DNA of 64,000 nucleotides, from the NCBI GenBank assembly GCA_013791785.1, contig VMTD01000047.1, positions 1,704 through 65,703 on the forward strand, in the 5' to 3' direction. The position numbers and the translations under genes were made by a program. The DNA comes from Methanobacteriota archaeon (lineage in GTDB: Archaea > Thermoplasmatota > Thermoplasmata > SG8-5). A model generated the notes under the pieces. It had not been told where the DNA came from. It ran no database searches and saw nothing but the letters and a program-made list of their open reading frames with translations. Positions 1-64,000 of this stretch are shown here, one piece after another (the first letter of the stretch is position 1; the number at the start of each line of letters is the position of its first letter).

Positions 1-69
1 CAAAGTGCTCACTCGGACATAGATTGCGGCCCTAGTTTGCATGGAGCACTACCCCCTCGTCAGAAACCC

Positions 70-90
70 GTATATAAAAGTTCGGTGAAC
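70..90 (+). promoter_or_regulatory. putative archaeal BRE/TATA box (cccgtatataaaagtt) upstream of the 134 start
   Basis: TATA-like tatataaaag about 50 nt upstream of the first ATG, preceded by a purine-rich BRE-like stretch. Confidence 0.3.
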
Positions 91-133
91 ACTTATATAG
101 TCGCTCCAGCAACACGGCACCAATGTCGCATAC

Positions 134-1723
134 ATGATATTAGCATCGCAGTCCGTCATTCTCTCCCTGGCACTAATCGTTTTCGGTTGGGCCATGCCCA
201 GCGCCTCCCAGTTAGTGATTATCGTGTGCTCGCTCGTGATAGGAAACGCGATTACTCACACGTTCCTGGATTTCATTCCGTCGGTGTTCCTGGGGGCTCC
301 GGATGATTCCACCGCGCTTTCCGTCCTCCCGGGCCACAGGATGGTGCTGGCCGGCCGGGGTTACGAGGCAGTGAAATGCTCAATCATAGGCAGTTTCGGC
401 GCGGTCCTGGGTGCGCTGGCTTTACTCATCCCCATGCGCCTGATTATCGGCAGCCCCATAAATGCCTACGATGCAGTGGCGAAATGGATGCATCTCTTCC
501 TTCTGGCAGTCAGCATTTTCCTGATAATGACAGAGAGTTCCAGGCCAGGCGATTACTGTCCCAGAGGCAGAAAGTTCGAGATGAGGGGGCATTGTCTTCT
601 CGGGGCGCTGAAACCCGATGAGGGCCTCCACACGGGCCAAGTTGTCCACACTCTCGGGGAGCTGGAAGCGGCCTCCAAGGGCACCATGGCCATACGGGCG
701 AAGGTCGTGAACAAATTTTCCGACGCCGGTGCAAGGTTCTACTTACTGGAGGACAGCAGAAAGCAAGTCCTCATGGAGGTGCTGGGCGAGCCGAAGATCG
801 AGCCGGACATCGGCGAGGAAACAGTCGCGGTCGGGTCGATACGCCAGGTTCTTGGCTGGAAGGATCATGCAATAAAACGGGCAATGGCCCTATGTGTTTT
901 TCTCCTGGCAGGGGCTCTCGGTTCCGCTTTGCTGGTGATTCCTGGGATGGCTTCCAGGAACATATTCCTGATTAATTTCCAGTCTGTGGACCAAGGCACG
1001 GTGCTGCTGTTTCCGTTGTTCACCGGCCTTTTCGGCATTTCCACACTTCTGCTGAGCCTGAAGGACAGCCCCAAGATACCGGAACAGAAAGTGGATAATG
1101 TCCGAGTGAAATTACCCCTGAAACGGCAGCTGAAAGCCATATTCTCCGGCTGCATAGCCAGCATGGCCTCCTGGTTTCCCGGAATCTCCGCGGCGATATC
1201 CACCATCATCTCGGTATTTCTAACCCGTTCCCGCGATATCGAATCGGACGAGAGGGATTCGGAAACACTGGAGTTCATCGTTTCCGTATCCGCCGTGAAC
1301 ACCGCAGTCGCGCTGTTCAACCTCATGGCGCTCTTCGTAATTCTGAAATCCAGGAGCGGGGCAATGAAAGCGGTTGAAGCCCTGATATCCACCGAGCTGG
1401 TGGCCTGGGAGCCCCTGAATGCGGTCCCTCTGGCAATGTCCGCCCTGATATTTTCTGCACTGGTTGCGGCGATTGTTTCCGTGCCGCTGGCGCTGTTTTT
1501 CGGAAAACTGTTTGCGCGGCATTGCTCCAGGATCAATTACTCTCTGATGGTGAAGAGCGTAATCGTCTTGCTCCTGGTAATGGTCCTGCTGTTCTCCGGC
1601 GTACTCGGCCTGGCAATACTGGCCGTGGCCATCTGCGTGGGCATGATACCGCCGCTCATCGGGGTTAAACGCGTCCACCTCATGAGCTGCCTGATAGTGC
1701 CTGTGATAATCTTCTTCATGTGA
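134..1723 (+). CDS. polytopic membrane protein with a central soluble OB/TRAM-like insert (TctA/DUF112-like topology)
   Basis: 529-aa ORF with several hydrophobic helices at both ends and a charged soluble middle segment (EMRGHCLLGALKPDEGLHTGQVVHTLGELE...). Confidence 0.55.
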   Translation: MILASQSVILSLALIVFGWAMPSASQLVIIVCSLVIGNAITHTFLDFIPSVFLGAPDDSTALSVLPGHRMVLAGRGYEAVKCSIIGSFGAVLGALALLIPMRLIIGSPINAYDAVAKWMHLFLLAVSIFLIMTESSRPGDYCPRGRKFEMRGHCLLGALKPDEGLHTGQVVHTLGELEAASKGTMAIRAKVVNKFSDAGARFYLLEDSRKQVLMEVLGEPKIEPDIGEETVAVGSIRQVLGWKDHAIKRAMALCVFLLAGALGSALLVIPGMASRNIFLINFQSVDQGTVLLFPLFTGLFGISTLLLSLKDSPKIPEQKVDNVRVKLPLKRQLKAIFSGCIASMASWFPGISAAISTIISVFLTRSRDIESDERDSETLEFIVSVSAVNTAVALFNLMALFVILKSRSGAMKAVEALISTELVAWEPLNAVPLAMSALIFSALVAAIVSVPLALFFGKLFARHCSRINYSLMVKSVIVLLLVMVLLFSGVLGLAILAVAICVGMIPPLIGVKRVHLMSCLIVPVIIFFM

Positions 1724-1755
1724 CCTATAATATACGGCAAACCATTCCGTGCCCA

Positions 1756-4449
1756 ATGAGATTATTGGGGAATCTCCTGCTGGGTATGATTGTAATACTG
1801 GCAACATTGTCGGTTGTTCCATTTCAGCACGGGCCATGCCCGGCGTTGACAGAAGGAACGGCCAGGGCCGGAATGTCAGTGCGCCTGGCATCGATTGGCG
1901 ACATAATAATCAACGAGGTCATGTACGACCCCTTTGACTCGGAGACAGAGGGCGAGTGGGTGGAGCTTCATAATCCCGGCACCGTTGATATCAGTGTAAC
2001 TAATTGGACAATCTCGGACCAGGAAGGAAATCTGGATTTCATTTTCCCTGCCATGGACTTCCCTGCCGGAGGATACGTACTGATTCATGTGGGGGTCGGT
2101 CAGAACGATACAGAATTCGTGAACAAGACGGCAGAGTTCTTCATGGGAAGGACCACTACCCTGCTGTCCAACACCGGTGACGACGTGCTTCTGTCGGATT
2201 CCCTTGGCGCCACCATGAATTTCATTTCCTACGGCCAGTGGGACGGCGCATCTGTCGGTGCAGTTCCGGCGGATTTCGATTACCAGCATTCCAATGCCAC
2301 TGCCTCGGAGGGATATTCCCTTGCCAGGCTGGGTGATGACTTGAGATCGTCAGTGCCAACCCCGCTTTACCCCAATGGGAACGATTCAGCATCGGGCATC
2401 ATTTTCACGGAAGTCCATTACTATGCCTGGGGGGACAACGAGTTCTTCACAATCTGCAACCCGTTGGGATATGCCATGGACATTTCTTCCTGGTACATGA
2501 CCGACCTGGAAGGGGTAATTGCCTTTCCCCTCGGAACCGTCATAATGCCTGGTGGAACACTCACCGCGGCCCAGAATTCCACGAATTACATGTTGCAGAG
2601 GCTGGCAAGCCCGGATCTGGAATATTTCGATTATGATATGCTGATACCGGACATGGTCACTCTCAACGCAATACCGGCGCTGGCCAATGCCGGCGACGAG
2701 GTGCTCCTCAGAACCAATTTCGGTACGGTTGCCGATGCATTCATCTTCGGAACTTCCAGCTATATCGGCACAGGGTGGGACTCAGGCCCGGTTCCGGCCC
2801 AATCCCAGGGCAGCATTGCCAAACGTCGTACGTACGCTGACACCAATGTTTCCGGGGATTGGGTGTACATTCGTCAATATTTCATAGGCCAATCTGACTT
2901 CGGTGTTTCTTCTTTCACATCAAATTTCCCGCTGACGCTGTTTGCATCTCCTGACTCCAGTTTCGAGGCCTTATCCGCCGAGCTGGACAACGCCACCCAG
3001 AGCATCTGGCTAACAGTCTATGAATTCACCAGCTACCCGCTGGCCCAGAAACTTCTTTCGGCAATAGGCCGGGGCGTGGTGGTTCGCGTGTTCCTGGAAG
3101 GTGCGCCAGTGGGGGGCATAACTGCCATGGAACTCTACATCTCAAGGAAGATTGCGGAGGCAGGCGGCTCGGTCCGCATAATGACCAATGACCCGGACAA
3201 TGACATCCATTCCAGGTACACCTATGTCCATGCCAAATACGCGGTAATCGATTCCGATACCCTGGTCATCATGTCGGAGAACTGGGGCCTGTCCGGTGTT
3301 CCGCTTCCGGATACCAGTGGCAACAGGGGCTGGGGCGCCGTTGTGAAGGATGCCACAACCGCAAGTTACTTTGCCGACGTATTCGCCGAGGACTGGGAGC
3401 CGGAACGCTCTGACAGCGTGGCCTTTGACCAGTATCATTCATTGTGGAGCGCCGGAATCAACACGACGTACTCAAGCCAGTCATTTGAACCAATGTTTCC
3501 TGCGGTGACCGTGACCTCCAATTCCGTGTTCACACCGGTTCTCTCCCCGGACACTTCCCTTTCTTCCGGGACAATACTGGGCCAGCTGGCTTCCGCTTCC
3601 CGGCGGGTTCTGGTCCAGGAATTCTACATATACAAGCACTGGGGCGACAGGTCCGTCGGCACCGTTGAGACGACGCCCAATCTCTATCTGGAAGCGGTGA
3701 TAGATGCGGCAAGGAGGGGCTGCCAGGTGAAGGTCCTTCTGGATGCCACTTTTTACAATGTAATGGGGGACGATCCCATTGACAATGATGACACGGTCGC
3801 TTACATCAATGCTGTTGCGCTGGCAGAGGGCCTGGACATGGAGGCCAAACTGGTCAATCTGAACGAGCACGGTTTCGAGAAGATACACAACAAAGGCCTC
3901 ATCGCGGATGATTCCGTTCTCATATCCAGCATCAACTGGAACCTCAATTCCGTCACCCGGAACCGGGAAACCGGCCTTATAATCCGGAATTCCGGCGCCG
4001 CCGATTATTTTGCGGCAATATTCGACCATGACTGGATTGATGACCTCACCCCGCCGTTCGCCCATTTCTCCATTGAAGATTGTTACGGCACGAATGTCAC
4101 TGTCTGGCTCAATTCCAACACGTCATCCGACAATTCCGGCATAGTGAACCATACCTGGAAATTAGACGGCCAGGTTGTTTGCCATGACCCGTATTTCAGT
4201 CATATTTATACCATGCCGGGCCAGTATCTCGTGGAACTGACGGTCCGCGACTTCTGGGGCAACGCGGCGTCTTATGCCAGGGCGCTCAACGTGACCGCCG
4301 AAGGACCGTCGGAGGACGACGGTACGCCTACCGATAACGAAAACATCGGGGAGGACAGTGCCTTCACCGCAATGATAGGAGTGCTCCTGCTGGTGCCTAT
4401 CTTCATATTCGCGGTTCTGGTCCTGGTGTCCCTCAAGCGCAGGCGATGA
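1756..4449 (+). CDS. secreted, C-terminally anchored LTD - tandem PLD (HKD x2) - PKD domain protein; alternative GTG start at 1720 overlaps the upstream stop
   Basis: signal peptide MRLLGNLLLGMIVILATLSVVP; lamin-tail-domain motif (INEVMYDP...EWVELHNPG); two HxK(x)4D motifs (HAKYAVIDSD..SEN and HNKGLIADDS..SIN); PKD-like segment; C-terminal TM helix + RRR. Confidence 0.7.
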   Translation: MRLLGNLLLGMIVILATLSVVPFQHGPCPALTEGTARAGMSVRLASIGDIIINEVMYDPFDSETEGEWVELHNPGTVDISVTNWTISDQEGNLDFIFPAMDFPAGGYVLIHVGVGQNDTEFVNKTAEFFMGRTTTLLSNTGDDVLLSDSLGATMNFISYGQWDGASVGAVPADFDYQHSNATASEGYSLARLGDDLRSSVPTPLYPNGNDSASGIIFTEVHYYAWGDNEFFTICNPLGYAMDISSWYMTDLEGVIAFPLGTVIMPGGTLTAAQNSTNYMLQRLASPDLEYFDYDMLIPDMVTLNAIPALANAGDEVLLRTNFGTVADAFIFGTSSYIGTGWDSGPVPAQSQGSIAKRRTYADTNVSGDWVYIRQYFIGQSDFGVSSFTSNFPLTLFASPDSSFEALSAELDNATQSIWLTVYEFTSYPLAQKLLSAIGRGVVVRVFLEGAPVGGITAMELYISRKIAEAGGSVRIMTNDPDNDIHSRYTYVHAKYAVIDSDTLVIMSENWGLSGVPLPDTSGNRGWGAVVKDATTASYFADVFAEDWEPERSDSVAFDQYHSLWSAGINTTYSSQSFEPMFPAVTVTSNSVFTPVLSPDTSLSSGTILGQLASASRRVLVQEFYIYKHWGDRSVGTVETTPNLYLEAVIDAARRGCQVKVLLDATFYNVMGDDPIDNDDTVAYINAVALAEGLDMEAKLVNLNEHGFEKIHNKGLIADDSVLISSINWNLNSVTRNRETGLIIRNSGAADYFAAIFDHDWIDDLTPPFAHFSIEDCYGTNVTVWLNSNTSSDNSGIVNHTWKLDGQVVCHDPYFSHIYTMPGQYLVELTVRDFWGNAASYARALNVTAEGPSEDDGTPTDNENIGEDSAFTAMIGVLLLVPIFIFAVLVLVSLKRRR

Positions 4450-5435
4450 CAAGCTTAATCAATACTGAGCGAATGCGCATTGCCATGAACACGACCATGC
4501 TGTGCGTTCTGAATTCCGAAACTCTGGCAACCAGCCTGGGCAAGAAGGGCACGGAAAGCGATATCACCCTATACAACCACAAACAGGGCGAGAAAGCCAT
4601 CTCCGTGGTAATGCCCACCAGGTATCCTGATAAGCTTACTCCTCTTCTCTATTCACTTTTCCTCGGCTCGGAGGTATTCATGGTCATTGACAAGCTGGAC
4701 AGGACCATCGGAGAGGAACTCGTCGCCTGCGATGTCATGGGAAAGACCAAGGGCACCATATTCCTGGAAAATTACATCACCCCGGAGCAAATCAAGCCAT
4801 TGCTGAGCGGTACCGGCCTGAGCGGCTGGCAGATTGTGGAGGGCCTGGGCAACCCCAATGAGATGAGGGAAGAACTCATGGCCAGGGAATCTATACCCAT
4901 ACCCGGTCCGACCAGGGTAAGCATCGACCACTCTTTCCCTGTCAAGGGCCTCGGAACAGTATGCCTCGGCATAGTGGACCAGGGCGTCGTCAAGAAGCAT
5001 CAGGAACTGACAATATATCCGACAGGCAAGAAATCCCTGGTCCGGTCAATCCAGGTCCATGACAATGACGTCACGGAAGCCAGTTCCGGAAACAGGGTCG
5101 GCCTGGCCATGAAAGGCGTTGAGCCCGAAGACATCGGCAGAGGAACAATCCTGGCCGAGGAAGGCGTCCTGGCAGTGAAGAACCGCCTTGATCTAACAGT
5201 AACAATCAACAAATTCTGGAAGGGCGCGCTGAAGAACGGCATGGTGGTCCATGCGGCCAGTGGCCTCCAGTTCATACCTGCGACCATCACCATGGGCGGC
5301 GAACTGAAGGCCGGCCAGTCAGGGAAATTGCACATCGAACTGGAATCCCCCATGGCGTTATCCTCATCGGATGCAGTCATAATATGCTGGCTTGATTCGG
5401 TTGGGTCCAGGGTGGCGGGGAAGGGCGTGCAGTAG
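4446..5435 (+). CDS. EF-Tu/SelB-family protein with a degenerate G domain (no GxxxxGKS/T P-loop) and a recognisable EF-Tu domain-2 beta barrel
   Basis: 329-aa ORF; RVSIDHSFPVKGLGTVCLGIVDQGVVKKHQELTIYPTG...VGLAMKGVEPEDIGRGTIL resembles EF-Tu domain 2; the N-terminus lacks canonical G1/G4 motifs. Confidence 0.5.
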   Translation: MTSLINTERMRIAMNTTMLCVLNSETLATSLGKKGTESDITLYNHKQGEKAISVVMPTRYPDKLTPLLYSLFLGSEVFMVIDKLDRTIGEELVACDVMGKTKGTIFLENYITPEQIKPLLSGTGLSGWQIVEGLGNPNEMREELMARESIPIPGPTRVSIDHSFPVKGLGTVCLGIVDQGVVKKHQELTIYPTGKKSLVRSIQVHDNDVTEASSGNRVGLAMKGVEPEDIGRGTILAEEGVLAVKNRLDLTVTINKFWKGALKNGMVVHAASGLQFIPATITMGGELKAGQSGKLHIELESPMALSSSDAVIICWLDSVGSRVAGKGVQ

Positions 5436-5436
5436 T

Positions 5437-7401
5437 TTACCAGTCTATTGTCCAAATAACATCCGCCGGAACCAGTACCCAATATCCATTGCCAGGCGAC
5501 ATAACATAATCCGGCCCGACCTCTATGATATATGGTGGCTCTGGGTCGAAGGCCTCCACCCTGATCGCACCGGTTCCCCAGAGGGCGTCTGCCACAGTCC
5601 TAGGGGTCAGGCTCGGGTATCCCATCAGGTTCCAGCCGGCTTTCAGTTGTATCTGGGGTTTTGTCAGAATATCCCCAATCACGCTCAACATCCCGTCTGT
5701 CGGGTCGGTGATATACACCCAGAGGCCCATGGTGTAATCCACATATGTGAGGTCATTGACAGTTGAGCCTGGCCGATATGTCTTCCACCGGCCTGTGGAT
5801 GCGTCATACCACTTCACCACGCTCCAGTCGTCCCCCACGTCGTTCAGAACAATGTCCGGGGAGCCCATAGCGTCCACAGGGAAGGAGATAAGGTTCCAGC
5901 CCATGAATATCTCAATGTCGTAGCTGGGGGGCGGAGACACCATCATGATAGGGCCGGCCAGCCCCAATACTTGGCTGTTTGGCGTCGCGGCCATGTCCGT
6001 GGCCTGACCGCTGTATTCCACCAAATCCCCGGCAGAGAATGTTCCTGCAGGGATTGTATACCTCAGAGAGTACAGGTAGCTTCCGTATCCGGCGAACGTT
6101 GCCTCCCAGGTGAAGTTCTGCCATGAACCACCGTTCACACGGTAGCTGAAGTATGAATTCGCAAGGTCGGTGTCGAGGGCTGTGAAGTCCTCGTAGAAAG
6201 CGGTGAACATCAGGTTCGAATCGACATAGGCGGTTGCTCCCGGCACCGTACCCCAGGCTGTCAAAGGTGCGGTGGTGTCTGTGATGGTGAAGTCTGCCGG
6301 AACTACTAAGCTGTATTCATATCCATCAAATGCGCGGACATCAACGCTGTGGAGTCCTTCAGTGTACGGGGATGGGAACATCAGGGCGACCGGGCTCGTG
6401 AAGGTTGTCCATGGACTGCCATCTATACTATATTCCAATGTTACTGGATTCATGTCTAAGCTGCTTCCTGATGCAGTCAGGGTCACGTATTCGGTTACTA
6501 CATTTCCGTTGTGCGGATTGGGGCTTACATTTGCATAGTCAACTGTGACATGTGGCGGATGCCACCAGCCCTGTGTCGGTTCGCTGTATACCAATGACCT
6601 GATACCGCCTTTCCATATTGGCACAGCACAATACCAATCAAAGTCTACAGTAGCATATGAAATAGGACTTCCAAATGCTGACACCCCGACCTGGGTCCAG
6701 GGGCCGTTATCATCAACGCTTTCCATCAAAGCCCAGGATTCAATCTGGCCGTTGGTGTCTCCAGCTACATCAGACGGTCCTGAAACGCCGGCCCAGGTCC
6801 ATGTCATTCCATCTAATGATGTTGGCACTGGCATCTCCAGCACCTCGAAGAAGCTTGTCGGGGGTGAGGTTCCGGGCAATACTTCCTGGTCTCCGACAAA
6901 GCTGTCGTGGATGTCAGTTCCTGCCCAGATATACCCATGCGGTACGGTACCAATCTGCGCACCGTTGTTCATATATACCCTCGGAGGTGTTACCACATTC
7001 TTGTCCAGCTCCATCACGAAGATAATGTTTTCACCAAAGGTCGGTTCGGTCTGCGAAAAGGCTGTCTGAACCATGGCGCAGTAATCCACGCCGGTCTGGC
7101 CTTGCGCCCCGATGATGTCGCTCATTCCCGGATAAGGCCAACCACCGAAAGGAATTACATCAGTGTTTACCTCGGCGGGAGTGTCCTCCACCCAGCACCG
7201 AACAACACCACCATTTGGATTTGTTCCATCTGAGGTTGTATCTCGAATGCGCAAGTCATCCAGGGACCATGATATTGTGTCGGTGAACCAATAGCTGTGC
7301 GGGTTAGCCCCCCGGGTTGATGCGGGTATCAATGCTAGGGCAGAAATCATAATCACAACAGAGACGAGTATCACACTCATTTTCCGGCATTTGTTTTTCA
7401 T
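5437..7401 (-). CDS. secreted protein (654 aa); its C-terminal ~150 aa domain is shared with the protein at 8692..10626
   Basis: N-terminal signal peptide; RBS gggggtg 7 nt upstream; shared domain GWNLISFPV...WSVVKWYD...GLWVYITDP. Confidence 0.7.
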   Translation of the reverse strand: MKNKCRKMSVILVSVVIMISALALIPASTRGANPHSYWFTDTISWSLDDLRIRDTTSDGTNPNGGVVRCWVEDTPAEVNTDVIPFGGWPYPGMSDIIGAQGQTGVDYCAMVQTAFSQTEPTFGENIIFVMELDKNVVTPPRVYMNNGAQIGTVPHGYIWAGTDIHDSFVGDQEVLPGTSPPTSFFEVLEMPVPTSLDGMTWTWAGVSGPSDVAGDTNGQIESWALMESVDDNGPWTQVGVSAFGSPISYATVDFDWYCAVPIWKGGIRSLVYSEPTQGWWHPPHVTVDYANVSPNPHNGNVVTEYVTLTASGSSLDMNPVTLEYSIDGSPWTTFTSPVALMFPSPYTEGLHSVDVRAFDGYEYSLVVPADFTITDTTAPLTAWGTVPGATAYVDSNLMFTAFYEDFTALDTDLANSYFSYRVNGGSWQNFTWEATFAGYGSYLYSLRYTIPAGTFSAGDLVEYSGQATDMAATPNSQVLGLAGPIMMVSPPPSYDIEIFMGWNLISFPVDAMGSPDIVLNDVGDDWSVVKWYDASTGRWKTYRPGSTVNDLTYVDYTMGLWVYITDPTDGMLSVIGDILTKPQIQLKAGWNLMGYPSLTPRTVADALWGTGAIRVEAFDPEPPYIIEVGPDYVMSPGNGYWVLVPADVIWTIDW

Positions 7402-7405
7402 CGGT

Positions 7406-8458
7406 TCACACCCCCAATGTGGCGACAGGACATGTCCATGTCATCTCCGAAGCCGTAGAGAGAACGAGCCTGTAGCACTCACCGGGCATGAGATTGAAAT
7501 TCGTACCGGCTATCATGACTCTGGCCTCCCACATGCTGGTGTCCTGGTTCCAGCGATTCACAGAGGAAACGGCATTTATTGGTGTGCCAGTGCCTCTAAT
7601 GTTCGAAATTAAATAAGCAGCTGTGTTTGCAGTGAATGCATAATGGTATGGAAGTGAAATGTAATTGTTATCTGCTCCGGCCACTCCGGTGCCCTTAAAA
7701 AGGAGATGAATGTAATCCGGGTCGTACGCCCCCACCATCTTGTAAATAACCACTGGTAGGGTAACCACTGCTCGGTATCCCTCGCCGGGTTTGAGGACGA
7801 AATTCGTACCGGCAAAAGAAGTTCTGGCTTGCCACATGCTGTTGTTAGAATCCCATCTGTTCACAGACGATATGCCATTGATTGGAGTTCCATAGGTACG
7901 CATGTCGCCTATGAGGGCCGCCGCGTTATTCGTGTGTGTGCTATAGGTGATGTTCACCCGATATGGAAGCGAGATATAGTTCTGATCCATTCCAGCGGAA
8001 CCCATTCCCTGTCTCAGAGTGATGCACTTCTTCCAGGCGATGTTGGAAATGTCAAGGTTCTCGGTGGTTCCGAAGACGGACGTAACCACCCAGGCATAAT
8101 CGCTGGCTGTGGCATACGCGCCCACATCCGTCCAGATAATTTTTCCTGTGCCGGTGGCCGGAACCACATCATAAGGCGATGAGTAATTGAACCCGTCCCC
8201 GCGGACGCTGGTTGACCTGTAAATCCTGTACTCTGTCGCGCCGGATATCTCTGACCACTCCAGCTGAACGTCGGTTGCGGTGGGCGCGTGGGGGGTGGCC
8301 AGTAGGTCCATTATTTCGAAAACCGTCGGCTGAATCGGTGTGGGCGGAACCCTGGCGATGCCGCCGCGCGCTTTTCCCTCTGCCAGTCCCGCACCTGCAA
8401 GGATTATGGCCAAAATTATGAGAACGGCCGCAACCCCCAACAATCTCGAGTCTCTCAT
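7406..8458 (-). CDS. secreted FN3-like protein with an internal tandem duplication of a ~100-aa module (track start 8467 is TTG; ATG at 8458 preferred)
   Basis: signal/TM segment; DVQLEWSEISGATEYRIYRS (FN3-like); two copies of ...NYISLPY...SSVNRW(D/N)...SMW(Q/E)AR...AGTNF.L.PGE.YR.V; TATA-like aaattatatatag upstream. Confidence 0.65.
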   Translation of the reverse strand: MRDSRLLGVAAVLIILAIILAGAGLAEGKARGGIARVPPTPIQPTVFEIMDLLATPHAPTATDVQLEWSEISGATEYRIYRSTSVRGDGFNYSSPYDVVPATGTGKIIWTDVGAYATASDYAWVVTSVFGTTENLDISNIAWKKCITLRQGMGSAGMDQNYISLPYRVNITYSTHTNNAAALIGDMRTYGTPINGISSVNRWDSNNSMWQARTSFAGTNFVLKPGEGYRAVVTLPVVIYKMVGAYDPDYIHLLFKGTGVAGADNNYISLPYHYAFTANTAAYLISNIRGTGTPINAVSSVNRWNQDTSMWEARVMIAGTNFNLMPGECYRLVLSTASEMTWTCPVATLGV

Positions 8459-8691
8459 GATATCCAATAGTGGAAAGTCACTATATATAATTTATCTTGA
8501 ACGTGTACATTAAACATAATAGTTCGGGCAATTTGGAGATGATTATTCATCCCATACGAACGAAAACATGCAGTGCTCCCCCCTTTTTGCGCGCATCTCT
8601 TCTGTTATCTGGACACCCACGACCTTTCTGTCAAGGGTCGGCTAGCTCGAGGGTGGTTGGTGGGAAAAGGAAGCCGAGGCGGTTGAGCACT

Positions 8692-10626
8692 TTAAGTGAC
8701 AGTGAAAACGTGCGGGTCGGGGATGCCAATCAGCGGATTTGTCTCATCCCTGCCTGACGCATCAGAGGCATGAATGTAATACTGGATTGTGACTCCCGGC
8801 ACCTGGCCCGGTATGAAGGCGGTGTACTGGTTACCGGTAACTTGCGACATTGGAACGACATGATAGGTCGGCTCCGTGGAAAGCTTCCAGCACAACTCCT
8901 GGGCAGTGATATCAGAACCGCTGTATGCCGTAATCTTCGCCTTAATCTCTATCGGCTCGCTGTCTGGCTTCGGTCCCCTGACTGGGAAATGCTGGATATA
9001 CAGCATTCCCAAATCAGGAATGCCTCTTGTCCTGCAGTGCAATGCGTCAGTTGATTCCCATGTCCCGGTGAAGCCGATTATCTCATAGCCTGGCATGGCT
9101 GCCTGATACGATGCTATAGCTTCGTCATCCCAGGAGCCGCCCATGATGGGCAGCAGAACCTTGTCATTCAAAATCAGGCAATTCGAGTACGGCTCGTCGT
9201 TCGGCGTATAAACCCTGTAAACCTGATATGGGGTGCCGTAAGCAGATATCTGGCTCTCGAAGTAATCCACCGCAGCTTCAATTTCATCGTACTGGATATG
9301 TTCCACAGGAACTTCGCGAATCATTATCTTGTCCACATCCAGGTACTTGGCCCAGCAGTCTATGTGCTTGATATATTCCCCGTTCGCATCCGGAACGATA
9401 TGGTATGTGTCTATGTTCAGGTAATCCTTGTGCAGCTGTCTTACCTGTGTCTCCGTGAGACCGGCATTCTCCTCCAATACCAAGTCGGTCGAAACAGAGA
9501 TGCCCTGGCCGTCTGTCATGTAATTTCCGCCAGCATGATATACGTCCATGTAGTCCAAAGGCACACCGAGATAGCTGGCGACTGCGGCAGGAACCGCATT
9601 GTCAGCCGGTCTCGGTCTGTTATATGGGAAGTCCACAATCCCGAAATCGCCGTTTTCGTCTGTAATCCACCATGGACCGTAATCCCTGGTCCAGTAGGAG
9701 TCTGAATCCGCAATTATCCACTCGCAGTTGGCCAGGTTCACTCCGTTGTTCCCGTAAAAGTTTATGGCCTGGTTCATTACCGTGGTACTCCTGACTAGGG
9801 TGTAAACGATATCTTCTTCCGCAATTTCGGCGATGACGTCATAGGATATTCCAAGCGTGTACCTAATCAGCACGCCCTGCATTCTCTCGAACTCTGCTGT
9901 CTGACGTATGGGCTCCGGGTTCACGACGTCCCATGTGATATCGGAAGTGGAATGCACCCAGTAGCCGTGGCCTGTCTCCAAGGTAACGCCGGCCAGGTCG
10001 GCAGTGTCTATTATGTAGGGCGAGAGCGTCTGATAGTATGACATAATATCCACAGTCAGGGGAAGAGTTTCACTGGCGCTTACCTGTACCCGGGACGGGT
10101 AACCGACAAGGTTCCAGCCCGCATAAAGCAGTATCTGGGTCACGCCCGGCTCTTCCCCATTTACGCTCAGCATCTCGTCTGAGCCTGGATCAGTTATATA
10201 CACCCACAATCCCATGGTGTTGTCGATGTAATTTAGGTCATTAGTTGTTGCCCCGATGCGATAAGTCTTCCAGGGATTGGCCGGTGTCTGAGGATTGTAC
10301 CATTTCACGACACTCCAGGTCGTGTCACCCCCGGCGTCGTTCAACACCGATTCAGGCGAGCCAGCTGCTGTGACAGGGAATGAAATGAAATTCCAGCCGC
10401 TGATAATAGGTGTGTCGTAATGCGGGCTCGGCGCGGGGTGGCTGCGGGGGCCAGTTTCGGCCGGGGGACTGTCCGTTACATTATAGAACAAATGGGCCGC
10501 TGTCTCCGGCGTTCCGTGCGAGTCAATGCTTTGTGTATCCACCATTCCCATGAAAATGCTCGAGAACATCAAAGCTGCAATAATGAATCCAATCGCAAAA
10601 ATCCTTGTAATGCTATTGTCTCTCAT
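8692..10626 (-). CDS. secreted protein with agmatine deiminase / Porphyromonas-type peptidylarginine deiminase (guanidino-modifying) catalytic domain plus beta-rich domains
   Basis: signal peptide; WTRDYGPWW and DALHCRTRGIP (catalytic Cys) motifs typical of the agmatine deiminase/PPAD superfamily; the N-terminal region is paralogous to the C-terminus of 5437..7401; TATA ctttatatacg about 30 nt upstream. Confidence 0.6.
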   Translation of the reverse strand: MRDNSITRIFAIGFIIAALMFSSIFMGMVDTQSIDSHGTPETAAHLFYNVTDSPPAETGPRSHPAPSPHYDTPIISGWNFISFPVTAAGSPESVLNDAGGDTTWSVVKWYNPQTPANPWKTYRIGATTNDLNYIDNTMGLWVYITDPGSDEMLSVNGEEPGVTQILLYAGWNLVGYPSRVQVSASETLPLTVDIMSYYQTLSPYIIDTADLAGVTLETGHGYWVHSTSDITWDVVNPEPIRQTAEFERMQGVLIRYTLGISYDVIAEIAEEDIVYTLVRSTTVMNQAINFYGNNGVNLANCEWIIADSDSYWTRDYGPWWITDENGDFGIVDFPYNRPRPADNAVPAAVASYLGVPLDYMDVYHAGGNYMTDGQGISVSTDLVLEENAGLTETQVRQLHKDYLNIDTYHIVPDANGEYIKHIDCWAKYLDVDKIMIREVPVEHIQYDEIEAAVDYFESQISAYGTPYQVYRVYTPNDEPYSNCLILNDKVLLPIMGGSWDDEAIASYQAAMPGYEIIGFTGTWESTDALHCRTRGIPDLGMLYIQHFPVRGPKPDSEPIEIKAKITAYSGSDITAQELCWKLSTEPTYHVVPMSQVTGNQYTAFIPGQVPGVTIQYYIHASDASGRDETNPLIGIPDPHVFTVT

Positions 10627-10669
10627 GTAATCCGATAGTGAATAGAGCGTATATAAAGATTATGAAATT

Positions 10670-10834
10670 TTACTGCATAAATGCTCGAGAAAGCCCAGCC
10701 TTGAGGGGCTGAGATGAATCGGCATAAGCAGTAAACTTCCAGCCCTAGCAACAAACGCCAGCCACTTTAGGGGCTGGTAGTTTACGGTATAAGCAGTAAA
10801 AACGTGATAGACCGCCGTGCACATATGCATGGCC
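10670..10834. repeat. interspersed mosaic repeat family A, copy A1 (modules: tactgca.aaatgc.gaga..gggctgagatgaatcgg / cttccagcc..gccagccactttaggggctggtagtttac / cgtgatagaccgccgtgc..atatgcatggcc)
   Basis: near-identical modules recur at 17871..18110, 21779..21950 (inverted), 30851..30957, 43901..44093, 49213..49264 and 58944..59070. Confidence 0.8.
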
Positions 10835-10860
10835 CATACTATTCAATGTCGAAGTCCTGG

Positions 10861-11445
10861 TCACTCATCCCAGACAAACGAAAACACGCAGTGTTCCGCG
10901 CCTTTGTGCACACACTGCTCCTCCGTAACTTTCACGTCCGCTGCCTTTGCCACCCTGACACCAACGCCGTGGAAGAAGCCGGCCAGGTAGGTGCAGAGTA
11001 TGGGCGAGTGTTTGAAATCTGTGAGCGTTAACTTACCCCGGCCCGGCTCGTTCTCCAGAACCTCCAGCTTGCCTGTGTTGTAGTTGTTGCCCCACATCTC
11101 GGGTGCATGCTTCAGAGCCTTGTTGACAGTAAGGAAGTAAGAAATGAAGGACATGATTACGGACGAGTGCTGAGCCGCATCCGAGCCCATGAGGTATATT
11201 CTCTTGTCATTCCATTCAAGCTCGCTCTTGCAGGCCTCGAGAAAAGCGATACGCATATCCAGGGGGAACCAGTCCTTCTCCCGCATATTGCCCACGTCGA
11301 ACGATGGCCAATTCTGTCCCATTCTGGCATTGATCTTCTGGAGCCCCTCCCCGCCGCCTATCTTCCTGATGTAACTGGCATTGACCTTGAAGATGGCTCC
11401 TTTGCACTTAGGGTGTGTTCCGGAATCCATGTGAATACAATACAC
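10861..11445 (-). CDS. V4R (4-vinyl reductase-like) domain protein
   Basis: C-terminal CTYLAGFFHGVGV...EEQCVHKGAEHCVFSF matches the V4R C..G...G....E.C...G...C.F pattern. Confidence 0.5.
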   Translation of the reverse strand: MYCIHMDSGTHPKCKGAIFKVNASYIRKIGGGEGLQKINARMGQNWPSFDVGNMREKDWFPLDMRIAFLEACKSELEWNDKRIYLMGSDAAQHSSVIMSFISYFLTVNKALKHAPEMWGNNYNTGKLEVLENEPGRGKLTLTDFKHSPILCTYLAGFFHGVGVRVAKAADVKVTEEQCVHKGAEHCVFSFVWDE

Positions 11446-11522
11446 TCGGCGTTATAATAAACCTTGCCGCAGCAGTGCGGGAAAAGATAATACTTTTATG
11501 CAACCCCTACATCCCAGCCTCA

Positions 11523-13292
11523 ATGAGGATAGCCACCCTGAACAAGGACAAGTGTCAGTCAAAGAGATGCAACCAGGAGTGCATCAGCTATTGCCCCAGA
11601 GTGAGGAGCGGCGACGAAACAGTCGTCATGGGGGAGAACGGCAAGCCCATAATATCGGAGGAACTGTGCGTGGGCTGCGGGATTTGCGTCCACAAGTGCC
11701 CCTTCGATGCAATACGGATAATCAATCTTGCAGAGGAGCTGGAGGGCGAACTTGTCCAGCAATATGGTGTGAACGGTTTCCGGCTTTATCGGTTGCCGAT
11801 ACCGAGGCCTGGCGAGGTCGTCGGCATGCTGGGGCCCAATGCTATCGGCAAGACAACCGCCCTGAAGATACTCAGCGGCCAGGAAATACCCAACCTTGGT
11901 AACCTTGACGCCACACCGACATGGGAACCGGTCCTGGAGAAGTACGCCGGTACCGAGCTTTACAATCATCTGGAGAAGGTGGCCAACGGCAAACTAACGT
12001 TCTCCTTCAAGCCCCAGTATGTGGATATGTTGCCGAGAGTGCATTCCGGGAAAGTAAGGCAGTTGCTGGAGAAGGTCGAGACCGTGAAGGATATAACCGC
12101 CGTTGCTGCGGAACTGGACCTGAATCCCTGCATCGACAGGGATATCGGCCAGCTTTCCGGCGGCGAACTCCAGAGAGTGGCAATAGCCGCCACCGTGTTG
12201 AAAGATGCCGATATTTATTTCTTCGACGAACCATCGTCCTATCTGGACATCTATCAGCGCCTGAAGATTGCCAAGGTTGTGCAGTCCCTTGCCGAGGAGA
12301 AATCCGTCATGGTCATCGAGCACGATCTGGCAGTGCTGGATTTCCTTGCGGATACAGTTCATCTCATGTACGGCTCCGAGGGTAGCTACGGCGTGCTGGC
12401 CCAGCCACGGACAGTTCGCAACGCCATCAACACGTATCTCGACGGTTTCCTGAAGGAGGAAAATGTCCGAATAAGAGACAGGCCGATCAAATTCGAGGCC
12501 AGGGCTCCCAGGAAGGATTGGGCCGCGATTTCCCTGGTGAGCTTCGGCCAACTGAGAAAGGACTTTGCAAAATTCACGCTGACCACCGAACCCGGCGCGA
12601 TAAAGGCCGGTGAAGTTGTGGGCATAGTGGGCCCCAATGCAACCGGCAAAACAACTTTTGTGAAGATACTGGCCGATGAGATAAAACCCGATGCCGGGGA
12701 AATAGACGCCAACGTGAAAGTGAGTTACAAACCCCAGTACATCGAGCCGAGCTTCGGCGGCACGGTGAACGAATTATTCATGACCGAGCTGGGCAATCGC
12801 ATGACAACCGGATTTTTCAAGTCGGAGATATCCACGCCGCTCAACATGGCGCCGCTCCAGAACAGGGAATTGAAATCCCTCTCCGGCGGAGAACTCCAGA
12901 GGGTAGCAATCGCCCTGGCCCTGGGCAGGGAAGCGGATATCTATCTCATTGACGAGCCGTCTGCGTACCTCGATTCCAACCAGAGGATGGAAGCGGCCCG
13001 AACCATCCGGAGGGTAATGGAAAAGTCCGGGCGCAGCGGCATGATAGTGGATCACGATGTTTATTTCATTGACATGGTCTCCGATTCAATAATGGTCTTC
13101 AGCGGCGAGCCGTCCGTCAGCGGAAAAGGCGAGGGGCCCTTGGGAATGAGAGAAGGCATGAACCTCTTCCTGAGGAATGTGGACATTACTTTCAGACGGG
13201 ACAATGACACGAACCGCCCGAGGATAAACAAGAAAGATTCGCGCCTTGACAGGGAACAGAAATCTTCCGGGGAATTTTATTATACCGAGTAA
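11523..13292 (+). CDS. abcE1: ABCE1 / RNase L inhibitor-type ribosome-recycling ATPase (N-terminal 4Fe-4S domain + two ABC domains)
   Basis: CNQECISYCP and CVGCGICVHKCP FeS motifs followed by two Walker A (GPNAIGKTT / GPNATGKTT), LSGGELQR signatures and Walker B; the ORF-track start at 11415 is N-terminally over-extended, first plausible Met is at 11523. Confidence 0.9.
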   Translation: MRIATLNKDKCQSKRCNQECISYCPRVRSGDETVVMGENGKPIISEELCVGCGICVHKCPFDAIRIINLAEELEGELVQQYGVNGFRLYRLPIPRPGEVVGMLGPNAIGKTTALKILSGQEIPNLGNLDATPTWEPVLEKYAGTELYNHLEKVANGKLTFSFKPQYVDMLPRVHSGKVRQLLEKVETVKDITAVAAELDLNPCIDRDIGQLSGGELQRVAIAATVLKDADIYFFDEPSSYLDIYQRLKIAKVVQSLAEEKSVMVIEHDLAVLDFLADTVHLMYGSEGSYGVLAQPRTVRNAINTYLDGFLKEENVRIRDRPIKFEARAPRKDWAAISLVSFGQLRKDFAKFTLTTEPGAIKAGEVVGIVGPNATGKTTFVKILADEIKPDAGEIDANVKVSYKPQYIEPSFGGTVNELFMTELGNRMTTGFFKSEISTPLNMAPLQNRELKSLSGGELQRVAIALALGREADIYLIDEPSAYLDSNQRMEAARTIRRVMEKSGRSGMIVDHDVYFIDMVSDSIMVFSGEPSVSGKGEGPLGMREGMNLFLRNVDITFRRDNDTNRPRINKKDSRLDREQKSSGEFYYTE

Positions 13293-13318
13293 TCATTCTG
13301 AATCTGTGGAGGCATACC

Positions 13319-13666
13319 ATGAAACACATGCATTACACGGAAATCGAAGAGGAAATTCCGACCGAAGAGGGCGTCAAGGGCATGACCGTTCGCTGGCTCA
13401 TATCCGAGAAAGATGGCGCTGAAAATTTCGCCATGAGGGTGTTCACAATCCAGCCAGGCGGCTACTCGCCGCACCATCAGCATGACTGGGAGCATGAGGT
13501 TTTCATACTGGAGGGAAACGGTATACTCCGGTCCGGTGACAGGAAAGAACCGCTGAAACCGGGCGATTTCATATTCATCAAGCCGGGCGAGCTGCATCAG
13601 ATAAGGAACGAGAGCGACAAAATCGCACGTTTCATGTGTTTGATACCGTCCAAGGGCAAGTGTTGA
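13319..13666 (+). CDS. cupin-2 domain protein
   Basis: 115 aa; cupin motif ...FTIQPGGYSPHHQHDWEHEVFILEGNG...PGELHQIRN. Confidence 0.65.
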   Translation: MKHMHYTEIEEEIPTEEGVKGMTVRWLISEKDGAENFAMRVFTIQPGGYSPHHQHDWEHEVFILEGNGILRSGDRKEPLKPGDFIFIKPGELHQIRNESDKIARFMCLIPSKGKC

Positions 13667-13737
13667 AACCTTGATGCACCAGTCCTGGCATGGGGTATGC
13701 TATTCATAAATAGTATAATCCCGCCAATCAATTGACG

Positions 13738-13852
13738 GTAAGAGTTCAGTATTTTGAAATTTTAGATTTTAGATCTTAGATTTTAGATATTTGCTGGCAG
13801 AATGTCGTCCGTCGTAAATCTACAATCGAAAATCTAAAATCTACAATCGTTA
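13738..13852. repeat. repeat family B, copy B1: inverted arms of tagattttagat(c)ttagattttagat and atctacaatcgaaaatctaaaatctacaatcg around a 28-nt spacer
   Basis: same arms plus the conserved leader taagagttcagt.tt.tgaaatttt recur at 32370..32630; a solo right arm sits at 28255..28315. Confidence 0.75.
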
Positions 13853-13913
13853 TTGGGTAATGTCCTCGATTGTACCGCATAACTAATATACTTGATGTTG
13901 CATATATGTTCTT

Positions 13914-14384
13914 ATGGCGAGACCACGAAGTGAAGTAAAAATTACGTGCCAGATTCCCACGTGCAAATATTATCTTAAAGAAGAAAAAAAGGACATCCTT
14001 AAAAGAGGCAAGAATAAAGCTGGCCATCAACAATATTATTGTAATCACTGCCACAAATGGTTCGTCGAAACAGCGAATACACCGTTATATCATAAACATC
14101 TGTCCGAGGAAGAAATCATCAATATATGCAAACATCTGGTTGAAAAGAATGGTTTACGTTCGATACAGCGTATAACAGGCCACCACCGAGATACGATTGG
14201 CCGTCTTGTAGTAGATCTTGCCGAGCACGCGGAAAGAGCAAATAATTTTCTGATACACAATGTAAAATTGACCCCCATAGAGTGCGATGAATTGTGGTCA
14301 TTTGTGAAAAAAAACAAAAGAAAGTTGAGCCCGGCAGCCCAGATAGCCATGAAGAAGGTGATGCTTGGGTCTACGCAAGCATAA
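13914..14384 (+). CDS. insA: IS1-type transposase N-terminal ORF (InsA-like; zinc finger + HTH)
   Basis: CQIPTCKYY...CNHCHKWF zinc-finger-like; HTH segment; ends just after ECDELWSFVKKNKRK, a hallmark IS1 motif. Confidence 0.7.
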   Translation: MARPRSEVKITCQIPTCKYYLKEEKKDILKRGKNKAGHQQYYCNHCHKWFVETANTPLYHKHLSEEEIINICKHLVEKNGLRSIQRITGHHRDTIGRLVVDLAEHAERANNFLIHNVKLTPIECDELWSFVKKNKRKLSPAAQIAMKKVMLGSTQA

Positions 14385-14905
14385 AACGAAACACATATTT
14401 TTGGCTCTCTTATTCTCTTGGTAAATGGACACAGGAAACGTGCCGTGAAATGATAGAACTCATGTATCACAGACTCGAATTGCCATTTCCGAGCAACAAA
14501 CTTGAAATCTATACCGACGGAAATGATGATTATACCTATGTTTTTCCAGAATATTATGCGAACACCTGTATCATTTACGGGCAGCTAATAAAAATCAAGA
14601 AAGGAGGTCGTCTGGTTAAAAAGATAAAACGACCGATATTTGGAGATCCACGACTGGAGGATATAGAAACAACCGAAATAGAGAATATGAATGGGATAAT
14701 GAGAGAGCGTCTTGGGCGGTTGGTTCGAAAAACTAAGTGTTTCAGCAAGGACATACAGATGCAATGGTGTGCCCTTCAGTTGTTTCAATTTCATTGGAAT
14801 TTCATGAATAGATTTCGGAGAGGAGCAACACCAGCGATGTTGGAAGGGCTGGCTGACGCGCCGTGGACATGGGAGAATTTTTTAACGACTCATTATGCGG
14901 TGTAA
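14294..14905 (+). CDS. insB: IS1-type transposase catalytic ORF (InsB-like), reached by a programmed -1 frameshift at gtgaaaaaaaac (~14303..14314)
   Basis: ORF is in the -1 frame relative to InsA and overlaps it by 91 nt; the A7 run precedes a DAWVYASIK... continuation typical of IS1 InsAB fusions. Confidence 0.65.
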   Translation: MVICEKKQKKVEPGSPDSHEEGDAWVYASIKRNTYFWLSYSLGKWTQETCREMIELMYHRLELPFPSNKLEIYTDGNDDYTYVFPEYYANTCIIYGQLIKIKKGGRLVKKIKRPIFGDPRLEDIETTEIENMNGIMRERLGRLVRKTKCFSKDIQMQWCALQLFQFHWNFMNRFRRGATPAMLEGLADAPWTWENFLTTHYAV

Positions 14906-14986
14906 ATTAGGACACTACCCGAAATTAATTTATACCTTGACAATCATATATTAATATATGGCATTCAGACAGGGGATTTTAGGAAA

Positions 14987-16392
14987 GTGGTAAGTATGCT
15001 TACATTGAAACAGACAATTTCACATGTGCTCATAGGGCAAAAGGGTGGGCCGAAAAGAATTCAGATCATTGAACTGATTAAGGTACGACCATACAATATC
15101 AACCAGCTTGCAGAGATTATGAAATTAAACTATAGAACAGTGAAACATCACATGGAAACCCTCTTGAGAAATGGTTTTGTTATCTCCTCAAAAAGCAGCG
15201 GTTACGGGGAGGTGTTTTTCTTGTCCCCTCTGCTTGAGGATAATTTCGAGCTATTCGAAGATATTATTAAAAAAGCAAACATTACCTCATCACATACCTT
15301 CTTCCAGAACGTGATAGAACAGACAGATACGGCTGTTATTCTCATAGATAAAGATGGAGAGACCTTCTTCTGGAATGCTGCCGCTGAAAAACTTTCGGTT
15401 ACAAAGTAACGGAAGTGATGGGAAAGAGCATCCAGATTTTTCATTATTCGGAACATCTGGAGAGCATAGTAAAAACAGCCATGCAGGGTAAGAAATCCAC
15501 GGCCTTCGATACAATCGCCAAACACAAGTCTGGAGAAATTTTTGATATAAATGCTAGAATTGACCCTATCAGGGATACGGAAGGTTCGATAATCGGATTC
15601 TCCATACTCGCCCAAGACATCACCGACCAGAAAAAAGCAGAAAGGGCATTACGAAGTTCGGAAGAAAGATTCCAGGAGCTTTTCAAGAACACGTTAATCG
15701 GTATCTACCAGACAACCTCCGAGGGCCAAATTCTCCTGGCAAACCCGGCGCTCGTCCGTATGTTAGGATTCTCATCCTTAGCAGAACTCTCCAAACGAAA
15801 CCTGGAGAAGGAGGGATTTGCCGAGAGTGTTTCACGTTCTGACTTCAAGAAACGCATAGAACGTAATGGACAGGTCGCTGGGTTCGAAACCTCTTGGACC
15901 AAGAAGGATGGTTCCATTCTTCACGTCCGTGAAAACGCCAAAGCGGTCCAGGATGGTAAAGGTAATATTGCGTTCTATTGTGGAACCGTTGAAGATCTCT
16001 CTCAGCAAAAGAAAATTCATGAAGATCTACACGAATCGAAGATAATGTTCGATACGCTCGTGAGCATCCTCCCCGAGGCCGTGATGATGACGGATATCGA
16101 AGGAAAAATCATATATTCGTCGCAACAGGCGCTTGAAATGTATGGACACTCAAGCGAGAAACAGATGCTGGGGAAAAATATTATTGACTTTGTTACACCC
16201 GAAGATTACAGAAAGGCTACGAAATTTATGAATCGAACTCTATCTGAGGGTATTGTAAATGAGATAAAATGCAAGTCGTTGAGGAAAGACGGCTCAAGCT
16301 TCCTGGCCGAACTGAGTGCCTCGGTAATTCGGAACAGCGAAGGGAACCCGAAAGCCATCATCGTGACGATAAAGGAATGCAGTACCCGATGA
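14987..16392 (+). pseudogene. winged-HTH + three PAS-domain sensor regulator, split into two ORFs (14987..15409, 15415..16392) by a frameshift in an A5 run (~15387..15391)
   Basis: reading ttcggttacaaagtaacggaagtgatgggaaag in the downstream frame gives ...AAEK(L/T)FGYKVTEVMGKSIQIF, a continuous PAS core; the two ORFs are adjacent and on the same strand. Confidence 0.6.
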
Positions 16393-16445
16393 TTAAAGAT
16401 ATTCTCACCGAATTCACGCTAATTGTATCTGAAACGTTTTCATGC

Positions 16446-16594
16446 GTCATCGGTTAAGGCGAGCCGGGCATAATCAACACGCCGTATAGCCGAACTCGGG
16501 CGAACCGCCGATTTCGTCTCGGCCCAGCGAGGTTCTGAGTTCGGGCTTCCGAGAGGACTAATCCGTCACAGAGCTAGCATCCTTAACCGATGAC
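16446..16594. repeat. family E cassette: a 14-bp perfect inverted repeat gtcatcggttaagg / ccttaaccgatgac bounding ~120 bp
   Basis: the same 14-mer pair bounds a different ~130-bp interior at 18143..18301. Confidence 0.6.
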
Positions 16595-16656
16595 CAATGA
16601 ATGTGTATTACTTCTGTAACTTCTCTTCCTTTAACGATACCTCTGTGACACGGCAC

Positions 16657-17808
16657 CTACATGTCGGCATCCAGTTCTCTCATGGCTTCTGCAGTCTTCT
16701 TTAGATATCCGGTCGCGTTCAACTTCCTGAAGCCCTCCAGAGCCTTCATGTACACTTTCTTTGCTTCGTCCTTTTGGCCGAAATCCTTGAGAGCCCTGCC
16801 GTAATCGAGGGAAACGATGCTGATGTCGTAGGGCGCATTGAGTTCTTTCAGGATATTCAGCGCGGTTTCGAACTCCTGTCGGGCACCATTTTGATTGTTC
16901 GTTTTGTGGAGGATGAGAGCTCGGACATAATGGGTGTAGGCGATAGCATATTTATCGTCCATGGTAGCGAGTATCTCTTCCGCCTGCTTGACCCGTTCTT
17001 CCGCTTCCCCGATATTGCCCAGCCTCGTCAGGCACTCCGCCGCGTTCGTCAGGCCATATGCTTCGGTGTGCCTGTCGTTTGAGCGTTTGGAGGCGTCCAC
17101 ACACTTCTTGTACTGTTCGCTCGCCTTAAGATAGTCTCCCGTTCCTTTGTAGACCTCGCCCAGGTTGTTGAAGGAGCGGGCCATCTCCTTGAAGTCGCCA
17201 GCCGCTTCGCAGACCACTATGGCCTCCCCGAATCTCTTTATGGCAATATCTGTATCCCCAACATTGTCTGCTATGGTGGCCAGAAGGTTGAGGGCCTGGC
17301 CCCTGAGATTGCCGCCGTTGCAATCCTCCGTCATCTTCAGAGACTTCTCGGTTCCCACACGCGCGGCGTCCATATCCCCCAAACGCCATGCGACGTACGC
17401 GAGGCCATAGTGGCATTTGGCGATGATCGTGTTCACGCCGTGCTTCTTTCCGAGTTCCAGCGTGTCAAGGTATCGCTTCCCTGCCTCCTTCCACACGCTC
17501 CGGTTCGTGAGTATCTTCGCAGCCCTCAGGTTTGCTTCCATCTCAAGCCGACGGTTCATATGCTTCCTGGCGGTTTTCGTGATAGTATCGATGTACATGA
17601 GTGCGTCCACCCAATTGCCGCTCGAATCCAGCACATCCACGATTTTCAGGAGGATCTCGTTCCGTAATTTCTCTGTTCGATGCGAGGACGACTGTCCGGT
17701 CGCCACATCCAGTGCACTTTTGTAATGGTTCAACGCCGTCTCATAATCATAATTTCTGTAGGCCTCGTCAGCGGCCATCAACTGAACTTCCACATCTCCA
17801 GCGCTCAT
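16657..17808 (-). CDS. TPR-repeat protein
   Basis: 383 aa of repeated 34-aa helical units (...YDYETALNHYKSALD..., ...AYTHYVRALILHK...). Confidence 0.7.
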   Translation of the reverse strand: MSAGDVEVQLMAADEAYRNYDYETALNHYKSALDVATGQSSSHRTEKLRNEILLKIVDVLDSSGNWVDALMYIDTITKTARKHMNRRLEMEANLRAAKILTNRSVWKEAGKRYLDTLELGKKHGVNTIIAKCHYGLAYVAWRLGDMDAARVGTEKSLKMTEDCNGGNLRGQALNLLATIADNVGDTDIAIKRFGEAIVVCEAAGDFKEMARSFNNLGEVYKGTGDYLKASEQYKKCVDASKRSNDRHTEAYGLTNAAECLTRLGNIGEAEERVKQAEEILATMDDKYAIAYTHYVRALILHKTNNQNGARQEFETALNILKELNAPYDISIVSLDYGRALKDFGQKDEAKKVYMKALEGFRKLNATGYLKKTAEAMRELDADM

Positions 17809-19039
17809 CTAAGACCCCATCCAACACGGACAATAAAAAGGTTTCGACGTTTGTCTCGTTGAAAGTTGTTTTACTGCACAAATGCCGAGAACGCTCAGTC
17901 CTTCAGGGCTGAGATGAATCGGCATGAACAGTAAAAACGTAGGAAACCGCCATGCACCGTGCAATTATTGGCAAATGAAATCAAAGCGCATTAGCTTTGA
18001 TAATTCAGGTGCATGGCCCCATAGGTAAACTTCCAGCCCAGAATCTTGTGACAATGGTTCCATACGTAAACGGCAGCTCATTTATGGGCTGATAGTTTAC
18101 AGAAAAAAGGGCGCTAACGGGTAGTGCTAGTGCTTTCCATCGGTCATCGGTTAAGGAAGAACCGTCTGTGGGGCTGTGGCAAACACACAGTACAGACAAG
18201 GGTTTTTACCCGTGATGTGCGCCTGCCCTGCTTTGACCGCCAAGGAAATAGTCACCAACCTCCTGTTCATTTTCTAATGAGCCAGAACCCTTAACCGATG
18301 ATACTGGATAAGCCATACTCTCCTTTCATCTGGATAGCGGCTCTCAATACATAGCCACGTGTGCTGTCGGGATATTCATTGATAACACGCCTACAATTCA
18401 AGCAAATGAGTGCTCCCCTGCGCAGGTATATACACACCGAATAACATGAAATTTGATTGCTCACAGAGTCATTCAGGACGATTTGAGTATATCCATGGCA
18501 TAGAATATCGAGGGGAGCCCTTTGTTTAAACAATTTCTCGCCACTGGAATAGCTTGAAAACGCCCGTATCCGCAGATTTAAAGTCGCGGTATATGGGCGA
18601 GAACATGTTTAATCAATGCCATTCCGATTCCTGGTGCCCGACAATATACTCCTACAACCCCACAACAACGCTTTTATCCAATGACCGCATTAATGATTAT
18701 GGTCAACTACTACTCGGAGCGGGAATAATCGAGGAGATAGCCTACTCGTTCTTTCTGAGCGGTAGTTGACCAACGATCTCCTCGGTTCCTTAAGCTGGGG
18801 AAAATGGAGTTCAGTATCAAGACCCATATGTCGTGTTCGGTCAGATATCAATAAAACTTCAAGTATGAATGACATAAAAATCCGGATTCTACAGAATGAT
18901 ATTGACGTGGAAAGTAATAAAAAGTTACACCTAAATTAGGGAGACAGATTCAAATGAATAATATATTTGACATCAATGGAGAGGCCCCCATGTGTAAATT
19001 ACCAGACCCTAAATCAGATAACATTCGCCGGGGTGAAAT

Positions 19040-20941
19040 ATGTTGATCATTTTCATAGGGATTATCGCAATTCTACTCCAGTTATCTACGGCTTTTCTCG
19101 CATTCCGACTGATAAAGGTCACGGGCAAGCGATGGGCTTGGACGATGGTCGTCGTTGCGATGCTCTTAATGTTTGTGAGGCGAATCATTGCTTTGGGGGA
19201 TATAGTCAATGGAGGGGATGCAACTTCGTCAATGGTGATTACCGATACTTTCTTCACCTTTATGATATCCATAGCCATGCTCGTGGGAGTTGTGGGTATC
19301 GGTTCGTACTTCTCGGAGATGGAGAAAAGCATTGCCAAGCGCAAGAAGGCGGAAGATGAATTGAGCAAGGTTCATGATGCTTTGGAATCGAGCGTAAACG
19401 GCGTGATAATTGCCAATCTGGACGGCGAGATAACATATGTCAATTCCGCGTTCATGGAGATGTTTGAATACGAGAAAATAGAACAGGTAATAGGGAACCC
19501 GGCATCCAAATTGTTTGCCACCGAGAAGATCCAAAAGTTCGCAGATGTCACAACGATAATAGACAAGGTAAAAGGCGAGACAGAAGATTTCACAGCACGC
19601 CGCAAGGACGGGACCCTGTTCCCGGTAGAGGTGTCTTCCTCGATTGTTACCGATAAAAACAACAACACCATAGGCAGGATGGCATCGTTCGTAAACATCA
19701 CCAAGCGCAAGAAGGCGGAGAAGTTGATAGTGCACCAGAACCGAGTACTACGCGCGATTCGCAATGTTAATCAGCTCATAGTCCAAGAAAGAGACCGCGA
19801 CAAATTACTCGATAGTGTCTGCAATATTCTAATTGAAAATCGTGACTATTATAATGCCTGGATTGCACTTTTCGATGGAGATGGGACGTTTATTACAACC
19901 GCCGAGGCGGGTCTGGGTAAGGTTTTCTTGCCCATGCTCGAGCTTCTAAAAGATAATAAGATGCCTGCTTGTATTCAACTGTCTTTACCAAATGAGGGCG
20001 TGTCTCTTATTGATCGCGCCTTATGTTCTGATTGCCCAGGTTTTGATAAAGATGCTGAAACGGAAGCGATGTTTGTCAGAATAGAACATGGTGATAGGAT
20101 ATATGGTATGTTGTCAGTCACTCTTGACAAAGACTATGCTACATTAGAGGAAGAGCAGGGATTGTTTTCAGAGGTTGCCGGAGACATCGCTTTCGCACTG
20201 TTCAACATGGAACTGGAAGAAGAACGGAACCTGGGTGTGGAAAGAATTAAAGAAGAGTACAAACGCGCCGAATTCTACAACGACTTGATGTCACATGACA
20301 TCAGGAACTACAATCAGGGCGCAATGTCGAACCTTGAATTACTCTTGATGTCTGAAAATTACCCTGATGAATACAAAAGGAACACTCAAAACGCTCTCAG
20401 CCAGGTGATAGGCAGCTCTAATCTGATATCCAATCTCAGGAAACTGGGTGAGATGAAAGCGACAGAGTCGGAACTCAGGAGCATTGAGTTGCTGCCGGTG
20501 TTCCAGGACGCAGAGGATAGGGTGAGAACGCAATTCCCCAATAAGCACCTGGAGATAGTATCGGACATCAGCGAGAAAGAATACAAAGTAATCGCTAATG
20601 AACTGCTGACTGACGTGTTCGTAAATCTTTTGGGCAATGCGATGAAATTCGACAGGCGCGATGTTGTGCAAGTGGGTGTTTGCGTCAGTGAGGTCAATAA
20701 CGATTTCTGTAAAATAGAAATTAAGGACAATGGCTCAGGAGTAGATGACATACGAAAAGCCATTATTCTTGACAGGTATAATATGGGCGAGCCTTCAGTA
20801 TCCGGCTCGGGCCTCGGGTTAACCCTTGTGAAGCACATCATTGAAGGTTACGGCGGCAGGATTTGGATCGAGGACAGGGTGGAAGGTGTATCGGACCAGG
20901 GAAGCAATTTTGTGTTTTTAATACCGAGGGGAGGGGATTGA
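19040..20941 (+). CDS. membrane sensor histidine kinase (TM - PAS - GAF-like - HisKA - HATPase_c)
   Basis: N-terminal TM helices; PAS (NGVIIANLDGEITYVNSAF...); phospho-acceptor H-box (MSHDIRN); ATPase motifs (DNGSGV, GSGLGL). Confidence 0.8.
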   Translation: MLIIFIGIIAILLQLSTAFLAFRLIKVTGKRWAWTMVVVAMLLMFVRRIIALGDIVNGGDATSSMVITDTFFTFMISIAMLVGVVGIGSYFSEMEKSIAKRKKAEDELSKVHDALESSVNGVIIANLDGEITYVNSAFMEMFEYEKIEQVIGNPASKLFATEKIQKFADVTTIIDKVKGETEDFTARRKDGTLFPVEVSSSIVTDKNNNTIGRMASFVNITKRKKAEKLIVHQNRVLRAIRNVNQLIVQERDRDKLLDSVCNILIENRDYYNAWIALFDGDGTFITTAEAGLGKVFLPMLELLKDNKMPACIQLSLPNEGVSLIDRALCSDCPGFDKDAETEAMFVRIEHGDRIYGMLSVTLDKDYATLEEEQGLFSEVAGDIAFALFNMELEEERNLGVERIKEEYKRAEFYNDLMSHDIRNYNQGAMSNLELLLMSENYPDEYKRNTQNALSQVIGSSNLISNLRKLGEMKATESELRSIELLPVFQDAEDRVRTQFPNKHLEIVSDISEKEYKVIANELLTDVFVNLLGNAMKFDRRDVVQVGVCVSEVNNDFCKIEIKDNGSGVDDIRKAIILDRYNMGEPSVSGSGLGLTLVKHIIEGYGGRIWIEDRVEGVSDQGSNFVFLIPRGGD

Positions 20942-20950
20942 ATCGCGACA

Positions 20951-21727
20951 GTGTTCACGGTGGATGATGACCCATCGGTCATTGAGATATTCAGAGAGAT
21001 CCTGGAGTTGAAGGGGCACCGGGTTATTGCAGAGGCCTTCAACGGCGAAGAAGCTGTGAGAATATATGGCGGTCTTGCCAATAAACCGGAAATCGTGATA
21101 TTGGACCACAGGATGCCTATTAAGAATGGTATTGAAGCCATGAAAGAAATACATGCGATCAATCCAATGCAATGTATACTTTTTGTCACTGCCGATGATA
21201 AAGCCGCCAAAACCGCTATTGAGATGGGTGCAAATAATTCTATTATTAAACCATTCGATTTGGGCACTGTTCTGAATGCAATAAGCACCGCAATACTTGA
21301 AACAGACAACCGATCAAAGACCATAAGAGAGAATCTTTTGGGAATCGTTTCGAAGTTCAAGGGCTCGGGTGCAGGCGCGCTCAGACACCTTTGCGACGCC
21401 ATAGAAAAGGATATTATCGATATTTACCTTCAGAACATGAAGAAGGATATAGTTAGTTTGGAAATGAGTTCCAGGTGGTCCTGCGAGTTCATGAATCTCT
21501 GCGGGTTCGAATTTCATTACGAACTAAAGGACGAAAACAATGCAGAGATAATAAATGATAGATGTTACTGGCATGAAAAGTTCGGTACCAATCCTATATT
21601 ATGCAGCGTGACCAGGGGCATCTTGACAAGGTTTGCAATGAAGACTGGTCGTGAAATAGACCTTAGGCCGGACATGGTGTTAATGGACGGCAGTGATCGT
21701 TGCCAGTTCACAGTCAAATTGTCTTAG
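20951..21727 (+). CDS. response regulator: receiver domain + C-terminal V4R-like domain (GTG start)
   Basis: TVDDDPSVIEIFREILE...VILDHRMP (receiver D-D-K pattern); C-terminal CSVTRGILTRFAMKTGREIDLRPDMVLMDGSDRCQFTV (V4R-like); RBS ggagggg upstream. Confidence 0.7.
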   Translation: MFTVDDDPSVIEIFREILELKGHRVIAEAFNGEEAVRIYGGLANKPEIVILDHRMPIKNGIEAMKEIHAINPMQCILFVTADDKAAKTAIEMGANNSIIKPFDLGTVLNAISTAILETDNRSKTIRENLLGIVSKFKGSGAGALRHLCDAIEKDIIDIYLQNMKKDIVSLEMSSRWSCEFMNLCGFEFHYELKDENNAEIINDRCYWHEKFGTNPILCSVTRGILTRFAMKTGREIDLRPDMVLMDGSDRCQFTVKLS

Positions 21728-22133
21728 CACTCCAGCATCTCTTTTGCCTTCCTCTTGCCAATTAATTGTTTTCATTGTGTAAACTACCAGCCCCTAAAGT
21801 GGCTGGCGTTTAGAGCAACGATACTCGTTGCGACTTAGCCGAACTTTGAGTTCGGCGATAATAGCCAGGCTGGAAGTTTACCTAGGAAGTCATATGCTGG
21901 TATATGCAAGGTGCATGGCAGGTCATGCACATGTGCACAGCGGTCTACCTTTCACCTATATTCGTGTAAATGGCCTTTCATCCCGGTTTAAAAGCCAGGG
22001 GGTTCCCGGCCATTATCACTAAAGATTGCGGTATTAGGACGAGGGCATGTTCAATCAAACAAGTTTTCACTCCTGATAACCGGGTCATTATGTTCATAAT
22101 CCTCTGCAAATATATCAGAAACTAGGTGAATGA

Positions 22134-22319
22134 ATGGAAGAAAACGTTCCAGTTGACCAAGATAGACCTTTCGTATGGGTCGTGTATTCGATGAAGAGGC
22201 TGAAACTCGGTGCTAAGAACCTTGTCCCGAAGTTTCTTCTGGTCGGTGAGGGGGTGGTATCGATAGGACGGGATAAGCTATACACGCCCTTCAATCGGAT
22301 AACCGCACTCAATATATAG
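22134..22319 (+). CDS. small hypothetical protein (61 aa)
   Basis: RBS aggtga 6 nt upstream; followed on the same strand by the hairpin + T7 terminator inside repeat C1. Confidence 0.3.
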   Translation: MEENVPVDQDRPFVWVVYSMKRLKLGAKNLVPKFLLVGEGVVSIGRDKLYTPFNRITALNI

Positions 22320-22429
22320 TTCCGCATGCTGTCGAAATTTATTGTTAATACACACATATTTCACGCGAAAATATTCACAATTCCACAATCGTCGGGCAAA
22401 ACCTTATCAACTTATACATTCTTGATAGT

Positions 22430-22550
22430 AGCGGGAAGCATGAATCTATTATGTGGGCAATTCCTATCACGATAAACTCTTCCCCACTTTGAGCGGGGCA
22501 AATCTCTCTCCAACCTGGGCGTTATGCCCGAAGCCCCGCCCACCTTTTTT
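22430..22550 (+). repeat. repeat family C, copy C1 (gggaagcatgaatct.ttatgtgggcaattcctatcac ... GC hairpin + T-run); doubles as a + strand intrinsic terminator
   Basis: second copy at 27896..28012; hairpin gagcgggg..ccccgccc followed by accttttttt. Confidence 0.6.
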
Positions 22551-22573
22551 TATCGGATGAGTGGATAAACATT

Positions 22574-22972
22574 TCAAATGTCATGGATCCCTGATTTCCT
22601 CAGGAGAACTACCAGGGAATCGAGAAACGCCACCTCTGATTCGTGATTAAGCGATTTCATCCTGTTTTTCGGGTCAAAAGAATCGACCGTGATGTTCACA
22701 GTACAGGTCGTTTCCGTGCCCCTGATAGTTACCTCGACCGTGTAGAGAATCTCATCGATATCCGGTTCTATGGGTTCCAACCCCTCGTACTTGAAACAGC
22801 ACATGCCACCGTGATGCACATTTTCCGCATGATAATGCTTTCTCGCCCAGCCTCTGGCCTCCAGATGATCTCTCAACCTCTTGTAAACCGGGCACATCTT
22901 CTGCCTGGACTCGTCGAATGGGACTCCCAGGGTTACTTTGCAGGCTTTCAGTTTCAATGCGATATTCTGCAT
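22574..22972 (-). CDS. hypothetical Cys/His-rich protein (132 aa)
   Basis: adjacent to and co-oriented with the 65-aa ORF 22973..23170; TATA-like tttattaatattatag upstream of the pair. Confidence 0.4.
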   Translation of the reverse strand: MQNIALKLKACKVTLGVPFDESRQKMCPVYKRLRDHLEARGWARKHYHAENVHHGGMCCFKYEGLEPIEPDIDEILYTVEVTIRGTETTCTVNITVDSFDPKNRMKSLNHESEVAFLDSLVVLLRKSGIHDI

Positions 22973-23170
22973 TCACACCTTCCCCATATAATTATCCTGA
23001 AGATTGGTTAAAGCATTCTCCATTAAGTTTCTCAATAAGTACAGGTCTTTTCTTCCTGGCTGGCGTTCAATAATATTTGTCAATCTCTCGACACACTGGG
23101 AGAGATTGTCGCATTGTTCCCTGATGCATATTGTCTTTTCGTTTGTTTCCAGCTCTATTTTTCGCATCAC
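22973..23170 (-). CDS. small hypothetical protein (65 aa), first gene of a two-gene unit
   Basis: ORF abuts the downstream gene with no gap; promoter-like AT-rich element upstream. Confidence 0.35.
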   Translation of the reverse strand: MMRKIELETNEKTICIREQCDNLSQCVERLTNIIERQPGRKDLYLLRNLMENALTNLQDNYMGKV

Positions 23171-23457
23171 AAGTATCTATAATATTAATAAAGGTAATAA
23201 ACCTTTGTTTGGATTTTGTCTGAATGTTGATGAATAGCTTTACAGCATCCATATTCAAGTCATGCTTTATCCCATACCCCCACAGCTTTGGCTATGTAAT
23301 CTCTCATGCTCTGAAAAAAAGAATGTTAGATGTATCAAATGAAACAACTTTAAACGTCATCTCGCGGGTTTTATTTTTTCCCGCTCCAATGCCAAAACAT
23401 AACTGTTCGGAGAACAATAATAAGTAAATGAACATCATTCAAGAACGGAGGTGTTAC

Positions 23458-23604
23458 ATGGTCCGAACAAGTGGTCCGAGAGTGGTCAAGAAAAACAAGG
23501 CCGCCATCCCGAAGTTCGTCAGGCAGGCATGGAAACTGAAGGATGGCGACAAGATAAAGTTCAAACTACTGGACGATGGCAAGGTTATAATCTGGAAGGC
23601 GTGA
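23458..23604 (+). CDS. AbrB/SpoVT-family small DNA-binding protein (48 aa), missing from the ORF track because it is shorter than 60 aa
   Basis: MVRTSGPRVVKKNKAAIPKFVRQAWKLKDGDKIKFKLLDDGKVIIWKA fits the swapped-hairpin AbrB pattern (IP..VR..L.LK.GD.I.F...DDGKVI..K); RBS ggaggtg 6 nt upstream. Confidence 0.5.
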   Translation: MVRTSGPRVVKKNKAAIPKFVRQAWKLKDGDKIKFKLLDDGKVIIWKA

Positions 23605-23950
23605 ATAGTTCGTTTTTGTCCCGGCAAAAGCTGATTTTCTACGCAAATCAACAAAACCAGGCAGTGATGGTTGTACGCAAGGCACAGACCATACAGGACG
23701 AGTTAGGGCTGAGGGGGAGCAAAGGTTTCACTTTCAACAAACCCTCCCAATACTTTATATATCGGAAAGTATGAAAGGCATGCGAACCAACTAAGTCGTT
23801 TTCCCATAACAGAACTATTTCTGGCAGTATGGTTCCAAAGACATTTTACAATTTTAATTTCTGATAATCAATAATGATAATCATAAGCGAATTTTTATAT
23901 CAACTCAACGGAGAATGACCTCCGCTCAATAAAGAGCGAGATGAGAATAG

Positions 23951-25090
23951 GTGATGTATATGAAAAGAACGACAATAGGAAACAAAAGATATCTTCCGGT
24001 GTTTTTCACCATGGCATTAATGCTAGCAGGCATGAGCGGATTAGTGAACGCGGCAGATGTGGCAACAAGCACGGATACGGCTGGCGGTCTGCAGGTTCAA
24101 GCAGACAATGTCGCTCCTGCGATAACGGGTTTTGAGATTGTGAATGCGGGTTATACTACAATATTAGATGCCCAGGTTGACGTTAATACGGAAATTACCG
24201 TAAATGTGACCATAGAGGACAACAACGGCTGGGACGATGTGGACACCATTCAGGTCATGTGCTGGTATGATGGTGGAAGCGAAGGATATTTCTCTGGTCA
24301 GACAACGGGTCATAATTACAGGGTATTGCTCTATTATGACAACACGGCTGCCGGAGGAAACGGGCAAACTGTTCCGACAACAGGAAACATGGATGCAAAA
24401 TATTCAACAACTGTTGACCATTCCACGGTAACAGATGGCACACATGCAGTAACTGAGGTCACGGCAAATCAGAAATACAAACTGACATGGAAGTTTACTC
24501 CCAGCTACCAGTTCAAGCAGGCAGACATACCTGCGGTTGCTGATGGAGTGGCATTTGCCAATGCCAACTCATGGAATGTGATGGTCAACGCTACGGATGC
24601 AGCTGCGACCACGAGCCAGAAGGATAGCGGTTCCGATGCTTACGAGTTCGGAATATACAAGTACACATATATTTCCAGTGCAAGCAATACATGGAACGTC
24701 GGAACTGTGGCACCAAACGCCAACTCTGATGCTACAGCGGCCAGTGTTACCACCAGGTCGAACGACGACATGGACCTAACCGTTTGGATAAATGGCGACC
24801 TGACCTGCGCAAGCCCCAGCGACACGATACCCACAAGCGGCTCTTATGTGAAAATCCTGGCTGCTGCAAGCGCAGCGGATGACATAGCCGGTGACCTGAC
24901 TTACACTGCGAACCTGGAGGCAGGCGAGAAAACAATCCTCGCCAATACTGGATACGGTGATCACAGCGCCTATATGGCGAGCAACAGTGCGCTGACAACG
25001 AGCGTGAACTTCAACATCGCAGTGCCCTATGGTACCTTGCCAGGGACATACACTGCTGTATTGACGTTCCAGGTTACTCAGGTAGCATAA
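23951..25090 (+). CDS. secreted Thr/Ala/Asn-rich surface protein, candidate major structural subunit of a surface layer or fibre
   Basis: signal peptide ending LVNA; low-complexity beta-rich composition; TATA tttttatatc ~50 nt upstream; strong terminator downstream. Confidence 0.65.
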   Translation: MMYMKRTTIGNKRYLPVFFTMALMLAGMSGLVNAADVATSTDTAGGLQVQADNVAPAITGFEIVNAGYTTILDAQVDVNTEITVNVTIEDNNGWDDVDTIQVMCWYDGGSEGYFSGQTTGHNYRVLLYYDNTAAGGNGQTVPTTGNMDAKYSTTVDHSTVTDGTHAVTEVTANQKYKLTWKFTPSYQFKQADIPAVADGVAFANANSWNVMVNATDAAATTSQKDSGSDAYEFGIYKYTYISSASNTWNVGTVAPNANSDATAASVTTRSNDDMDLTVWINGDLTCASPSDTIPTSGSYVKILAAASAADDIAGDLTYTANLEAGEKTILANTGYGDHSAYMASNSALTTSVNFNIAVPYGTLPGTYTAVLTFQVTQVA

Positions 25091-25107
25091 GAAAAACAAT
25101 CGAAAAT

Positions 25108-25150
25108 GGAGGAGTTTACTCCTCCTCCTTTTCCCTTTTCTTTCATTTTT
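25108..25150 (+). terminator. intrinsic terminator (ggaggagtttactcctcc hairpin + T-rich tract)
   Basis: perfect 7-bp stem with a 4-nt loop followed by ttttcccttttctttcatttttt. Confidence 0.6.
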
Positions 25151-25197
25151 TCAATTATCACATTTGATAATATTAACGATAGATATTATTCTCATAA

Positions 25198-26496
25198 ATG
25201 ATTTTTACAGGACAGGTAATAATCATGGCTAGAAAAAAATCAATATTGATATTGTGTACTATCATGCTAATCGCATTTTCTTTCCCATTATCCCAAATGA
25301 GTACAGCAACCGATGGAATCGAGAATGTGCAACTTCATATGCCAGTGGAATCTATTTTTTTCAATGACGCAAATCAAATGGTGATGATTACCGGTTTCTG
25401 GCACATATTGGAATTTGACGTTCCTTCTGCAATGGATGCATCTATGGAACTCACGAAAGGAATAGATAGGTATGAATGGACATACAATGAAGGAGCATGG
25501 AACGAGTTAGAACATAACTTGTTCATAGACCAGACGAAGTGTTCATTCAACGGGGAAAGGATATTGTTTTGGATAGCTGTTGACCAATCTGCCATACCTG
25601 GTATTTGGCATCTTGCCGTAAACGCAGGCGAACTGAAAAGTGAACAAGATATTGAATTACGGGAAAGAACAGGGGGTGTGGGATTTTCCACGGCGGATTT
25701 CCTCATCGCAGTACCTCCATATACCCAGATGCAAGTGGAGACTGCAGACACGGGGCAATATGCCAGAGTCCACAATGAGGATGTCGTACCGGTAAATGTG
25801 GATTTTTTCATTGATAATGATAATTGTATAATGATTCCGGGTGAACGTACGCTATCCCCGCTCTCAATGGGGGAGTACTCCCTTGTCTATTCCAGTAACC
25901 CTCTAACTTCCCAAAGACAGGAATTTGGGGGTGAGGTTCTGATTACATACAAATATGTTGGCCCGAGCATTGGGACCGCCCAGTTAATTCCCTCTTACAA
26001 CTATCCATTTGATATCATCATCTTTGTGGGAGACCCTGACCTCGAATTTGTGGAGGCCGATGAATACACTGTACAGTATGTAACCAGCGTCCGAATGGCT
26101 TCCAACGAGACCAGAACCTTCCCGTTGATATTAGACGGCCAGGGGGATATCGACCTTGACATAAATGGGATTGGCTGCACGGTTTCATCGATAGAATTGA
26201 ATGGTGTGGAGGTAGATATGCCGTACCATCTGGAACTGGCTGGTGACAGGTCCGAAACCTTCAACATAATGGTTGAACCAATAATAACCAGCGGCAATGC
26301 TTCTCTTGTGTACCAGATAAACGGTGACCAATACACCACCGTTATTGAGATTGACTCTACTGGCGAACTTCAGGAAAAAATAACAGAAAACTATAGTGGA
26401 TATCTGAACAAGGTTTTACCCCCGGCAGTAATTGGAGTTTTAATCGTTGGTATCCTCATGATGTTATACAAGAGGAGAAGGAGGGTGAAAAGCTGA
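25198..26496 (+). CDS. secreted surface protein with a C-terminal TM anchor + RRRR tail
   Basis: N-terminal signal peptide; C-terminal PPAVIGVLIVGILMMLYKRRRRVKS. Confidence 0.65.
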   Translation: MIFTGQVIIMARKKSILILCTIMLIAFSFPLSQMSTATDGIENVQLHMPVESIFFNDANQMVMITGFWHILEFDVPSAMDASMELTKGIDRYEWTYNEGAWNELEHNLFIDQTKCSFNGERILFWIAVDQSAIPGIWHLAVNAGELKSEQDIELRERTGGVGFSTADFLIAVPPYTQMQVETADTGQYARVHNEDVVPVNVDFFIDNDNCIMIPGERTLSPLSMGEYSLVYSSNPLTSQRQEFGGEVLITYKYVGPSIGTAQLIPSYNYPFDIIIFVGDPDLEFVEADEYTVQYVTSVRMASNETRTFPLILDGQGDIDLDINGIGCTVSSIELNGVEVDMPYHLELAGDRSETFNIMVEPIITSGNASLVYQINGDQYTTVIEIDSTGELQEKITENYSGYLNKVLPPAVIGVLIVGILMMLYKRRRRVKS

Positions 26497-26534
26497 GGTC
26501 TCCAGCTATTGTACTTGTATTCGTCGTAATACTG

Positions 26535-27089
26535 TTGGCAGGTACAACCAGCGTCATGGGGGACGATGGCGGCGTGCAGGTGGAAAATGTATATCCCACA
26601 TTCTCAAATCTGTCGGTGAGTGAAATTAACGGCAATACCCTGGTCACAATCAACGTTTCAGACTATAATTCATTTTGGGACATAGATAGAATATTCATAA
26701 ATGTGACAGATGGAAACGAAGGGGTCTTAAGCATTGCCTACTTTGCGAATAACACCCGTGATTCGCCAAACGGGCAGCTCAGGAACGTTATTGGAAACAA
26801 TCTGGTTTCAGAACTTTCTGGAATTAAACACAGCAATGAAAGCGAGGAATCGGAGAGTTGTTACCTTTTATTAGAAATATGCTTCACTCCTGTTGATGGA
26901 ACCTTCCTAAACGTGGTGGTATGGGATGTGGGTGGACTCTCTGCAACGTACACTGGGCAGTATGTATATCCCCCACTCGCCGGAAAGGCCAACATGAACA
27001 TAATAATCGGGGCGGTTGTGTTCTCTCTCATCCTAACGGTTTCGATTCAGATATTATTAAAACGGAGACACAAAAATGAGAATGTCTGA
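26535..27089 (+). CDS. secreted surface protein with a C-terminal TM anchor (TTG start)
   Basis: signal-like N-terminus; C-terminal NMNIIIGAVVFSLILTVSIQILLKRRHKNENV. Confidence 0.55.
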   Translation: MAGTTSVMGDDGGVQVENVYPTFSNLSVSEINGNTLVTINVSDYNSFWDIDRIFINVTDGNEGVLSIAYFANNTRDSPNGQLRNVIGNNLVSELSGIKHSNESEESESCYLLLEICFTPVDGTFLNVVVWDVGGLSATYTGQYVYPPLAGKANMNIIIGAVVFSLILTVSIQILLKRRHKNENV

Positions 27090-27675
27090 GAATATTCTCA
27101 ATCGAAGTATTCTGAACACCGTGTTACAGTCGTTCTGGCTATTTCTCTCAATCCTCCTCCTGTTTATATTAATTCTCCTAATATATGTTCCCGGTCTTAG
27201 TGCCCCGGCTGTTCTATTGTCCATGTCCCCCGATCATAGCGGCACAAATCAACCAGGCAGTATTTTTTTTGCTCTCTGTTTAGTTGCAACTATCACAGCC
27301 CTGCACTTTTTGGAGAATGACAAAGCAATTAAGCTGTCTATCATACTATCATTCATGATAATGATCATACTCGGAAACAATCTATTCAACACCAGCGTTC
27401 CGGTCCCCCTTCATTTTTATGGGCTCTTTTTTGCTGTGGCCTTGATGATTATTTTTGATGCGTTTATTGTATCAGAAATCATTGCTACACCATCAGATAC
27501 CAAAAGGAAAATTCCCATGTCGTCCGATTTATCCGAGCGGATTAGCGATTACCTCACAGAATCAAATACGGACGATAATTTGATGAGATATCTTGACAGC
27601 CTTGAAGGAATCCTTATTGAAAGCGATTTAGAGTTTGAATTAGAACGGATTATTCAATCCTACAATTCTCCTTAG
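27076..27675 (+). CDS. integral membrane protein (199 aa), last gene of the surface-protein operon
   Basis: four or five hydrophobic helices; overlaps the upstream gene by 14 nt. Confidence 0.55.
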   Translation: MRMSENILNRSILNTVLQSFWLFLSILLLFILILLIYVPGLSAPAVLLSMSPDHSGTNQPGSIFFALCLVATITALHFLENDKAIKLSIILSFMIMIILGNNLFNTSVPVPLHFYGLFFAVALMIIFDAFIVSEIIATPSDTKRKIPMSSDLSERISDYLTESNTDDNLMRYLDSLEGILIESDLEFELERIIQSYNSP

Positions 27676-27895
27676 GTAATACATTTTTAGATTGCAGGAT
27701 AAAATTGGCGTTAGGTTAATAGTGTAGTAAATTTAGATAAAGTAAGGATAAGAAGCTAGGCTATAGTGGATTTTATATATTTCCAGCGTGGTGAGAAGAG
27801 GGGGGATGGCTCCACGGAGACACGTAACGGTGTAGAGAGGATGAAGGCAAGAGCAATATCCAAATCTTTATACCGAATTAATCAATTATGCCTTT

Positions 27896-28012
27896 CGGGA
27901 AGCATGAATCTGTTATGTGGGCAATTCCTATCACTATTATCTCTTCCCCACTAGGGCGAGGTCATTCTCTTTCCATAAGGGCTTAAGCCCAGGTCCTCGC
28001 CCCATTTTTTCC
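27896..28012 (+). repeat. repeat family C, copy C2, with terminator hairpin gggcgagg...cctcgcccc + T6
   Basis: 92% of the core is identical to 22436..22480; lies 220 nt downstream of the 27076..27675 gene. Confidence 0.6.
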
Positions 28013-28254
28013 CGCAAAATCATGCTTCCAGTTGTTTTTTATGATTTTGCGGAAATTCCAAAGACCCTGTGAATCATTAATGAAGATAGAACGTCGATTC
28101 ATGGCGAACGCTCATTATTGCATAGATTTAGTTTCCGCATTCACCGATTGCTTGCAAAATGATGGGAATTTATGGTGCTGGATTTAGTTTGTAATTGTTT
28201 CCGCATCATTGGCGAATGCGCCGTTTTCAAACGTTGCCAGCTGCATTCACCGCA

Positions 28255-28315
28255 CGTCGTAAATCTAAAATCTACAATCCCAAAATCGAAAATCGTTATA
28301 CATCTACAATCGACG
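28255..28315. repeat. repeat family B, solo right arm (copy B3)
   Basis: cgtcgtaaatctaaaatctacaatc..aaaatcgaaaatcgttata matches the right arms of B1/B2. Confidence 0.55.
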
Positions 28316-28377
28316 AGAATTGCATTCAACAACCGTCGCTGATTCGCCCCCACACTGGCCAACCCGGTCCAACGGCT

Positions 28378-28790
28378 GGTTCCAGCCCAGGCCATCATGC
28401 CCCGTCTGAATTGGAACATTTTGATAGCTGGAGGGCGGGGTATTCGCCATCGAATTTTCCGAATTCGATGTCGTGTGACACGATTCTCGCCATCATCCTT
28501 TTAAAGCCCCGCCTGTGAGGGCGGGGTTAGCTTAAACCGGCACACAACCCGGCCCCGGGGCTACGGCACCGGCCAACTCCCAAAGCACCCTTTCTCAGGT
28601 TTAACGGTGATGGCGCGCGCCTCCAATCCCAAATCGTCAGCTAGCCTGGGTGCCGTTGTTACCCCGGCCTTACAGCCGGGGCTTTGAAAACAGGGTGCCA
28701 ACAAAATGCCTTTTTGCCAACAATATGCTGTCACCCATACAGCCAATAGATTGAAACCCCGCCCTCACAGGCGGGGCATGCTACTTACTT
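28378..28790. repeat. repeat family D, copy D1: GC-rich ~410-bp element with CCCCGCC-N5-GGCGGGG hairpins and an atcgaatt/aattcgat palindrome
   Basis: the 5' ~130 bp and 3' ~40 bp are shared with 44290..44885 (gggcggggtattcgccatcgaatt..ccgaattcgatgtcgtgtgac; aaaccc.gccctcacaggc.gggcatgct). Confidence 0.7.
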
Positions 28791-29705
28791 CCCGCGCTCC
28801 TCCGTCACGACGTTCATAACCTTCTGGAGAAACTCGTTCCAGGTTTCTTGTGAATTTCTGAACTTCTCTGCGGCTTCTGAAACAAGTCCTGCAATCTCGC
28901 TGTTAATTTCAGAAGAGATTTTGCTCCAATTCACCAGCACCTCTTCGGTTTTACCCGGCACGAACATTTGATGCATTCCACCATCTGCCATCATTTGATA
29001 TGCATTTTCATCCGTTGTTATCTCCGTCAGCATTGTATTCATCCGGTTGGTGAAATCACGCCACGAGGATTGTATCTCCTTGTATTCATCAATCGTTGCC
29101 TCGCTGTTTTCAGCGAAGAACGCAGTGGTGTACCCGGACACTTCTTCATACTCCTTCTTGAGATCTTCGATGAGTTCAACTTGCTCTTGTCCGCTGGATG
29201 ATGCAATTCTGCTAATGAGTTCTGCAATTGTCCTCCATTTTCCGAATAACTTCGTATACTTACCGGTGCTCTTTTGTGTATTCTTGATTAGGGAGGCGTT
29301 CATCTTCCCGTAATGCTCGTTCCAGACGCCGGAGATTTGTTTGTATTGTTCCTTTCCGAAATCAGGCAGGATGCTTTCCCATAGGTTATCATTGAACTTC
29401 GACCACATCTCCCAGATGTTCGTATTGAATTTCTGCTGCTCACCTATCACATCGTTCATGCGAGTCAGTAAACCGAATTGCTGTTCAGTGCACAGGTTCA
29501 TTATCTCCCGCATGCGGTCCTCCGAAGTCACTTCCACCTTTGAATTGCCTTCCTCATGGTCCCCAGTGGTCTTCCACACTTTGGGATTGCTCTCTTCGCT
29601 CTTTTTCGTCCCCGAGGTTTCCACCACTTTTGGAATGCTCTCTTCGCTCTTTTTCGTTTGTTTCATGTTCTTTTTTGTCATGTTCATCCTCTCCATATTG
29701 TTCAA
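28785..29705 (-). CDS. Trp-periodic helical repeat protein (306 aa), paralog of 29702..30580
   Basis: six or more repeats of h-x2-W-x2-(F/Y)-x3-M-N-x-x-(I/L) every ~25-35 aa; N-terminal KKSEES.PKV repeats; translationally coupled to the upstream paralog. Confidence 0.65.
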   Translation of the reverse strand: MNNMERMNMTKKNMKQTKKSEESIPKVVETSGTKKSEESNPKVWKTTGDHEEGNSKVEVTSEDRMREIMNLCTEQQFGLLTRMNDVIGEQQKFNTNIWEMWSKFNDNLWESILPDFGKEQYKQISGVWNEHYGKMNASLIKNTQKSTGKYTKLFGKWRTIAELISRIASSSGQEQVELIEDLKKEYEEVSGYTTAFFAENSEATIDEYKEIQSSWRDFTNRMNTMLTEITTDENAYQMMADGGMHQMFVPGKTEEVLVNWSKISSEINSEIAGLVSEAAEKFRNSQETWNEFLQKVMNVVTEERGK

Positions 29706-30580
29706 TTCAACTTTTTCTCCAACTCCTCCACTTTTTTCTTCAGTTCCGAGATCTCATTGTGCAATGCGTGAGCACTCGGGAACCGGAACATCATGAGGTT
29801 TTTCTGGATGGCCCCCGTCCTTTCAAAATATGTTTGATAAAGGCTCTCAATATCGGTACCGAAATCCTTTGCCAAACTGGTAAACCATCCGTTCATCTTC
29901 TTGGTTTCGTTTATCCAAGTGGCATAGATGTCCTTGTAATGCGTTTTGTCGTCCTTGAAGAAACTTGTCATTGTTTCTCCGAATTTTTCGGACATGGATG
30001 ACCAGTGTGCGGAGAGTTCGTTGAGTCCGATTCCGTTTTGATTGGTTAAAGGAACCATAAGACTGTTCATCTTCTCGATGAAATCGCCCCACAGGTCAAT
30101 CATTTTTTGATGGTCATCATTACCTTTAACCATCAGTTTGTTTATATTGGCGTTCATATCGTTCGTAAAATCAAACCATGCTGTGTGAAGATCCGATACC
30201 GTGTCCTTTTCCGGTTTGCCACTTTTCAAAATGTTCTCCATTGTGTTCTTCGAGTACTCGCCATACATTTTCATCATTCTTTCTGCATTAGTCGAATTCT
30301 CGGAAACTATATTGTTCAGCCTGGCGCCAATCTTGTTGTTGTAGTTCTTCCAGACATTGAAAAGTTCTTTGTAATTGGATTGTTCCTCATTCGATGTTGG
30401 ATTTATTCTTGTCTCTAGACTCTTCGAAAAATCCACCCAGCCATTATAGAGTTTCTCGCATTCGGCATGGTTTTCCTCCAGGGCCGTGGTGATTTGATTC
30501 TCCAAAAGTTTGGAGTAATCTGTCCATTCGTTAAATATGCCCATAGTACTTGCTTTTTCCTCTTTTTCTGGTTTTACCAT
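29702..30580 (-). CDS. Trp-periodic helical repeat protein (292 aa) with a C-terminal coiled coil
   Basis: repeats FNEWTDYSKLLEN / YNGWVDFSKSLET / FNVWKNYNNKIGA / HTAWFDFTNDMNA / IDLWGDFIEKMNS / SAHWSSMSEKFGE / YATWINETKKMNG. Confidence 0.65.
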   Translation of the reverse strand: MVKPEKEEKASTMGIFNEWTDYSKLLENQITTALEENHAECEKLYNGWVDFSKSLETRINPTSNEEQSNYKELFNVWKNYNNKIGARLNNIVSENSTNAERMMKMYGEYSKNTMENILKSGKPEKDTVSDLHTAWFDFTNDMNANINKLMVKGNDDHQKMIDLWGDFIEKMNSLMVPLTNQNGIGLNELSAHWSSMSEKFGETMTSFFKDDKTHYKDIYATWINETKKMNGWFTSLAKDFGTDIESLYQTYFERTGAIQKNLMMFRFPSAHALHNEISELKKKVEELEKKLN

Positions 30581-30961
30581 ATTTTTACCTCCCTTATTTT
30601 ATTCTGGAATTGATGATTTGACTAAACTTAGATTCCCCCATTGATGTTCAACTCTTTTAATCGTAAATGTCCTGACCATATTAACTAACTTTTTCAAAAT
30701 TGAGTACAGATGATGTACACATCTTTTACACATGTTCAAAATTCAAAATGCATTGTACGCATAGAAAACCATCATGCACCAGCTCTCGGATGCTGCTTTC
30801 CCGAGGATGTTGAAAAAACCTACGACAGGAGCTTCGAAAAGTTCGCTGTACATATGCCGAGAAAGCCCAGCCCTGGGGGGCTGAGATGAATCGGCATAAG
30901 CAGTAAACTTCCAGTCCTGGCAACAAACGCCAGCCACTTTAGGGGCTGGTAGTTTACGTAA

Positions 30962-32305
30962 TTAATCCTTAAAGGCCCTTGCACATTCACCCAGAGCCTC
31001 GCACAATGTCGGATGAGGGTGCATTAGCTTTGCCAGGTCCTTGACTGTCATTTTTTTCTCTATTGCCAGCAATGCCTCGCCAATAAGATTGGACGACTCA
31101 TGGCCAACTATGTGGACACCCAATATCTGGCCGTTTTCTGCTGCCACGATTTTTACAAAGCCGCGTGTGTCATTCATGGCCAGTGCCTTACCAAGGGCTG
31201 CGAAATAATAACGTTTCACAATGGTACCTGGAATTCCTTTAGCCTCGGTTTCAGTCATGCCCACACTCGCAACCTCCGGGTCCGAATAGACCACATACGG
31301 TGTGAGCATCGAATAATCGGATTCTATTCCCATGATGGTATCAGCGACCATAAGCCCGTCCTGGGTGGCCTTGTGGGCCAGCTGTGCGCCTCCGATAACA
31401 TCACCGATTGCGAAAATTCCCGGTTGGGATGTCCCCATTTTTTCGTTAACGCGGATAAATCCCGCCTCATCAATTTCAATGCCAGCATCCTTCAATCCTA
31501 GGCCTTCTATGTTGGCCTTCCTTCCCACTGCAATCAATATTTTATCGAATGCCAGTGAATCTTCCGGGCAGGTATTTATGTGGACCTGCAATCCACCTGG
31601 TCCTGTTTCACCGCAGGTGGCCATCGAATTGACATGAATGCTTATGCCCAGTTCTTTCAAACTCCTGACTACAGCCCTCGAAACATCATCATCGGTGTTT
31701 GGCAGAATCTTGGCCAGCGCCTCAACCACAGTGACCTTTGAACCGAGTTTTGCCAGGAATGTGGCCATCTCAACTCCGATAGCACCGCCGCCGATTATGC
31801 ATATGCTCAGAGGCACTTCTGTCATGGCCAGTATATCCTCGTTGCTCAAAATTCTGGAATGGTCGAAAGTGAATCCAGGAATACTCCGGGGTACTGAGCC
31901 AGTGGCCAGTATGATATTTTCAGCTGAAAATTCTATGCCAGTGTCAAGTTTACCCCTTTTTCCGGGCATGAGGCTCGCCCTCCCAGAAATATATTCCACA
32001 CCTGCTTTCTTGCAACCAGCCAGTATATTGTCGATTGTCTTTTGGATAATGCCGTATTTCCATTCCTGGAATTTTACCAAATCTATTTTGGATGAGCAAG
32101 TTATTCCAATCTTTTCGTTTTCCTTGTTATAATACTGGCTTGCCATGTAGAGGAAGGCTTTTGAAGGTATGCAACCCGAATTCAAGCATACTCCTCCAGC
32201 TTTTTCGCTTTCAATGAGAATGACCTTTTTGCCGTGCTTGCTCAAACTCAAAGCAGCGGCGTATCCACCGGAACCTGCACCGATTACTATGACATCAGCT
32301 TCCAA
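30962..32305 (-). CDS. lpdA: dihydrolipoamide dehydrogenase-type FAD/NAD(P) disulfide oxidoreductase (TTG start)
   Basis: GAGSGG FAD motif; redox-active disulfide GGVCLNSGCIPSK; dimerisation-domain HPHPTLCEALGE; RBS aggagg 6 nt upstream of TTG. Confidence 0.8.
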   Translation of the reverse strand: MEADVIVIGAGSGGYAAALSLSKHGKKVILIESEKAGGVCLNSGCIPSKAFLYMASQYYNKENEKIGITCSSKIDLVKFQEWKYGIIQKTIDNILAGCKKAGVEYISGRASLMPGKRGKLDTGIEFSAENIILATGSVPRSIPGFTFDHSRILSNEDILAMTEVPLSICIIGGGAIGVEMATFLAKLGSKVTVVEALAKILPNTDDDVSRAVVRSLKELGISIHVNSMATCGETGPGGLQVHINTCPEDSLAFDKILIAVGRKANIEGLGLKDAGIEIDEAGFIRVNEKMGTSQPGIFAIGDVIGGAQLAHKATQDGLMVADTIMGIESDYSMLTPYVVYSDPEVASVGMTETEAKGIPGTIVKRYYFAALGKALAMNDTRGFVKIVAAENGQILGVHIVGHESSNLIGEALLAIEKKMTVKDLAKLMHPHPTLCEALGECARAFKD

Positions 32306-32369
32306 TCATTGCCTCCTAGCGATTTGTCAAATAGAGAAGGCTCAATGCATATATATTTGACGCCCCACC

Positions 32370-32630
32370 GTAAGAGTTCAGTCTTCTGAAATTTTAGATT
32401 TTAGATCTTAGATTTTAGATTTGTGCTGGGAATATGCTGTTTTGTCAATCTTTTTTAGTGATAAGTGATAAATGAAAAACTGAGTATTTTTGTCCTTGAG
32501 AGCCGATTCATTCATCATTTACCTCCCAACGTCACTTTTCACTATTCACTTTACACTTTTCACTAATCACTTCGGCCAGTCAATCCGTCGTAAATCTACA
32601 ATCGTCAATCTACAATCTACAATCGTTATC
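32370..32630. repeat. repeat family B, copy B2, with an expanded AT-rich ~150-bp core carrying nested inverted repeats (agtgataagtgataaatgaaaa / ttttcactattcactt...)
   Basis: left arm/leader ccgtaagagttcagtcttctgaaattttagattttagatcttagattttagat and right arm cgtcgtaaatctacaatcgtcaatctacaatctacaatcg. Confidence 0.7.
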
Positions 32631-32973
32631 GTTTCACTGAATACTAACACCCCATCTTCAGTTTGACCTATGTGAAAACAAGTTAAAATATTTCTATCAT
32701 TAAATAGTTAAACGTCATTCATCGGTCATATGATAGTCCTCGAGGACGATTTCAACCTGCGCCTTCTGAGGCATCCGGCCTCCGGAAACGCTGTCAGAGT
32801 AAACATCAACTCGCTGGCAAAGGACCTGGGCATGCACAGGACCGCGACCGGACAGTTCATATTGAAAATACCTGGATTACCCTATCCTAATTAGCTGAAT
32901 TACTGTTGACCAAATCACATATATACATGAAAAAGATACCTCGTGCCATCCCTCAAAGGGGGCATTAATTAAC

Positions 32974-33468
32974 ATGATAAATCATGATAACATCGCTAAC
33001 TTAGAAAATATAACAGATGCTGTATTAAACAGATACAATTATGAAAAACACTCTTTGATATCAATATTGCTCGATATTCAGACAAATTTCAATTATTTAC
33101 CAAAAGAAGCTATGATTATGGTTGCAGAAGAATTGAACATACGAGTCATTGATGTGTATTCCGTTGCCACATTTTACACGGTCTTCAGCTTGAAACCAAG
33201 AGGGAAATACATAATCAATGTATGCGTAGGTACAGCCTGCCATGTGAGGGGAGGACGCAGGATAGTTGATAAAATTCAAAAAGAACTGAATATCGATGTT
33301 GGTGAAACAACAGAAGATATGCAATTCACCCTCGAAACAGTCCGATGCCTCGGCGCATGTGCTCTGGGTCCTGTTATGGTAATTAATGGAGAATATTATG
33401 GTCAGTTGAGCACCAAAAAAGCAAATACAATACTACAATCATATAAAGTACAGGAGGCGGCGACATGA
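32974..33468 (+). CDS. NuoE/HoxE-like 2Fe-2S thioredoxin-fold subunit
   Basis: CVGTACHVRGG ... CLGACALGP four-Cys motif; RBS aagggggc upstream. Confidence 0.85.
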   Translation: MINHDNIANLENITDAVLNRYNYEKHSLISILLDIQTNFNYLPKEAMIMVAEELNIRVIDVYSVATFYTVFSLKPRGKYIINVCVGTACHVRGGRRIVDKIQKELNIDVGETTEDMQFTLETVRCLGACALGPVMVINGEYYGQLSTKKANTILQSYKVQEAAT

Positions 33469-33881
33469 TACATCTAAAACTCAAGTGCCACCATTGTGGA
33501 GAAAGCCTGATGGACCCAGATTTCGAGATTGACGACCATCCCAGTGTGAGAATTATTGTTGCATCTAATGGAGAAAAAGGAATATTACGCTTGAGCTCAC
33601 TCTATGGAAGTCACAAAAAAGATTCTGAATTAGATGTCCAAGAGGGAGAAATTGTTCGAATATTTTGTCCACATTGCAATGTCGATATGAAGAGTAGCAG
33701 GTTTTGTTATGAGTGCAAGGCACCCATGATCACATTTGAATCTCTTCTGGGTGGATATATTCGAGTATGCTCACGATGGGGTTGCAAGAAACAACTTGCA
33801 GAGTTTGAGAATTTGGAAACAGAGCTTAGGGCATTTCATGCGAAATATTCTCTCTCTCCTCAAGGGAGGGGGGAAAAATGA
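33465..33881 (+). CDS. double zinc-ribbon (4x CxxC) small protein translationally coupled between the hoxE-like and hoxF-like genes
   Basis: CHHCGE...CPHCNV...CYECKAP...CSRWGC; ATGA overlaps at both ends. Confidence 0.6.
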   Translation: MIHLKLKCHHCGESLMDPDFEIDDHPSVRIIVASNGEKGILRLSSLYGSHKKDSELDVQEGEIVRIFCPHCNVDMKSSRFCYECKAPMITFESLLGGYIRVCSRWGCKKQLAEFENLETELRAFHAKYSLSPQGRGEK

Positions 33882-36800
33882 CAGCAGAATTCAAAAATAA
33901 TGATGATATAAATAAATTAAGAAACATAATCAATAAGAAAAAAGATTCAAACAAGACATTTATTACAATGTGCTCTGGAACGGGATGCTTGGCTTCCGGC
34001 AGTGGAAAAGTTACTGAAGCCTTTAGAAATTCGTTTAAAAAAATGAATCTTGAAAGCAAGGTCGAGGTTAAAACAACTGGCTGTCATGGTTTTTGTGAAC
34101 ATGGCCCCCTTATCGTGATCCGCCCTTCTGGTATATTTTATCATAAAGTAACACCAGAGGATGTGGATGAAATCATTTCGGAAACTATTCTCAAATCCAA
34201 AGTAGTCGACCGTTTGTTATATGTCAATCCATCAACAGGGGAAAAAATCATTTATGAAAAAGACGTTCCATTTTATAATAAACAAATGAGAATCCTTTTT
34301 GGTAAAAATGGCATCCTTGACCCCACTAGTATCGAAGAATATATCGGTCTGGGTGGTTATTCCGCTTCAGAAAAGGTATTTTCCCGAATGTCATCAGATG
34401 AGATTATTGACGAAGTAAAAAAATCAGGCCTTAGAGGTAGAGGTGGTGCAGGATTTCCAACTGGTTTTAAATGGGATTTCTGTAAAAAAGCAAAGGGCGA
34501 TATGAAATACATTGTATGCAATGCTGATGAAGGAGACCCTGGCGCATACATGAATAGAAGCTTGTTGGAAGGAAATCCACACAGCGTTCTGGAAGGAATG
34601 TTAATCGGTGCATTTGCCATTGGTGCATCCGAAGGCATCATTTACATTAGACATGAATATCCGTTAGCAGTAAAAACAATTGAAAACGCCATGGATCAGA
34701 TGCGAAAATATGGCTTGCTTGGTAATAATATATTAGGATCAGGTTTTAATTTTGACATAAGGATTGTTCCTGGCGCCGGTGCATTTGTTTGTGGTGAAGA
34801 AACAGCACTTATCGCATCAATAGAGGGGAAAAAAGGAGAGCCCAGACAGAGGCCACCTTTCCCAGCTCAAAAAGGAATCTTTGGCAAACCCACGAACATA
34901 AACAATGTTGAAACATGGGCAAATATACCATTAATCATCAACAATGGTGCAGAGTGGTTCACTAATATTGGAGTTGAGGGAGCCAATGGCACAAAAATAT
35001 TTTCTTTGGTTGGAAAAATAAACAACACAGGCTTGGTAGAAGTTCCATTGGGTACCACAATAAGGGAAATGGTATATGATATTGGTGGTGGAATACCCAA
35101 GGGCAAAAAGTTCAAAGCAATACAAACCGGAGGTCCTTCTGGAGGGTGCATACCTGAGAACTTGCTTTCAACACCAATTGATTATGTAAAACTAGCTCAA
35201 GCCGGTTCAATAATGGGTTCCGGCGGTCTTGTAGTAATGGATGAAGATACCTGCATGGTAGATGTGGCAAAATATTTCCTTGGATTTCTTCAGGAGGAAT
35301 CCTGTGGCAAGTGCCTCACATGTAGAGAAGGAATAGAGAGGTTATTGGAAATTGTAACTGATATTACTGAAGGCAAAGGCAAAATGAGTGATATCAATTT
35401 ATTGGAAGAGCTTGGCAATGTTGTTAAAGATGCTTCAATGTGCGGACTTGGCCAAACAGCCCCCAATTCAGTACTTTCGACATTGAGATACTTTATGGAT
35501 GAATATGAACAGCACATCAAATACAAAAGATGCCCTGCTGTAGTCTGTAAGGAAATTATATCCTCGCCATGCCAACATGTTTGTCCGATAGATACAGAAG
35601 CACCTTTGTACATCTCTCTGATAGCCGAAGGACGGTATGAAGAGGCCTTCAATGTTATTATGAAAGATAATCCTCTCCCATCAGTCTGTGCCAGAGTATG
35701 TAGCCATCCCTGCGAGACAAAATGCCAGGCAGGCAAATTCAGCGATCCTATTTCTATCAGAGGACTAAAGAGATTTGTAACTGATTATGCCCAGAAGAAT
35801 GATTTGAAATACTTGCCTGAAAAACAAGAAACAAAGAAAGAAAAGATTGCGATCATCGGTTCAGGACCCGCTGGATTGATTGCGGGCTACTACCTTGGAA
35901 TGAATGGATACCAGACTACGATTTTTGAATCCTTGCCAGTTCATGGTGGCGCATTGTCAGTATGCATTCCCGAGTACAGATTGCCCCAGGCTATACTTGA
36001 ACATGACATTAAAAATATTACAAACATGGGTGTGGAAATAAAATACAATGTTACGGTAGGCAAGGACATTTCATTTGAAGAACTGCGAAAAACCTACCAG
36101 GCAATATTTATTGCGACAGGCGCACGCAAGTCCATTAAATTGGGCATACCCAATGAGGATGCTGATGGGGTACTTTATTCCATGGACTTCCTAAGAGATA
36201 TGGCTCTCGGAAAAAAGATCAATGTCGGTTCACGAATAGGCATTATTGGGGGCGGAAATGCTGCGGTGGATGCAGCCAGGATGGCCAGCCGTATTTCAAG
36301 TATCGAAGAGGCCTCGTTCAATGCTATGATAGATACAGCCGGAATGGCCAGCCGCCTTACGGATTTTGAAGAAGCCACATTGATATACCGGAGAACCAAA
36401 TCCGAAATGCCTGCCTTCGAAGAAGAAATAAAAGCATGCCTGGATGAACGTGTCAAGATGCAGTTCCTTACTGCACCTAAAAGAATATTGGTCAAGGATG
36501 GAAAAATCACTGGATTAGAATGCCTAAAAATGGAATTGGGAGAACGGGACGATTCTGGCAGAAAGAGACCCATCCCCATCGAGGGCTCTGAATTCATAAT
36601 TGAATTGGACACATTGATTATCGCAATCGGTGAACGGCCGGACCTTTCCTTTTTAGATGAAATAGAAGGATTCGAGGTCAATAAGGGAGACACTATCAAA
36701 GTTGACACAGAACTCTACACAACAGGGATAGATGGTGTTTTTGCAGGTGGTGACGTGGTAACTGGCCCGAATACAGTGATTGAGGCCATGGGATCTGGAA

Positions 36801-37099
36801 AGGTAGTAGCTGGATTGATAGATAAATACCTTAAAGGAGAGCCTGTAGAACGAAAATACGAAGTTACCAGACCATCAATGTTCGTGAAACCTGTTGAATT
36901 AACCGAAGAAGAAGTAGCAGAGGCAAGGCGGCCCCTAATGCGATGCACTCCCATAGAAAACAGAACATGCTCCCTTGACGAAGTGGATTTGGGACTATCT
37001 GAGGAAAATGCGATAAAAGAGGCTAGACGTTGCTTGAGATGCGATCTGGAAACTGAGGAAGGAAAGAAACAATTTGAACCGGCAGAGGAAGTGGCATAA
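33878..37099 (+). CDS. NuoF/HoxF-like (NADH/FMN/4Fe-4S) fused to a GltD/NfnB-like FAD/NAD(P)H domain (1073 aa)
   Basis: N-terminal 2Fe-2S Trx-like (CSGTGC..CHGFCEHGP); GLRGRGGAGFPTGFKWDF; ESCGKCLTCREG; ferredoxin Cys clusters; then GSGPAGLIAGYYL... and GGGNAAVDAAR dinucleotide motifs. Confidence 0.85.
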   Translation: MTAEFKNNDDINKLRNIINKKKDSNKTFITMCSGTGCLASGSGKVTEAFRNSFKKMNLESKVEVKTTGCHGFCEHGPLIVIRPSGIFYHKVTPEDVDEIISETILKSKVVDRLLYVNPSTGEKIIYEKDVPFYNKQMRILFGKNGILDPTSIEEYIGLGGYSASEKVFSRMSSDEIIDEVKKSGLRGRGGAGFPTGFKWDFCKKAKGDMKYIVCNADEGDPGAYMNRSLLEGNPHSVLEGMLIGAFAIGASEGIIYIRHEYPLAVKTIENAMDQMRKYGLLGNNILGSGFNFDIRIVPGAGAFVCGEETALIASIEGKKGEPRQRPPFPAQKGIFGKPTNINNVETWANIPLIINNGAEWFTNIGVEGANGTKIFSLVGKINNTGLVEVPLGTTIREMVYDIGGGIPKGKKFKAIQTGGPSGGCIPENLLSTPIDYVKLAQAGSIMGSGGLVVMDEDTCMVDVAKYFLGFLQEESCGKCLTCREGIERLLEIVTDITEGKGKMSDINLLEELGNVVKDASMCGLGQTAPNSVLSTLRYFMDEYEQHIKYKRCPAVVCKEIISSPCQHVCPIDTEAPLYISLIAEGRYEEAFNVIMKDNPLPSVCARVCSHPCETKCQAGKFSDPISIRGLKRFVTDYAQKNDLKYLPEKQETKKEKIAIIGSGPAGLIAGYYLGMNGYQTTIFESLPVHGGALSVCIPEYRLPQAILEHDIKNITNMGVEIKYNVTVGKDISFEELRKTYQAIFIATGARKSIKLGIPNEDADGVLYSMDFLRDMALGKKINVGSRIGIIGGGNAAVDAARMASRISSIEEASFNAMIDTAGMASRLTDFEEATLIYRRTKSEMPAFEEEIKACLDERVKMQFLTAPKRILVKDGKITGLECLKMELGERDDSGRKRPIPIEGSEFIIELDTLIIAIGERPDLSFLDEIEGFEVNKGDTIKVDTELYTTGIDGVFAGGDVVTGPNTVIEAMGSGKVVAGLIDKYLKGEPVERKYEVTRPSMFVKPVELTEEEVAEARRPLMRCTPIENRTCSLDEVDLGLSEENAIKEARRCLRCDLETEEGKKQFEPAEEVA

Positions 37100-37100
37100 T

Positions 37101-37805
37101 ATGGCATCATTCAGAATTGACGGTTTAGATGTTGAAGCAGAAGAAGGATGGACCATACTGGAAACAGCCAAATTCTATGGGATAGATATACCTACTCTCT
37201 GCCATGATGATGGCCTTACCTCCTATGGGGCTTGCAGATTATGCATAGTTGAAGTGGGCGAAGGAAAAAATGCAAAATTGACCACCTCTTGCACAACGCC
37301 GGCTCAAGAAGGAATCAGAGTCAGAACCCACTCCAGAAGAGTAATGAATGCCAGAAAGATGATTATAGAATTGATGATTGCGCGTGCCTCGGGTTCAAAG
37401 ACACTTCAGGATTTGGCAGTAGAATACGGTGTACAGAGTGTTAGATTTAAACTCAAGCATGATGATTGTATTCTCTGCGGTCTTTGTGTGCGCATGTGCA
37501 AGGAGCAGATGATGTCCGGTGCCATTGATTTTGTCGGTCGTGGCAAGGATAGGCGTATTACGACGGCCTTCGACGAAAAATCGGTAGATTGCCGTTTTTG
37601 CGGCGGTTGCATGTATATTTGCCCGATATGTGAACTCAGATGTCAAGGCCCGGATCCACCCGGGGCCATCTGTGGTAGTTGTCTAAATATGGCACCAACA
37701 TGTCTGGATCATTATGATGATGCGCAATGTTTCATGGCTGAAGATGGCTGTGGAACTTGTGTGAGAGAACCAGCAAAAGAAAAAATAGCAGAAAAGGAGG
37801 AATAA
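37101..37805 (+). CDS. HoxU/NuoG-N-terminal-like 2Fe-2S + 4Fe-4S electron-transfer subunit (track start 37074 is over-extended)
   Basis: Fer2_4-type N-terminus (DIPTLCHDD..GACRLCIVEV..TSC) followed by CILCGLCVRMC and CRFCGGCMYICP. Confidence 0.75.
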   Translation: MASFRIDGLDVEAEEGWTILETAKFYGIDIPTLCHDDGLTSYGACRLCIVEVGEGKNAKLTTSCTTPAQEGIRVRTHSRRVMNARKMIIELMIARASGSKTLQDLAVEYGVQSVRFKLKHDDCILCGLCVRMCKEQMMSGAIDFVGRGKDRRITTAFDEKSVDCRFCGGCMYICPICELRCQGPDPPGAICGSCLNMAPTCLDHYDDAQCFMAEDGCGTCVREPAKEKIAEKEE

Positions 37806-37807
37806 AA

Positions 37808-39391
37808 ATGTCGTTTACAAAAACAAACGCGAGTGCAGCCACCCTATCAAAGAACAGAACACCGGGAACAATAACACATTCCAGCGGGATGTGCGCAACA
37901 TGTGTTGATGGATGTATAGGAATGTGTGAGATAGGAAAATCGGCCTATAGGGGACATGAGGTCATATATCCTCAGCCATTTGGAATAATCACCTCGGCAA
38001 ACGAAAAGGACTACCCTGTAGATATGTCTCATTTCACCATACTTGGCGGCGTCGAAAATCCAAAGGGAATCGAAGCTGATAGTGACAAGGCTCTGTTCTC
38101 CAACGTGAATGTTGAACAAAGAATTGGAAAAGATAAAAAAATCAAGGTCAGAATGCCCATGGTCATTCCCGGGCTTGGTTCAACAGCTATTGCAAAGAAT
38201 AACTGGGAAGGATTGGCAATCGGCGCGGCACTGGCTGGCATCCCCCTTACAATTGGTGAAAATGTTTGCGGAATGGATCCTGAATCTGTAATTGTTAATG
38301 GAAAAGTACAACATTCACCGGAACTCGAATGGCGCGTGAACACCTATAAAAAATGGCAGCAAGACGGGTATGGCGCAATAATTGTTCAGGCCAATGTGGA
38401 AGATACTGCACTGGGAGTGCATGAGTATGCCATTTCAAAATTGGACGTTGATGCAGTCGAACTCAAATGGGGCCAGGGTGCAAAGAACATTGGCGGCGAA
38501 GTGAAAATCTCCAATCTGAAAAAAGCACAAATGCTGAAAGAAAGAGGATATGTAGTAATACCCGATCCAACAGACCCGCATGTTATTGAATCATTTGAAA
38601 AGGGTAATTTCAAGGAGTTTGAAAGACACTCCAGAGTTGGTATGGTGGACGGGGAGGCTTTCATAAACAGAGTTAAAGAACTTAGATCACTAGGAGCAAA
38701 GCATGTTTTCCTGAAAACAGGTGCATACAGGCCACTCGCTTTGGCAACGGCCCTTAAATTAGCATCAAAGGCCGGGATAGATATGCTAACCGTCGATGCC
38801 GCAGGCGGCGGAACCGGTATGAGCCCCTGGAGAATGATGAATGAGTGGGGTATTCCTGAAGTGGAACTCCATTCCATGCTTTACAAATATGTCGATATCC
38901 TTGCCAAGAAGGGCGAGTATATCCCAGATATTGTTGTTGCAGGCGGCTTTACCTTTGAAGACCATATCTTTAAAGGCTTATCAATGGGCGCACCTTATGT
39001 CAAACTGATAGGCATGGCAAGGGGACCTCTCGCAGCCGCTATGGTCGGGAAGACCCTCGGAAAACGCATCAATGAAAATGATATGCCTGTTTATGTAGGC
39101 CGATTTGGAAGTTCGAAAGAAGATGTATTTGTCACGGCTTCCGAAGTCAAACAAAAACTTGGAGAAGAGAAGTTCAAGGAACTTCCAACAGGTGCATTGG
39201 GCCTTTACACATACGTAGAAAGGCTTAATCAAGGGCTTAGGCAAATAATGGCTGGCAGTCGTAAATTCAGCTTAGAACATTTGACACGCGATGATCTTGC
39301 CGCATTGACAAAGGAAGCATCTGAAATTTCTGGAATCCCTTGGGTCATGGACATCGATAAAGATGAGGTCGAAAAATTACTTAACGAATAA
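37808..39391 (+). CDS. glutamate-synthase large-subunit FMN-binding domain homolog (GltB domain 2 / PF01645-like) with an N-terminal Cys cluster (track start 37757 is over-extended)
   Basis: CATCVDGCIGMCE; GltB central-domain-like segments (GAALAGIPLTIGENVCG, VELKWGQGAKNIGGE, DAAGGGTGMSPW, VAGGFTFEDHIFKGLSMGA). Confidence 0.7.
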   Translation: MSFTKTNASAATLSKNRTPGTITHSSGMCATCVDGCIGMCEIGKSAYRGHEVIYPQPFGIITSANEKDYPVDMSHFTILGGVENPKGIEADSDKALFSNVNVEQRIGKDKKIKVRMPMVIPGLGSTAIAKNNWEGLAIGAALAGIPLTIGENVCGMDPESVIVNGKVQHSPELEWRVNTYKKWQQDGYGAIIVQANVEDTALGVHEYAISKLDVDAVELKWGQGAKNIGGEVKISNLKKAQMLKERGYVVIPDPTDPHVIESFEKGNFKEFERHSRVGMVDGEAFINRVKELRSLGAKHVFLKTGAYRPLALATALKLASKAGIDMLTVDAAGGGTGMSPWRMMNEWGIPEVELHSMLYKYVDILAKKGEYIPDIVVAGGFTFEDHIFKGLSMGAPYVKLIGMARGPLAAAMVGKTLGKRINENDMPVYVGRFGSSKEDVFVTASEVKQKLGEEKFKELPTGALGLYTYVERLNQGLRQIMAGSRKFSLEHLTRDDLAALTKEASEISGIPWVMDIDKDEVEKLLNE

Positions 39392-39439
39392 ATTTTCATT
39401 TGTTCAGCGAAGCTATGGAGTCAAGGAGGTATTTGTAAA

Positions 39440-40774
39440 ATGGTAATCGAACAAGTAATCGAAAAGGTTAAAAATCGAGACCCGGACCAGAAAGAATTCC
39501 ACCAGGCTGTATGGGAAGTGCTGGAATCAATCGAACCGGTCCTGAAGAAGAACCCCCAATATATGAAGGCCAAGATTTTAGAACGCATAGTCGAACCCGA
39601 GCGCCAGATAATGTTCCGCGTACCCTGGACCGACGATAAAGGCGAAGTTCAAGTGAACAGGGGCTTCAGGGTCCAGTTCAATAGTGCCATAGGCCCGTAC
39701 AAGGGTGGTCTGCGGTTTCACCCGTCGGTCAATCTTAGCACCATGAAATTCCTGGGTTTCGAGCAAACCTTCAAGAACTCGCTCACAGGTCTACCCATGG
39801 GCGGCGGAAAGGGCGGTTCCGATTTCAATGCAACTGGCAAAAGTGAATCAGAGGTCATGCGTTTTTGCCAGAGCTTCATGATGGAATTGTACCGTCACAT
39901 AGGCCCCGATACTGACGTCCCAGCTGGCGATATCGGAGTCGGAGGCCGCGAGATAGGATACCTGTTCGGCATGTACAAGAAGCTGCAAAATGAATTCACT
40001 GGCGTGCTGACTGGCAAAGGCAGAAATTGGGGCGGGTCCCTTATAAGGCCTGAGGCAACAGGCTTCGGCGTGGTCTATTACACACAGGAAATGCTCCGAA
40101 CCGACAACCTCGACATCAAGGGCAAGACTATTGCGATATCCGGTTTCGGGAACGTGGCCTGGGGAGTAGCCAAGAAATGCGAGATGTTGGGTGCCAAGGT
40201 GGTTACGCTTTCAGGTCCGGACGGATACATCTACGATGAAAATGGCGTAACAGGCGCCAAGGTTGATTATATGCTTCAAATAAGGGCCAGTGGTAACGAT
40301 TGTATCAAAGATTATGCTGACAAGTACGATGTCCCATTCTTCCCAGGCGAAAGGCCGTGGTCCGTGAAATGCGACATAGCGATACCTTGCGCCATCCAGA
40401 ATGAGCTGGGCCTTGATGATGCCAAGAAGATAATTGACAACGGTTGTAAGTATGTTACAGAAGCAGCGAACATGCCTTGCACGGCAGAGGCCGTTGAGTA
40501 CTTGCTGAAGAATGGTGCCATGGTCGCCCCGGCAAAGGCCGCGAATGCGGGCGGCGTGGCGACTTCGGGCCTTGAGATGAGCCAGAACAGCATGCGGCTC
40601 AGCTGGAATGCAGAGGAAGTTGATACACGATTGCACCAGATCATGGTCAACATCTACAAAAACTGCTACGATTCGGCCGAGAAATACGGCCATAAGGGCA
40701 ACCTTATTGTCGGCGCAAACATTGCCGGTTTCGTGAAAGTCGCGGACGCAATGCTTGAGCAGGGCATAGTGTGA
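39440..40774 (+). CDS. gdhA: glutamate dehydrogenase
   Basis: KGGLRFHPSVNLSTMKFLGFEQTFKNSLTGLPMGGGKGG catalytic Lys region; GFGNVAWG Rossmann motif; strong RBS aggaggt. Confidence 0.9.
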   Translation: MVIEQVIEKVKNRDPDQKEFHQAVWEVLESIEPVLKKNPQYMKAKILERIVEPERQIMFRVPWTDDKGEVQVNRGFRVQFNSAIGPYKGGLRFHPSVNLSTMKFLGFEQTFKNSLTGLPMGGGKGGSDFNATGKSESEVMRFCQSFMMELYRHIGPDTDVPAGDIGVGGREIGYLFGMYKKLQNEFTGVLTGKGRNWGGSLIRPEATGFGVVYYTQEMLRTDNLDIKGKTIAISGFGNVAWGVAKKCEMLGAKVVTLSGPDGYIYDENGVTGAKVDYMLQIRASGNDCIKDYADKYDVPFFPGERPWSVKCDIAIPCAIQNELGLDDAKKIIDNGCKYVTEAANMPCTAEAVEYLLKNGAMVAPAKAANAGGVATSGLEMSQNSMRLSWNAEEVDTRLHQIMVNIYKNCYDSAEKYGHKGNLIVGANIAGFVKVADAMLEQGIV

Positions 40775-40810
40775 AAAAGCTGACCTTGCACACATAATGA
40801 AAACTACAAT

Positions 40811-40858
40811 CCCCTGAACCCTTCGGTCAGGGGATTATCTATTCTTTTTCTATTTTTC
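40811..40858 (+). terminator. intrinsic terminator hairpin cccctgaacccttcggtcagggg + T-rich tail after gdhA
   Basis: 7-bp GC-rich stem followed by attatctattctttttctattttt. Confidence 0.5.
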
Positions 40859-43817
40859 TGATCAATCCGGTTCCAGACCTGCCGTCGACCTTTATTTCCA
40901 GTTCGTAAGGCAATTCAACATGGGTAACATATTTGCCTTCGTATTTGGATTTTTGTTGAGTGAGCCAGTCCCATCTAATCTTATTATCTGGTGCATCGAA
41001 AAGAACGCTGAAATACATGATGCCCAGTGATGTGATATTGTGGAAGAAGTGGGTACCATAAGAGGGATCAATTCTGTAATTTTCAAGTTCCACCTCAACC
41101 ATTGCTCTAGCATGCGATATATTGTCCCAAGTCACCGGAACGCCAAGAAACCTATCTCGAGTGCCCCATCTTCCAGGACCTATGAGCAGGTAGGGCCTGT
41201 TTTTGAGGGTTGCGTTCACCCAATCAATCTCGCTCGCTATGTTGAGTGTTTGTGTATTGTCGAATTTTTCAGGGCTGATAAACACCACATCTCTCACACC
41301 TTGGAGGATGCCGTTGCCCATGGCTCTGTTCGAGCAAATGAGAGAATCGTTTATTGCGCAGGGTTCGATTGTGACCATGATTCGTTCTCTGAGTGAGGTT
41401 AGTGGCCTAATCTGAACAGCATGGAATTCCGGTTTTCCGGAATCATCAAACATCATTGCAAATTCCATTTCAACATGTCCGCCCATGCCCCTTGAACCAA
41501 TATTGAGGAGTGTTTTAATAATTTCCAACATGGGGAGCATCTGATACTTTAGAACTCCTGCGAATGTAATTAATTTTAGCCCCTGCCCAGACACACCGTC
41601 CTTCATTCTGGAATCGTTCATATCATATGTGCTGGCAACATAATCCAGTGTTCCATCTGGCTCAGCTTCGGAAATTGGCATGGAGAGCAATGTCGAATAT
41701 GTGTCCATTTTAAGGGCGCATGGCTCTTTTCCCATTTTGAGGGCGAAGAATTGATTCTGAGAATTTTGCATTATCTGCTCAGGTGTTGAGAAACCCAACA
41801 CAATATCTGGATGATTGGGCGAAACAGATAGCACTTTTCCGCCATCCACCACAATGTTTCCCAGGCCAAGGGCCACACTCACTATGCCATCCTCCCTCTT
41901 CAGCGGTGCCACCGGATAGAAATTGTATGACTGGGCAACCCCGGAAAATATAGGATAGAATCGGTCTCCGTAAGTATTTCCAACCATTTTCTGTAAGACA
42001 ATGGCCATTTTTTCTTCCTCACAACTGTGAACGGTAGATTGTATGTATGCTTTTGCAGATTTGAAGAATACCGATGCGTAGACAAGTTTTATAGCATCAC
42101 AGAGCAGATTTAGGCGGGTCTCATCATCCTGACAATTCGGAAGCATATAGGTTGAGTATATGCCTGCGAACGGTTGATTCTGGCTGTCCTCCAGCAGACT
42201 TGAGGAGCGCACTGCCAGAGGTCCTCTGATATGCTCCAGGTATTTTCCCAAGTGCTTGCAGATATCATCGGGTACCATACCCTGCAAGAATAATGTCTTG
42301 ATTTCTTCATCCGTCATATCTGGTTTCATCGCAGCAATCAATCCGTTTTCTTCCATGAATCTGTCGAATATTTCTGTTCCGATGACCAGAGTATCGGGTA
42401 TGCGCACATGACATTGAGTAATCATTTTGTCAATACGTTTATGGGCAAACATTTCAAATAAGAAAGCGAGTCCCCGGCCTTTCCCGCCGAGTGAGCCTCC
42501 TGCCAGCCGTGTGAAAGTTTCCTCGGCATCGAAATTTTGTTGCGAGAAATCCGTTATAACACCTCTTCGTTGAGAGTGATCCAGTTCCCTGAAAGAAGCT
42601 GCAAGGTACTGTCTTATCTCCTCGTCATTCTTGAAGTCAGAAACTTTATTCGGTCTGAGCTTCAGGGCCATGCCTATCTCACCCCTGGCCATGAGCCAGT
42701 TGGAGAAATGATTGGCGTTGGCATGGTAACGGACGGATTCTGCCGGGACCTTTTCCAGTAGATATAGGAATTCCGTCATATCTCTGGCGCTACCGATGAC
42801 TTCACCAGCGGGTGTCCGGAACACGAAATCACCGAACCCGAGCGATTCCTTGAAGAACTTACGAAGGTCATGAAGCAGTTTATCCGACTGCTTTCTTGTG
42901 AATGGAATTTCAAGAGCTTTCGCTTTCGCTTCATGTGCTTCATTCGAAGAATGAATTAGGACAGGAATTCCCTCGTCAAGTTCCTGAATGAGCTGAAATC
43001 CAGCTTCTTCCTCTTCCTGGCCATCTCGATTGAAAGTCACGTCGGTTATGACACCAAAAATATTATCCTTATATTGATTATACTTCTCCATCGCCTCTTC
43101 AAAGTTTTGAGCAATAACGATTTTTGGTCTTGCCCTTTTTCTGAAGGACTTCATATGCTCGTTCAGGCTCTCAGATATGAGGTCATGAGTCTGTAGCATT
43201 ATCTCCTTGTATACAACGGGAAGGAATGTCGAATAGTACCTGGGAGAATCCTCAACAATCAGAAGCACCCGTATAAAGCTATTTTTTGCATCCTGTTCCG
43301 TGTTCATCAAATCTTCTGTGTATTTTGTTATGGCAAATATCAGGGAAGAATCCCCATACCAGTAAAATATCATGTCAATATCCTTGCTCTTGCCAGGTTT
43401 GTTATAAATCGGAATCTCGGCAATATCGGTGAGAAGCAGCATCACGGGTATGCCCTTCTGAATGCTTTTAGCCTCCCTGCCAAATTCAAATGGTTCCATA
43501 TCCACAATCCTGGGCATGGTGACAATCATGTCATAACGTTTTTGTTTCAATTCATTAAGAGCATCCTCGCAGGTTTCAACCCTGGTAATCGTGGGTGGTG
43601 AAGTTGTGAGGGAAAGATCCCTGTAATCTCCCGAAATCTGGTCGGAAAGCAGGCCATCCTCTTCCAGAATAAAAGCATCATATAAGCTGGAGACCAACAA
43701 TATCTTGTGAACACGATGCTTCATCAAATCAGAGAAACTATGAAGAGCAGACTTGAAATCTCCGTTCTGATCATTATTATCATTACTTTTGTTAATTGGT
43801 TTCGTCTGTTCATCCAT
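40839..43817 (-). CDS. 992-aa protein: two receiver-like N-terminal domains + pyruvate phosphate dikinase-type nucleotide-binding (PPDK_N) domain, no swivel phospho-His domain
   Basis: HKILLVSSLYDAF and RVLLIVEDSP receiver-like openings; AGGSLGGKGRGLAFLFEM...RIPDTLVIGTEIFDRF resembles the PPDK/PEP-synthase ATP-grasp N-domain. Confidence 0.55.
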   Translation of the reverse strand: MDEQTKPINKSNDNNDQNGDFKSALHSFSDLMKHRVHKILLVSSLYDAFILEEDGLLSDQISGDYRDLSLTTSPPTITRVETCEDALNELKQKRYDMIVTMPRIVDMEPFEFGREAKSIQKGIPVMLLLTDIAEIPIYNKPGKSKDIDMIFYWYGDSSLIFAITKYTEDLMNTEQDAKNSFIRVLLIVEDSPRYYSTFLPVVYKEIMLQTHDLISESLNEHMKSFRKRARPKIVIAQNFEEAMEKYNQYKDNIFGVITDVTFNRDGQEEEEAGFQLIQELDEGIPVLIHSSNEAHEAKAKALEIPFTRKQSDKLLHDLRKFFKESLGFGDFVFRTPAGEVIGSARDMTEFLYLLEKVPAESVRYHANANHFSNWLMARGEIGMALKLRPNKVSDFKNDEEIRQYLAASFRELDHSQRRGVITDFSQQNFDAEETFTRLAGGSLGGKGRGLAFLFEMFAHKRIDKMITQCHVRIPDTLVIGTEIFDRFMEENGLIAAMKPDMTDEEIKTLFLQGMVPDDICKHLGKYLEHIRGPLAVRSSSLLEDSQNQPFAGIYSTYMLPNCQDDETRLNLLCDAIKLVYASVFFKSAKAYIQSTVHSCEEEKMAIVLQKMVGNTYGDRFYPIFSGVAQSYNFYPVAPLKREDGIVSVALGLGNIVVDGGKVLSVSPNHPDIVLGFSTPEQIMQNSQNQFFALKMGKEPCALKMDTYSTLLSMPISEAEPDGTLDYVASTYDMNDSRMKDGVSGQGLKLITFAGVLKYQMLPMLEIIKTLLNIGSRGMGGHVEMEFAMMFDDSGKPEFHAVQIRPLTSLRERIMVTIEPCAINDSLICSNRAMGNGILQGVRDVVFISPEKFDNTQTLNIASEIDWVNATLKNRPYLLIGPGRWGTRDRFLGVPVTWDNISHARAMVEVELENYRIDPSYGTHFFHNITSLGIMYFSVLFDAPDNKIRWDWLTQQKSKYEGKYVTHVELPYELEIKVDGRSGTGLIRKIEKE

Positions 43818-43900
43818 GATATCGTCAATGATTTACAATATATATGTTTTTATCTTATCTTGGATTCAATCTTCGAGTGCTATTTCTGACTGAATTATAA

Positions 43901-44093
43901 CGTGATAGACCGCCGTGCTTATATGCATGACCTGCCATGCATCGTGTTCATATGCATGACCTGCCATGCATCGTGTACATATACCTGCATATGAAATCAA
44001 AGCTTGTGAGTTTTGATAATTAGGTGCATGGCCCCTCAGGTAAACTTCCAGCCATGGCAACAAACGCCAGCCACTTTACGGGCTGGTAGTTTA
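43901..44093. repeat. repeat family A, copy A5, including a 2x ~29-bp tandem repeat (atatgcatgacctgccatgcatcgtgt)
   Basis: modules cgtgatagaccgccgtgc, gaaatcaaagc...gtgcatggcc and cttccagcc...gccagccactttacgggctggtagtttat. Confidence 0.7.
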
Positions 44094-44289
44094 TGCAATT
44101 CACTATAAAATTACAATGTTTTTGTGATGAGACACCCTAACCAAAGAAAAAGAAAAAAATAGAGGGAGTAATCGTGATAGTACACAATTCTCAGCGCAGT
44201 ATATACCACCTTTCCCGAAATTCTCGATTATGATAATGATGCCTGTCGAACCGGGCTTCACCGGGGTACCGGCCCTACCAACCCAGCGG

Positions 44290-44885
44290 CTGATTCCGGC
44301 CTTCCCGATTCTGTAGCTGCTTCCAGCCAACCCCATCATGCCCCGTCTGAATCGCTCCTCATGTTGTCTGGAGGGCGGGGTATTCGCCATCGAATTTTTC
44401 GAATTCGATGTCGTGTGACCGATTCCCGTATCATCCTTTGGAAACCCCGCCTGACATTCTATCACATTTTATTAGGGCGGGGAGGAGTTTAAACCGGCGT
44501 TCAACCCGGCCATGTAGCTGCTTCCGATTAACTGCCCGAACCCCCCTACCTAGCTGAGCTACGGCGGGGCACCGGCCAACCCGCCACAGGGCCAGTCCCA
44601 GCCTTTTCGGCTACGAAGCTGGTTCCGGCCTTCCCGGTTCCTGTAACCGGTTCCAACGTTCGTTTCTAACACGCTACGCGAAGGATGAACGAATCGCTCC
44701 TTTGCAAGATCCGCGTAATGGGTTTCACCCGGCATGCGATGGCCGGGCGAGTACCTGGCACCCCGCCCTTACGGGCGAGGATTGACAATTGAAGATTGCA
44801 TAATGCATCATTTGTTTGGAAGAATATCACTTGATGCCAGATTAGTATAAAACCCTGCCCTCACAGGCAGGGCATGCTGCTAACA
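44290..44885. repeat. repeat family D, copy D2 (GC-rich ~600 bp, variable middle, ggttcc(g/a)(g/a)cc short direct repeats)
   Basis: conserved ends shared with 28378..28790; internal hairpins ccccgcc..ggcgggg. Confidence 0.7.
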
Positions 44886-44953
44886 GTCTCAATGCTATTC
44901 TAATGTCCTGTCCTTGTATTGAAGACAACCGTCGGGAATCCGGGATTACCGGA

Positions 44954-46414
44954 TTACAGCTTGCACGTCATATCGTCCGGCAATGCTTCCGGTGATGCAA
45001 TTGCCTTCTTGACGCCCATCAGCTTCTCGTGAATGTCCATTGCGGATTTCCTGCCTGCGCCCATGGCCTCGATGACCGTGGCCATTCCGGTGACGATGTC
45101 GCCCCCGGCCCAGACCCCCTCTTTCGAGGTCTTGCCCCATTCATCCGCGGTGATGTAGCCCCATTTGTTGAGCTCCAGCCCCGGAGTCGAAGTGGTCAGT
45201 AGGGGATTGGCTCCCGCACCTATGGCATTGATCACTAGGTCGCTCTCGATAACATACTCGGAATTGGGAATTAGAATTGGTTTTGAGCGGCCAGATTCGT
45301 CGGGTTCTCCAAGTTCCATCCTCGAGCATTTGAGCCCATTCACCATATTGTTCTCGTCGCCCAGTATCTCGACTGGATTGGTGAGAAGGCAGAGTTTCAC
45401 GCCTTCCTCCTCGGCATGGTGTATTTCTTCGGCTCTTGCTGGCATCTGCTCCCTGGCCCTGCGATAAACTATCGAAACATCCCCGCCCAGCCTGAGTGCG
45501 GTTCTTGCGGAATCCATAGCGACATTTCCGCCGCCGATGACGCATACTTTTTTTCCCCTAACTATTGGCGTATCGTATTCTGGAAATCGGTAAGCCTTCA
45601 TAAGATTGCTTCTGGTGAGGTATTCATTGGCTGAATACATTCCCCCCAAATTTTCCCCGGGAATACCCAAGAACTTCGGCAGGCCTGCGCCAACGCCGAT
45701 GAACACCGCATGGAAGCCTTTTTCAGTTAGTAATTCATCTATTGTAACTGTCTTTCCAACAATCTCGTTGAGCTTGAGATTCACACCGAGCTTCACCAGG
45801 TAATCAACTTCTTTCTCCACAATGTCCTTGGGAAGCCTGAATTCCGGAATTCCGTACATCAGCACGCCACCGGGTTTGTGAAATGCCTCGAAAATAGTCA
45901 CATCATATCCCAGTAGAATCATATCGCCTGCAACTGTCAGGCCTGAAGGCCCCGAGCCAACGACGGCGATTTTCTTGCCGTTGAGCGCTGCCTTAGGGGG
46001 GATTTGGACGAGTTCATGCTCCCTTTCGAAATCTGCTGCGAACCTTTCCAATCTGCCGATTGCTACGGCACGTCCCATCTTGTTCAGGACGCACTGGGCC
46101 TCGCACTGGCTCTCCTGCGGGCACACCCTGCCGCATACCGCGGGAAGTGCATTTGTCTCCTTTATCTTCCTGGCAGCTTCCGCGAATTTTCTCTCTGTGA
46201 TTAACTGGATAAATCCAGGAATGTTGATATTGACCGGGCAACCGCAAACACATGCCGGAACCTTGCACTGAAGGCATCGCTCCGCTTCTTCAACAGCCAT
46301 CTCGGCGTCATAGCCAAGCGGCACTTCCAGGAAGTTCTTCGCCCTTACTTCGGGGGCTTGCTCCGGCATTGGCACTTTATCTTTCCTTCGGGGCTTTTTC
46401 GGTGCAGGGCTCAT
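44954..46414 (-). CDS. nfnB: NfnB/SudA/GltD-family NADPH-dependent FAD oxidoreductase (two [4Fe-4S] + FAD + NAD(P)H sites)
   Basis: CLQCKVPACVCGCP and CGRVCPQESQCEAQC clusters; VVGSGPSGL and GGGNVAMD dinucleotide motifs. Confidence 0.8.
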   Translation of the reverse strand: MSPAPKKPRRKDKVPMPEQAPEVRAKNFLEVPLGYDAEMAVEEAERCLQCKVPACVCGCPVNINIPGFIQLITERKFAEAARKIKETNALPAVCGRVCPQESQCEAQCVLNKMGRAVAIGRLERFAADFEREHELVQIPPKAALNGKKIAVVGSGPSGLTVAGDMILLGYDVTIFEAFHKPGGVLMYGIPEFRLPKDIVEKEVDYLVKLGVNLKLNEIVGKTVTIDELLTEKGFHAVFIGVGAGLPKFLGIPGENLGGMYSANEYLTRSNLMKAYRFPEYDTPIVRGKKVCVIGGGNVAMDSARTALRLGGDVSIVYRRAREQMPARAEEIHHAEEEGVKLCLLTNPVEILGDENNMVNGLKCSRMELGEPDESGRSKPILIPNSEYVIESDLVINAIGAGANPLLTTSTPGLELNKWGYITADEWGKTSKEGVWAGGDIVTGMATVIEAMGAGRKSAMDIHEKLMGVKKAIASPEALPDDMTCKL

Positions 46415-47241
46415 TTCTTCGCCTCCTCAACATACTTTTCGAGTGAACATTTCTCTTCTGCCAGATAAATTTTCTGGCGTGAAGTAAGTAAATTCCAGTC
46501 AACCTGGTGCCCATCGAATTCTGGCCCATCAATGCAGGTGAATTTCGTTTCATTGCCGACATTCACGCGGCAACCGCCGCACATGCCTGTGGCGTCAATC
46601 ATTATGGAGTTCAAACTGACTATTGTCTTGACTCCGAACGGTTTCGTGGTAAACGTGCAGAATTTCATCATCGGGATTGGGCCTATTGCATAGACGACCG
46701 CGACCTTCTCTCTCTCGCATATTTCCTTCAGTGGTTCCGTTACGAGGCCTTTTCTTCCGAATGTTCCATCGTCCGTCGTAATAATATGCTCGTCGCTCAC
46801 ACCGGCTAGCTTGTCTTCCCAGAAAAGAAGCTCCTTGGTTCTGGCACCCTGGATGGAGATTACTTTGTTGCCTGCCTTCTTGAGTTCTCTGGCAATCGGG
46901 TAGATGGGGGCGGTCCCGACGCCGCCGGCAACCATCACGACAGTGCCGTAATTCTTGATTTCGGAAGCATGACCCAGCGGTCCCACGAATGCATAATATG
47001 AATCGCCTGCCTTCATCGCGGCAAGTTTGTAAGTGGACGTGCCAATCGTCATGAAGACAATTGTAATTGTGCCCTTTTCCCTGTCGAAATCGGCTATAGT
47101 AAGGGGAACGCGTTCTCCCTTCTCATCCGGCATGACAACCAAAAACTCGCCGGCTTTCGCTTTCCTGGCTATCTCAGGAGCTTCGACCACCGCTTCGTAA
47201 ATGGTGGGGACAAGCTCCTTCATGCTCAGTATCTTGGACAT
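46411..47241 (-). CDS. nfnA: NfnA/SudB-family PyrK-like FAD + 2Fe-2S subunit (start moved to the second Met, which has an RBS)
   Basis: ferredoxin-reductase fold motifs; C-terminal CGGCRVNVGNETKFTCIDGPEF 2Fe-2S; aggagttgacccatATG. Confidence 0.75.
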   Translation of the reverse strand: MSKILSMKELVPTIYEAVVEAPEIARKAKAGEFLVVMPDEKGERVPLTIADFDREKGTITIVFMTIGTSTYKLAAMKAGDSYYAFVGPLGHASEIKNYGTVVMVAGGVGTAPIYPIARELKKAGNKVISIQGARTKELLFWEDKLAGVSDEHIITTDDGTFGRKGLVTEPLKEICEREKVAVVYAIGPIPMMKFCTFTTKPFGVKTIVSLNSIMIDATGMCGGCRVNVGNETKFTCIDGPEFDGHQVDWNLLTSRQKIYLAEEKCSLEKYVEEAKK

Positions 47242-47396
47242 ATGGGTCAACTCCTGGGGGTAGGCAATCATGATTTCTTATTTATAAGCTTTCCAGGAAA
47301 CATTTTTGGCATACCTAAAACTGTTTCCATTATTGGCTCATAGCATGGGTCATCGTAGGCATTGGCCTCTAAGCAATCTTCAGAGAATTCCGTGGT

Positions 47397-49082
47397 TTAA
47401 TCGGGTATGGTAGAAGAAGCCACTTTCAATTTCCCTTTCTGTGCCATGTAAATATTGTACCCGCCGCTTATATTCTTGCATTTGAATCCGTTCTGGACCA
47501 TCATTCTGTAGGCTATGTATCCTCGCAAGCCAATAGCGCAGTATATGTTATACGTCTTGGTCTTGTCAAGTTCTCCCAGCCGTTTTCGAAGTTCATTTAG
47601 TGGAATGTGTGTAGCTCCCTCGAGAATAGGATATATCTCAATCTCTTCATTATCCCGCACGTCCAATAACTTTTCAGTGTTATGATCTATGGAATCCACT
47701 TCATTCCAGTGAATGTTTTCCACATCTTTTCTAAGAATGTTGCTGGCAACGAATCCAGCCATGTTCACCGGGTCCTTGGCCGAGGAGAACGGAGGTGCGT
47801 ACGCTAGTTCCAGCTCTTCAAGGTCGTAAACAGTCATGCCTGCACGAATGGCCGTTGCAATAATGTCTATACGCTTATCAACGCCATCCATGCCCACTAT
47901 CTGTGCTCCCAGTATCTTACCATCATCCGGGGCGAATAATAACTTGATATTCATCATCCGGGCACCAGGGTAATAAGCTGCGTGGGAGCCGGATTCCGTA
48001 TAAGAGGCAATATAAGGAATATTGTTGCGTTTCAGGCTTTTCTCATTGTTTCCTGTAAGGGCGACGGTCATCTCGAACACCTTGACAACCGCTGAACCCT
48101 GGGTTCCCTTGTAAGTAGAATTTCTTCCGAATATATTATCTGCGACGATACGGCCCTGTTTGTTCGCGGGACCGGCAAGCGGAATCATTGCTGGTTGACC
48201 GGAAATGAAGTCTGTTACTTCTACAACGTCCCCAGCAGCGTAGATATTGGGATCTGAGGTCAGCATATTCTTGTTTGTCTTTATTCCGCCACGCTCGCCC
48301 ATTTCAAGTCCGGAAATCTTTGCCAGCTCATTGTTTGGTCTAACGCCAATTGAAAGAATGACCATGTCGGTTTCCAACTCGGCACCACTCTTGGTTTTGA
48401 CCACTGTTTTGCTGCCTTTCTTGTGGAATGAGTCGACTGCATCCGATAAATGAAGGTGACAGCCATGATCGATGATATGTGAATGTACAATCGATGCCAT
48501 TTCGAAATCCACCGGAGGCATGACCTGGTCCAACATCTCGACGATAGTAACCTCCAGGCCCAGGGCGATAAGATTCTCTGCCATCTCCAGTCCTATGAAT
48601 CCTCCTCCTATTACAACTGCAGATTTGGTTTTGTTCTTGTCGATATATGCTTTGATTATGTCCGAGTCCGGAATTGTCCAGAGGGTGAATACCGAGTCAA
48701 GATTGATGCTTTCTAATGGTGGTTTGATTGGTTGGCCGCCTGGACACAGGACTAATTTGTCGTAACTCTCCGTGTAAGTTTCATTAGTCTTCAGGTTATT
48801 GACAGTAATTTCCTTCTTTTCTTTGTCTATATCGACGACCTCATTGAATGTTCTCACATCAATATTAAATCTATCCTGAAGAAGTTCAATAGTGGTCACC
48901 AGCAGGTCATCTCTATTTTTTATCTCATCGCCGATGTAATATGGCAATCCACAGTTTGCAAATGAAATAAATTCTCCACGTTCAAAAAGAATTATCTCTG
49001 CATCTTCGCTCAACCTGCGCGCTCTCGTGACAGTACTTGCGCCACCAGCGACGCCCCCTACAACCAATACTTTAATTGACAT
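47397..49082 (-). CDS. CoA-disulfide reductase / NADH oxidase family flavoprotein with a C-terminal rhodanese domain
   Basis: VVGGVAGGAS FAD motif; redox Cys in SFANCGLPY; second Rossmann VVIGGGFIGLE; C-terminal rhodanese with active-site CAIGLRG; RBS gggaggt. Confidence 0.8.
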   Translation of the reverse strand: MSIKVLVVGGVAGGASTVTRARRLSEDAEIILFERGEFISFANCGLPYYIGDEIKNRDDLLVTTIELLQDRFNIDVRTFNEVVDIDKEKKEITVNNLKTNETYTESYDKLVLCPGGQPIKPPLESINLDSVFTLWTIPDSDIIKAYIDKNKTKSAVVIGGGFIGLEMAENLIALGLEVTIVEMLDQVMPPVDFEMASIVHSHIIDHGCHLHLSDAVDSFHKKGSKTVVKTKSGAELETDMVILSIGVRPNNELAKISGLEMGERGGIKTNKNMLTSDPNIYAAGDVVEVTDFISGQPAMIPLAGPANKQGRIVADNIFGRNSTYKGTQGSAVVKVFEMTVALTGNNEKSLKRNNIPYIASYTESGSHAAYYPGARMMNIKLLFAPDDGKILGAQIVGMDGVDKRIDIIATAIRAGMTVYDLEELELAYAPPFSSAKDPVNMAGFVASNILRKDVENIHWNEVDSIDHNTEKLLDVRDNEEIEIYPILEGATHIPLNELRKRLGELDKTKTYNIYCAIGLRGYIAYRMMVQNGFKCKNISGGYNIYMAQKGKLKVASSTIPD

Positions 49083-49275
49083 GATTTTACCTCCCATATT
49101 CACAATTTTGCGCTATGATATGCATCAATGTATATGATGGAGGGTTGAAGTTAGACACAATATATAAATTTTTATATCTCATTATTCAGATATAAATTTA
49201 ACATTGATATATTACTGCACAAATGCCGAGAACGCTCAGTCCTTCAGGGCTGAGATGAATCGGGGAGCACTCATC

Positions 49276-50334
49276 CTATTCTCCCCTTTCCCTTTCTATC
49301 AGGGCCAATTTTCTCTCTTTTATTACACCAAGACATACCTTCTGCTGGTCGATCGTGGCAGTTACTCTCGGTGACAAGTAGGTCTTTTTCATTGCCCCGA
49401 AACACTCATCTGGGAATATTTCATGCAGATGTTCTTCCCATTTAAAATGCTCCTCAACGTTGGGGAAAGTACCAAAATACAACAAATTATATCTTCCTGA
49501 GTGGCCACGATAAGCTATGGGGATGCTGCAGTGATTTTTTATGTATTCATATATTCGTTCTTTGCACTTATTTAGTCTGACAAAACAAAATACAAGTACG
49601 TAATCTGGTGGAACGAAGAACCTGGGAAATCGACACAATGGTCTTGAAATGATCCCCTCCTCCTTGAATTTTTCTATTCGCCGTTCAATCGTTCTCCTGT
49701 GAGTGTTTAATTTATTTGCTAAAAGGTGCTCATTGGTTTTGATTGCCTCTCCCCGAAGTAATTTTTTTAATATTTTGAAGCCGAGTTCCTTTATTTTATA
49801 TCCATTGATCACCAGTTCATTATTTTCTTTAAATGCTTTTTCCAGACAATAAATGCTTGAATTCGGATCATATTTGATACGAAGTTTATTATCTAAGAAT
49901 AGGACATCAGCAGGAAACCTGTTCTCCAACGGAGGTAAAATATTATCACTCACCAATCGTTCCTTCCATGTATAATAGGAAGACATATCCTTATGAAATT
50001 CGAATAATAATGTATTATAACCTTCGTCCCATGATCTAAAAGAAGCGAAGATAGATTCATCTTCGAGAAGGAACTTTTCCACCTGCTCTGTTTTTGGAAG
50101 ATCTGCTTTAACGACTGCAAAAAGAGGCCGTTCGTTAAATACTTCAGTAAAAGGATAATAGGGGCCAACAATAATATTATTCTGATAAAGTTCGTCGACC
50201 TGGGTCTTGATTGTGTTCCTATGTTTATCCAAACTTTTTGAAAGGGCGCTAATATTAACACTCACTCCATTTCCTGACACTATGTTCTCCAATATCTCAA
50301 GGTTTAACTTGTCGTTTAGCAAATCAGTCATCAA
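49276..50334 (-). CDS. putative transcriptional regulator with two winged-HTH-like segments, transcribed divergently from the hybrid hydrogenase operon
   Basis: LEILENIVSGNGVSVNISALSKSLDKHRNTIKTQVDEL and ELGFKILKKLLRGEAIKTNEHLLANKLNTHRRTIERRIEKFKEEGII HTH-like stretches; 215-bp AT-rich divergent intergenic region. Confidence 0.5.
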   Translation of the reverse strand: MMTDLLNDKLNLEILENIVSGNGVSVNISALSKSLDKHRNTIKTQVDELYQNNIIVGPYYPFTEVFNERPLFAVVKADLPKTEQVEKFLLEDESIFASFRSWDEGYNTLLFEFHKDMSSYYTWKERLVSDNILPPLENRFPADVLFLDNKLRIKYDPNSSIYCLEKAFKENNELVINGYKIKELGFKILKKLLRGEAIKTNEHLLANKLNTHRRTIERRIEKFKEEGIISRPLCRFPRFFVPPDYVLVFCFVRLNKCKERIYEYIKNHCSIPIAYRGHSGRYNLLYFGTFPNVEEHFKWEEHLHEIFPDECFGAMKKTYLSPRVTATIDQQKVCLGVIKERKLALIERERGE

Positions 50335-50549
50335 ACCACAATATAATTATCAATATTAATACTTTGGGGTCTTAATGATGCAAGTTATGTACATTATGAT
50401 AGTTAATACTAATACATAATTACTGTTACATTATTCATTAAATAATAGCTATTAATTATATATTATAACCTTAAAAGATAGCATTTATGTCATTTATTGC
50501 CCATGATAATGTGATTTACTGTTAAATACCTCCTCTCTGATTACTGTTC

Positions 50550-52322
50550 ATGAACATAATAAAATCAAATGATAATAATGACATTAGTGCTGATATATCC
50601 TCAAAACCCCGAGTAGGATTCTTTGATTTTGCAAGTTGTGAAGGGTGCCAACTTCAAATCGCCAACCTCGAAGAGGAAATTTTGGATGTTGTCGATCGAC
50701 TGGAGATTGTATCTTTTCGTGAGGTCATGAAAAATCACTCTGATGACTATGACATTGCATTTATTGAAGGTTCAATCCACAGGCCAATAGACGAGGAGCG
50801 TCTGAAAGACATACGCTCTAGAGCCGCCATCCTCATCGCTCTGGGGGACTGTGCGTGTACTGGTAGCGTGAACAAGCTTCGCAATGACTGGTCTGTGGAC
50901 AATGTCAAAGCTGAGGTGTACAGGGGTGCTGAGGCCGCCATGAAGAACAACGATTTCTTCGATATATTCCCGACAAAGAGGCTCGACGAAGTCGTTGATG
51001 TTGACTTTTACATTCGTGGATGCCCTGTCAGGAAGGAGCAGGTGCTCTACTACATTAAGCGCCTATCCTCCATGCCACCGCACAAGAATCTGGATCTGAG
51101 ATTTGGTGTCGTACCCAGGGACATTGAAAAAGATGTGCGTTCCATAATCCAGTACAATCCACAAAAGTGTATATTGTGCAGACATTGCGAGATAATATGC
51201 AATGACATTCTAAACGTCCATGCTATAGGGATAACGAATAAAGGAAATGAATCTATTGTTTCCACTCCTTTCGATATCGGGCTGGACAATAACAAGTGCA
51301 TATCATGTGGCCAGTGCCTGGTAAATTGTCCTGTGGGTGCATTCACATCTTCCTCATCCGTGGAGAGAGTCCTGGAACTCCTTGATGATCCAGAAAACTT
51401 TGTGGTGTTCGTCATAGATCCAATTGCAGTGGCTTCGGCCATGGAGATTCTGCCTACAGAGAATACGCAACTCAGACCGGTGATGGGGAGCCTGATTGCT
51501 GCCCTCAGGGACATGAATGTCAAGAAAGTGATTGATTTCACTCACTTTGGTTATCTGTCACTGGCCGCACAGGGCGAGCATGTGAAAACCCACAAGGATA
51601 TGACCTTTACCTCATGGTGTCCCAGCGCCCACAGCTACATAGAAAAGTTCCTTCCCGAGTTCAAGAAACATATTCACAAAGAAACGTCCCCGGAGTACCT
51701 GATGCTGAAAGCATTTAGAAAATGGTACGGTGATGAGAATCTCAAGATAGTGTTTCTTTCCCCTTGCATAGTTCATAAAGGCAATCCTGATTTCGACGCG
51801 GTCCTCACTGCCAGGGAGCTTCCCGGCCTGTTGAAATCCAGGGCGATTGATTTGGATTTCTATGACCCGGAGAAGGGTGCGTTCGATTGTGAACTTGGTC
51901 TGTCCAGTGTTTATGTCAAGGGCGCAAGTAGTGATTATACTTACTCATTGCCCATAATCGAGATTGCCTACATGAGCAAGTTCAACAACCTGGACGCAGG
52001 GTTAGCTGTTACCACCATAGGCGATTATGCCCATGAACTGGCCTTTGACAGCGAGGAGGGCTTTTTCAACGCTCTTGTGATCGAGGATATTACCAGGGCA
52101 AGTAAATACCTGAAAAAAGACATCAGGAAGTACAATGTTGTAGAACTCTATCCGTGTTTCCATGGTTGCTTGACCGGTGGGGGTCAGGTTCCCACAACGT
52201 CCATGGACCTGCTAAATAAGCGTCGCGACCTCCTGAAAAATTATAAAGGCGAGTGCAAGGCCAAGGATTTGTTCGTTTCCCAGATAATTTCTGCATATGA
52301 TTCGATTAAGGAGGTGGAGTGA
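50550..52322 (+). CDS. fusion protein: [NiFe]-hydrogenase small-subunit (proximal-cluster) domain + 2x[4Fe-4S] ferredoxin-like + [FeFe]-hydrogenase H-cluster domain
   Basis: FDFASCEGCQ / GDCACTG / IRGCP; CILCRHCEIICN + CISCGQCLVNCP; TSWCP (C357), SPCIVHK (C406), ELYPCFHGCLTGGGQVP (C536, C540). Confidence 0.75.
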   Translation: MNIIKSNDNNDISADISSKPRVGFFDFASCEGCQLQIANLEEEILDVVDRLEIVSFREVMKNHSDDYDIAFIEGSIHRPIDEERLKDIRSRAAILIALGDCACTGSVNKLRNDWSVDNVKAEVYRGAEAAMKNNDFFDIFPTKRLDEVVDVDFYIRGCPVRKEQVLYYIKRLSSMPPHKNLDLRFGVVPRDIEKDVRSIIQYNPQKCILCRHCEIICNDILNVHAIGITNKGNESIVSTPFDIGLDNNKCISCGQCLVNCPVGAFTSSSSVERVLELLDDPENFVVFVIDPIAVASAMEILPTENTQLRPVMGSLIAALRDMNVKKVIDFTHFGYLSLAAQGEHVKTHKDMTFTSWCPSAHSYIEKFLPEFKKHIHKETSPEYLMLKAFRKWYGDENLKIVFLSPCIVHKGNPDFDAVLTARELPGLLKSRAIDLDFYDPEKGAFDCELGLSSVYVKGASSDYTYSLPIIEIAYMSKFNNLDAGLAVTTIGDYAHELAFDSEEGFFNALVIEDITRASKYLKKDIRKYNVVELYPCFHGCLTGGGQVPTTSMDLLNKRRDLLKNYKGECKAKDLFVSQIISAYDSIKEVE

Positions 52323-52808
52323 GTGGACACCAAAGATAAGTTCATAATTGATACGATACTGGAAAAATTCACCGACATGAAAGACCCTACTTTAATGATA
52401 TTACAGAACATCCAGGAGATACTGGGATGTGTGCGAGAGGAATATCTCACATACGTGGCCGAAAGCAACGGTTATTCTTTGACAGAGTTGTATGGTATAG
52501 TATCATTCTATCCGCAGTTCAGGTTGAGCCCGCCAGGTAAACACACGATCAAGATATGCAAGGGAACAGCGTGCCATGTTCGCGGCGGTGCCGCTATTCA
52601 GAAGAACCTGCAGAACCTCCTTGGAATCAAACCAGGTGATACAACCGAGGACGGTGTTTTCACTCTGGAATCCGTGAGATGTCTGGGATGTTGTGGCCTT
52701 TCCCCGGTCATAATGATAGATAATGAAACCTATGGAAGGGTGAAAACATCAAAACTACAGGAAATTTTGGTCAAGTACAAGGGGGTGAGTGCTAATGAAA
52801 ATCAGTAA
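52323..52808 (+). CDS. NuoE/HoxE-like 2Fe-2S subunit
   Basis: CKGTACHVRGG ... CLGCCGLSP; start overlaps the upstream stop; RBS aaggaggtgg. Confidence 0.85.
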   Translation: MDTKDKFIIDTILEKFTDMKDPTLMILQNIQEILGCVREEYLTYVAESNGYSLTELYGIVSFYPQFRLSPPGKHTIKICKGTACHVRGGAAIQKNLQNLLGIKPGDTTEDGVFTLESVRCLGCCGLSPVIMIDNETYGRVKTSKLQEILVKYKGVSANENQ

Positions 52809-55800
52809 TATTTCAGACCTCGACAAAATGGCCAGGGAGGGCGAGGAAAGACTTTACAATACACGTGCCCAGTTGATATTTGGCCTTGGTACATGTGGCA
52901 TTGCAGCCGGCGGTTTGCCTCTGAAGGAATTTGCTGAGAGTTACATTGACGAGAAAAACATCAAGGCAGACATAATCTCGGTTGGCTGCATTGGTATGTG
53001 TCATGCTGAACCCCTGGTAGACGTCAAGCTTCCTGGAAAACCCAGGGTCACATATTCTGAAGTTGACCTAGAAAAGTTGAAGATAATAATCGACGAGCAC
53101 CTAATTGGCGGTACTCCCTCACGGGATATGGCCCTTTGCCAGCTGACCAAGGAGATATCCGAGTGCGATTATGGAATTATTGACGAACCAGACCTTTACG
53201 ATGACATACCAACCTATGAGGAACTCCCATTCTTTTCAAAACAGCGCAGAATAGTCCTGAGGAATTGCGGAATAGTGAATCCAGAGGACATCACAGAATA
53301 CGTGGCCAGAGGAGGATACCGGTCCGCATTCAAGGCTCTTCACGAAGTGGCCAGGGGCGGTATCATTGATGAGATGAAGATATCTGGAATCAGGGGAAGA
53401 GGAGGTGCTGGTTTCCCCACTGGACTGAAATGGGATTTCTGTAGCAGGGCTCCGGGTGATGTAAAGTACATGATTTGCAACGCGGATGAAGGCGATCCCG
53501 GCGCATACATGGACCGTGCTGTCCTTGAAGGTGACCCTCACAGTGTAATAGAGGGCATGGTGATAGGCGCATATGCCATGGGTGCCAGCCAGGGCTATAT
53601 CTACATCAGGGCAGAATATCCGCTGGCCATAGAGCGTCTGAAGAAGGCAATTGAGCAGGCTGAAACGCTTGGCATACTGGGCGATCGAGTTTTAGGTGTG
53701 GATTTCAGTTTCAGGATACACATTCGCGAAGGGGCAGGCGTGTTCGTTTGCGGTGAAGAAACAGCGCTCATCCGTTCCATCGAGGGTAAGAGGGGCGAGC
53801 CCAGGCCCAGGCCTCCGTTTCCGGCGGCCAGTGGTCTATGGGGAAAGCCCACGAACATAAACAATGTAGAGACATGGGCAAATGTGGCCATGATACTCCA
53901 GAAGGGCGGTAAATGGTTCTCCTCAATGGGAACAATGAAAAGTCCTGGCACCAAGGTTTTCTCACTGGTTGGAAAGACCGAACGTGCAGGTCTCGTTGAA
54001 GTGCCCATGGGCATTCCAATGAAGGATATAATATTCGAGATAGGGGGGGGCATCCCGGACGGCAGAAAGTTCAAGGCCGTTCAGACTGGCGGTCCATCGG
54101 GAGGCTGTATACCAGCCGAACATCTGGATATCGGAGTGGATTATGAGAACCTGAAGACCCTGGGTTCGATAGTCGGCTCTGGGGGAATGGTCGTGTTGGA
54201 TGAGGATACTTGCATGGTAGATGTTGCCAGGTATTTTCTTACGTTCACATCCGAGGAATCGTGCGGCAAATGCACACCATGCCGTGTTGGAACGCGAAGG
54301 ATGCTGGAGGTTCTGGACAAAATATGTAATGGCCATGGCGAGATGTCTGACATTGACATTCTGAAAAGTCTTTCAGTCCAGATAAGGGACAGTGCCCTGT
54401 GTGCATTAGGCGGCACCGCGCCCAACCCTGTAATGACGACGATGAAATATTTCATGAACGAGTACCTTGAGCATGTTCAGCTGAAAAAGTGCTCTGCCTC
54501 GGTTTGCGCTGCACTGTTCAAGTCACCGTGTCAGAACACATGCCCTGCAGAGACCAATGTTCCTAGTTACATCCAACTTATCAACGAAGGTAGGTTTGTG
54601 GAAGCCTATGAGGTCAACAGGGAAAACAATCCGTTCCCATCAATTTGCGGAAGGGTGTGTGAGCATCCCTGCGAACCCAGGTGCCAGCGCGGTCAACTTG
54701 ACGAGGCCATTGCCATTCGTGAGCTCAAGAGGTTCTGCTCCGACGAAGCAATCAAGGCAGGCCAACCAGCAAAAATATCAACACTGGAGAAGGTGAACAA
54801 GACCGTTGCCATCGTTGGCGGAGGCCCATCCGGCCTTTCTGCAGCATATTTCCTTGCCAGACTCGGTTACTCTCCAACAGTGTTTGAATCCGCACCAAAG
54901 GCCGGTGGATGGCTGAGATACGGAATTCCAAAATACAGATTACCACACGATGTTATTGACAAGGAAATAGAGGACATAGTCAACCTGGGTGTGGAACTCA
55001 AGACTGGAATTGCAGTTGGCCGTGACGTGACCCTCTCCAAACTTAAAGAGGAGTATGATGCAGTATATCTGGCAGTTGGGGCCCAACTTGATAAGAAACT
55101 CGGATTGGAAGGTGAAAATTTACCTGGCGTTCTTCCTGGATTGCAGGTTCTCAGGGATATCAACTCAGATAAGCCAGTCAATATTGGAGAAAAGACTCTA
55201 ATCATTGGTGGTGGCAATGTTGCAGTTGACGTTGCTCGAACAGCAGTTCGCATGGGCACTGAGGTAACTATCTGCTACCGAAGAGAGGAGCAGGACATGC
55301 CTGCCTACGATGAAGAAATTCAGCATTGCAAGGAGGAGGGCGTTGTCTATCATTTCCTGGTATCTCCCGAGAAATTGATTATAGAGAATGGCAAGGCCGT
55401 AGGCGCAGTATTCCGCAGGAATGTTATGGGTGACTTCACAAAGTGGGGCAGGAGAACGCCAGTGCCCACAGACGAGACATTGGAGGTCAGGGCAGACAGC
55501 GTTATTGTTGCCATAGGCCAGGACCTTGATGGAAGATTTGCAAAAGATTTCCATGGTGAACTTTTCAGCAAGTCCAACCTGGTAATTGCAGGTGACGGTC
55601 TTGTAACCGGTGACCCCAAGATTTTCGCAGGCGGAGACGCTGTCAGAGGCCCTGCCAGCGTCATTGATGCCATAGCCGATGGTAAGCAGGCGGCCAGAAG
55701 TATAGATATCTTCCTGGGAGGTGAGGATAGGTTTGCAGAGCTGGAGAGGTCCAACTTCAAGGATTACGGAATGGAAGAACCCAAGAACGAGGACACTCTT

Positions 55801-55944
55801 CTACGCCAGTTATCCAAAGAGCTTGATTCCCAGGAAAGAACCTGTGGATTCGAGGAAGTGGTCATGTGCCTGGACGAGGAATGTGCAAAGAAGGAGGCCT
55901 TCAGATGTCTCAGATGCGACCTCAGTGCAGAGGAGGTGAAGTAG
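52789..55944 (+). CDS. NuoF/HoxF-like fused to a GltD/NfnB-like domain (1051 aa), paralog of 33878..37099
   Basis: GIRGRGGAGFPTGLKWDF, ESCGKCTPCRVG, CEHPCEPRCQ, VGGGPSGLSAAYFL, GGGNVAVDVAR. Confidence 0.85.
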   Translation: MLMKISNISDLDKMAREGEERLYNTRAQLIFGLGTCGIAAGGLPLKEFAESYIDEKNIKADIISVGCIGMCHAEPLVDVKLPGKPRVTYSEVDLEKLKIIIDEHLIGGTPSRDMALCQLTKEISECDYGIIDEPDLYDDIPTYEELPFFSKQRRIVLRNCGIVNPEDITEYVARGGYRSAFKALHEVARGGIIDEMKISGIRGRGGAGFPTGLKWDFCSRAPGDVKYMICNADEGDPGAYMDRAVLEGDPHSVIEGMVIGAYAMGASQGYIYIRAEYPLAIERLKKAIEQAETLGILGDRVLGVDFSFRIHIREGAGVFVCGEETALIRSIEGKRGEPRPRPPFPAASGLWGKPTNINNVETWANVAMILQKGGKWFSSMGTMKSPGTKVFSLVGKTERAGLVEVPMGIPMKDIIFEIGGGIPDGRKFKAVQTGGPSGGCIPAEHLDIGVDYENLKTLGSIVGSGGMVVLDEDTCMVDVARYFLTFTSEESCGKCTPCRVGTRRMLEVLDKICNGHGEMSDIDILKSLSVQIRDSALCALGGTAPNPVMTTMKYFMNEYLEHVQLKKCSASVCAALFKSPCQNTCPAETNVPSYIQLINEGRFVEAYEVNRENNPFPSICGRVCEHPCEPRCQRGQLDEAIAIRELKRFCSDEAIKAGQPAKISTLEKVNKTVAIVGGGPSGLSAAYFLARLGYSPTVFESAPKAGGWLRYGIPKYRLPHDVIDKEIEDIVNLGVELKTGIAVGRDVTLSKLKEEYDAVYLAVGAQLDKKLGLEGENLPGVLPGLQVLRDINSDKPVNIGEKTLIIGGGNVAVDVARTAVRMGTEVTICYRREEQDMPAYDEEIQHCKEEGVVYHFLVSPEKLIIENGKAVGAVFRRNVMGDFTKWGRRTPVPTDETLEVRADSVIVAIGQDLDGRFAKDFHGELFSKSNLVIAGDGLVTGDPKIFAGGDAVRGPASVIDAIADGKQAARSIDIFLGGEDRFAELERSNFKDYGMEEPKNEDTLLRQLSKELDSQERTCGFEEVVMCLDEECAKKEAFRCLRCDLSAEEVK

Positions 55945-56628
55945 ATGTCGTCAAGTTCATTCAAGATAATGATTACCATAGATGGAAATGAAATTGCATG
56001 CAAGCCTAACCAGACCGTTCTGGATGTGGCTATAAAGAACAACATAGACATCCCAACACTTTGCTACAATCCACTCTTCAGCGAGCACAGGATAGGTGCA
56101 TGCCGGATGTGTCTTGTGGAGATAGTAGCCGGCGGACGACCCGGGTTACAGACCAGCTGTACATTGCCTGTTTCCTCGGGGCTGTCCGTGTCAACGACCA
56201 GTGAAGCAGTGTTCCAGACAAGAAGAACGGTTGTTGAACTTCTGCTTTCCGAACATGTTCAGGATTGCCGGAACTGCATTAAAAGCGGTGATTGCAGCTT
56301 TGCCAAGCTGTGTAGAGATTATGATGTTAACGGGGTGTCAGTGTGTGCGGAGTGCCCGAATCAGGAGGAGGGGTGCCTGCTTTCCAGAGGCGTGCTATGC
56401 ATGGGTCCTATAACTTACGCTGGCTGTAATGCCTATTGCACCAGGGAAGGGTACAGATGCGAGGGCTGTCACACAGTCATGGTCAATGAGGACATCCTAC
56501 GATTTGGACTGAAGGCCTACAAGGACCAGGGATTCGGCAAGGACGAAATTCTGGAAGCGGCAAAGGTGTTCTCTTTTGATTCAGTAAAGAAGCTTGAAAA
56601 GATTATGATAGAGGAGGAATTCGCATGA
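55945..56628 (+). CDS. HoxU-like 2Fe-2S/4Fe-4S electron-transfer subunit
   Basis: DIPTLCYNP..GACRMCLVEI..TSC (2Fe-2S); HVQDCRNC; CAECP; start overlaps the upstream stop. Confidence 0.7.
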   Translation: MSSSSFKIMITIDGNEIACKPNQTVLDVAIKNNIDIPTLCYNPLFSEHRIGACRMCLVEIVAGGRPGLQTSCTLPVSSGLSVSTTSEAVFQTRRTVVELLLSEHVQDCRNCIKSGDCSFAKLCRDYDVNGVSVCAECPNQEEGCLLSRGVLCMGPITYAGCNAYCTREGYRCEGCHTVMVNEDILRFGLKAYKDQGFGKDEILEAAKVFSFDSVKKLEKIMIEEEFA

Positions 56629-57923
56629 GCGAAATAAACATCAATGTGGAGCATCTGACCAGGGTCGAGGGTCACGGTAACATAGTACTCAATGCGAAGG
56701 ACGGAACCGTGGAGAATGTACAGTGGCAGGTCTCCGAGGCTCCCAGGCTCTTCGAGGCCTTTGTCAGGGATAAACCATATCATCAACTTGCCCAGATAAC
56801 TTCCAGAATATGTGGAATATGCTCCATCGGCCATACTCTTGCCTCTCTCAAGGCAACGGAAGCCGCAATGGGCATCGAGATATCGGAGCAGAGCCAGATA
56901 TTGCGAAGATTGGCCATACACGGCGAGAATATGCAGAGCCACATCCTTCATGTGGGCTATCTTGTGGCACCGGACATGTTCGGTGTTGGCAGTGTCATAC
57001 CCATGGTGGAGACCCATACCGATGCAGTGCTGGCAATTGTCAACCTGCACAGGCTTTCCAATGAATATTCTGACCTGATATGCGGCCGCACAACACATCC
57101 AACCAACCTTGTGCCAGGCGGTATTTTCAAAACTCCCTCACCGATAAAGCTGAAGCAGATGAGGCAGAGACTGGTTGACGCTGTTCCCACTGCAAATGCT
57201 GTTGCCGAGGTCGTGCTGGCCAATGCCCACGCACTTCCGGATTTCACAAGGGAAACAGAATTCATTGCACTTACCAGCGATGATGAATATGCCCTTTACG
57301 ACGGTGAAGTTGGCTCGACTGACACCGGCAGGCATTCTGTAGATGATTACCTGTCCTTGACAAATGAATTCGTGGTACCTCAATCAACAGCCAAGTATAC
57401 CAAACACAACAGAGATTCATATATGGTGGGTGCTCTTGCAAGGCTTAACCTGAATTACAATCAGCTCCATCCTCTGGCAAAATCATGGTCCGATAAGTTC
57501 GGCCTGAAGCCGGTAAACCACAACCCGTTCATGAATAATGTTGCCCAGCTTGTTGAGTTTGTTCATTCAATAGAGGATTCAATTGCCCTTATTGACAAGC
57601 TCTTTGAGACCGGGCTGAAGAAAGAGCCAACTCCCAAGATAACTCCGAAAGCTGGCCGAGGCATAGGAGCAGTCGATGTACCCCGTGGAATCCTGTTCCA
57701 CGATTATACCTATGACGAGAAAGGAATATGCCAGAAGGCCAATTGCATTATTCCCACCAACCAGAACCACAACAACATTCAGAAAGATTTCGAGGTTTTT
57801 GCACCGACTCTGCTGGACAAATCGGAAAAGGAAATTGAACTGAACTTGGAGATGCTTGTCAGGGCCTATGACCCATGCATATCTTGCTCGACCCACTATC
57901 TTAATGTAGAATGGAAAAAATAG
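56625..57923 (+). CDS. [NiFe]-hydrogenase large subunit (group 3-like), with no separate small-subunit gene in its operon
   Basis: RICGICSIGH N-terminal and DPCISCSTH C-terminal Ni-Fe ligand motifs; ~75% identical to 61900..63282. Confidence 0.85.
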   Translation: MSEININVEHLTRVEGHGNIVLNAKDGTVENVQWQVSEAPRLFEAFVRDKPYHQLAQITSRICGICSIGHTLASLKATEAAMGIEISEQSQILRRLAIHGENMQSHILHVGYLVAPDMFGVGSVIPMVETHTDAVLAIVNLHRLSNEYSDLICGRTTHPTNLVPGGIFKTPSPIKLKQMRQRLVDAVPTANAVAEVVLANAHALPDFTRETEFIALTSDDEYALYDGEVGSTDTGRHSVDDYLSLTNEFVVPQSTAKYTKHNRDSYMVGALARLNLNYNQLHPLAKSWSDKFGLKPVNHNPFMNNVAQLVEFVHSIEDSIALIDKLFETGLKKEPTPKITPKAGRGIGAVDVPRGILFHDYTYDEKGICQKANCIIPTNQNHNNIQKDFEVFAPTLLDKSEKEIELNLEMLVRAYDPCISCSTHYLNVEWKK

Positions 57924-58341
57924 AGAATTTTAACTCTATTTTTCTACGTAACGTCACCGGAATTATGAATAGTAGCCATTAGAATACACTGCAAGAATAA
58001 CATTCAATAATTGTCTTCCATCAGAATTCCCTGTTCAACATATCATTTAGCATTTTTAACATAAAATATGGGTATTAATATAAATTATTGGCTGTTTCAA
58101 GTTATAAATTTAAAATAAATGAATGAAAATCATGATAAGAAACACACACAATGTCATACACATTTTTAAATGGCCAGTGATATAAGTGGTACTATTTCAC
58201 ACAGTAAAATGGCATATTCATCATTTATTGTTGATAATAGTGTAATTCCATTCTAAATAGAAATATCACCTATACTATTCATGAAAGCAAATAAGATCGA
58301 AGATGGTGAAAGATACGATAAAATAAAAAGGAGGTAGAAAA

Positions 58342-58905
58342 ATGGAAAGCGTAACAAAAAAATTAGCACATGAAGAAAAGATGCATGATTTAAGTGGGAT
58401 AGAAGAACTTATAAAATCTTGTGGAGAAGGAAATGGCCTTGCACAACAAGAAGCGCGTATTGCCCTCGAAAACATCGGAGAGGCAGCAGTAGAACCCATC
58501 ATTCAGGCTCTTCTGCACTCTGAAAATCCTATCATCCGGTGGAGGGCCGCAGAGGCTCTTGGGCATATAGGTGGTCCTAGAGCAATAGAGCCATTGATAC
58601 AGGCATTAGCGGATAAGGAGACTTCCGTCCAATGGAGAGCCATAGAGGCGCTTGCAGATATTGGAGAACCCGCAATGGATTCCTTATATTTTGCTGCGGA
58701 AAATGAAAACGTGGAAATCCGATGGGGTGCCACGAGGGCTGTCAAGGACATCAAAGCGAAAATATGCATGGAAGAAAATAAATGTCTGAGTGCAAAGATG
58801 GAAGATATATGCTCTGAAAAGATTGAGATGTGTTCAGTTTGTAAGAAATACCCCGTAGTGAACTTCGGTTACTGCATTGAATGTTCAGGAAGAAGAGGAA
58901 TATAA
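58342..58905 (+). CDS. HEAT/PBS-lyase repeat protein with a C-terminal zinc ribbon
   Basis: repeated (E)ALG.IG...A...L..AL.D motif x3; CSVCKK...CIECSG. Confidence 0.6.
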   Translation: MESVTKKLAHEEKMHDLSGIEELIKSCGEGNGLAQQEARIALENIGEAAVEPIIQALLHSENPIIRWRAAEALGHIGGPRAIEPLIQALADKETSVQWRAIEALADIGEPAMDSLYFAAENENVEIRWGATRAVKDIKAKICMEENKCLSAKMEDICSEKIEMCSVCKKYPVVNFGYCIECSGRRGI

Positions 58906-58943
58906 ACAAAAGGAAGATCGCCATGCACTGTGCAGATATTTCC

Positions 58944-59070
58944 ACATGAAATCAAAGCTAAATGACTTTGATTTCATGTGCATGGCCTACAATTGTAAAC
59001 TTCCAGCCTTGAACCAATGGGTACAGGATCCAAGCGATAATGCTAGCCACTTTAGGGGCTGGAAGCTTAC
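58944..59070. repeat. repeat family A, copy A7 (partial)
   Basis: gaaatcaaagc..gctttgat..gtgcatggcc and cttccagcc...gccactttaggggctgg modules. Confidence 0.6.
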
Positions 59071-59208
59071 ATGATTTTTAATTTTTGAATATGCGCATTA
59101 ATAATTTTTTCATCGATTGTGCAATGCCTATTAAGCAATGTATTTTTATACGATATGCTATTTACCGACCTGTAAATCAATCAAATTTGTCAAAGAGGAG
59201 GAAATAAA

Positions 59209-61116
59209 ATGAAAATAATATCAAAAGAAAATTTCCACGCCTTTGTGGACTCTCTGATACAAGAGGGGTCGATGAACATTGAAGGCGTGAAGGCTAAGGA
59301 AGAAAAATTTGTATTTGGACCACTGGATTCGGCAAAGGAACTGCGTTTAGACTACGACGTGACCATACTTTCACCGAAGAAGTATTTCATGCCGCAATTC
59401 GAAACCATGATGGCTTTCGATTCGACCGGCGTTAAGAAACCAGCACCTGCAAAGCAAAAGGTCATAATCGGAATTCATCCGTATGATATTCTGGCAATAA
59501 TGCAGATGGACAAGTATTTCTTTGACACCAATGTGGACGATGCTTATTTGCAAAAGAGGAAGAACACCACAATTATAGGTATGATACCGAAAAATGTGTC
59601 TGAGAAGGCCTTTTATGGGAACATGTCCCAGCTTTTCGATTCACAGCCCGAACTTGCATTTGACCTGATGCTGGCCGACCTTGGCAACAAATATGCGATC
59701 ATGGTCGGAAGCGAAAAGGGAAAAGCAATTCTGGCGAAGGCCCAGAATGTCACGGAAGCCACGCCTGAAGAAGCCCAGCAGGTCCAGCAAATGCAGAAGG
59801 ATGTTCAGCAAAAGGCAACCAGGGACCTCAAGGCAAGCCCAAGGGCATGGCATGACCTACTCGCCGCGAATTATAATTCAGCAGTTTGGAAAGAACAAGG
59901 CGACAAATGTCTAGGGTGCGGAACCTGCACACTGGTCTGCCCAACCTGTTTCTGTTACGATGTCAAGGATGAAGTTAACCTCGACCTAACATCTGGCACA
60001 AGGATTAGAACATGGGATGGTTGCCTGCTCCGCGATTTCACCAAAGTAGCACCAGGCGAAATATTCCGCGAGAAGATTGAAGACCGGTACAGGCATCGTT
60101 TCAACAGGAAGGGCCAGTATCTCCCCGATATGCTGGGATTTGTGGCCTGCGTCGGCTGTGGCCGTTGCTCAAGTCAGTGCGTCCCAGACATAGCTGACCC
60201 GGTCGAGTTATTCAACAAGCTGGCTGAGGGCGGAATGGTCCCTGATGGACCTGCCTTCGAACAACCTGCAAAGATTGATGTTGCAACCATATCCGACACA
60301 ACTAACCTTTACATACCACGTCCCGCAACTTTGAAGCGCGTTGAAAAGGTGACGAAAACCGAGACATTCTTTGAAATTCAAATGGACGACGGCCAGCCAC
60401 TGGGACACCAGCCCGGCCAATTCGTCGAGGTTTCGATTATGGGTATCGGTGAAGCGCCAATTTCAGTAAGCTCAGCACCGGGTGGCAATACATTCGAGAT
60501 GGTTGTCAGAAATGTGGGAGACGTCACATCAAAGCTTCACGCATTGAAGCTAGGCGATAAAATCGGAATCCGTGGTCCTTTCGGAACCGGATTCGACGTT
60601 GAAGGCTTGAAAGGAAAGAACCTTCTGTTTGTAGCTGGCGGTCTTGGAATTGTGCCAATGAGGTCACTGATTAACCATGTGCTCAATAGCCGCAATGACT
60701 ATGGCAAGGTCCAGATTCTGTATGGCTGCAAGGAACCATGTGAGCTGCTTTTCGGTAATGAGATAAAAGCATGGCCAGATAAAGGTGCTGAGCATCTTTT
60801 AACTGTTGATAAATGCCCCGAAGGCGAGTGCTGGGAAGGCGGCATCGGTGTTGTCGGAACCCTCATCCCGAAGATCCAGTTCAATCCGCAGGATACGATG
60901 GCAATAGTGGTCGGGCCTCCAATATTCTACAGGTTCGTAATTGCTGACCTGAAGAAAATGGATGTTCCCGAACAGAACATCATTGTCTCGCTGGAAAGGC
61001 GCATGAAGTGCGGCGTTGGTAAATGTGGCCATTGCCAGATGAATGGTATTTATGTGTGCAAGGAGGGGCCTGTATTCAAACTTGCAGACCTCAAAGACAT
61101 ACCGGAGGCGTTCTAA
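59209..61116 (+). CDS. fused sulfhydrogenase-type beta (HydB-like 4Fe-4S) + gamma (HydG/PyrK-like FAD/NAD(P)H, 2Fe-2S) subunit
   Basis: CLGCGTCTLVCPTCFC and CVGCGRCSSQC clusters; then a ferredoxin-reductase fold with C-terminal CGVGKCGHCQMNGIYVC. Confidence 0.75.
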   Translation: MKIISKENFHAFVDSLIQEGSMNIEGVKAKEEKFVFGPLDSAKELRLDYDVTILSPKKYFMPQFETMMAFDSTGVKKPAPAKQKVIIGIHPYDILAIMQMDKYFFDTNVDDAYLQKRKNTTIIGMIPKNVSEKAFYGNMSQLFDSQPELAFDLMLADLGNKYAIMVGSEKGKAILAKAQNVTEATPEEAQQVQQMQKDVQQKATRDLKASPRAWHDLLAANYNSAVWKEQGDKCLGCGTCTLVCPTCFCYDVKDEVNLDLTSGTRIRTWDGCLLRDFTKVAPGEIFREKIEDRYRHRFNRKGQYLPDMLGFVACVGCGRCSSQCVPDIADPVELFNKLAEGGMVPDGPAFEQPAKIDVATISDTTNLYIPRPATLKRVEKVTKTETFFEIQMDDGQPLGHQPGQFVEVSIMGIGEAPISVSSAPGGNTFEMVVRNVGDVTSKLHALKLGDKIGIRGPFGTGFDVEGLKGKNLLFVAGGLGIVPMRSLINHVLNSRNDYGKVQILYGCKEPCELLFGNEIKAWPDKGAEHLLTVDKCPEGECWEGGIGVVGTLIPKIQFNPQDTMAIVVGPPIFYRFVIADLKKMDVPEQNIIVSLERRMKCGVGKCGHCQMNGIYVCKEGPVFKLADLKDIPEAF

Positions 61117-61898
61117 TGACAAAACCAAGAGTAGCATTTTTCGACTTTTCCAGCTGTGAGGGCTGCCAGCTTCAGGTCGTGAACCTGGAGGAAGCCATAC
61201 TCGATGTCCTGAAACTGATAGACATAGTCGAGTTCAGGGAGGCCATGAAAGAATCCTCAACAAAATACGACATCGCAATAATCGAAGGTTCGATAACCCG
61301 ACCGATTGATGTTGAGAGAATCAAAAAGATAAGGGAAAGAGCCAGCATCCTCATCGCTATGGGTGCATGCGCTCACCTCGGTGGCGTCCAGCGCATGGGA
61401 AACAAATGGACTCCTGAGGAGAACAAAGCCGAAGTTTACAAGAGACATCCTGGTTCAGAGATAACCAAGGGCGATGCTAACCCCTACTTCGCACAGCCGA
61501 GACACAGGGCGGTCGACGAAATAGTGAAAGTCGATGCAACCATACCCGGTTGTCCGATAGACTCTAATGAGTTCGCCAGGATATTGATTGCACTTCTTCA
61601 GGGCAAGAAACTGCCAATACCGGATTATCCAGTTTGCGTCGAATGCAAGAAGAACGAGAACATATGCGTGTTCGAAATTGGAGGATTCTGCATGGGCCCA
61701 ATAGCCAGAGCAGGGTGTGGGGCACCATGTCCGACCCATGGCGGTGAGTGCGAGGCATGCCGTGGTTACGTGGATCACCCGCACACCCAGGCACATAACG
61801 AAGTACTTAAAAAATATGGCCTCACACCGGAACAGATAATGAACCGGAAAACCATGTACACATATCGGTATGTTGAAGAAGCCAAAGGAGGTGAATAA
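61116..61898 (+). CDS. [NiFe]-hydrogenase small subunit (group 3b HydD-like); track start 61023 is over-extended
   Basis: FDFSSCEGCQ, GACAHLGG, IPGCP proximal-cluster motifs plus CVECKK..CMGPIARAGCGAPCP..CEAC medial/distal clusters; ATG overlaps the upstream stop (TAATGA). Confidence 0.85.
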   Translation: MTKPRVAFFDFSSCEGCQLQVVNLEEAILDVLKLIDIVEFREAMKESSTKYDIAIIEGSITRPIDVERIKKIRERASILIAMGACAHLGGVQRMGNKWTPEENKAEVYKRHPGSEITKGDANPYFAQPRHRAVDEIVKVDATIPGCPIDSNEFARILIALLQGKKLPIPDYPVCVECKKNENICVFEIGGFCMGPIARAGCGAPCPTHGGECEACRGYVDHPHTQAHNEVLKKYGLTPEQIMNRKTMYTYRYVEEAKGGE

Positions 61899-61899
61899 T

Positions 61900-63282
61900 A
61901 TGGGATTTTTCTCTAAGAAAAAAGAAACACCAGCAAAACAACCCGCACCAGCACCGCATCCATCTACTGTTGCAGCCCCGGGCGGAAGGACTGTGAACAT
62001 CAATGTAGAACATCTTACAAGGGTGGAAGGCCATGGTAACATAGTTCTGAATGCCAAGGACGGAAAAATCGAGAAGGTCCAGTGGCAGGTCTCCGAGGCT
62101 CCGAGATTCTTCGAGAGCTTTGTCAGGGGCCGCCCTTACAACGAGCTGAGCCACATCACTTCAAGGATTTGCGGCATTTGCTCAATAGGGCACTCGCTAG
62201 CATCACTTAAGGCCACGGAGGCGGCAATGGGCATACAGACAACCGAGCAGACCGAGATATTGAGACGTCTGGCCATTCATGCTGAGAACCTGCAGAGCCA
62301 CGTTCTGCATGTTGGATATCTGGTAGCGCCTGACCTTCTTGGCGCGCCGAGCGTCGTACCGCTGGCAAGTTCCCACACCGGTGCTGTCCTGAAGATTGTC
62401 GGATTGCACAGACTGGGCAATGAATTCTCCAACCTGATGTGCGGCAGAACAGTACACCCAGTAAGTTTAATACCCGGCGGATTCAGTCATATCCCATCCG
62501 AGAAGCAGCTGAAAGAAATGAGGCAAAAATGGGTTGACGCCATTCCGGATGTCGTTGCAGTTGCGGAGATTGTCCTGGCCAATGCCCACAAGCTTCCTAA
62601 CTTTACAAGGGAAACCGAGTTCATCGCTCTCACCGCAGATGATGAATACGCAATTTACGACGGCGACATCGGTTCGACCGATGGCGGACGCTGGCCGGTT
62701 GCTGAATACGAGAAAATAACCAATGAATTCGTAGTTCCGCATTCCACAGCCAAATACACCAAGCACAAGCGCGCCTCATACATGGTCGGCGCACTGGCAA
62801 GGCTCAACCTGAATTATGATAAACTTGGACCACTGGCCAAAGAATGGGCTGGCAAGTTCGGCCTGAAACCAGTCAACCACAATCCGTTCATGAACAATGT
62901 CGCTCAATTGGTTGAAATCGTGCACAGCATCGAGGATACGCTGGCTCAGATAGACAAGCTCCTGGAAAAGGGTGTGAATGTCAATGAGAGACCGAAGTTC
63001 GAAGTGAAAGCTGGCAGGGGCGTCGGAGCAGTGGATGTTCCCAGAGGAATTTTATTCCATGACTACACTTACAATGATAAGGGAATAATCACGAAGGCCA
63101 ACTGCATCATCCCGACCAACCAGAACCACAACAATATCAACCTGGACTTCCAGGCTTTCGCGCCAACCATTATTGACAAACCGGAGAAAGAGATAGAACT
63201 ACTCTTGGAAATGCTAGTGAGGGCCTACGATCCGTGCATATCCTGCTCCACACATTATCTGGACGTCAAGTGGAAACGGTAG
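61900..63282 (+). CDS. [NiFe]-hydrogenase large subunit (group 3b-like) with a ~35-aa Pro/Ala/Lys-rich N-terminal extension
   Basis: RICGICSIGH and DPCISCSTH motifs; RBS aaaggaggtg 8 nt upstream of the ATG at 61900. Confidence 0.85.
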   Translation: MGFFSKKKETPAKQPAPAPHPSTVAAPGGRTVNINVEHLTRVEGHGNIVLNAKDGKIEKVQWQVSEAPRFFESFVRGRPYNELSHITSRICGICSIGHSLASLKATEAAMGIQTTEQTEILRRLAIHAENLQSHVLHVGYLVAPDLLGAPSVVPLASSHTGAVLKIVGLHRLGNEFSNLMCGRTVHPVSLIPGGFSHIPSEKQLKEMRQKWVDAIPDVVAVAEIVLANAHKLPNFTRETEFIALTADDEYAIYDGDIGSTDGGRWPVAEYEKITNEFVVPHSTAKYTKHKRASYMVGALARLNLNYDKLGPLAKEWAGKFGLKPVNHNPFMNNVAQLVEIVHSIEDTLAQIDKLLEKGVNVNERPKFEVKAGRGVGAVDVPRGILFHDYTYNDKGIITKANCIIPTNQNHNNINLDFQAFAPTIIDKPEKEIELLLEMLVRAYDPCISCSTHYLDVKWKR

Positions 63283-63333
63283 AAGAAACAGAATGGAAGG
63301 GGTAAAGTACCTCTTCCCCTTTTCATTTTATTC

Positions 63334-63783
63334 ATGAACAGAGTAGCGGTTATCGGCATTGGCAACATTCTCATGTCAGACGATGGCGCAGGAGTAAAGG
63401 TACTGGAGCTTTTATTCCCATTACCGAAAGGAGTGGTCATTATCGAACTCGCCACCGGAGGCATGACCCTGTTGCACCAGTTTGACGGTCTGGATAAGGC
63501 CATCATAATCGATGCAGTGGACTTCGGCGGCAAGCCTGGCGAGGTGCGTGTTTTTAAACCTGAGGATGTAACATCCATCAAGACAGTAGGGTATTCCCTC
63601 CATGACCTGGATATCCTGAAGGTGCTGGAACTGGCTGGGAGGATGGGCACCCTGCCGAAGGCGGTTTTCATTGCAGCCATACAGCCCGCCAGCCTGGAGA
63701 TGGGGGAAGGCTTGAGTCCCGAGGTGGAAGGGGCGCTGCCGGAGCTGGCAGCGCGGGTGATGAAATTGCTCCCGGAAACCTGA
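63334..63783 (+). CDS. hydrogenase maturation endopeptidase (HycI/FrhD/HoxW family)
   Basis: VIGIGNILMSDDGAGVKV N-terminal motif and size (149 aa) typical of hydrogenase C-terminal processing proteases. Confidence 0.8.
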   Translation: MNRVAVIGIGNILMSDDGAGVKVLELLFPLPKGVVIIELATGGMTLLHQFDGLDKAIIIDAVDFGGKPGEVRVFKPEDVTSIKTVGYSLHDLDILKVLELAGRMGTLPKAVFIAAIQPASLEMGEGLSPEVEGALPELAARVMKLLPET

Positions 63784-63817
63784 AATCATTTTATCCCATA
63801 ATCGCATACTCCTTTTC

Positions 63818-64000
63818 ATGAAAGGCCACGTCGAGATCCGTGTTCGGTACATCGAGATAGACCAGATGGGCGTCGTGAACAATGTGAATTATTTCAGGTG
63901 GCTGGAGGAAGGTCGGGTTGAGCTTTTGCGGGACCTGGGCATGCCCCTCATTGACATAGAGCGTTCCGGCACCATACTCATGATTGCCGAGACGCTATGC
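63818..64000 (+). CDS. hotdog-fold acyl-CoA thioesterase (4HBT/YbgC-like), 3' truncated by the window end
   Basis: MKGHVEIRVRYIEIDQMGVVNNVNYFRWLEEGRVELLRDLG matches the thioesterase N-terminus. Confidence 0.55.
   Translation, partial: MKGHVEIRVRYIEIDQMGVVNNVNYFRWLEEGRVELLRDLGMPLIDIERSGTILMIAETLC

What the first reader, a model, noticed from the sequence alone, without database searches (positions are those of the whole stretch)
10670..10834. Mosaic interspersed repeat family A: seven intergenic copies assembled from four or more shuffled modules
The copies lie at 10670..10834, 17871..18110, 21779..21950 (inverted), 30851..30957, 43901..44093, 49213..49264 and 58944..59070. They share near-identical blocks. 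Copies contain different subsets and orders of these blocks, and one (A5) has a 2x 29-bp tandem duplication. All are intergenic, often at promoter-proximal or convergent positions. Several blocks are self-complementary (ccagcc..ggctgg; gaaatcaaagc..gctttgat). This looks like a MITE-like or REP-like family. Alternatively it could be a set of small structured RNA genes (gggctgagatgaatcgg...ctga is loosely C/D-box-like).
Basis: seen in the sequence. Interest (0 to 1): 0.55.

Follow-up and report, generated by a model that had tools for sequence, protein, structure and literature searches.

The report
Miniature IS200/IS605-type transposons in a methanogen
The seven repeats are copies and fragments of a small, gene-less mobile DNA element of an archaeon (Methanomassiliicoccales). 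It carries the end hairpins and target-site rule of the IS200/IS605 single-strand transposons, so it is a new family of a known kind and not a new type of system.

Summary
All seven intergenic copies exist, and the 16-nt right-end motif occurs 14 times against 0.23 expected by chance. The modules are not shuffled. They are three collinear hairpin domains: D1 at the left end, D2 in the centre and D3 at the right end. Copies differ by internal deletion, 29-nt duplication, hairpin insertion and truncation. I recovered 68 complete units from related Methanomassiliicoccales MAGs and metagenomes.

The ends have IS608 geometry. A flanking tetranucleotide lies 19 nt 5' of the left hairpin foot, and the right hairpin is followed by 8 nt ending in TTAC. 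The last base of the flanking tetranucleotide is Watson-Crick complementary to the base just 5' of the left hairpin foot in all four combinations, with two exceptions. Two empty-site comparisons show insertion exactly 3' of TTAC or TTAG, as that base predicts, with no target duplication.

The best explanation is a non-autonomous IS200/IS605-type (PATE-like) element mobilised in trans by a Y1 transposase. No transposase gene was found in about 0.66 Mb sampled. The central domain covaries strongly although short copies spread without it, so it may be a TnpB guide-RNA (omega-RNA) scaffold; this is untested. The C/D-box idea is rejected.

The parts
10670..10673 (+). A1: flanking target/cleavage tetranucleotide TTAC (CL). 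It is not part of the element.
   Evidence: Empty-site comparisons show that this tetranucleotide belongs to the target.
10674..10785 (+). A1: complete short element (D1 + D3, no central domain). Guide GL = AAAG at 10690-10693. Left hairpin IPL at 10694-10713. Guide GR = AACG at 10754-10757. Right hairpin IPR at 10758-10777. Tail TAGTTTAC at 10778-10785.
   Evidence: It is 96% identical to A4 over 101 nt. Copies of the same short form occur at other loci (L042, L044, L052, L056, L058, L066).
10786..10834 (+). Remnant of a second, tandem copy. It keeps the 3' part of D1 (module b) and a collapsed P3 hairpin. It has no left-end hairpin and no right end.
   Evidence: (family D12).
17871..17874 (+). 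A2: flanking tetranucleotide TTAC (CL).
17875..18100 (+). A2: complete full-length element. D1 lies at about 17875-17935 (GL AACG at 17890-17893, IPL at 17894-17913). D2 lies at about 17938-18019 (long-range helix P3 enclosing hairpin P4). D3 lies at about 18023-18100 (long linker h, a diverged IPR, tail TAGTTTAC).
18976..19009 (+). Degenerate relic of modules f-g (weak D3 hit).
   Evidence: (family D13).
21779..22018 (-). A3: complete element on the minus strand. It has a variant-2 left end (D1 at about 21960-18 i.e. 21960-22018), a d-type hairpin, no P4 hairpin, and a long linker with two extra hairpins. Its right end (GGGGCTGGTAGTTTAC, read on the minus strand) lies at 21779-21794.
22019..22022 (-). 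A3: flanking tetranucleotide TTAG (CL of a variant-2 left end).
30847..30957 (+). A4: short element (D1 + D3). Its 5' flank at 30843-30846 is TCGC instead of TTAC, so it is probably no longer excisable.
43899..44094 (+). A5: copy without a left end (D2 + D3). It has a 29-nt tandem duplication of the P3 5'-strand/d hairpin at 43914-43982, and its right end is mutated to GTTTAT.
49212..49263 (+). A6: solo left-end fragment (TTAC flank at 49212-49215, then the first 48 nt of D1). It is 100% identical to A2 positions 17871-17922 and truncated after GATGAATCGG.
58911..59070 (+). A7: copy without a left end (D2 + D3). Its right end is the variant GGGGCTGGAAGCTTAC.

Best explanation
Family A is a non-autonomous, protein-less transposable element of the IS200/IS605 type, i.e. 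a palindrome-associated transposable element (PATE). It lives in Methanomassiliicoccales archaea.

Shown here: the element has no terminal inverted repeats. It has similar imperfect hairpins near both ends on the same (top) strand. A tetranucleotide that belongs to the target (TTAC, or TTAG/TTAT/TTAA in left-end variants) lies 19 nt 5' of the left hairpin foot. The last base of that tetranucleotide is complementary to the base just 5' of the foot (the guide GL). The right end is AACG, then the hairpin, then TAGT-TTAC. New copies sit exactly 3' of the tetranucleotide predicted by GL, without target duplication. They also sit head-to-tail behind the TTAC that ends another copy.

Inferred: a Y1 (HUH) TnpA transposase encoded elsewhere excises the top strand as a single-stranded circle and pastes it 3' of the target tetranucleotide in single-stranded DNA at replication forks.

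The 'mosaic' copies are one collinear three-domain element (D1 left end, D2 centre, D3 right end) altered in several ways: microhomology deletion of D2 (the 115-nt short form, which has itself spread), 29-nt duplications, hairpin insertions in the linker, truncations, and tandem or nested insertions.

More speculative: D2 + D3 (about 135-160 nt ending at the element boundary) is a TnpB omega-RNA scaffold inherited from a tnpB-carrying parent.
For: - Copy number and spread. There are 83 left-end and 81 right-end hits, and 68 complete units in discrete size classes of about 115, 208-214, 226-236 and 258-260 nt. They come from 5 GTDB species-representative MAGs of Methanomassiliicoccales/Thermoplasmata, from metagenomes, and from the window's own MAG.
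- Geometry. Across about 70 left ends the flank-to-foot distance is 19 nt (18 in variant 2). The flank/guide combinations are TTAC/AACG 23, TTAC/AAAG 16, TTAC/AATG 5, TTAG/AACC at least 10, TTAT/AAAA 6 and TTAA/AACT 1. There are only 2 exceptions. This matches IS608: CL TTAC lies 19 nt 5' of the IPL foot and outside the IS, GL is AAAG, CR lies 10 nt 3' of the IPR foot, and changing GL retargets insertion (PMC3201880; PMC5934647).
- Empty sites. A variant-1 element lies exactly after TTAC (L050 against L060/L066). A variant-2 element lies exactly after TTAG inside a heptamer array (L042 against L054/L062). There is no duplication: the left flank is TTAG while the element ends in TTAC.
- Tandem junctions. 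Five junctions read ...GTAGTTTAC|TG....
- Ortholog polymorphism. L036 is filled where L008 is empty.
- Strand-specific fold. 94.9% of cells are paired against 28-40% in slid controls, 18 pairs show compensatory changes, and the covariation score is 0.281 against 0.05-0.07. G.U pairs far outnumber A.C pairs on the top strand. Fold z-scores are -6.6 (RNA) and -6.9 (DNA) for the top strand against -4.6 for the bottom strand.
- No coding capacity and no orientation bias relative to genes.
- Orientation clusters within contigs: 36 copies in the majority orientation against 6 in the minority, p about 0.017. This is as expected for replication-strand-biased insertion.
- Other assemblies of the same population break contigs inside A1, A2 and A4.
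Against: - No Y1 transposase or TnpB gene was found in the window, in 10 kb upstream of it, or in about 0.57 Mb of related loci. These searches were only motif/regex scans plus Pfam on selected ORFs.
- No autonomous copy with these ends was recovered. All 39 metagenome hits to the left end are protein-less.
- The right-end tail is 8 nt, not 10 as in IS608.
- CR equals CL (TTAC) in the commonest variant. For that variant alone, a 4-bp target duplication cannot be excluded.
- Position -1 also covaries with an internal partner in helix P0, so part of the CL/GL signal could reflect that helix. However, P0 fails where GL holds (L017, L013, L037).
- Mobility is inferred from comparative data. It was not observed.
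Confidence: 0.8

Rival explanations
1. A REP/REPIN-like family mobilised or maintained by a RAYT (REP-associated Y1 transposase), not by an IS200/IS605 TnpA.
For: RAYTs are also Y1 HUH enzymes that act on hairpins. Domain D3 contains a partial inverted copy of the right end (module g against the 3' half of module i), which is loosely REPIN-like. GTAG occurs next to the right hairpin. No IS-borne tnpA was found.
Against: - The ends are asymmetric: 19 nt 5' of the hairpin at the left, 8 nt 3' at the right. They show guide/cleavage complementarity exactly as in IS608.
- GTAG lies 3' of the hairpin, not 5' as in REPs.
- Units are 115-260 nt with distinct left and right ends, not 20-40-nt REPs or symmetric doublets.
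- Insertion is target-tetranucleotide specific.
- No RAYT-like gene was seen.
Confidence: 0.07
2. A multi-copy family of independently transcribed structured small RNA genes (about 210-230 nt) that is not mobile as DNA. The repeats spread by duplication and are kept for an RNA function.
For: Covariation is strong in P0-P4, G.U pairs are tolerated on one strand, and P3 is in the minimum-energy fold with RNA but not DNA parameters. The family is conserved across at least 5 species.
Against: - Copies are inserted precisely after a guide-predicted tetranucleotide, including inside other repeats and behind each other.
- Truncated and deleted forms are common, and the short form lacking D2 has multiplied.
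- Flanks vary, and the element carries no conserved promoter (BRE/TATA).
- There is no Rfam match.
- Orientation relative to genes is random.
Confidence: 0.05
3. A conventional cut-and-paste MITE that inserts into TTAC with a 4-bp target duplication, mobilised by a DDE transposase (an IS1-like fragment lies at 14294-14905).
For: In the commonest variant, TTAC is found on both sides. A DDE_Tnp_IS1 fragment is present in the window.
Against: There are no terminal inverted repeats: the element starts TGCACAAATGCC... and ends ...GGCTGGTAGTTTAC. Variants with TTAG, TTAT or TTAA at the left still end in TTAC, so the two tetranucleotides are not a duplication. The folding signal is strand-specific.
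Confidence: 0.02
4. Archaeal C/D-box (or other K-turn) small RNAs.
For: The host is an archaeon. The conserved internal loop GAGAAC / AGAUGAA contains GA dinucleotides on both strands.
Against: There is no RUGAUGA C box and no terminal CUGA D box with 12-nt guide spacers. The motif is embedded between two covarying helices of a 65-nt hairpin. Rfam gives no hit at E<=10.
Confidence: 0.01

Closest known systems
IS608 (Helicobacter pylori) and the IS200/IS605 family single-strand 'peel-and-paste' transposons
   Same: - No terminal inverted repeats and no target duplication.
- Subterminal imperfect palindromes on the top strand at both ends.
- A target/cleavage tetranucleotide TTAC that is outside the element and 19 nt 5' of the left hairpin foot.
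- A 4-nt guide 5' of each foot (AAAG in one variant, identical to the IS608 GL), whose last base pairs with the last base of the cleavage site.
- The right cleavage site lies a few nt 3' of the right hairpin and inside the element.
- Insertion occurs 3' of the tetranucleotide.
   Different: The family carries no tnpA or tnpB. The right-end tail is 8 nt, not 10, and CR is TTAC rather than TCAA. The left hairpin sits on two extra covarying helices (P0, P1), and P0 pairs with the target tetranucleotide itself. The host is an archaeon. No sequence similarity was detected.
PATEs (palindrome-associated transposable elements) of Haloquadratum walsbyi, and PATE-like elements of Geobacillus stearothermophilus
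   Same: - Protein-less and too short to encode a transposase.
- Near-terminal palindromes and no terminal inverted repeats or target duplication.
- A 5' targeting oligonucleotide, with a longer distance from the element start to the palindrome at the 5' end than at the 3' end.
- Core deletions by short repeats giving 'terminal-only' versions that still spread.
- They are themselves targets of other small repeats.
Sources: PMC3119063 and PMC10055086.
   Different: This is a different lineage (Methanomassiliicoccales) with unrelated sequence. The parent IS was not identified here, whereas several haloarchaeal PATEs share ends with annotated IS605-type elements.
TnpB omega-RNA / reRNA (e.g. ISDra2)
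   Same: D2 + D3 is a roughly 135-160-nt multi-stem structure on the top strand that ends exactly at the right boundary. The last 6 nt (GTTTAC) pair with an upstream segment (GTAAAC). This recalls the 116-nt, four-stem ISDra2 scaffold, whose nt -5 to -3 pair about 100 nt upstream (PMC10097598). PATEs are reported often to encode omega-RNAs used in trans.
   Different: No tnpB was found. There is no match to any Rfam model. No pseudoknot covariation was detected. There is no expression evidence. The short form lacks D2.
BIMEs / BOX elements (bacterial mosaic intergenic repeats)
   Same: Intergenic, modular, hairpin-rich repeats whose copies carry different subsets of modules.
   Different: The modules here keep a fixed order and belong to one transposon-like unit with defined, asymmetric ends and a target rule. 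There is no REP (GTAG + hairpin) and no boxA/B/C organisation.

Membership tests
IS200/IS605-type non-autonomous element (PATE) | No terminal inverted repeats | tested here: met
   The 5' end TGCACAAATGCC and the reverse complement of the 3' end (GTAAACTACCAGCC) are unrelated in the alignment of 45 copies.
IS200/IS605-type non-autonomous element (PATE) | Subterminal imperfect palindromes at both ends, on the same strand and similar to each other | tested here: met
   Left end: AACG-CTCAGTCC-TTCA-GGGCTGAG. Right end: AACG-CCAGCCAC-TTTA-GGGGCTGG. The left hairpin covaries in 4 of 8 pairs. G.U pairs far outnumber A.C pairs on the top strand.
IS200/IS605-type non-autonomous element (PATE) | Asymmetric ends: the left cleavage site is about 19 nt 5' of the hairpin foot and outside the element; the right cleavage site is a few nt 3' of the hairpin and inside it | tested here: met
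   The distance is 19 nt (18 in variant 2) at the left and 8 nt at the right. IS608 values of 19 and 10 were read in PMC3201880.
IS200/IS605-type non-autonomous element (PATE) | The 4-nt guide 5' of the hairpin foot is complementary to the cleavage/target tetranucleotide, so the transposon directs its own target choice | tested here: met
   Position -1 pairs with position +19 as C:G (about 45 copies), G:C (about 14, in at least 3 left-end lineages), T:A (6) and A:T (1). There are 2 exceptions. The right end has AACG with TTAC.
IS200/IS605-type non-autonomous element (PATE) | Insertion exactly 3' of the target tetranucleotide without target-site duplication | tested here: met
   Two empty-site comparisons (TTAC, TTAG) and five head-to-tail junctions behind a right-end TTAC. 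These used paralogous repeat copies, not true allelic sites.
IS200/IS605-type non-autonomous element (PATE) | Too short to encode a protein / non-coding | tested here: met
   Units are 115-330 nt, with stop codons in all six frames and no conserved ORF.
IS200/IS605-type non-autonomous element (PATE) | A cognate Y1 (HUH) TnpA in the same genome, ideally in an IS that shares these ends | tested here: inconclusive
   None was found in the 64-kb window, 10 kb upstream of it, or 0.57 Mb of related loci, using Pfam on selected ORFs and motif scans.
IS200/IS605-type non-autonomous element (PATE) | Orientation bias linked to the direction of replication (top strand on the lagging-strand template) | tested here: inconclusive
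   Orientations cluster within contigs (36 against 6, simulation p about 0.017). Replication origins are unknown.
TnpB omega-RNA (reRNA) | A structured RNA ending at the right boundary, with a guide taken from the 3' flank and a cognate TnpB gene | tested here: inconclusive
   A covarying multi-stem domain does end at the boundary. However, no TnpB motif was found, there is no Rfam hit, no pseudoknot covariation was seen, and there are no transcript data.
REP / BIME / REPIN (RAYT-associated) | A 20-40-nt palindromic unit with a conserved GTAG 5' of the hairpin, often as inverted doublets, plus a RAYT gene | tested here: not met
   The 4 nt 5' of both hairpins are AACG/AAAG, and GTAG lies 3' of the right hairpin. 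Units have distinct left and right ends. No RAYT-like motif was found.
Classical MITE (DDE transposase-mobilised) | Terminal inverted repeats and a target-site duplication | tested here: not met
   There are no terminal inverted repeats. The left tetranucleotide (TTAG/TTAT/TTAA) differs from the right-end TTAC.
Archaeal C/D-box sRNA | A C box (RUGAUGA) near the 5' end, a D box (CUGA) near the 3' end, internal C'/D' boxes, 12-nt guides, and a length of about 50-70 nt | tested here: not met
   The sequence is AGAUGAA inside a 65-nt hairpin and the box arrangement is absent. Rfam gave nothing at the gathering thresholds or at E<=10.

The most novel reading that the evidence does not exclude
The full-length copies may not be just inert transposon husks. 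Their D2 + D3 part could be a working omega-RNA scaffold. Each copy would then be a guide-RNA gene whose guide is its own 3' flank, used in trans by a TnpB (or a nuclease-dead TldR-like relative) encoded elsewhere in these methanogen-related archaea.

This would explain why D2 keeps its fold through stepwise compensatory changes although the D2-less short form transposes. It would also explain why the guide-adjacent GTTTAC is paired with an upstream GTAAAC. Because right ends often lie 36-99 nt upstream of same-strand gene starts, some guides would address promoters.

A second unusual point is that helix P0 pairs an internal GTAA-containing strand with the target tetranucleotide itself. This could be a natural form of the extended left-end/target pairing that has so far only been engineered in IS608.
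Probability: 0.3. Interest if true: 0.55.

Novelty: new member of a known kind. Interest (0 to 1): 0.35.

Why it matters
- Annotation. The result explains a conspicuous set of intergenic repeats that fragment Methanomassiliicoccales assemblies. It gives a precise model (left end, right end, target rule) for annotating them.
- Natural retargeting. The family shows, in natural populations, the guide-directed retargeting rule that was worked out experimentally for IS608. Four left-end variants use TTAC, TTAG, TTAT and TTAA.
- Genome evolution. The family is a marker of single-strand transposition activity in an archaeal order where I found no published description of such elements.
- Possible guide RNAs. 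If the central domain is an omega-RNA, the copies would be a ready catalogue of archaeal TnpB guide scaffolds and of their natural targets.

Otherwise this is an ordinary, if neat, transposon-derived repeat family.

Tried and rejected
- Rfam at gathering thresholds on the whole window, and at E<=10 on two copies: nothing relevant. No tRNA or tmRNA in the window.
- Sigma-54 promoter and K-turn readings of the left-end loop were considered by eye and dropped. The spacing or the consensus does not fit.
- Search for an autonomous parent. All 39 metagenome and 30 genome hits are protein-less. Scans of the viral collection with left-end and right-end patterns gave 0 hits. Plasmid and phage collections gave no match.
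- Regex scans of six-frame translations for TnpB (zinc finger and D.NAA.NI motif) and for Y1 TnpA motifs: nothing. These scans are crude, so a negative result is weak.
- Pfam on 30 window ORFs found only an IS1-like DDE fragment.
- Translating the element to look for a tnpB C-terminal remnant: stop codons in all frames.
- Pseudoknot or extra long-range covariation: none beyond P0-P5.
- Strain-level insertion polymorphism at A1, A2 and A4: the other assemblies are the same population (99.95-100% identity) and carry the elements or break inside them. Three look-ups found no record.
- Ortholog comparisons L065/L047, L016/L066 and L034/L026: the intergenic DNA is too diverged for clean empty sites.
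- I ran no further search on TnpA/TnpB, because the results carry no taxonomy or genome link.

Full report
**Observation**

A blastn-short comparison of each copy against the window links them by segments of 30-101 nt at 85-100% identity. The right-end 16-mer GGGGCTGGTAGTTTAC (up to 3 mismatches) occurs 14 times against 0.23 expected from shuffles. HMMs for the three domains find only these seven loci plus one relic at 18976-19009. All copies lie between long ORFs. The 29-nt duplication in A5 is real. The window contains no tRNA gene and no Rfam family at the gathering thresholds.

**Host and distribution**

Flanking genes include a methanogen output domain, NuoF-type and hydrogenase-type fusions, and PAS sensor kinases.

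An exact-match scan of one genome per GTDB species with the right-end hairpin returned 30 loci. All are in five Methanomassiliicoccales/Thermoplasmata MAGs. A metagenome scan with a left-end 20-mer returned 39 more loci.

The window itself is identical to contigs of NCBI MAGs GCA_018899285.1, GCA_018900055.1 and GCA_018899975.1. Other assemblies of the same population break their contigs inside A1, A2 and A4, as expected for a dispersed repeat.

Nothing similar is present in the viral, phage or plasmid collections.

**Anatomy**

Aligning full-length copies shows one collinear unit of about 208-236 nt, not shuffled modules. It has three domains:
- **D1** (about 65 nt) is a long irregular hairpin. 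It consists of helix P0 (TTACTGC/GCAGTAA), helix P1 (ATGCCGA/TCGGCAT), a conserved internal loop (GAGAAC / AGATGAA), and the terminal hairpin P2.
- **D2** is a long-range helix P3 that encloses hairpin P4.
- **D3** consists of GTAAACTTCCAGCC (module g), a variable linker h, and the hairpin CCAGCCAC-TTTA-GGGGCTGG followed by TAGTTTAC.

Across 0.64 Mb I found 83 left ends, 81 right ends and 68 complete units. These fall in discrete size classes of about 115, 208-214, 226-236, 258-260 and 278 nt or more. The classes arise as follows:
- The 115-nt class (A1 and A4 in the window) is D1 + D3. It is joined at a shared GTAAA and occurs at several unrelated loci, so it has multiplied in that form.
- The 258-260-nt class carries one or two extra 29-nt units (module d).
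- The longer linkers carry small extra hairpins, some of which themselves covary.

In the window:
- A2 and A3 are complete.
- A1 is a complete short element plus a remnant of a tandem partner.
- A4 is a short element with a mutated 5' flank.
- A5 and A7 lack D1.
- A6 is a 52-nt solo left end that is 100% identical to the left end of A2.

**Structure**

RNAalifold on 45 distinct copies predicts exactly these helices. Counting the pairs gives:
- 94.9% of cells paired, against 28-40% when partners are slid by 1-3 columns;
- 18 of 53 pairs with compensatory changes;
- a covariation score of 0.281, against 0.05-0.07 in the slid controls and 0.151 in shuffles (0 of 500 shuffles reach the observed value).

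P3 exists in at least three compensated states: GCCATGCAC/GTGCATGGC, GCCGCATAC/GTATGCGGC and GTTGCATAC/GTATGCAAC. P1 and P2 also switch as whole helices between left-end variants.

G.U cells outnumber A.C cells roughly 110 to 13 on the strand shown, so the top strand is the one that folds. Fold z-scores are -6.6 (RNA) and -6.9 (DNA) for the top strand and -4.6 for the bottom strand. This points to a single-stranded nucleic acid, either DNA or RNA, and not to a duplex protein-binding site.

**What it is**

The ends match the IS200/IS605 paradigm point by point. For IS608:
- The transposase recognises subterminal imperfect palindromes on the top strand.
- The left cleavage site TTAC lies 19 nt 5' of the left hairpin foot and is not part of the IS.
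- The right cleavage site lies 10 nt 3' of the right hairpin foot.
- Both sites are read by 4-nt guides just 5' of each foot (GL AAAG, GR GAAT).
- Changing GL retargets insertion.

Here, about 70 left ends have a tetranucleotide 19 nt (18 in one variant) 5' of the foot. Its last base is Watson-Crick complementary to the base adjacent to the foot in all four combinations:

| Flank / guide | Copies |
|---|---|
| TTAC / AACG | 23 |
| TTAC / AAAG | 16 |
| TTAC / AATG | 5 |
| TTAG / AACC | at least 10, in at least three different left-end backgrounds |
| TTAT / AAAA | 6 |
| TTAA / AACT | 1 |
| Exceptions | 2 |

The right end reads AACG-hairpin-TAGT-TTAC. This is the same guide/cleavage pair.

There are no terminal inverted repeats and no ORFs.

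**Evidence for mobility and for the target rule**

- One variant-1 element interrupts a copy of another repeat family exactly after TTAC. The filled site reads ...CATTTTAC|TGCAT...GTAGTTTAC|AAACAAGCGGTGAATGCG. The uninterrupted paralogue reads ...CATTTTAC|AACCAATTGGTGAATGCG.
- One variant-2 element (GL AACC) interrupts a heptamer array exactly after TTAG. The filled site reads GAAATTTTAG|TGATAAAGG...GTAGTTTAC|ATTTTAGATTTTAG. The uninterrupted copies read GAAATTTTAG|ATTTTAGA....
- The tetranucleotide is therefore target DNA. The target follows the guide, and nothing is duplicated.
- Five head-to-tail junctions read ...GTAGTTTAC|TG..., i.e. an insertion behind the TTAC that ends another copy.
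- An orthologous intergenic site is filled in L036 and empty in L008.
- Orientation is unrelated to the neighbouring genes (18 same/same, 11 opposite/opposite, 11 and 10 mixed). It clusters within contigs (36 against 6, p about 0.017). This is what replication-strand-biased insertion would give, but origins are unknown.

These features are also the published definition of PATEs: no inverted terminal repeats, near-terminal palindromes, no target duplication, too short to code, a 5' targeting oligonucleotide, and repeat-mediated core deletions that still spread (PMC3119063).

**What is missing**

I found no Y1 transposase, no TnpB and no autonomous copy in the window, in 10 kb upstream of it, or in 0.57 Mb of related loci. 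My motif scans are crude and whole genomes could not be scanned. The acting enzyme is therefore inferred. The rival that a RAYT-like Y1 enzyme mobilises the family cannot be fully excluded, although the REP signature is absent.

**The central domain**

D2 is dispensable for spread, because the short form has multiplied. Yet D2 is the most strongly covarying part, and P3 appears in the minimum-energy fold only with RNA parameters.

D2 + D3 is about 135-160 nt and ends at the right boundary. Its last 6 nt pair with an upstream GTAAAC. ISDra2 omega-RNA is a 116-nt four-stem scaffold whose nt -5 to -3 pair about 100 nt upstream. PATEs are reported often to encode omega-RNAs that act with TnpB in trans.

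This makes an omega-RNA origin plausible, and perhaps an omega-RNA function. I rate it about 0.3, for three reasons: there is no tnpB, no Rfam match and no pseudoknot covariation.

One feature remains unexplained. Helix P0 pairs an internal GCAGTAA with the target TTAC plus the first three element bases, and it covaries with the target base (C:G 26, G:C 10, U:A 5). This would compete with CL-GL pairing.

**Verdict**

It is not REP-like, not C/D-box, and not shuffled. It is a new family of a known kind in an order where I found no published description. Interest is moderate to low. There are two modest points of note: the natural four-way guide/target retargeting series, and a possibly functional omega-RNA-like core.

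Noticed in passing
window 13735-13853, 32367-32629, 28239-28313; also L047 about 9000-9320, L054 8860-9100, L062 2578-2740: A second dispersed element ('family B') has inverted arms made of heptamer arrays, (ATTTTAG)n on the left and (AATCTAC/AATCTAA)n on the right, around a core of variable length (119 nt and 263 nt in the window). It occupies the same kind of promoter-proximal intergenic sites as family A. Its TTAG-rich arm is a target for variant-2 family-A insertion.
   Followed up: partly
window 28012-28561 and 28357-28788 vs 44298-44884; L050, L060, L066, L042, L062: Further repeat families are present. One is a roughly 400-nt repeated block with GC-rich hairpins (GCCCCGCCTGTGAGGGCGGGG), shared between 28.4-28.8 kb and 44.3-44.9 kb. 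Another is a 'CTAAATCCAGGGCCATA...GGTGAATGCGA.AACTAAATCC' family, into which a family-A copy is inserted in L050.
   Followed up: no
L056 about 7995-8110; L066 181-230: A roughly 110-nt element with 15-nt terminal inverted repeats (TGAACAAGTCCTCGC ... GCGAGGACATGTTCA) is inserted inside D2 of one family-A copy (after TTAT). It also lies directly behind the TTAC end of another copy. This recalls the SMR-A repeats that target PATEs in Haloquadratum.
   Followed up: no
window 22432-22488 and 27896-27952: A 57-nt direct repeat (93% identical) brackets about 5.4 kb of lower-GC DNA (42-46%). Its ORFs (23951-25090, 25198-26496, 26535-27089, 27076-27675) have no Pfam hit. This could be an integrated element with att-like repeats.
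   Followed up: no
window 14294-14905 (+); L004 866-2345: An IS1-like DDE transposase fragment (PF03400, weak) sits next to a heptamer-array element. The adjacent ArsR/PAS genes (14919-16394) are 90% identical at the DNA level to a contig of a different species-level MAG (L004), far above the rest of the window. This suggests recent horizontal transfer.
   Followed up: no
window 33878-37099 vs 52789-55944; 56637-57924 vs 61996-63283: There are two paralogous operons, 71-76% identical at the DNA level. They encode roughly 1050-1070-aa NuoF-like/GltD-like fusion oxidoreductases and neighbouring subunits.
   Followed up: no
L070 8731-9909 (just upstream of window position 1): A 392-aa large serine recombinase (Resolvase + Recombinase domains) and a weak DDE_Tnp_IS240 hit lie within 10 kb upstream of the window. 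They are not linked to family-A ends.
   Followed up: no
alignment A5, columns 1-7 with 59-65 (window A2: 17871-17877 with 17929-17935): Helix P0 pairs the target tetranucleotide, which is not part of the element, with an internal GTAA-containing strand, and it covaries with the target base. Both cleavage tetranucleotides (left TTAC and right TTAC) are thus sequestered in helices of the minimum-energy fold. The meaning is unexplained; possibilities include regulation of cleavage or extended target pairing.
   Followed up: partly

What the first reader, a model, noticed from the sequence alone, without database searches (positions are those of the whole stretch)
13738..13852. Repeat family B: long imperfect hairpin elements built from tagattttagat / atctaaaatcta 12-mers (three loci), one abutting an IS1 element
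B1 (13738..13852) and B2 (32370..32630) share a conserved leader (taagagttcagt.tt.tgaaatttt) and inverted arms of tandem 12-mers. B3 (28255..28315) is a solo arm. B1 ends exactly where the IS1 left inverted repeat begins (13855), so the family may be a preferred insertion target, or the IS may have transposed into it. Possible roles are MITEs, recombination or partition sites, protein-binding iterons, or hairpin RNAs.
Basis: seen in the sequence. Interest (0 to 1): 0.55.

Follow-up and report, generated by a model that had tools for sequence, protein, structure and literature searches.

The report
Promoter-adjacent miniature transposon of an archaeon
The three repeats are copies of a small non-coding jumping-DNA element (a MITE) in an uncultured Thermoplasmata archaeon; its arms are built of 7-base repeats, it nearly always sits exactly 14 bases upstream of a gene's TATA box, and one window copy was later split by an IS1 insertion.

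Summary

- **Structure:** full copies (119-485 bp) have terminal inverted repeats GTAAGAGTTCAGT…ACTGAATACTTAC, a left arm (TAGATTT)n, a conserved core, and a right arm (AATCTAC)n.
- **Mobility:** 22 of 30 complete copies have 8-bp target-site duplications. A related genome holds at least 31 copies.
- **B1:** it is a whole 140-bp element split by IS1, which made its own 8-bp duplication (CGTTATTG). The missing 22 bp lie on another contig, next to the ribosomal protein S17e gene. Relatives have that site empty.
- **B2:** a complete copy carrying a second heptamer hairpin module.
- **B3:** an arm fragment.
- **Mobiliser:** GTAAG… ends plus 8-bp duplications match the IS66 family, but no transposase was found.

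The unexpected result is the target. In 23 of 30 copies, and in B1 and B2, an A/T heptamer (TTTATAT-type TATA box preceded by AA) lies exactly 14 bp from an element end. It points away from the element, at the normal distance from the neighbouring gene's start codon. The element therefore lands just upstream of archaeal core promoters. How it finds them is unknown.

The parts
13738..13855 (+). B1, left 118 bp of a 140-bp element. Left terminal repeat 13738-13762, (TAGATNT)4 13763-13790, core 13791-13816, right arm 13817-13849. The last 8 bp, CGTTATTG (13848-13855), are the site duplicated by IS1.
   Evidence: The missing 22 bp (CTTCATTTCGCTGAATACATAC) follow IS1 on L132/L133.
13856..14919 (+). 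IS1-family insertion sequence (1064 bp) inserted into B1. Ends GGTAATGTCC…GGACACTACC, with two frameshifted transposase ORFs (13914-14384 and 14294-14905).
   Evidence: 28-nt inverted repeats. NCBIfam IS1 transposase E = 8.5e-17 and Pfam DDE_Tnp_IS1. 8-bp duplications pair up across contigs.
32370..32648 (+). B2, a complete 279-bp copy. Left terminal repeat 32370-32394, (TAGATNT)4 32395-32422, right arm 32586-32625, right terminal repeat 32626-32648.
   Evidence: It is 95% identical to a copy at an unrelated locus of a related genome (L103).
32451..32578 (+). Second heptamer hairpin module (C) inside B2: (AGTGATA)2 … (TCACTNT)6, bracketed by the 7-bp direct repeat GTCAATC (32444-32450 and 32579-32585).
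   Evidence: In every copy seen, this module lies inside a B frame.
32362..32369 (.). Left copy of B2's target-site duplication (GCCCCACC). The right copy, ACCCCATC, is at 32649-32656 (6 of 8 bases match).
32349..32355 (-). TATA box (ATATATA) of the minus-strand dihydrolipoamide-dehydrogenase-like gene (TTG start at 32305, GGAGG 6 nt upstream of it), 14 bp from B2's left end.
   Evidence: Same position (-21..-15) as in the family-wide profile.
28255..28312 (+). B3, a right-arm fragment only (CGTCGTAAATCTAAAATCTAC…), with no terminal repeats. It is embedded in another repeat family (D, 28011-28253).
   Evidence: The same D-plus-arm junction is present in a Thermoplasmata MAG (L023).

Best explanation
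Family B is a non-autonomous DNA transposon (MITE) of an uncultured Thermoplasmata archaeon.

**Shown**
- It has imperfect terminal inverted repeats (GTAAGAGTTCAGTnTTCTGAAATTT … TTTCACTGAATACTTAC).
- It makes 8-bp target-site duplications.
- It has no coding capacity and occurs in dozens of dispersed copies.
- Variants carrying extra nested modules have themselves spread to new loci.

**Inferred**
- It is cut and pasted in trans by a DDE transposase. The most likely family is IS66, whose hallmarks are ends starting GTAAG and 8-bp duplications.
- The heptamer arrays are subterminal repeats in inverted orientation. They are most simply multiple transposase-binding sites that expand and shrink by replication slippage.

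**Target (shown as a pattern; mechanism unknown)**
- The staggered 8-bp cut is placed 6 bp upstream of the AA (BRE-like) bases and the TTTATAT TATA box of a host promoter that reads away from the element.
- The element end therefore lies exactly 14 bp from the TATA box, on either end of the element.
- This could come from direct reading of that sequence, or from docking onto DNA bent and bound by TBP/TFB.

**Window copies**
- B1 landed upstream of the ribosomal protein S17e promoter and was later split by IS1.
- B2 landed upstream of a dihydrolipoamide-dehydrogenase-like gene.
- B3 is debris.
For: **Copies and ends**
- One metagenome (Ga0180732) holds 31 left-end matches on long contigs.
- Its coding DNA is 85% identical to the window, while its B copies are up to 95% identical.

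**Target-site duplications**
- Among 30 complete copies the 8-bp duplication is perfect in 10, has one mismatch in 7 and two mismatches in 5.
- The chance probability is below 1e-36.

**Empty site**
- Relatives L130/L131 have the cupin gene, a 95-nt spacer and the S17e gene with no B. The promoter is conserved there.
- B1's right end and that promoter are found on L132/L133.

**Target motif**
- An all-A/T heptamer at -21..-15 is present on the left flank in 17 of 30 copies, on the right in 8 and on either side in 23. The background rate is 1.6% per position, and the peak at that offset is sharp (P = 7e-29).
- Position-specific bases: T at -20 in 22 of 30, A at -19 in 23, A at -15 in 24, T at -11 in 20.
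- In about two-thirds of copies a gene reading away from the element starts 35-70 nt from its end.
- A gap of 44 nt puts the A/T heptamer at -30 from the ATG. That is the peak (-32..-28) found for 137 ordinary upstream regions of the same genomes, whose consensus is A-rich followed by TTTATATA.

**Other points**
- IS66 hallmarks (inverted repeat starting GTAAGCG, 8-bp direct repeats) come from PMC11946415.
- No RNA family matched.
- There was no match in plasmid or phage collections.
Against: - No autonomous partner or any IS66-type transposase was found in about 0.4 Mb of fetched DNA from these genomes. The IS66 assignment rests on two end features only.
- The seventh-base motif differs from the IS66 one (GTAAGAG against GTAAGCG).
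- B1's own 8-bp duplication is not recognisable (AATTGACG against CGTTCAAG, 3 of 8). Instead a 7-bp direct repeat GCCAATC lies 7-8 nt further out, and the bases in between are inverted repeats of each other. This is unexplained.
- Eight of 30 copies have poor duplications.
- Seven of 30 copies lack the A/T heptamer at the fixed distance.
- Most of the family evidence comes from a related genome, not from the window organism.
- No transcription or binding data exist. A host function for the arrays is therefore not excluded.
Confidence: 0.85

Rival explanations
1. The heptamer arrays are host regulatory DNA: iterons or an upstream activating or repressing site bound by a host protein. The element persists next to promoters because it modulates them, so the transposon is merely the vehicle or has been domesticated.
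For: - Copies lie immediately upstream of core promoters, where archaeal regulators act.
- The constant core GATT/AATC at 7-bp spacing looks like repeated binding sites.
- Similar (GATTNNN)n foldbacks occur in unrelated bacteria.
Against: - Either end of the element can face the promoter (17 against 8, not different from 1:1).
- Unit numbers vary from 0 to 11 on the left and 2 to 9 on the right.
- Some copies have the left array replaced by other modules.
- The neighbouring genes have no common theme: ribosomal protein, dehydrogenase, HMG-CoA reductase, ABC transporter.
- Selection alone would not give 1-bp precision of spacing.
Confidence: 0.15
2. The TATA adjacency is not a targeting mechanism. 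It is a survivorship effect: insertion is random or merely A/T-biased, and only copies in harmless intergenic spots survive.
For: - The genomes are compact, so most non-coding DNA is promoter or terminator.
- IS1, an unrelated element, also sits in A/T-rich promoter DNA at 3 of 3 sites.
Against: - The motif sits at one offset, with a peak of 17 copies at -21 against 0-2 at most other offsets.
- It shows base-specific positions, not just A/T richness.
- Survivorship would give a broad distribution across spacers.
Confidence: 0.08
3. The elements are genes or signals for structured RNA (small RNA, hairpin terminator, processing site).
For: - Full copies fold better than shuffled sequence (median z = -3.2).
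- MITE transcripts commonly form stem-loops (review PMC10969869).
Against: - No Rfam family matched.
- The arms carry a systematic T:C mismatch every 7 nt.
- Left and right arm lengths do not co-vary (Spearman -0.25, P = 0.21).
- The adjacent promoters point away from the element.
- Fold z-scores for the window copies are weak.
Confidence: 0.05
4. The family is mobilised by the resident IS1 elements, which also make 8-bp duplications, rather than by an IS66-type transposase.
For: - IS1 is active in this genome: three copies with clean 8-bp duplications.
- It is physically associated with B copies.
- Both ends contain GTAA (IS1: GGTAATG…).
Against: - Beyond GTAA the ends match at only 5 of 12 positions.
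- From my memory of ISfinder, IS1-family ends follow GGnnnTG, which B does not.
- IS1 sites show no 14-bp TATA spacing.
Confidence: 0.07
5. The loci are independent simple-sequence expansions or a local duplication, not a dispersed family.
For: Plain (TTAGATN)n tandem arrays arise repeatedly: 59 viral contigs carry them, and none is in a hairpin arrangement.
Against: - The non-repetitive ends and core are conserved.
- Target-site duplications are present.
- There are at least 31 copies with unrelated flanks.
- An empty orthologous site exists.
Confidence: 0.01

Closest known systems
IS66-family insertion sequences and MITEs derived from them
   Same: The ends begin GTAAG, and 8-bp target duplications are made (hallmarks as stated in PMC11946415).
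   Different: No transposase partner was found. The seventh-base motif is GTAAGAG, not GTAAGCG. Heptamer arrays and a promoter-linked target are not described for IS66, to my knowledge.
Foldback-type elements and MITEs with subterminal repeats or internal minisatellites (Drosophila FB, Ac/Ds and En/Spm subterminal motifs; the P. gingivalis MITE with a minisatellite, PMC4596501)
   Same: Long imperfect inverted arms are built from short tandem units whose number varies between copies. There is no coding capacity.
   Different: Those are eukaryotic or bacterial elements. Here the unit is a 7-mer, the host is an archaeon, and several different heptamers (TAGATTT, AGTGAAA, GGGAATC) are nested in one frame.
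Heptamer tandem repeats of cyanobacteria, Beggiatoaceae and Bacteroidetes (STRR; TAACTGA repeats, PMC4679880)
   Same: The period is 7, the location is intergenic, and the same heptamer occurs in distant phyla.
   Different: Those are mostly direct arrays just upstream of start codons, with no terminal repeats or target duplications reported. B arrays are inverted arms inside a bounded transposon.
Promoter-tethered integration in eukaryotes (yeast Ty3 at TFIIIB, which is TBP plus the TFIIB-like factor Brf1; Ty1; S. pombe Tf1) — from my own knowledge
   Same: Integration occurs at a fixed, bp-precise position relative to a TBP-bound promoter, which gives a safe haven in a compact genome.
   Different: Those are retroelements with shown protein tethers. 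Here the element is a DNA transposon, the position is upstream of BRE/TATA, and no tether has been shown.
Known archaeal MITEs (Sulfolobus SM elements, Halobacterium, Haloquadratum; listed in PMC10969869)
   Same: They are small non-autonomous elements with terminal repeats and duplications in archaeal intergenic DNA.
   Different: In the sources read, none is reported with heptamer arms or a TATA-linked target. The host is an uncultured Thermoplasmata lineage.

Membership tests
MITE (non-autonomous DNA transposon) | Terminal inverted repeats | tested here: met
   GTAAGAGTTCAGT… against …ACTGAATACTTAC in 30 copies. B2 has both ends. B1's right end was recovered on L132/L133.
MITE (non-autonomous DNA transposon) | Target-site duplication of fixed length | tested here: met
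   8 bp, with 2 or fewer mismatches in 22 of 30 copies (P < 1e-36). B2 matches at 6 of 8. B1 is not clean (3 of 8).
MITE (non-autonomous DNA transposon) | Small size, no coding capacity, many dispersed copies | tested here: met
   119-485 bp. At least 31 copies on 2.1 Mb of contigs in one related genome. Short-read contigs break inside the arrays.
MITE (non-autonomous DNA transposon) | Presence/absence at orthologous sites | tested here: met
   The cupin-to-S17e spacer is empty in relatives L130/L131 and filled in the window lineage.
MITE (non-autonomous DNA transposon) | An autonomous partner with the same ends in the same or related genomes | tested here: not met
   No repeated transposase ORF and no 0.6-5 kb GTAAG…CTTAC pair was found in the fetched loci. 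Only about 0.4 Mb was sampled, so this is weak negative evidence.
IS66 family (as source or mobiliser) | Inverted repeats starting GTAAGCG (GTAA) | tested here: met
   The ends are GTAAGAG, matching 6 of 7. Hallmark taken from PMC11946415.
IS66 family (as source or mobiliser) | 8-bp direct repeats at the insertion site | tested here: met
IS66 family (as source or mobiliser) | DDE transposase TnpC (with or without TnpA/TnpB) encoded by a full-length relative | tested here: inconclusive
   None was seen in the window or in the fetched loci.
IS1 family (as mobiliser) | Ends of the type GGnnnTG that match the resident IS1 | tested here: not met
   IS1 ends are GGTAATGTCCTCG…. The B ends share only GTAA with them.
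Simple heptamer tandem repeats (STRR / long simple sequence repeats) | Uninterrupted direct arrays without bounded ends | tested here: not met
   The arrays are two inverted arms inside a unit with conserved ends and core. Plain arrays in viruses lack the inverted partner.
Any curated RNA family (Rfam 15) | Covariance-model match at the gathering score | tested here: not met
   There were 0 matches in the whole window and no tRNA or tmRNA.

The most novel reading that the evidence does not exclude
The B-family transposition complex reads the archaeal pre-initiation complex rather than naked DNA. It docks on TBP/TFB-bound, bent promoter DNA and integrates at the upstream edge of the BRE, 14 bp from the TATA box. 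This would be an archaeal, DNA-transposon counterpart of Ty3 targeting by TFIIIB (TBP plus Brf1). The A/T-rich heptamer arms could then act as weak mimics of the target. That would explain why related small elements are found nested at a fixed spot inside B copies.
Probability: 0.2. Interest if true: 0.85.

Novelty: new variant of a known kind. Interest (0 to 1): 0.6.

Why it matters
As a MITE, the element is ordinary. Three points go beyond that.

1. It shows bp-precise placement of a transposon relative to archaeal BRE/TATA elements. I found no report of this for archaea in the papers searched. It gives a simple sequence-level assay for how a mobile element finds promoters in a compact genome: direct readout or a TBP/TFB tether.
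2. Each copy marks a promoter. The family is therefore a free promoter annotation for an uncultured lineage, and a possible source of promoter rewiring.
3. The heptamer-armed design, with several different heptamers nested in one frame, links to the long-unexplained heptamer repeats of cyanobacteria, Beggiatoaceae and Bacteroidetes. It suggests that some of those may also be parts of mobile elements.

On the practical side, the elements and IS1 break or mis-join short-read assemblies of this organism, including this window.

Tried and rejected
- **Host identity.** I first assumed a Methanoperedens host from the MAG accession series. The ABCE1 search shows Thermoplasmata instead.
- **Promoter direction.** I first read the TATA motif as a promoter firing into the element. 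The BRE-like AA, the gene context and the genome-wide promoter control show it points away.
- **Genome-collection scan.** It showed only look-alike foldbacks in other phyla.
- **Viral scans.** There was no B end, and only plain tandem arrays.
- **Autonomous partner.** All-against-all ORF comparison and a GTAAG…CTTAC pair search found none.
- **Empty site for B2.** The only close ortholog (77%) has different neighbours.
- **Orthologous empty sites for the Ga0180732 copies.** Only one 574-bp overlap with the window exists.
- **L096.** It looked like a full-length element but is a truncated B end next to repeat family D and a proteasome-ATPase gene.
- **Other collections and tools.** Plasmid and phage collections gave no match. 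The sigma-70 promoter and terminator scan was not used, because the host is an archaeon.

Full report
**What is in the window**

The repeat period, however, is 7 rather than 12.

- Tandem Repeats Finder reports period-7 arrays at 13759-13788, 13816-13848, 28261-28294, 32391-32422 and 32593-32625. It also finds a different heptamer (TCACTTT) at 32532-32572.
- B1 and B2 share 70 nt at 89% identity at the left and 46 nt at 93% at the right. The arms are inverted, 30 nt at 87% complementarity.
- No Rfam family and no tRNA lies in the window.

**Host**

- The window encodes ABCE1/RLI, a marker of archaea and eukaryotes.
- The identical protein is labelled 'Euryarchaeota archaeon'. Its nearest relatives, at 82-87% identity, are labelled 'Thermoplasmata archaeon'.
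- The same DNA is present in MAGs GCA_018899285.1 and GCA_018900055.1 and in several other assemblies. Short-read contigs end inside the heptamer arrays, as expected for a multicopy repeat.

**The family**

A metagenome scan with the left end (TAAGAGTTCAGTNNNNNGAAATTT) returned 41 loci. Of these, 31 lie on long contigs of one metagenome, Ga0180732. That organism is a relative: its coding DNA is 85% identical to the window, and it shares the other repeat families seen here.

Its copies show the full anatomy, in this order:

1. Left terminal repeat GTAAGAGTTCAGTnTTCTGAAATTT.
2. Left arm (TAGATTT)n.
3. Core …TGCTGGGAATATGCAACGCCGTCAATCCGTCGTAA.
4. Right arm (ATCTACA)n.
5. …CGTTATTGCTTCATTTCACTGAATACTTAC at the right end.

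Thirty complete copies measure 119-485 bp. Their 8-bp flanks are direct repeats. They are perfect in 10 copies, have one mismatch in 7 and two mismatches in 5. The chance probability is below 1e-36. Terminal inverted repeats, a fixed-length target duplication, small size, no ORF and many dispersed copies define a MITE.

**B1 and IS1**

IS1 (13856-14919) has 27-28-nt inverted ends and two frameshifted IS1-transposase ORFs.

- B1 stops at …CAATCGTTATTG, 22 bp short of the family's right end.
- Relatives have the gene order ABCE1, cupin, ribosomal protein S17e, ABC transporter.
- I fetched the window organism's copy of that ABC transporter. Its contigs begin inside IS1 and read GGACACTACC | CGTTATTG | CTTCATTTCGCTGAATACATAC | CGTTCAAGCCAATCTATAAATAC…ATG(S17e).
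- IS1 therefore inserted into B1 and duplicated CGTTATTG. B1 is a normal 140-bp copy sitting between the cupin gene and the S17e gene.
- Relatives L130/L131 have that spacer empty, with the promoter conserved.
- Pairing the 8-bp duplications across four contigs gives three IS1 copies. Every assembled contig, the window included, joins non-matching flanks.
- DNA to the right of 14919 is therefore probably not adjacent to B1 in the genome.
- B1's own duplication is unclear (AATTGACG against CGTTCAAG). A 7-bp direct repeat, GCCAATC, lies 7-8 nt further out. I cannot explain this.

**B2 and B3**

B2 is complete and has a 6-of-8 duplication (GCCCCACC / ACCCCATC). It carries a 128-bp second hairpin module, (AGTGATA)n…(TCACTNT)n, bracketed by GTCAATC.

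- In every copy seen, that module lies inside a B frame.
- Such composites occur at several unrelated loci, and one is 95% identical to B2. Composite elements have therefore kept moving.
- A third heptamer type (GGGAATC) and a 196-bp element with ends GTAAGTGGTCAATC… and 8-bp duplications are also found nested in B copies.

B3 is a right-arm fragment embedded in another repeat family.

**Likely mobiliser**

- IS66-family elements have inverted repeats starting GTAAGCG and make 8-bp direct repeats (PMC11946415). B has GTAAGAG ends and 8-bp duplications.
- The resident IS1 also makes 8-bp duplications, but its ends (GGTAATGTCC…) share only GTAA with B.
- No transposase with B ends was found in the fetched DNA.
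- The IS66 link is therefore an inference from two features.

**The target site**

Aligning the flanks on the element ends shows a position-specific motif:

- A at -21.
- T at -20 (22 of 30 copies).
- A at -19 (23 of 30).
- A at -17.
- A at -15 (24 of 30).
- T at -12 and -11 (16 and 20 of 30).

An all-A/T heptamer at -21..-15 is present on the left flank in 17 of 30 copies. It is present, mirrored, on the right in 8, and on either side in 23. The background is 1.6% per position, and the peak at that offset is sharp (P = 7e-29). The ratio of left to right (17:8) does not differ from 1:1.

Read away from the element, the motif is AA-N2-TTTATAT. In 137 ordinary upstream regions of the same genomes, A/T heptamers peak at -32..-28 from the ATG. 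The oriented consensus there is an A-rich stretch followed by TTTATATA, so most promoters are leaderless.

In about two-thirds of B copies a gene reading away from the element starts 35-70 nt from the element end. The common gap of 44 nt places the heptamer at -30 from the ATG, which is the genomic norm.

Both window copies fit this pattern:

- **B2.** Its left end is 14 bp from ATATATA (32349-32355). That heptamer lies 44 nt upstream of the TTG start (32305) of the minus-strand dehydrogenase-like gene, which is preceded by GGAGG.
- **B1.** Its right end is 14 bp from TATAAAT of the S17e promoter. That TATA box is also present in relatives that lack B1.

The TATA box therefore belongs to the host and predates the insertion. 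The 8-bp staggered cut falls 6 bp upstream of it, at the upstream edge of the BRE.

**How it probably works**

- **Shown:** the family is mobile, makes 8-bp duplications and is placed at a fixed distance from BRE/TATA.
- **Inferred:** a DDE transposase supplied in trans binds the ends. The heptamer arrays are subterminal repeats in inverted orientation, plausibly multiple binding sites.

Several observations argue against a selected hairpin:

- Unit numbers vary from 0 to 11 on the left and from 2 to 9 on the right, without correlation.
- The arms carry a T:C mismatch every 7 nt (TTAGATT against AATCTAC).
- Folding is only moderately better than for shuffled sequence.

Whether the target is read as sequence or through TBP/TFB-bent DNA cannot be decided here. 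A mirrored motif on either end fits a symmetric transposition complex that needs one promoter half-site.

**Context**

- Heptamer tandem repeats of unknown function are known in cyanobacteria, Beggiatoaceae and Bacteroidetes (PMC4679880).
- My genome scan, although cut at 13 rows, found (GATTNNN)n foldbacks in a gammaproteobacterial MAG (three contigs), a Flavobacteriaceae strain and two Algoriphagus species.
- Viruses carry only plain (TTAGATN)n arrays.
- Reviews and a census of prokaryotic MITEs that I read do not mention heptamer-armed or TATA-linked archaeal MITEs.
- There is no match in the plasmid or phage collections.

**Verdict**

The finding is a real repeat family and is a MITE, which is a known kind. 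IS1 jumped into one copy. The unusual features are the heptamer-built arms, shared by several nested module types, and the bp-precise placement just upstream of archaeal core promoters. I rate it a new variant of a known kind, with moderate to good interest.

Noticed in passing
window 13856-14919 (IS1) and both sides of it; L132-L136: The window is probably mis-joined, or recombined, at IS1. Pairing the 8-bp duplications (CGTTATTG, GGATAAAA, CGAAATTA) across four contigs gives three IS1 copies, and every contig joins non-matching flanks. By that pairing, DNA right of 14919 (ArsR/PAS genes) belongs with the left flank seen on L136.
   Followed up: yes
L134/L135 (same organism), IS1 copy 2: One IS1 copy inserted into the TATA-like GGATAAAA upstream of an HMG-CoA reductase gene, 15 bp from a reversed B copy, and duplicated that motif.
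   Followed up: partly
window 10674-10822, 17874-18106, 21771-21947, 30846-30963, 43883-44100, 49215-49276, 58929-59076: A second dispersed repeat family (A) with G+C-rich hairpins (…AACGCCAGCCACTTTAGGGGCTGGTAGTTTAC…). It is also found nested inside B copies of the related genome (L099, L104) and in a more distant relative (L128).
   Followed up: no
window 28011-28253; L107 1138-1380; L122 6450-6658; L096; L023: A repeat family D of about 240 bp (…GCGGAAATTCC…GATTCATGGCGAACGCTC…CTGCATTCACCG) abuts B3 and a truncated B end in L096. The same D-plus-arm junction is in a Thermoplasmata MAG from the genome collection.
   Followed up: partly
L001, L095, L101, L104, L119 (nested in B); L117 257-453 (free copy): A 196-bp MITE (E) has ends GTAAGTGGTCAATCTTCAGAAG, similar to the B ends, and 8-bp duplications (perfect GATTCGTC in L117). 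It is probably moved by the same kind of transposase.
   Followed up: partly
L011, L014, L019 (Gammaproteobacteria MAG CAYVCS01); L015 (Flavobacteriaceae R38); L017, L022 (Algoriphagus): Hairpins built from (GATTTTA/GATTTAC)n arms with a …CGTCGTAAATCTAAAATC junction occur in unrelated bacteria, without GTAAG ends. Whether these arose by convergence or share an origin with B is unknown.
   Followed up: no
L117 6035-6319: A third heptamer hairpin type, (GGGAATC)n…(GATTCCC), is nested inside the C module, which is itself inside a B frame. That makes three layers of heptamer foldbacks.
   Followed up: no
window 22432-22488 and 27896-27952: 57-nt direct repeats (93% identical) bracket about 5.4 kb. 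That stretch contains four ORFs (23951-27675) with no Pfam or NCBIfam match, and could be a mobile island.
   Followed up: no
window 33878-37099 vs 52789-55944; 56637-57924 vs 61996-63283: Paralogous gene clusters (NuoF/GltD-like fusion and its neighbours) are duplicated within the window at 71-76% DNA identity.
   Followed up: no
window 13730-13737 and L133 after the B1 right end: B1 lacks a clean 8-bp duplication. Instead GCCAATC is repeated 7-8 nt outside both canonical ends, and the intervening bases (TTGACG / CGTTCAA) are inverted repeats of each other.
   Followed up: partly

What the first reader, a model, noticed from the sequence alone, without database searches (positions are those of the whole stretch)
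27676..28784. 1.1-kb gene-free interval packed with repeats C2, ttccgcat direct repeats, B3 and D1
Five repeat types lie side by side. C2 carries a terminator hairpin. Three direct repeats of (ga)tttagttt..ccgcat(t/c)ca(cc/tt)g(att/gcg) lie at ~28125..28258. B3 is a solo arm. D1 is GC-rich with the palindrome atcgaatt(ttcc)gaattcgat and CCCCGCC-N5-GGCGGGG hairpins. The motif ATGGCGAA(T/C)GC / (G)GTATTCGCCAT is shared in both orientations between the direct repeats and D1. This density suggests a repeat-accretion hotspot or a regulatory/structural locus such as protein-binding iterons.
Basis: seen in the sequence. Interest (0 to 1): 0.5.

Follow-up and report, generated by a model that had tools for sequence, protein, structure and literature searches.

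The report
Archaeal spacer packed with hairpin repeats

Summary
Positions 27676-28784 are non-coding and are 100% identical in four assemblies, so this is not an assembly join. The host is a Candidatus Thermoplasmatota archaeon, so bacterial promoter and terminator rules do not apply.

About 77% of the interval belongs to four dispersed families:
- C2 (27896-28010, + strand) has two stem-loops and a T6 run, and looks like a small RNA gene.
- Unit (d) (28085-28275) has three hairpins that pair best on the minus strand.
- B3 (28255-28311) is a solo arm of a TTTTAGAT-array inverted repeat.
- D1 (28340-28784) is an inverted dimer of a ~160-nt three-hairpin unit.

A covariance model finds four D1 units in the window and 23 in about 205 kb of related DNA. 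They lie mostly just past the stop codons of converging genes. The hairpins are kept by compensatory changes. They show 41 G·T against 2 A·C pairs on the sense strand, and their loops are mostly GNRA. This points to single-stranded, probably RNA-level, function.

My best reading is accreted REP/BIME-like 3'-end modules. The iteron, replication-origin and assembly-artefact readings are rejected. No transposase partner was found, and transcription is untested.

The parts
27676..27861 (.). Unique AT- and purine-rich spacer after the stop of ORF 27076..27675. No copy was found elsewhere.
   Evidence: No BLAST match in the window or in related loci. GC is 0.33-0.40 and GC skew is +0.35 to +0.39.
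27862..27873 (+). TATA-like box candidate (AAATCTTTATAC), about 24-29 nt upstream of C2. This is inferred, not shown.
   Evidence: It aligns with AACCTTATCAA upstream of the two other C2 copies. The spacing fits what is known of archaeal promoters; that is my own knowledge, not a test.
27896..28010 (+). C2: a unit of about 115 nt with two stem-loops (GGGAAG..CTTCCC and GGGCGAGG..CCTCGCCC) ending in T6. It is a candidate small RNA gene.
   Evidence: There are three copies: this one, 22426-22551, and L009 1138-1263 (covariance model R3, E = 5e-28 to 4e-35). The consensus fold has 30 pairs, 2 of them with changes on both sides, and invariant G·U pairs on the + strand.
28009..28055 (.). Local hairpin with 15-nt arms (TTCCCGCAAAATCAT / ATGATTTTGCGGAAA).
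   Evidence: pair I3, 93% complementary. Its 3' arm (TTGCGGAAATT) is shared with L027 upstream of unit (d).
28085..28275 (-). Unit (d): a conserved three-hairpin element. The middle hairpin pairs about 28172-28183 with 28198-28209.
   Evidence: It is 75-77% identical to L027 2483-2675 and L010 16772-16975. On the minus strand it has 28 pairs, 4 with changes on both sides, and an invariant U·G that would be a C·A mismatch on the plus strand. Model R2 finds one copy per source.
28255..28311 (.). B3: a solo arm of the B family, made of arrays of the octamer ATCTAAAA / TTTTAGAT.
   Evidence: It matches 13810-13853 and 32586-32629 and L052 4619-4675 at 95% over 57 nt. Complete inverted pairs lie at 13735-13853 and 32367-32629. 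The same arm follows unit (d) in L027.
28340..28392 (+). D1 leader modules (TGGCCAAC and GGCTGGTTCCAGCC), which precede D1 units in many copies.
   Evidence: Read directly from the copies printed and the alignment.
28393..28555 (+). D1 left unit. It reads CATCATG, then P1 (28399-28441), P2 (28448-28470), the linker GTGTGACACGATT..CATCATCCTTTTAAAG, P3 (28505-28528), then TTAGCTTAAACCGGCNNNNAACCCGGCC.
   Evidence: Model R1 scores 179 bits, E = 4e-53.
28556..28637 (.). Variable centre of the D1 dimer.
   Evidence: It resembles L027 6401-6506 (84%) but differs from the centre of window copy B and of L023 and L048.
28638..28783 (-). D1 right unit: a diverged inverted copy of the same unit, lacking P2. 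P1' is 28757-28776, starting 5 nt after the stop codon of ORF 28785..29705. P3' is 28662-28681.
   Evidence: Model R1 gives E = 2e-10 on the minus strand. The arms are read, and both hairpins are listed.
44334..44512 (+). Second D1 in the window, left unit.
   Evidence: Model R1 scores 160 bits, E = 2e-47. The core is 84% identical to copy A.
44740..44879 (-). Second D1 in the window, right unit. Its terminal hairpin is 44853-44872 (CCCTGCC/GGCAGGG, locally compensated).
   Evidence: Model R1 gives E = 7e-8.
22426..22551 (+). Second C2 copy in the window, also in a spacer between converging genes.

Best explanation
The interval is the spacer between two converging genes of a Thermoplasmatota archaeon. 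At least four lineage-specific families of structured, non-coding, dispersed repeats have accumulated in it.

The largest, D1, is an inverted, convergent dimer of a ~160-nt unit. Each unit carries three GC-rich hairpins (P1, P2, P3). Each half begins with CATCATG or GCATG a few to a few tens of bases after the stop codon of its neighbouring gene, on that gene's sense strand.

I infer that each half is transcribed as part of the neighbouring gene's 3' untranslated region. Its stable, mostly GNRA-capped hairpins would then act at the RNA level. They could define or protect the transcript 3' end and insulate the converging genes from each other, as bacterial REP/BIME elements are thought to do.

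C2 is most likely a separate small RNA gene on the + strand, with a TATA-like box, two stem-loops and a T6 run. Unit (d) is a three-hairpin element that works on the minus strand. B3 is a leftover arm of a TIR-type element.

Shown: the anatomy, family membership, dispersal, compensatory changes, strand asymmetry, and position relative to genes.

Inferred: transcription, the RNA-level role, and how the families spread.
For: The host is an archaeon, and the locus is 100% identical in four assemblies.

Family size:
- Model R1 finds 4 units in the window.
- It gives 27 matches in 204,671 bases of window plus related loci. Of these, 23 are units or unit fragments, including the inverted right halves.
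- Nine exact-pattern hits lie on seven large contigs of one metagenome.

Hairpin statistics on 8 full units:
- 95.9% of cells are paired.
- 6 pairs have changes on both sides.
- 0 of 500 shuffles reach the observed paired percentage, the both-sides-changed counts or the covariation score, and versions with the partners slid by 1-3 columns reach at most 63% paired.
- P2 exists as CATCGAATT/AATTCGATG, ACCCGGTT/AACCGGGT and CCAGATT/AATCTGG.

Strand asymmetry: there are 41 G·T against 2 A·C pairs on the sense strand. The right halves show the same pattern on their own strand.

Short loops on the sense strand are GUGA or GUAA in about 17 of 21 cases, counted by hand.

Local hairpins are compensated; long-range pairing is not. 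Examples are the tail of copy B (CCCTGCC/GGCAGGG) and the tail of L023.

Most copies fill the gap between converging genes, starting 5-50 nt after a stop codon. The neighbouring genes are unrelated housekeeping genes.

For bacterial REPs, the same two features (G·T pairing and location downstream of genes) have been used to argue for an RNA role (PMC3733652).
Against: - No expression data were available.
- An inverted dimer is automatically 'sense' to both neighbours between converging genes, so orientation there proves little.
- Solo units split 4 sense to 2 not sense (L052, L037). Window copy B and L015 sit between same-direction genes, so one half is antisense.
- Archaeal terminators are U-tracts without a required hairpin (PMC8716108). 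Only 2-4 T follow the D1 hairpins, so a terminator role would be unusual.
- G·T pairs and GNRA-like loops are also tolerated in single-stranded DNA.
- Many copies share ancestry, so counts of cells overstate independent events.
- The alignment from the covariance model is fitted to the structure.
Confidence: 0.5

Rival explanations
1. D1, and perhaps the B family, is a non-autonomous mobile element. It would be moved as single-stranded DNA by a tyrosine HUH transposase, either an IS200/IS605-type TnpA or a RAYT-like enzyme. The hairpins would be kept because the enzyme recognises them, not because of any RNA role. The interval would then be a tolerated dumping ground for selfish DNA.
For: - The family is multi-copy and dispersed, with truncated and mosaic variants: L021 and L052 lack P2 and P3, and L027 starts at P3.
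- A ~140-nt insertion lies inside a P3 loop in L017.
- Presence varies among relatives at the orthologous gene.
- The hairpins are strand-specific and have conserved 5' flanks (CATG, AAAG), as in substrates of Y1 transposases.
- IS200-type TnpA is the only Y1 class reported in archaea (PMC6006769).
- The interval is a synteny breakpoint.
Against: - No Y1/HUH or other matching transposase appears among the window ORFs scanned (the larger ones plus the L002 gene table) or among the 19 genes flanking copies.
- No GTAG or CGTC tag is present.
- The two ends carry hairpins in inverted orientation, unlike IS200/IS605 ends.
- No target-site duplication or clean empty site was found.
- The order of modules is kept in a relative whose flanking protein is only 75% identical. 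That suggests constraint beyond mobility.
- This reading does not exclude an RNA role as well.
Confidence: 0.27
2. D1 is one large stand-alone structured non-coding RNA gene of about 400-550 nt with a cellular function of its own, present as paralogues. The interval would then be a cluster of RNA genes rather than repeats.
For: - GC is 55-62% in a ~42% GC genome.
- Folding z-scores are about -4.8.
- Hairpins show covariation.
- The module order is conserved across relatives.
Against: - The two halves work on opposite strands, so no single transcript explains them.
- Both strands fold equally well.
- No promoter-like box lies upstream. Units start 5-18 nt after stop codons.
- The centres are variable, and many copies are truncated or mosaic.
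- There are many copies per genome.
- No Rfam family matches.
Confidence: 0.1
3. The interval would be a protein-binding regulatory or structural DNA locus, such as iterons or a replication origin.
For: - The interval is long, with several short direct and inverted repeats.
- Cumulative GC skew peaks near 27900.
Against: - The direct repeats are hairpin arms with compensatory changes.
- G·T asymmetry argues against double-stranded palindromes.
- All modules recur at many unrelated loci.
- No orc1/cdc6 or rep gene is nearby.
- The skew peak is what converging coding strands give.
Confidence: 0.03
4. The interval is an assembly artefact, a chimeric join of repeat-containing reads.
For: Repeats often break or mis-join short-read assemblies. 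Two short Logan contigs (L006, L007) end inside the terminal hairpin region.
Against: All 1109 bases, with both flanking genes, are 100% identical in ENA ERZ27247124, GCA_018899285.1, GCA_018900055.1 and GCA_018899975.1. A related genome (L009) has a homologous D1 at the same place.
Confidence: 0.01

Closest known systems
Bacterial REP sequences and BIMEs (bacterial interspersed mosaic elements) of Enterobacteria, Pseudomonas and others
   Same: - Both are short GC-rich imperfect palindromes in many copies.
- Both are extragenic and lie mainly downstream of genes, between converging or same-direction genes.
- Both occur in alternating orientation and combine with other short motifs into mosaics.
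- G·T pairs in the stems suggest they are transcribed (PMC3733652; PMC2817692 abstract).
   Different: - The host is an archaeon.
- The repeating unit is about 160 nt with three hairpins and conserved linkers, not a single 20-40-nt palindrome.
- There is no GTAG or CGTC tag.
- No RAYT gene was seen.
- Copy number is extrapolated at roughly a hundred or more per genome from only 114 kb of less-biased sequence, which is uncertain.
REPIN-RAYT systems
   Same: Both have two related palindromic units in inverted orientation around a variable spacer, dispersed through the genome.
   Different: - REPINs are about 100 bp and fold as one long hairpin. Here the dimers are 390-550 nt, and the compensated pairs are local, not between the two halves.
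[quoted passage not shown]
- No RAYT was found here.
MITEs, including archaeal ones, and transcribed bacterial elements such as Neisseria Correia elements and enterobacterial ERIC/IRU (the latter from my own knowledge)
   Same: They are non-coding, have inverted ends, measure a few hundred bases, are intergenic and multi-copy, and are often co-transcribed with neighbouring genes.
   Different: - No target-site duplication was found.
- No parent insertion sequence with matching ends was found.
- D1 is GC-rich rather than AT-rich.
- The inverted halves are themselves made of strand-specific hairpins.
IS200/IS605-derived palindrome-associated elements and their TnpA
   Same: Both have subterminal hairpins read on one strand, with conserved short flanks. 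The TnpA family is present in archaea (PMC6006769).
   Different: - In IS200/IS605 both end hairpins lie on the same strand. In D1 they are inverted.
- No tnpA or tnpB is nearby.
- No Rfam hit was found for IS-associated RNAs.

Membership tests
REP / BIME | Short GC-rich imperfect palindromes present in many copies per genome | tested here: met
   CCCCGYC-loop-GGCGGGG hairpins were found: 3 exact in the window against 0 expected, dozens in related loci, and 23 units in about 205 kb.
REP / BIME | Extragenic, mostly downstream of genes (between converging or same-direction genes) | tested here: met
   At least 8 of the 14 copy regions examined lie between converging genes, most starting 5-50 nt after a stop codon. 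One (L037) lies between diverging genes.
REP / BIME | Units in alternating orientation, combined with other motifs into mosaics | tested here: met
   Inverted right halves were detected by model R1. Mosaic and truncated variants were also seen.
REP / BIME | Conserved GTAG or CGTC tetranucleotide at one end of the palindrome | tested here: not met
   The 5' flanks are CATG (P1 and tail) or AAAG/AAAC (P3). The 3' flanks are TTAGC or AGGTG.
REP / BIME and REPIN | A cognate RAYT (TnpA-REP) gene in the same genome, often flanked by REPs | not testable with these tools
   None was found among the window ORFs scanned or 19 genes flanking copies. The rest of the genome could not be searched.
REPIN | Two inverted REPs about 100 bp apart that pair with each other in one long hairpin | tested here: not met
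   The dimers are 390-550 nt. The tail hairpins of copy B and L023 are compensated locally, while pairing with the opposite half is broken.
MITE | Terminal inverted repeats | tested here: met
   CATGCCCCGTCTG / CAGGCGGGGCATG is 92% complementary (I8). Whole halves are inverted copies.
MITE | Target-site duplication and empty sites | tested here: inconclusive
   No direct repeat flanks the four complete dimers read. The left flank is always another family module. Relatives that lack D1 also differ in the neighbouring gene.
MITE | A parent insertion sequence with the same ends | tested here: inconclusive
   The only transposase-like ORFs in the window (IS1-like, 13914-14905) lie next to a B-type repeat, not D1. 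No D1-ended coding element occurs in the loci held.
IS200/IS605-derived element | Hairpins at both ends on the same strand | tested here: not met
   The left and right halves are on opposite strands.
Iterons / replication origin | Regularly spaced same-orientation repeats of 17-22 bp next to a rep or orc1/cdc6 gene, at one locus | tested here: not met
   - Exact repeats are 10 nt, at spacings of 56, 66, 106 and 108 nt.
- They are hairpin arms.
- The modules recur at many loci.
- No such gene is nearby.
Any Rfam RNA family, tRNA or tmRNA | A match to a curated covariance model | tested here: not met
   There were 0 matches at gathering score over the whole window. Only chance-level hits (E of 0.11 or more) appeared in 27600-28850 and 43800-44960. 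No tRNA or tmRNA was found.
Hairpin-plus-U-tract (bacterial-type) terminator | A GC-rich stem directly followed by a U-tract | tested here: inconclusive
   - C2 ends in a stem plus T6.
- D1 hairpins are followed by only 2-4 T (TTTCAATC, TTTTATAC, TTAGCTTA).
- Archaeal termination does not require hairpins (PMC8716108).

The most novel reading that the evidence does not exclude
D1 would be the first REP/BIME-like high-copy repeat family described in Archaea. It is a ~160-nt three-hairpin cassette, usually paired head-on between converging genes. It would be selected at the RNA level, as the sense-strand G·U pairs and GNRA loops suggest. It would give this Thermoplasmatota lineage hairpin-based 3'-end formation or protection, in a domain where transcript ends are thought to depend on U-tracts and aCPSF1 without hairpins. 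C2 and unit (d) would be two further undescribed archaeal structured RNA families.
Probability: 0.3. Interest if true: 0.6.

Novelty: new variant of a known kind. Interest (0 to 1): 0.42.

Why it matters
Dispersed palindromic repeats of the REP/BIME/REPIN type shape mRNA stability, termination and genome rearrangement in bacteria. [quoted passage not shown]

A comparable family in an uncultured Thermoplasmatota lineage would extend this kind of genome feature to the other prokaryotic domain. Its structure is strand-specific and conserved by covariation, and it sits just past stop codons.

It would also give a concrete test of whether some archaea use stable 3' hairpins at transcript ends.

There are practical consequences too. 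These repeats mark synteny breakpoints, and some short contigs end in them. Gene callers may also place false ORFs in them, such as the 120-aa ORF 44103..44465.

If the elements turn out to be merely selfish DNA, the finding is ordinary repeat biology in a new host.

Tried and rejected
- **Known RNA families:** Rfam at gathering score over the window, and at E up to 10 over both repeat regions, gave nothing credible. ARAGORN found nothing.
- **Genome scan:** A 20-mer from the D1 core gave one chance hit, inside a bacterial coding region.
- **Other collections:** The D1 pattern gave 0 hits in viral contigs. The whole interval gave no match in plasmid or phage collections in distant mode.
- **Coding potential:** No frame is consistently open across copies, and the internal ORFs have no Pfam hit.
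- **Diversity-generating retroelement:** I considered template/variable repeats because the two window copies are 84% identical over 141 nt. I dropped it because both copies are non-coding and no reverse transcriptase is nearby.
- **Other candidates set aside from the sequence and Rfam results:** integron attC sites (no core-site match), group II intron fragments, TnpB/IscB guide RNAs, CRISPR, and tRNA-derived elements.
- **One large RNA:** Rejected because the two halves use opposite strands and both strands fold equally well.
- **Synteny of unit (d):** I tested whether it always follows the same gene. The neighbouring 292-aa protein in L027 is unrelated to either window protein.
- **Transposase search:** None was found next to 19 genes flanking copies.
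- **Exact look-up of ORF 29702..30580:** Nothing was found, probably because a different start codon was called.
- **Bacterial promoter/terminator scanner:** Not used, because the host is an archaeon.
Full report
**What is there.** Positions 27676-28784 lie between converging ORFs 27076..27675 (+) and 28785..29705 (-). The right half, about 28300-28780, has 55-62% GC against about 42% around it. No tRNA, tmRNA or Rfam family matches, either at gathering score over the whole window or at E up to 10 over the interval. The small ORFs inside it have no Pfam hit. No frame stays open across copies of the GC-rich element. The two window copies differ by 1-nt indels. The interval is therefore non-coding.

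**Host and assembly.** The flanking 306-aa ORF is 100% identical over 97% of its length to a 298-aa protein that NCBI labels Candidatus Thermoplasmatota archaeon. The same locus is present in GCA_018899285.1, GCA_018900055.1, GCA_018899975.1 and ENA ERZ27247124, and no gene is called in the gap in any of them. All 1109 bases are 100% identical in these four contigs. Archaeal marker genes in the window, such as an RLI/ABCE1-type protein, agree with the label. Bacterial promoter and terminator logic therefore does not apply.

**The repeats are real.** Within the window:
- 28375-28515 matches 44316-44453 at 84% over 141 nt (E = 1e-36).
- 27896-27975 matches 22432-22512 at 85%.
- 28255-28299 matches 13810-13853 and 32586-32629.
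- CCCCGCC-N(3-30)-GGCGGGG occurs three times, against none in 100 shuffles.
- A perfect 23-nt inverted pair lies at 28506-28528 and 28755-28777.

About 77% of the interval has homologues elsewhere in the window or in related genomes. This is my sum of three stretches: C2 with its upstream box, unit (d) with B3, and D1.

**C2 (27896-28010, + strand).** Three copies exist: this one, 22426-22551, and L009 1138-1263 (model R3). They share two stem-loops, with two pairs changed on both sides and invariant G·U pairs on the + strand. They also share a terminal T-run and a conserved TATA-like stretch about 24-29 nt upstream. A stand-alone small RNA gene is the simplest reading, but this is inferred.

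**Unit (d) (28085-28275).** The unit is 75-77% identical to L027 2483-2675 and L010 16772-16975. On the minus strand all three hairpins pair, four pairs have changes on both sides among only three sequences, and there is an invariant U·G. On the plus strand that position is a C·A mismatch. Model R2 finds one copy in each of these sources. The neighbouring genes differ between sources, so it is a dispersed element. It is not an iteron array.

**B3 (28255-28311).** This is a solo arm of a family built from arrays of the octamer TTTTAGAT. Complete inverted pairs lie at 13735-13853 and 32367-32629. The same arm follows unit (d) in L027.

**D1 anatomy.** A metagenome scan with TTAAACCGGCNNNNAACCCGGC returned 39 stretches. 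Ten are true homologues, and nine of those lie on seven large contigs of one metagenome. Reading these copies gives a base unit of about 160 nt, in this order:
1. CATCATG
2. hairpin P1
3. hairpin P2
4. a conserved linker (GTGAC.CGATT..CATCATCCTTT.AAAG)
5. hairpin P3
6. TTAGCTTAAACCGGCNNNNAACCCGGCC

A covariance model built from eight full units finds four units in the window: 28393-28555 (+), 28638-28783 (-), 44334-44512 (+) and 44740-44879 (-). It gives 27 matches in 204,671 bases of window plus related loci, of which 23 are units or unit fragments. Each D1 is thus an inverted, convergent dimer of one unit around a variable centre. Solo, truncated and mosaic versions also exist. L021 and L052 lack P2 and P3, L027 starts at P3, and L017 has a ~140-nt insertion inside a P3 loop.

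**Evidence that the hairpins are selected.**
- On the eight full units, 95.9% of cells pair and six pairs have changes on both sides.
- No shuffle out of 500 reaches the observed paired percentage, the both-sides-changed counts or the covariation score, and structures with the partners slid by 1-3 columns reach at most 63% paired.
- P2 occurs as three unrelated but self-complementary sequences.
- Non-Watson-Crick cells are very one-sided: 41 G·T against 2 A·C on the sense strand. The inverted right halves show the same pattern on their own strand.
- This asymmetry excludes a double-stranded palindrome or cruciform as the selected form. It points to single-stranded nucleic acid of a defined polarity.
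- Short loops read on the sense strand are GUGA or GUAA in about 17 of 21 cases, by my count.
- Local hairpins are compensated (tail of copy B, CCCTGCC/GGCAGGG). The alternative long-range pairing between the halves is broken in the same copies. The REPIN-style single long hairpin is therefore not the conserved structure.

Three caveats apply:
- Copies share ancestry.
- The model-derived alignment is fitted to the structure.
- Single-stranded DNA also tolerates G·T pairs.

**Genomic setting.**
- At least 8 of the 14 copy regions examined lie between converging genes, and most start 5-50 nt after a stop codon.
- In the finding's interval, the right half starts 5 nt after the stop of ORF 28785..29705.
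- The genes next to copies are unrelated housekeeping genes. They include a ribosome-biogenesis protein, an M29 peptidase, a radical SAM enzyme and an aldehyde:ferredoxin oxidoreductase. None is a transposase.
- Exceptions to the 'sense 3' UTR' picture exist: window copy B and L015 (same-direction genes), L037 (diverging genes) and L052.

**Comparison with relatives.**
- L009, whose flanking protein is 87% identical, has a homologous D1 at the same place.
- L008 (84%) and L010 (75%) lack D1 there. The L010 spacer is 192 nt and the gap in L008 is about 240 nt.
- L010 carries a diverged D1 with the same module order 9 kb away.
- In L008 the window's two flanks are about 7 kb apart and arranged differently, so the interval is a synteny breakpoint.
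- Several other spacers of about 1 kb in the window also carry family repeats.

**Most likely function.** What is shown is an accretion of four structured repeat families in a spacer between converging genes. My inference, at confidence about 0.5, is that the D1 halves act as RNA in the 3' untranslated regions of the flanking genes. There they would form or protect transcript ends and insulate the converging genes, as proposed for bacterial REPs on the same two grounds of G·T pairing and downstream location (PMC3733652).

This would be unusual for archaea. Their terminators are U-tracts with no required hairpin (PMC8716108), and only 2-4 T follow the D1 hairpins.

The main rival, at about 0.27, is a non-autonomous element moved as single-stranded DNA by a Y1/HUH transposase. 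The two readings are not exclusive. A single large RNA gene, iterons or an origin, and an assembly artefact are each disfavoured for the reasons given in the rival entries.

**Comparison with known systems.** D1 works most like REP/BIME elements. It meets four of their features:
- palindromes in high copy
- extragenic position downstream of genes
- alternating orientation
- mosaic structure

It fails the GTAG/CGTC tag, and no RAYT gene could be sought genome-wide. I therefore do not file it as a member. It fails the REPIN definition on size and on which pairs are conserved. It fails the IS200/IS605 end geometry. It meets the MITE criterion of inverted ends, but not the criteria of target duplication or a parent element. 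[quoted passage not shown] Another states that only IS200-type Y1 transposases occur in archaea (PMC6006769). My literature searches found no description of such a family in Thermoplasmatota, but those searches are not exhaustive.

**Verdict.** The 'accretion hotspot' reading is supported, and the 'iteron' reading is not. The element is a new variant of a known kind. Interest is moderate at 0.42. It would rise if transcription and a 3'-end role were shown, and fall if a mobilising transposase were shown to explain everything.

Noticed in passing
window 13735-14905: Two overlapping ORFs (13914..14384 and 14294..14905) include a weak IS1-transposase match (DDE_Tnp_IS1, E = 1.4e-6). They lie directly right of a compact B-type inverted repeat made of TTTTAGAT octamer arrays (13735-13853). 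The B family may be related to this insertion sequence.
   Followed up: partly
window 43899-43982; L017 10159-10331: A 29-nt head-to-tail repeat (catatgcatgacctgccatgcatcgtgtt) has about 2.9 units in the window and at least 5 units at the end of L017. It has no spacers, so it is not CRISPR-like.
   Followed up: no
window 10665-10786, 30838-30958, 17869-17935, 49205-49263, 44040-44100, 21771-21811, 59039-59076: This is another dispersed intergenic family. The best pair is 91% identical over 122 nt. It is also present in the related metagenome loci (L015, L023, L048, L052) and in L008.
   Followed up: no
window 44667-44783; L023 3172-3290; L048 2711-2818; L010 about 19690-19790: The centre of the second D1 copy carries an extra conserved module (ACGCGAAGGATGA...GATCCGCG...GCCCGGCATGCGA.GGCCGGGC) with its own hairpins. 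The module is absent from the D1 in the finding's interval.
   Followed up: partly
window 28785-30580; L008 6011-10855; L010 9102-16710: The two genes right of the interval (292 aa and 298/306 aa, no Pfam match) lie beside a polyhydroxyalkanoate synthase cluster (PhaC_N, ECH_1, adh_short) in two relatives. They could be granule-associated proteins.
   Followed up: no
L017 1144-1437: A D1 unit has about 140 nt inserted inside the loop of hairpin P3. The insert is itself made of other family modules (GGCACCCAGCCAACC, CACATAGATTTTTCGAGCAGGCTGACC). This suggests nested insertion or recombination at hairpin loops.
   Followed up: partly
window 34403-35314 vs 53362-54273; 56637-57917 vs 61996-63276: Paralogous coding stretches (66% and 71% identity) belong to two similar iron-sulfur/flavin oxidoreductase gene clusters.
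   Followed up: no
window 17809-19039, 21728-22573, 22973-23950: These are three more gene-poor spacers of about 0.8-1.2 kb. The second holds the other C2 copy and further repeats. Long intergenic spacers seem typical of this genome.
   Followed up: partly
window 44103-44465 (-): A 120-aa ORF with a GTG start lies entirely within repeat DNA, including the D1 left unit, and has no Pfam hit. It is probably a false ORF that gene callers may report.
   Followed up: partly
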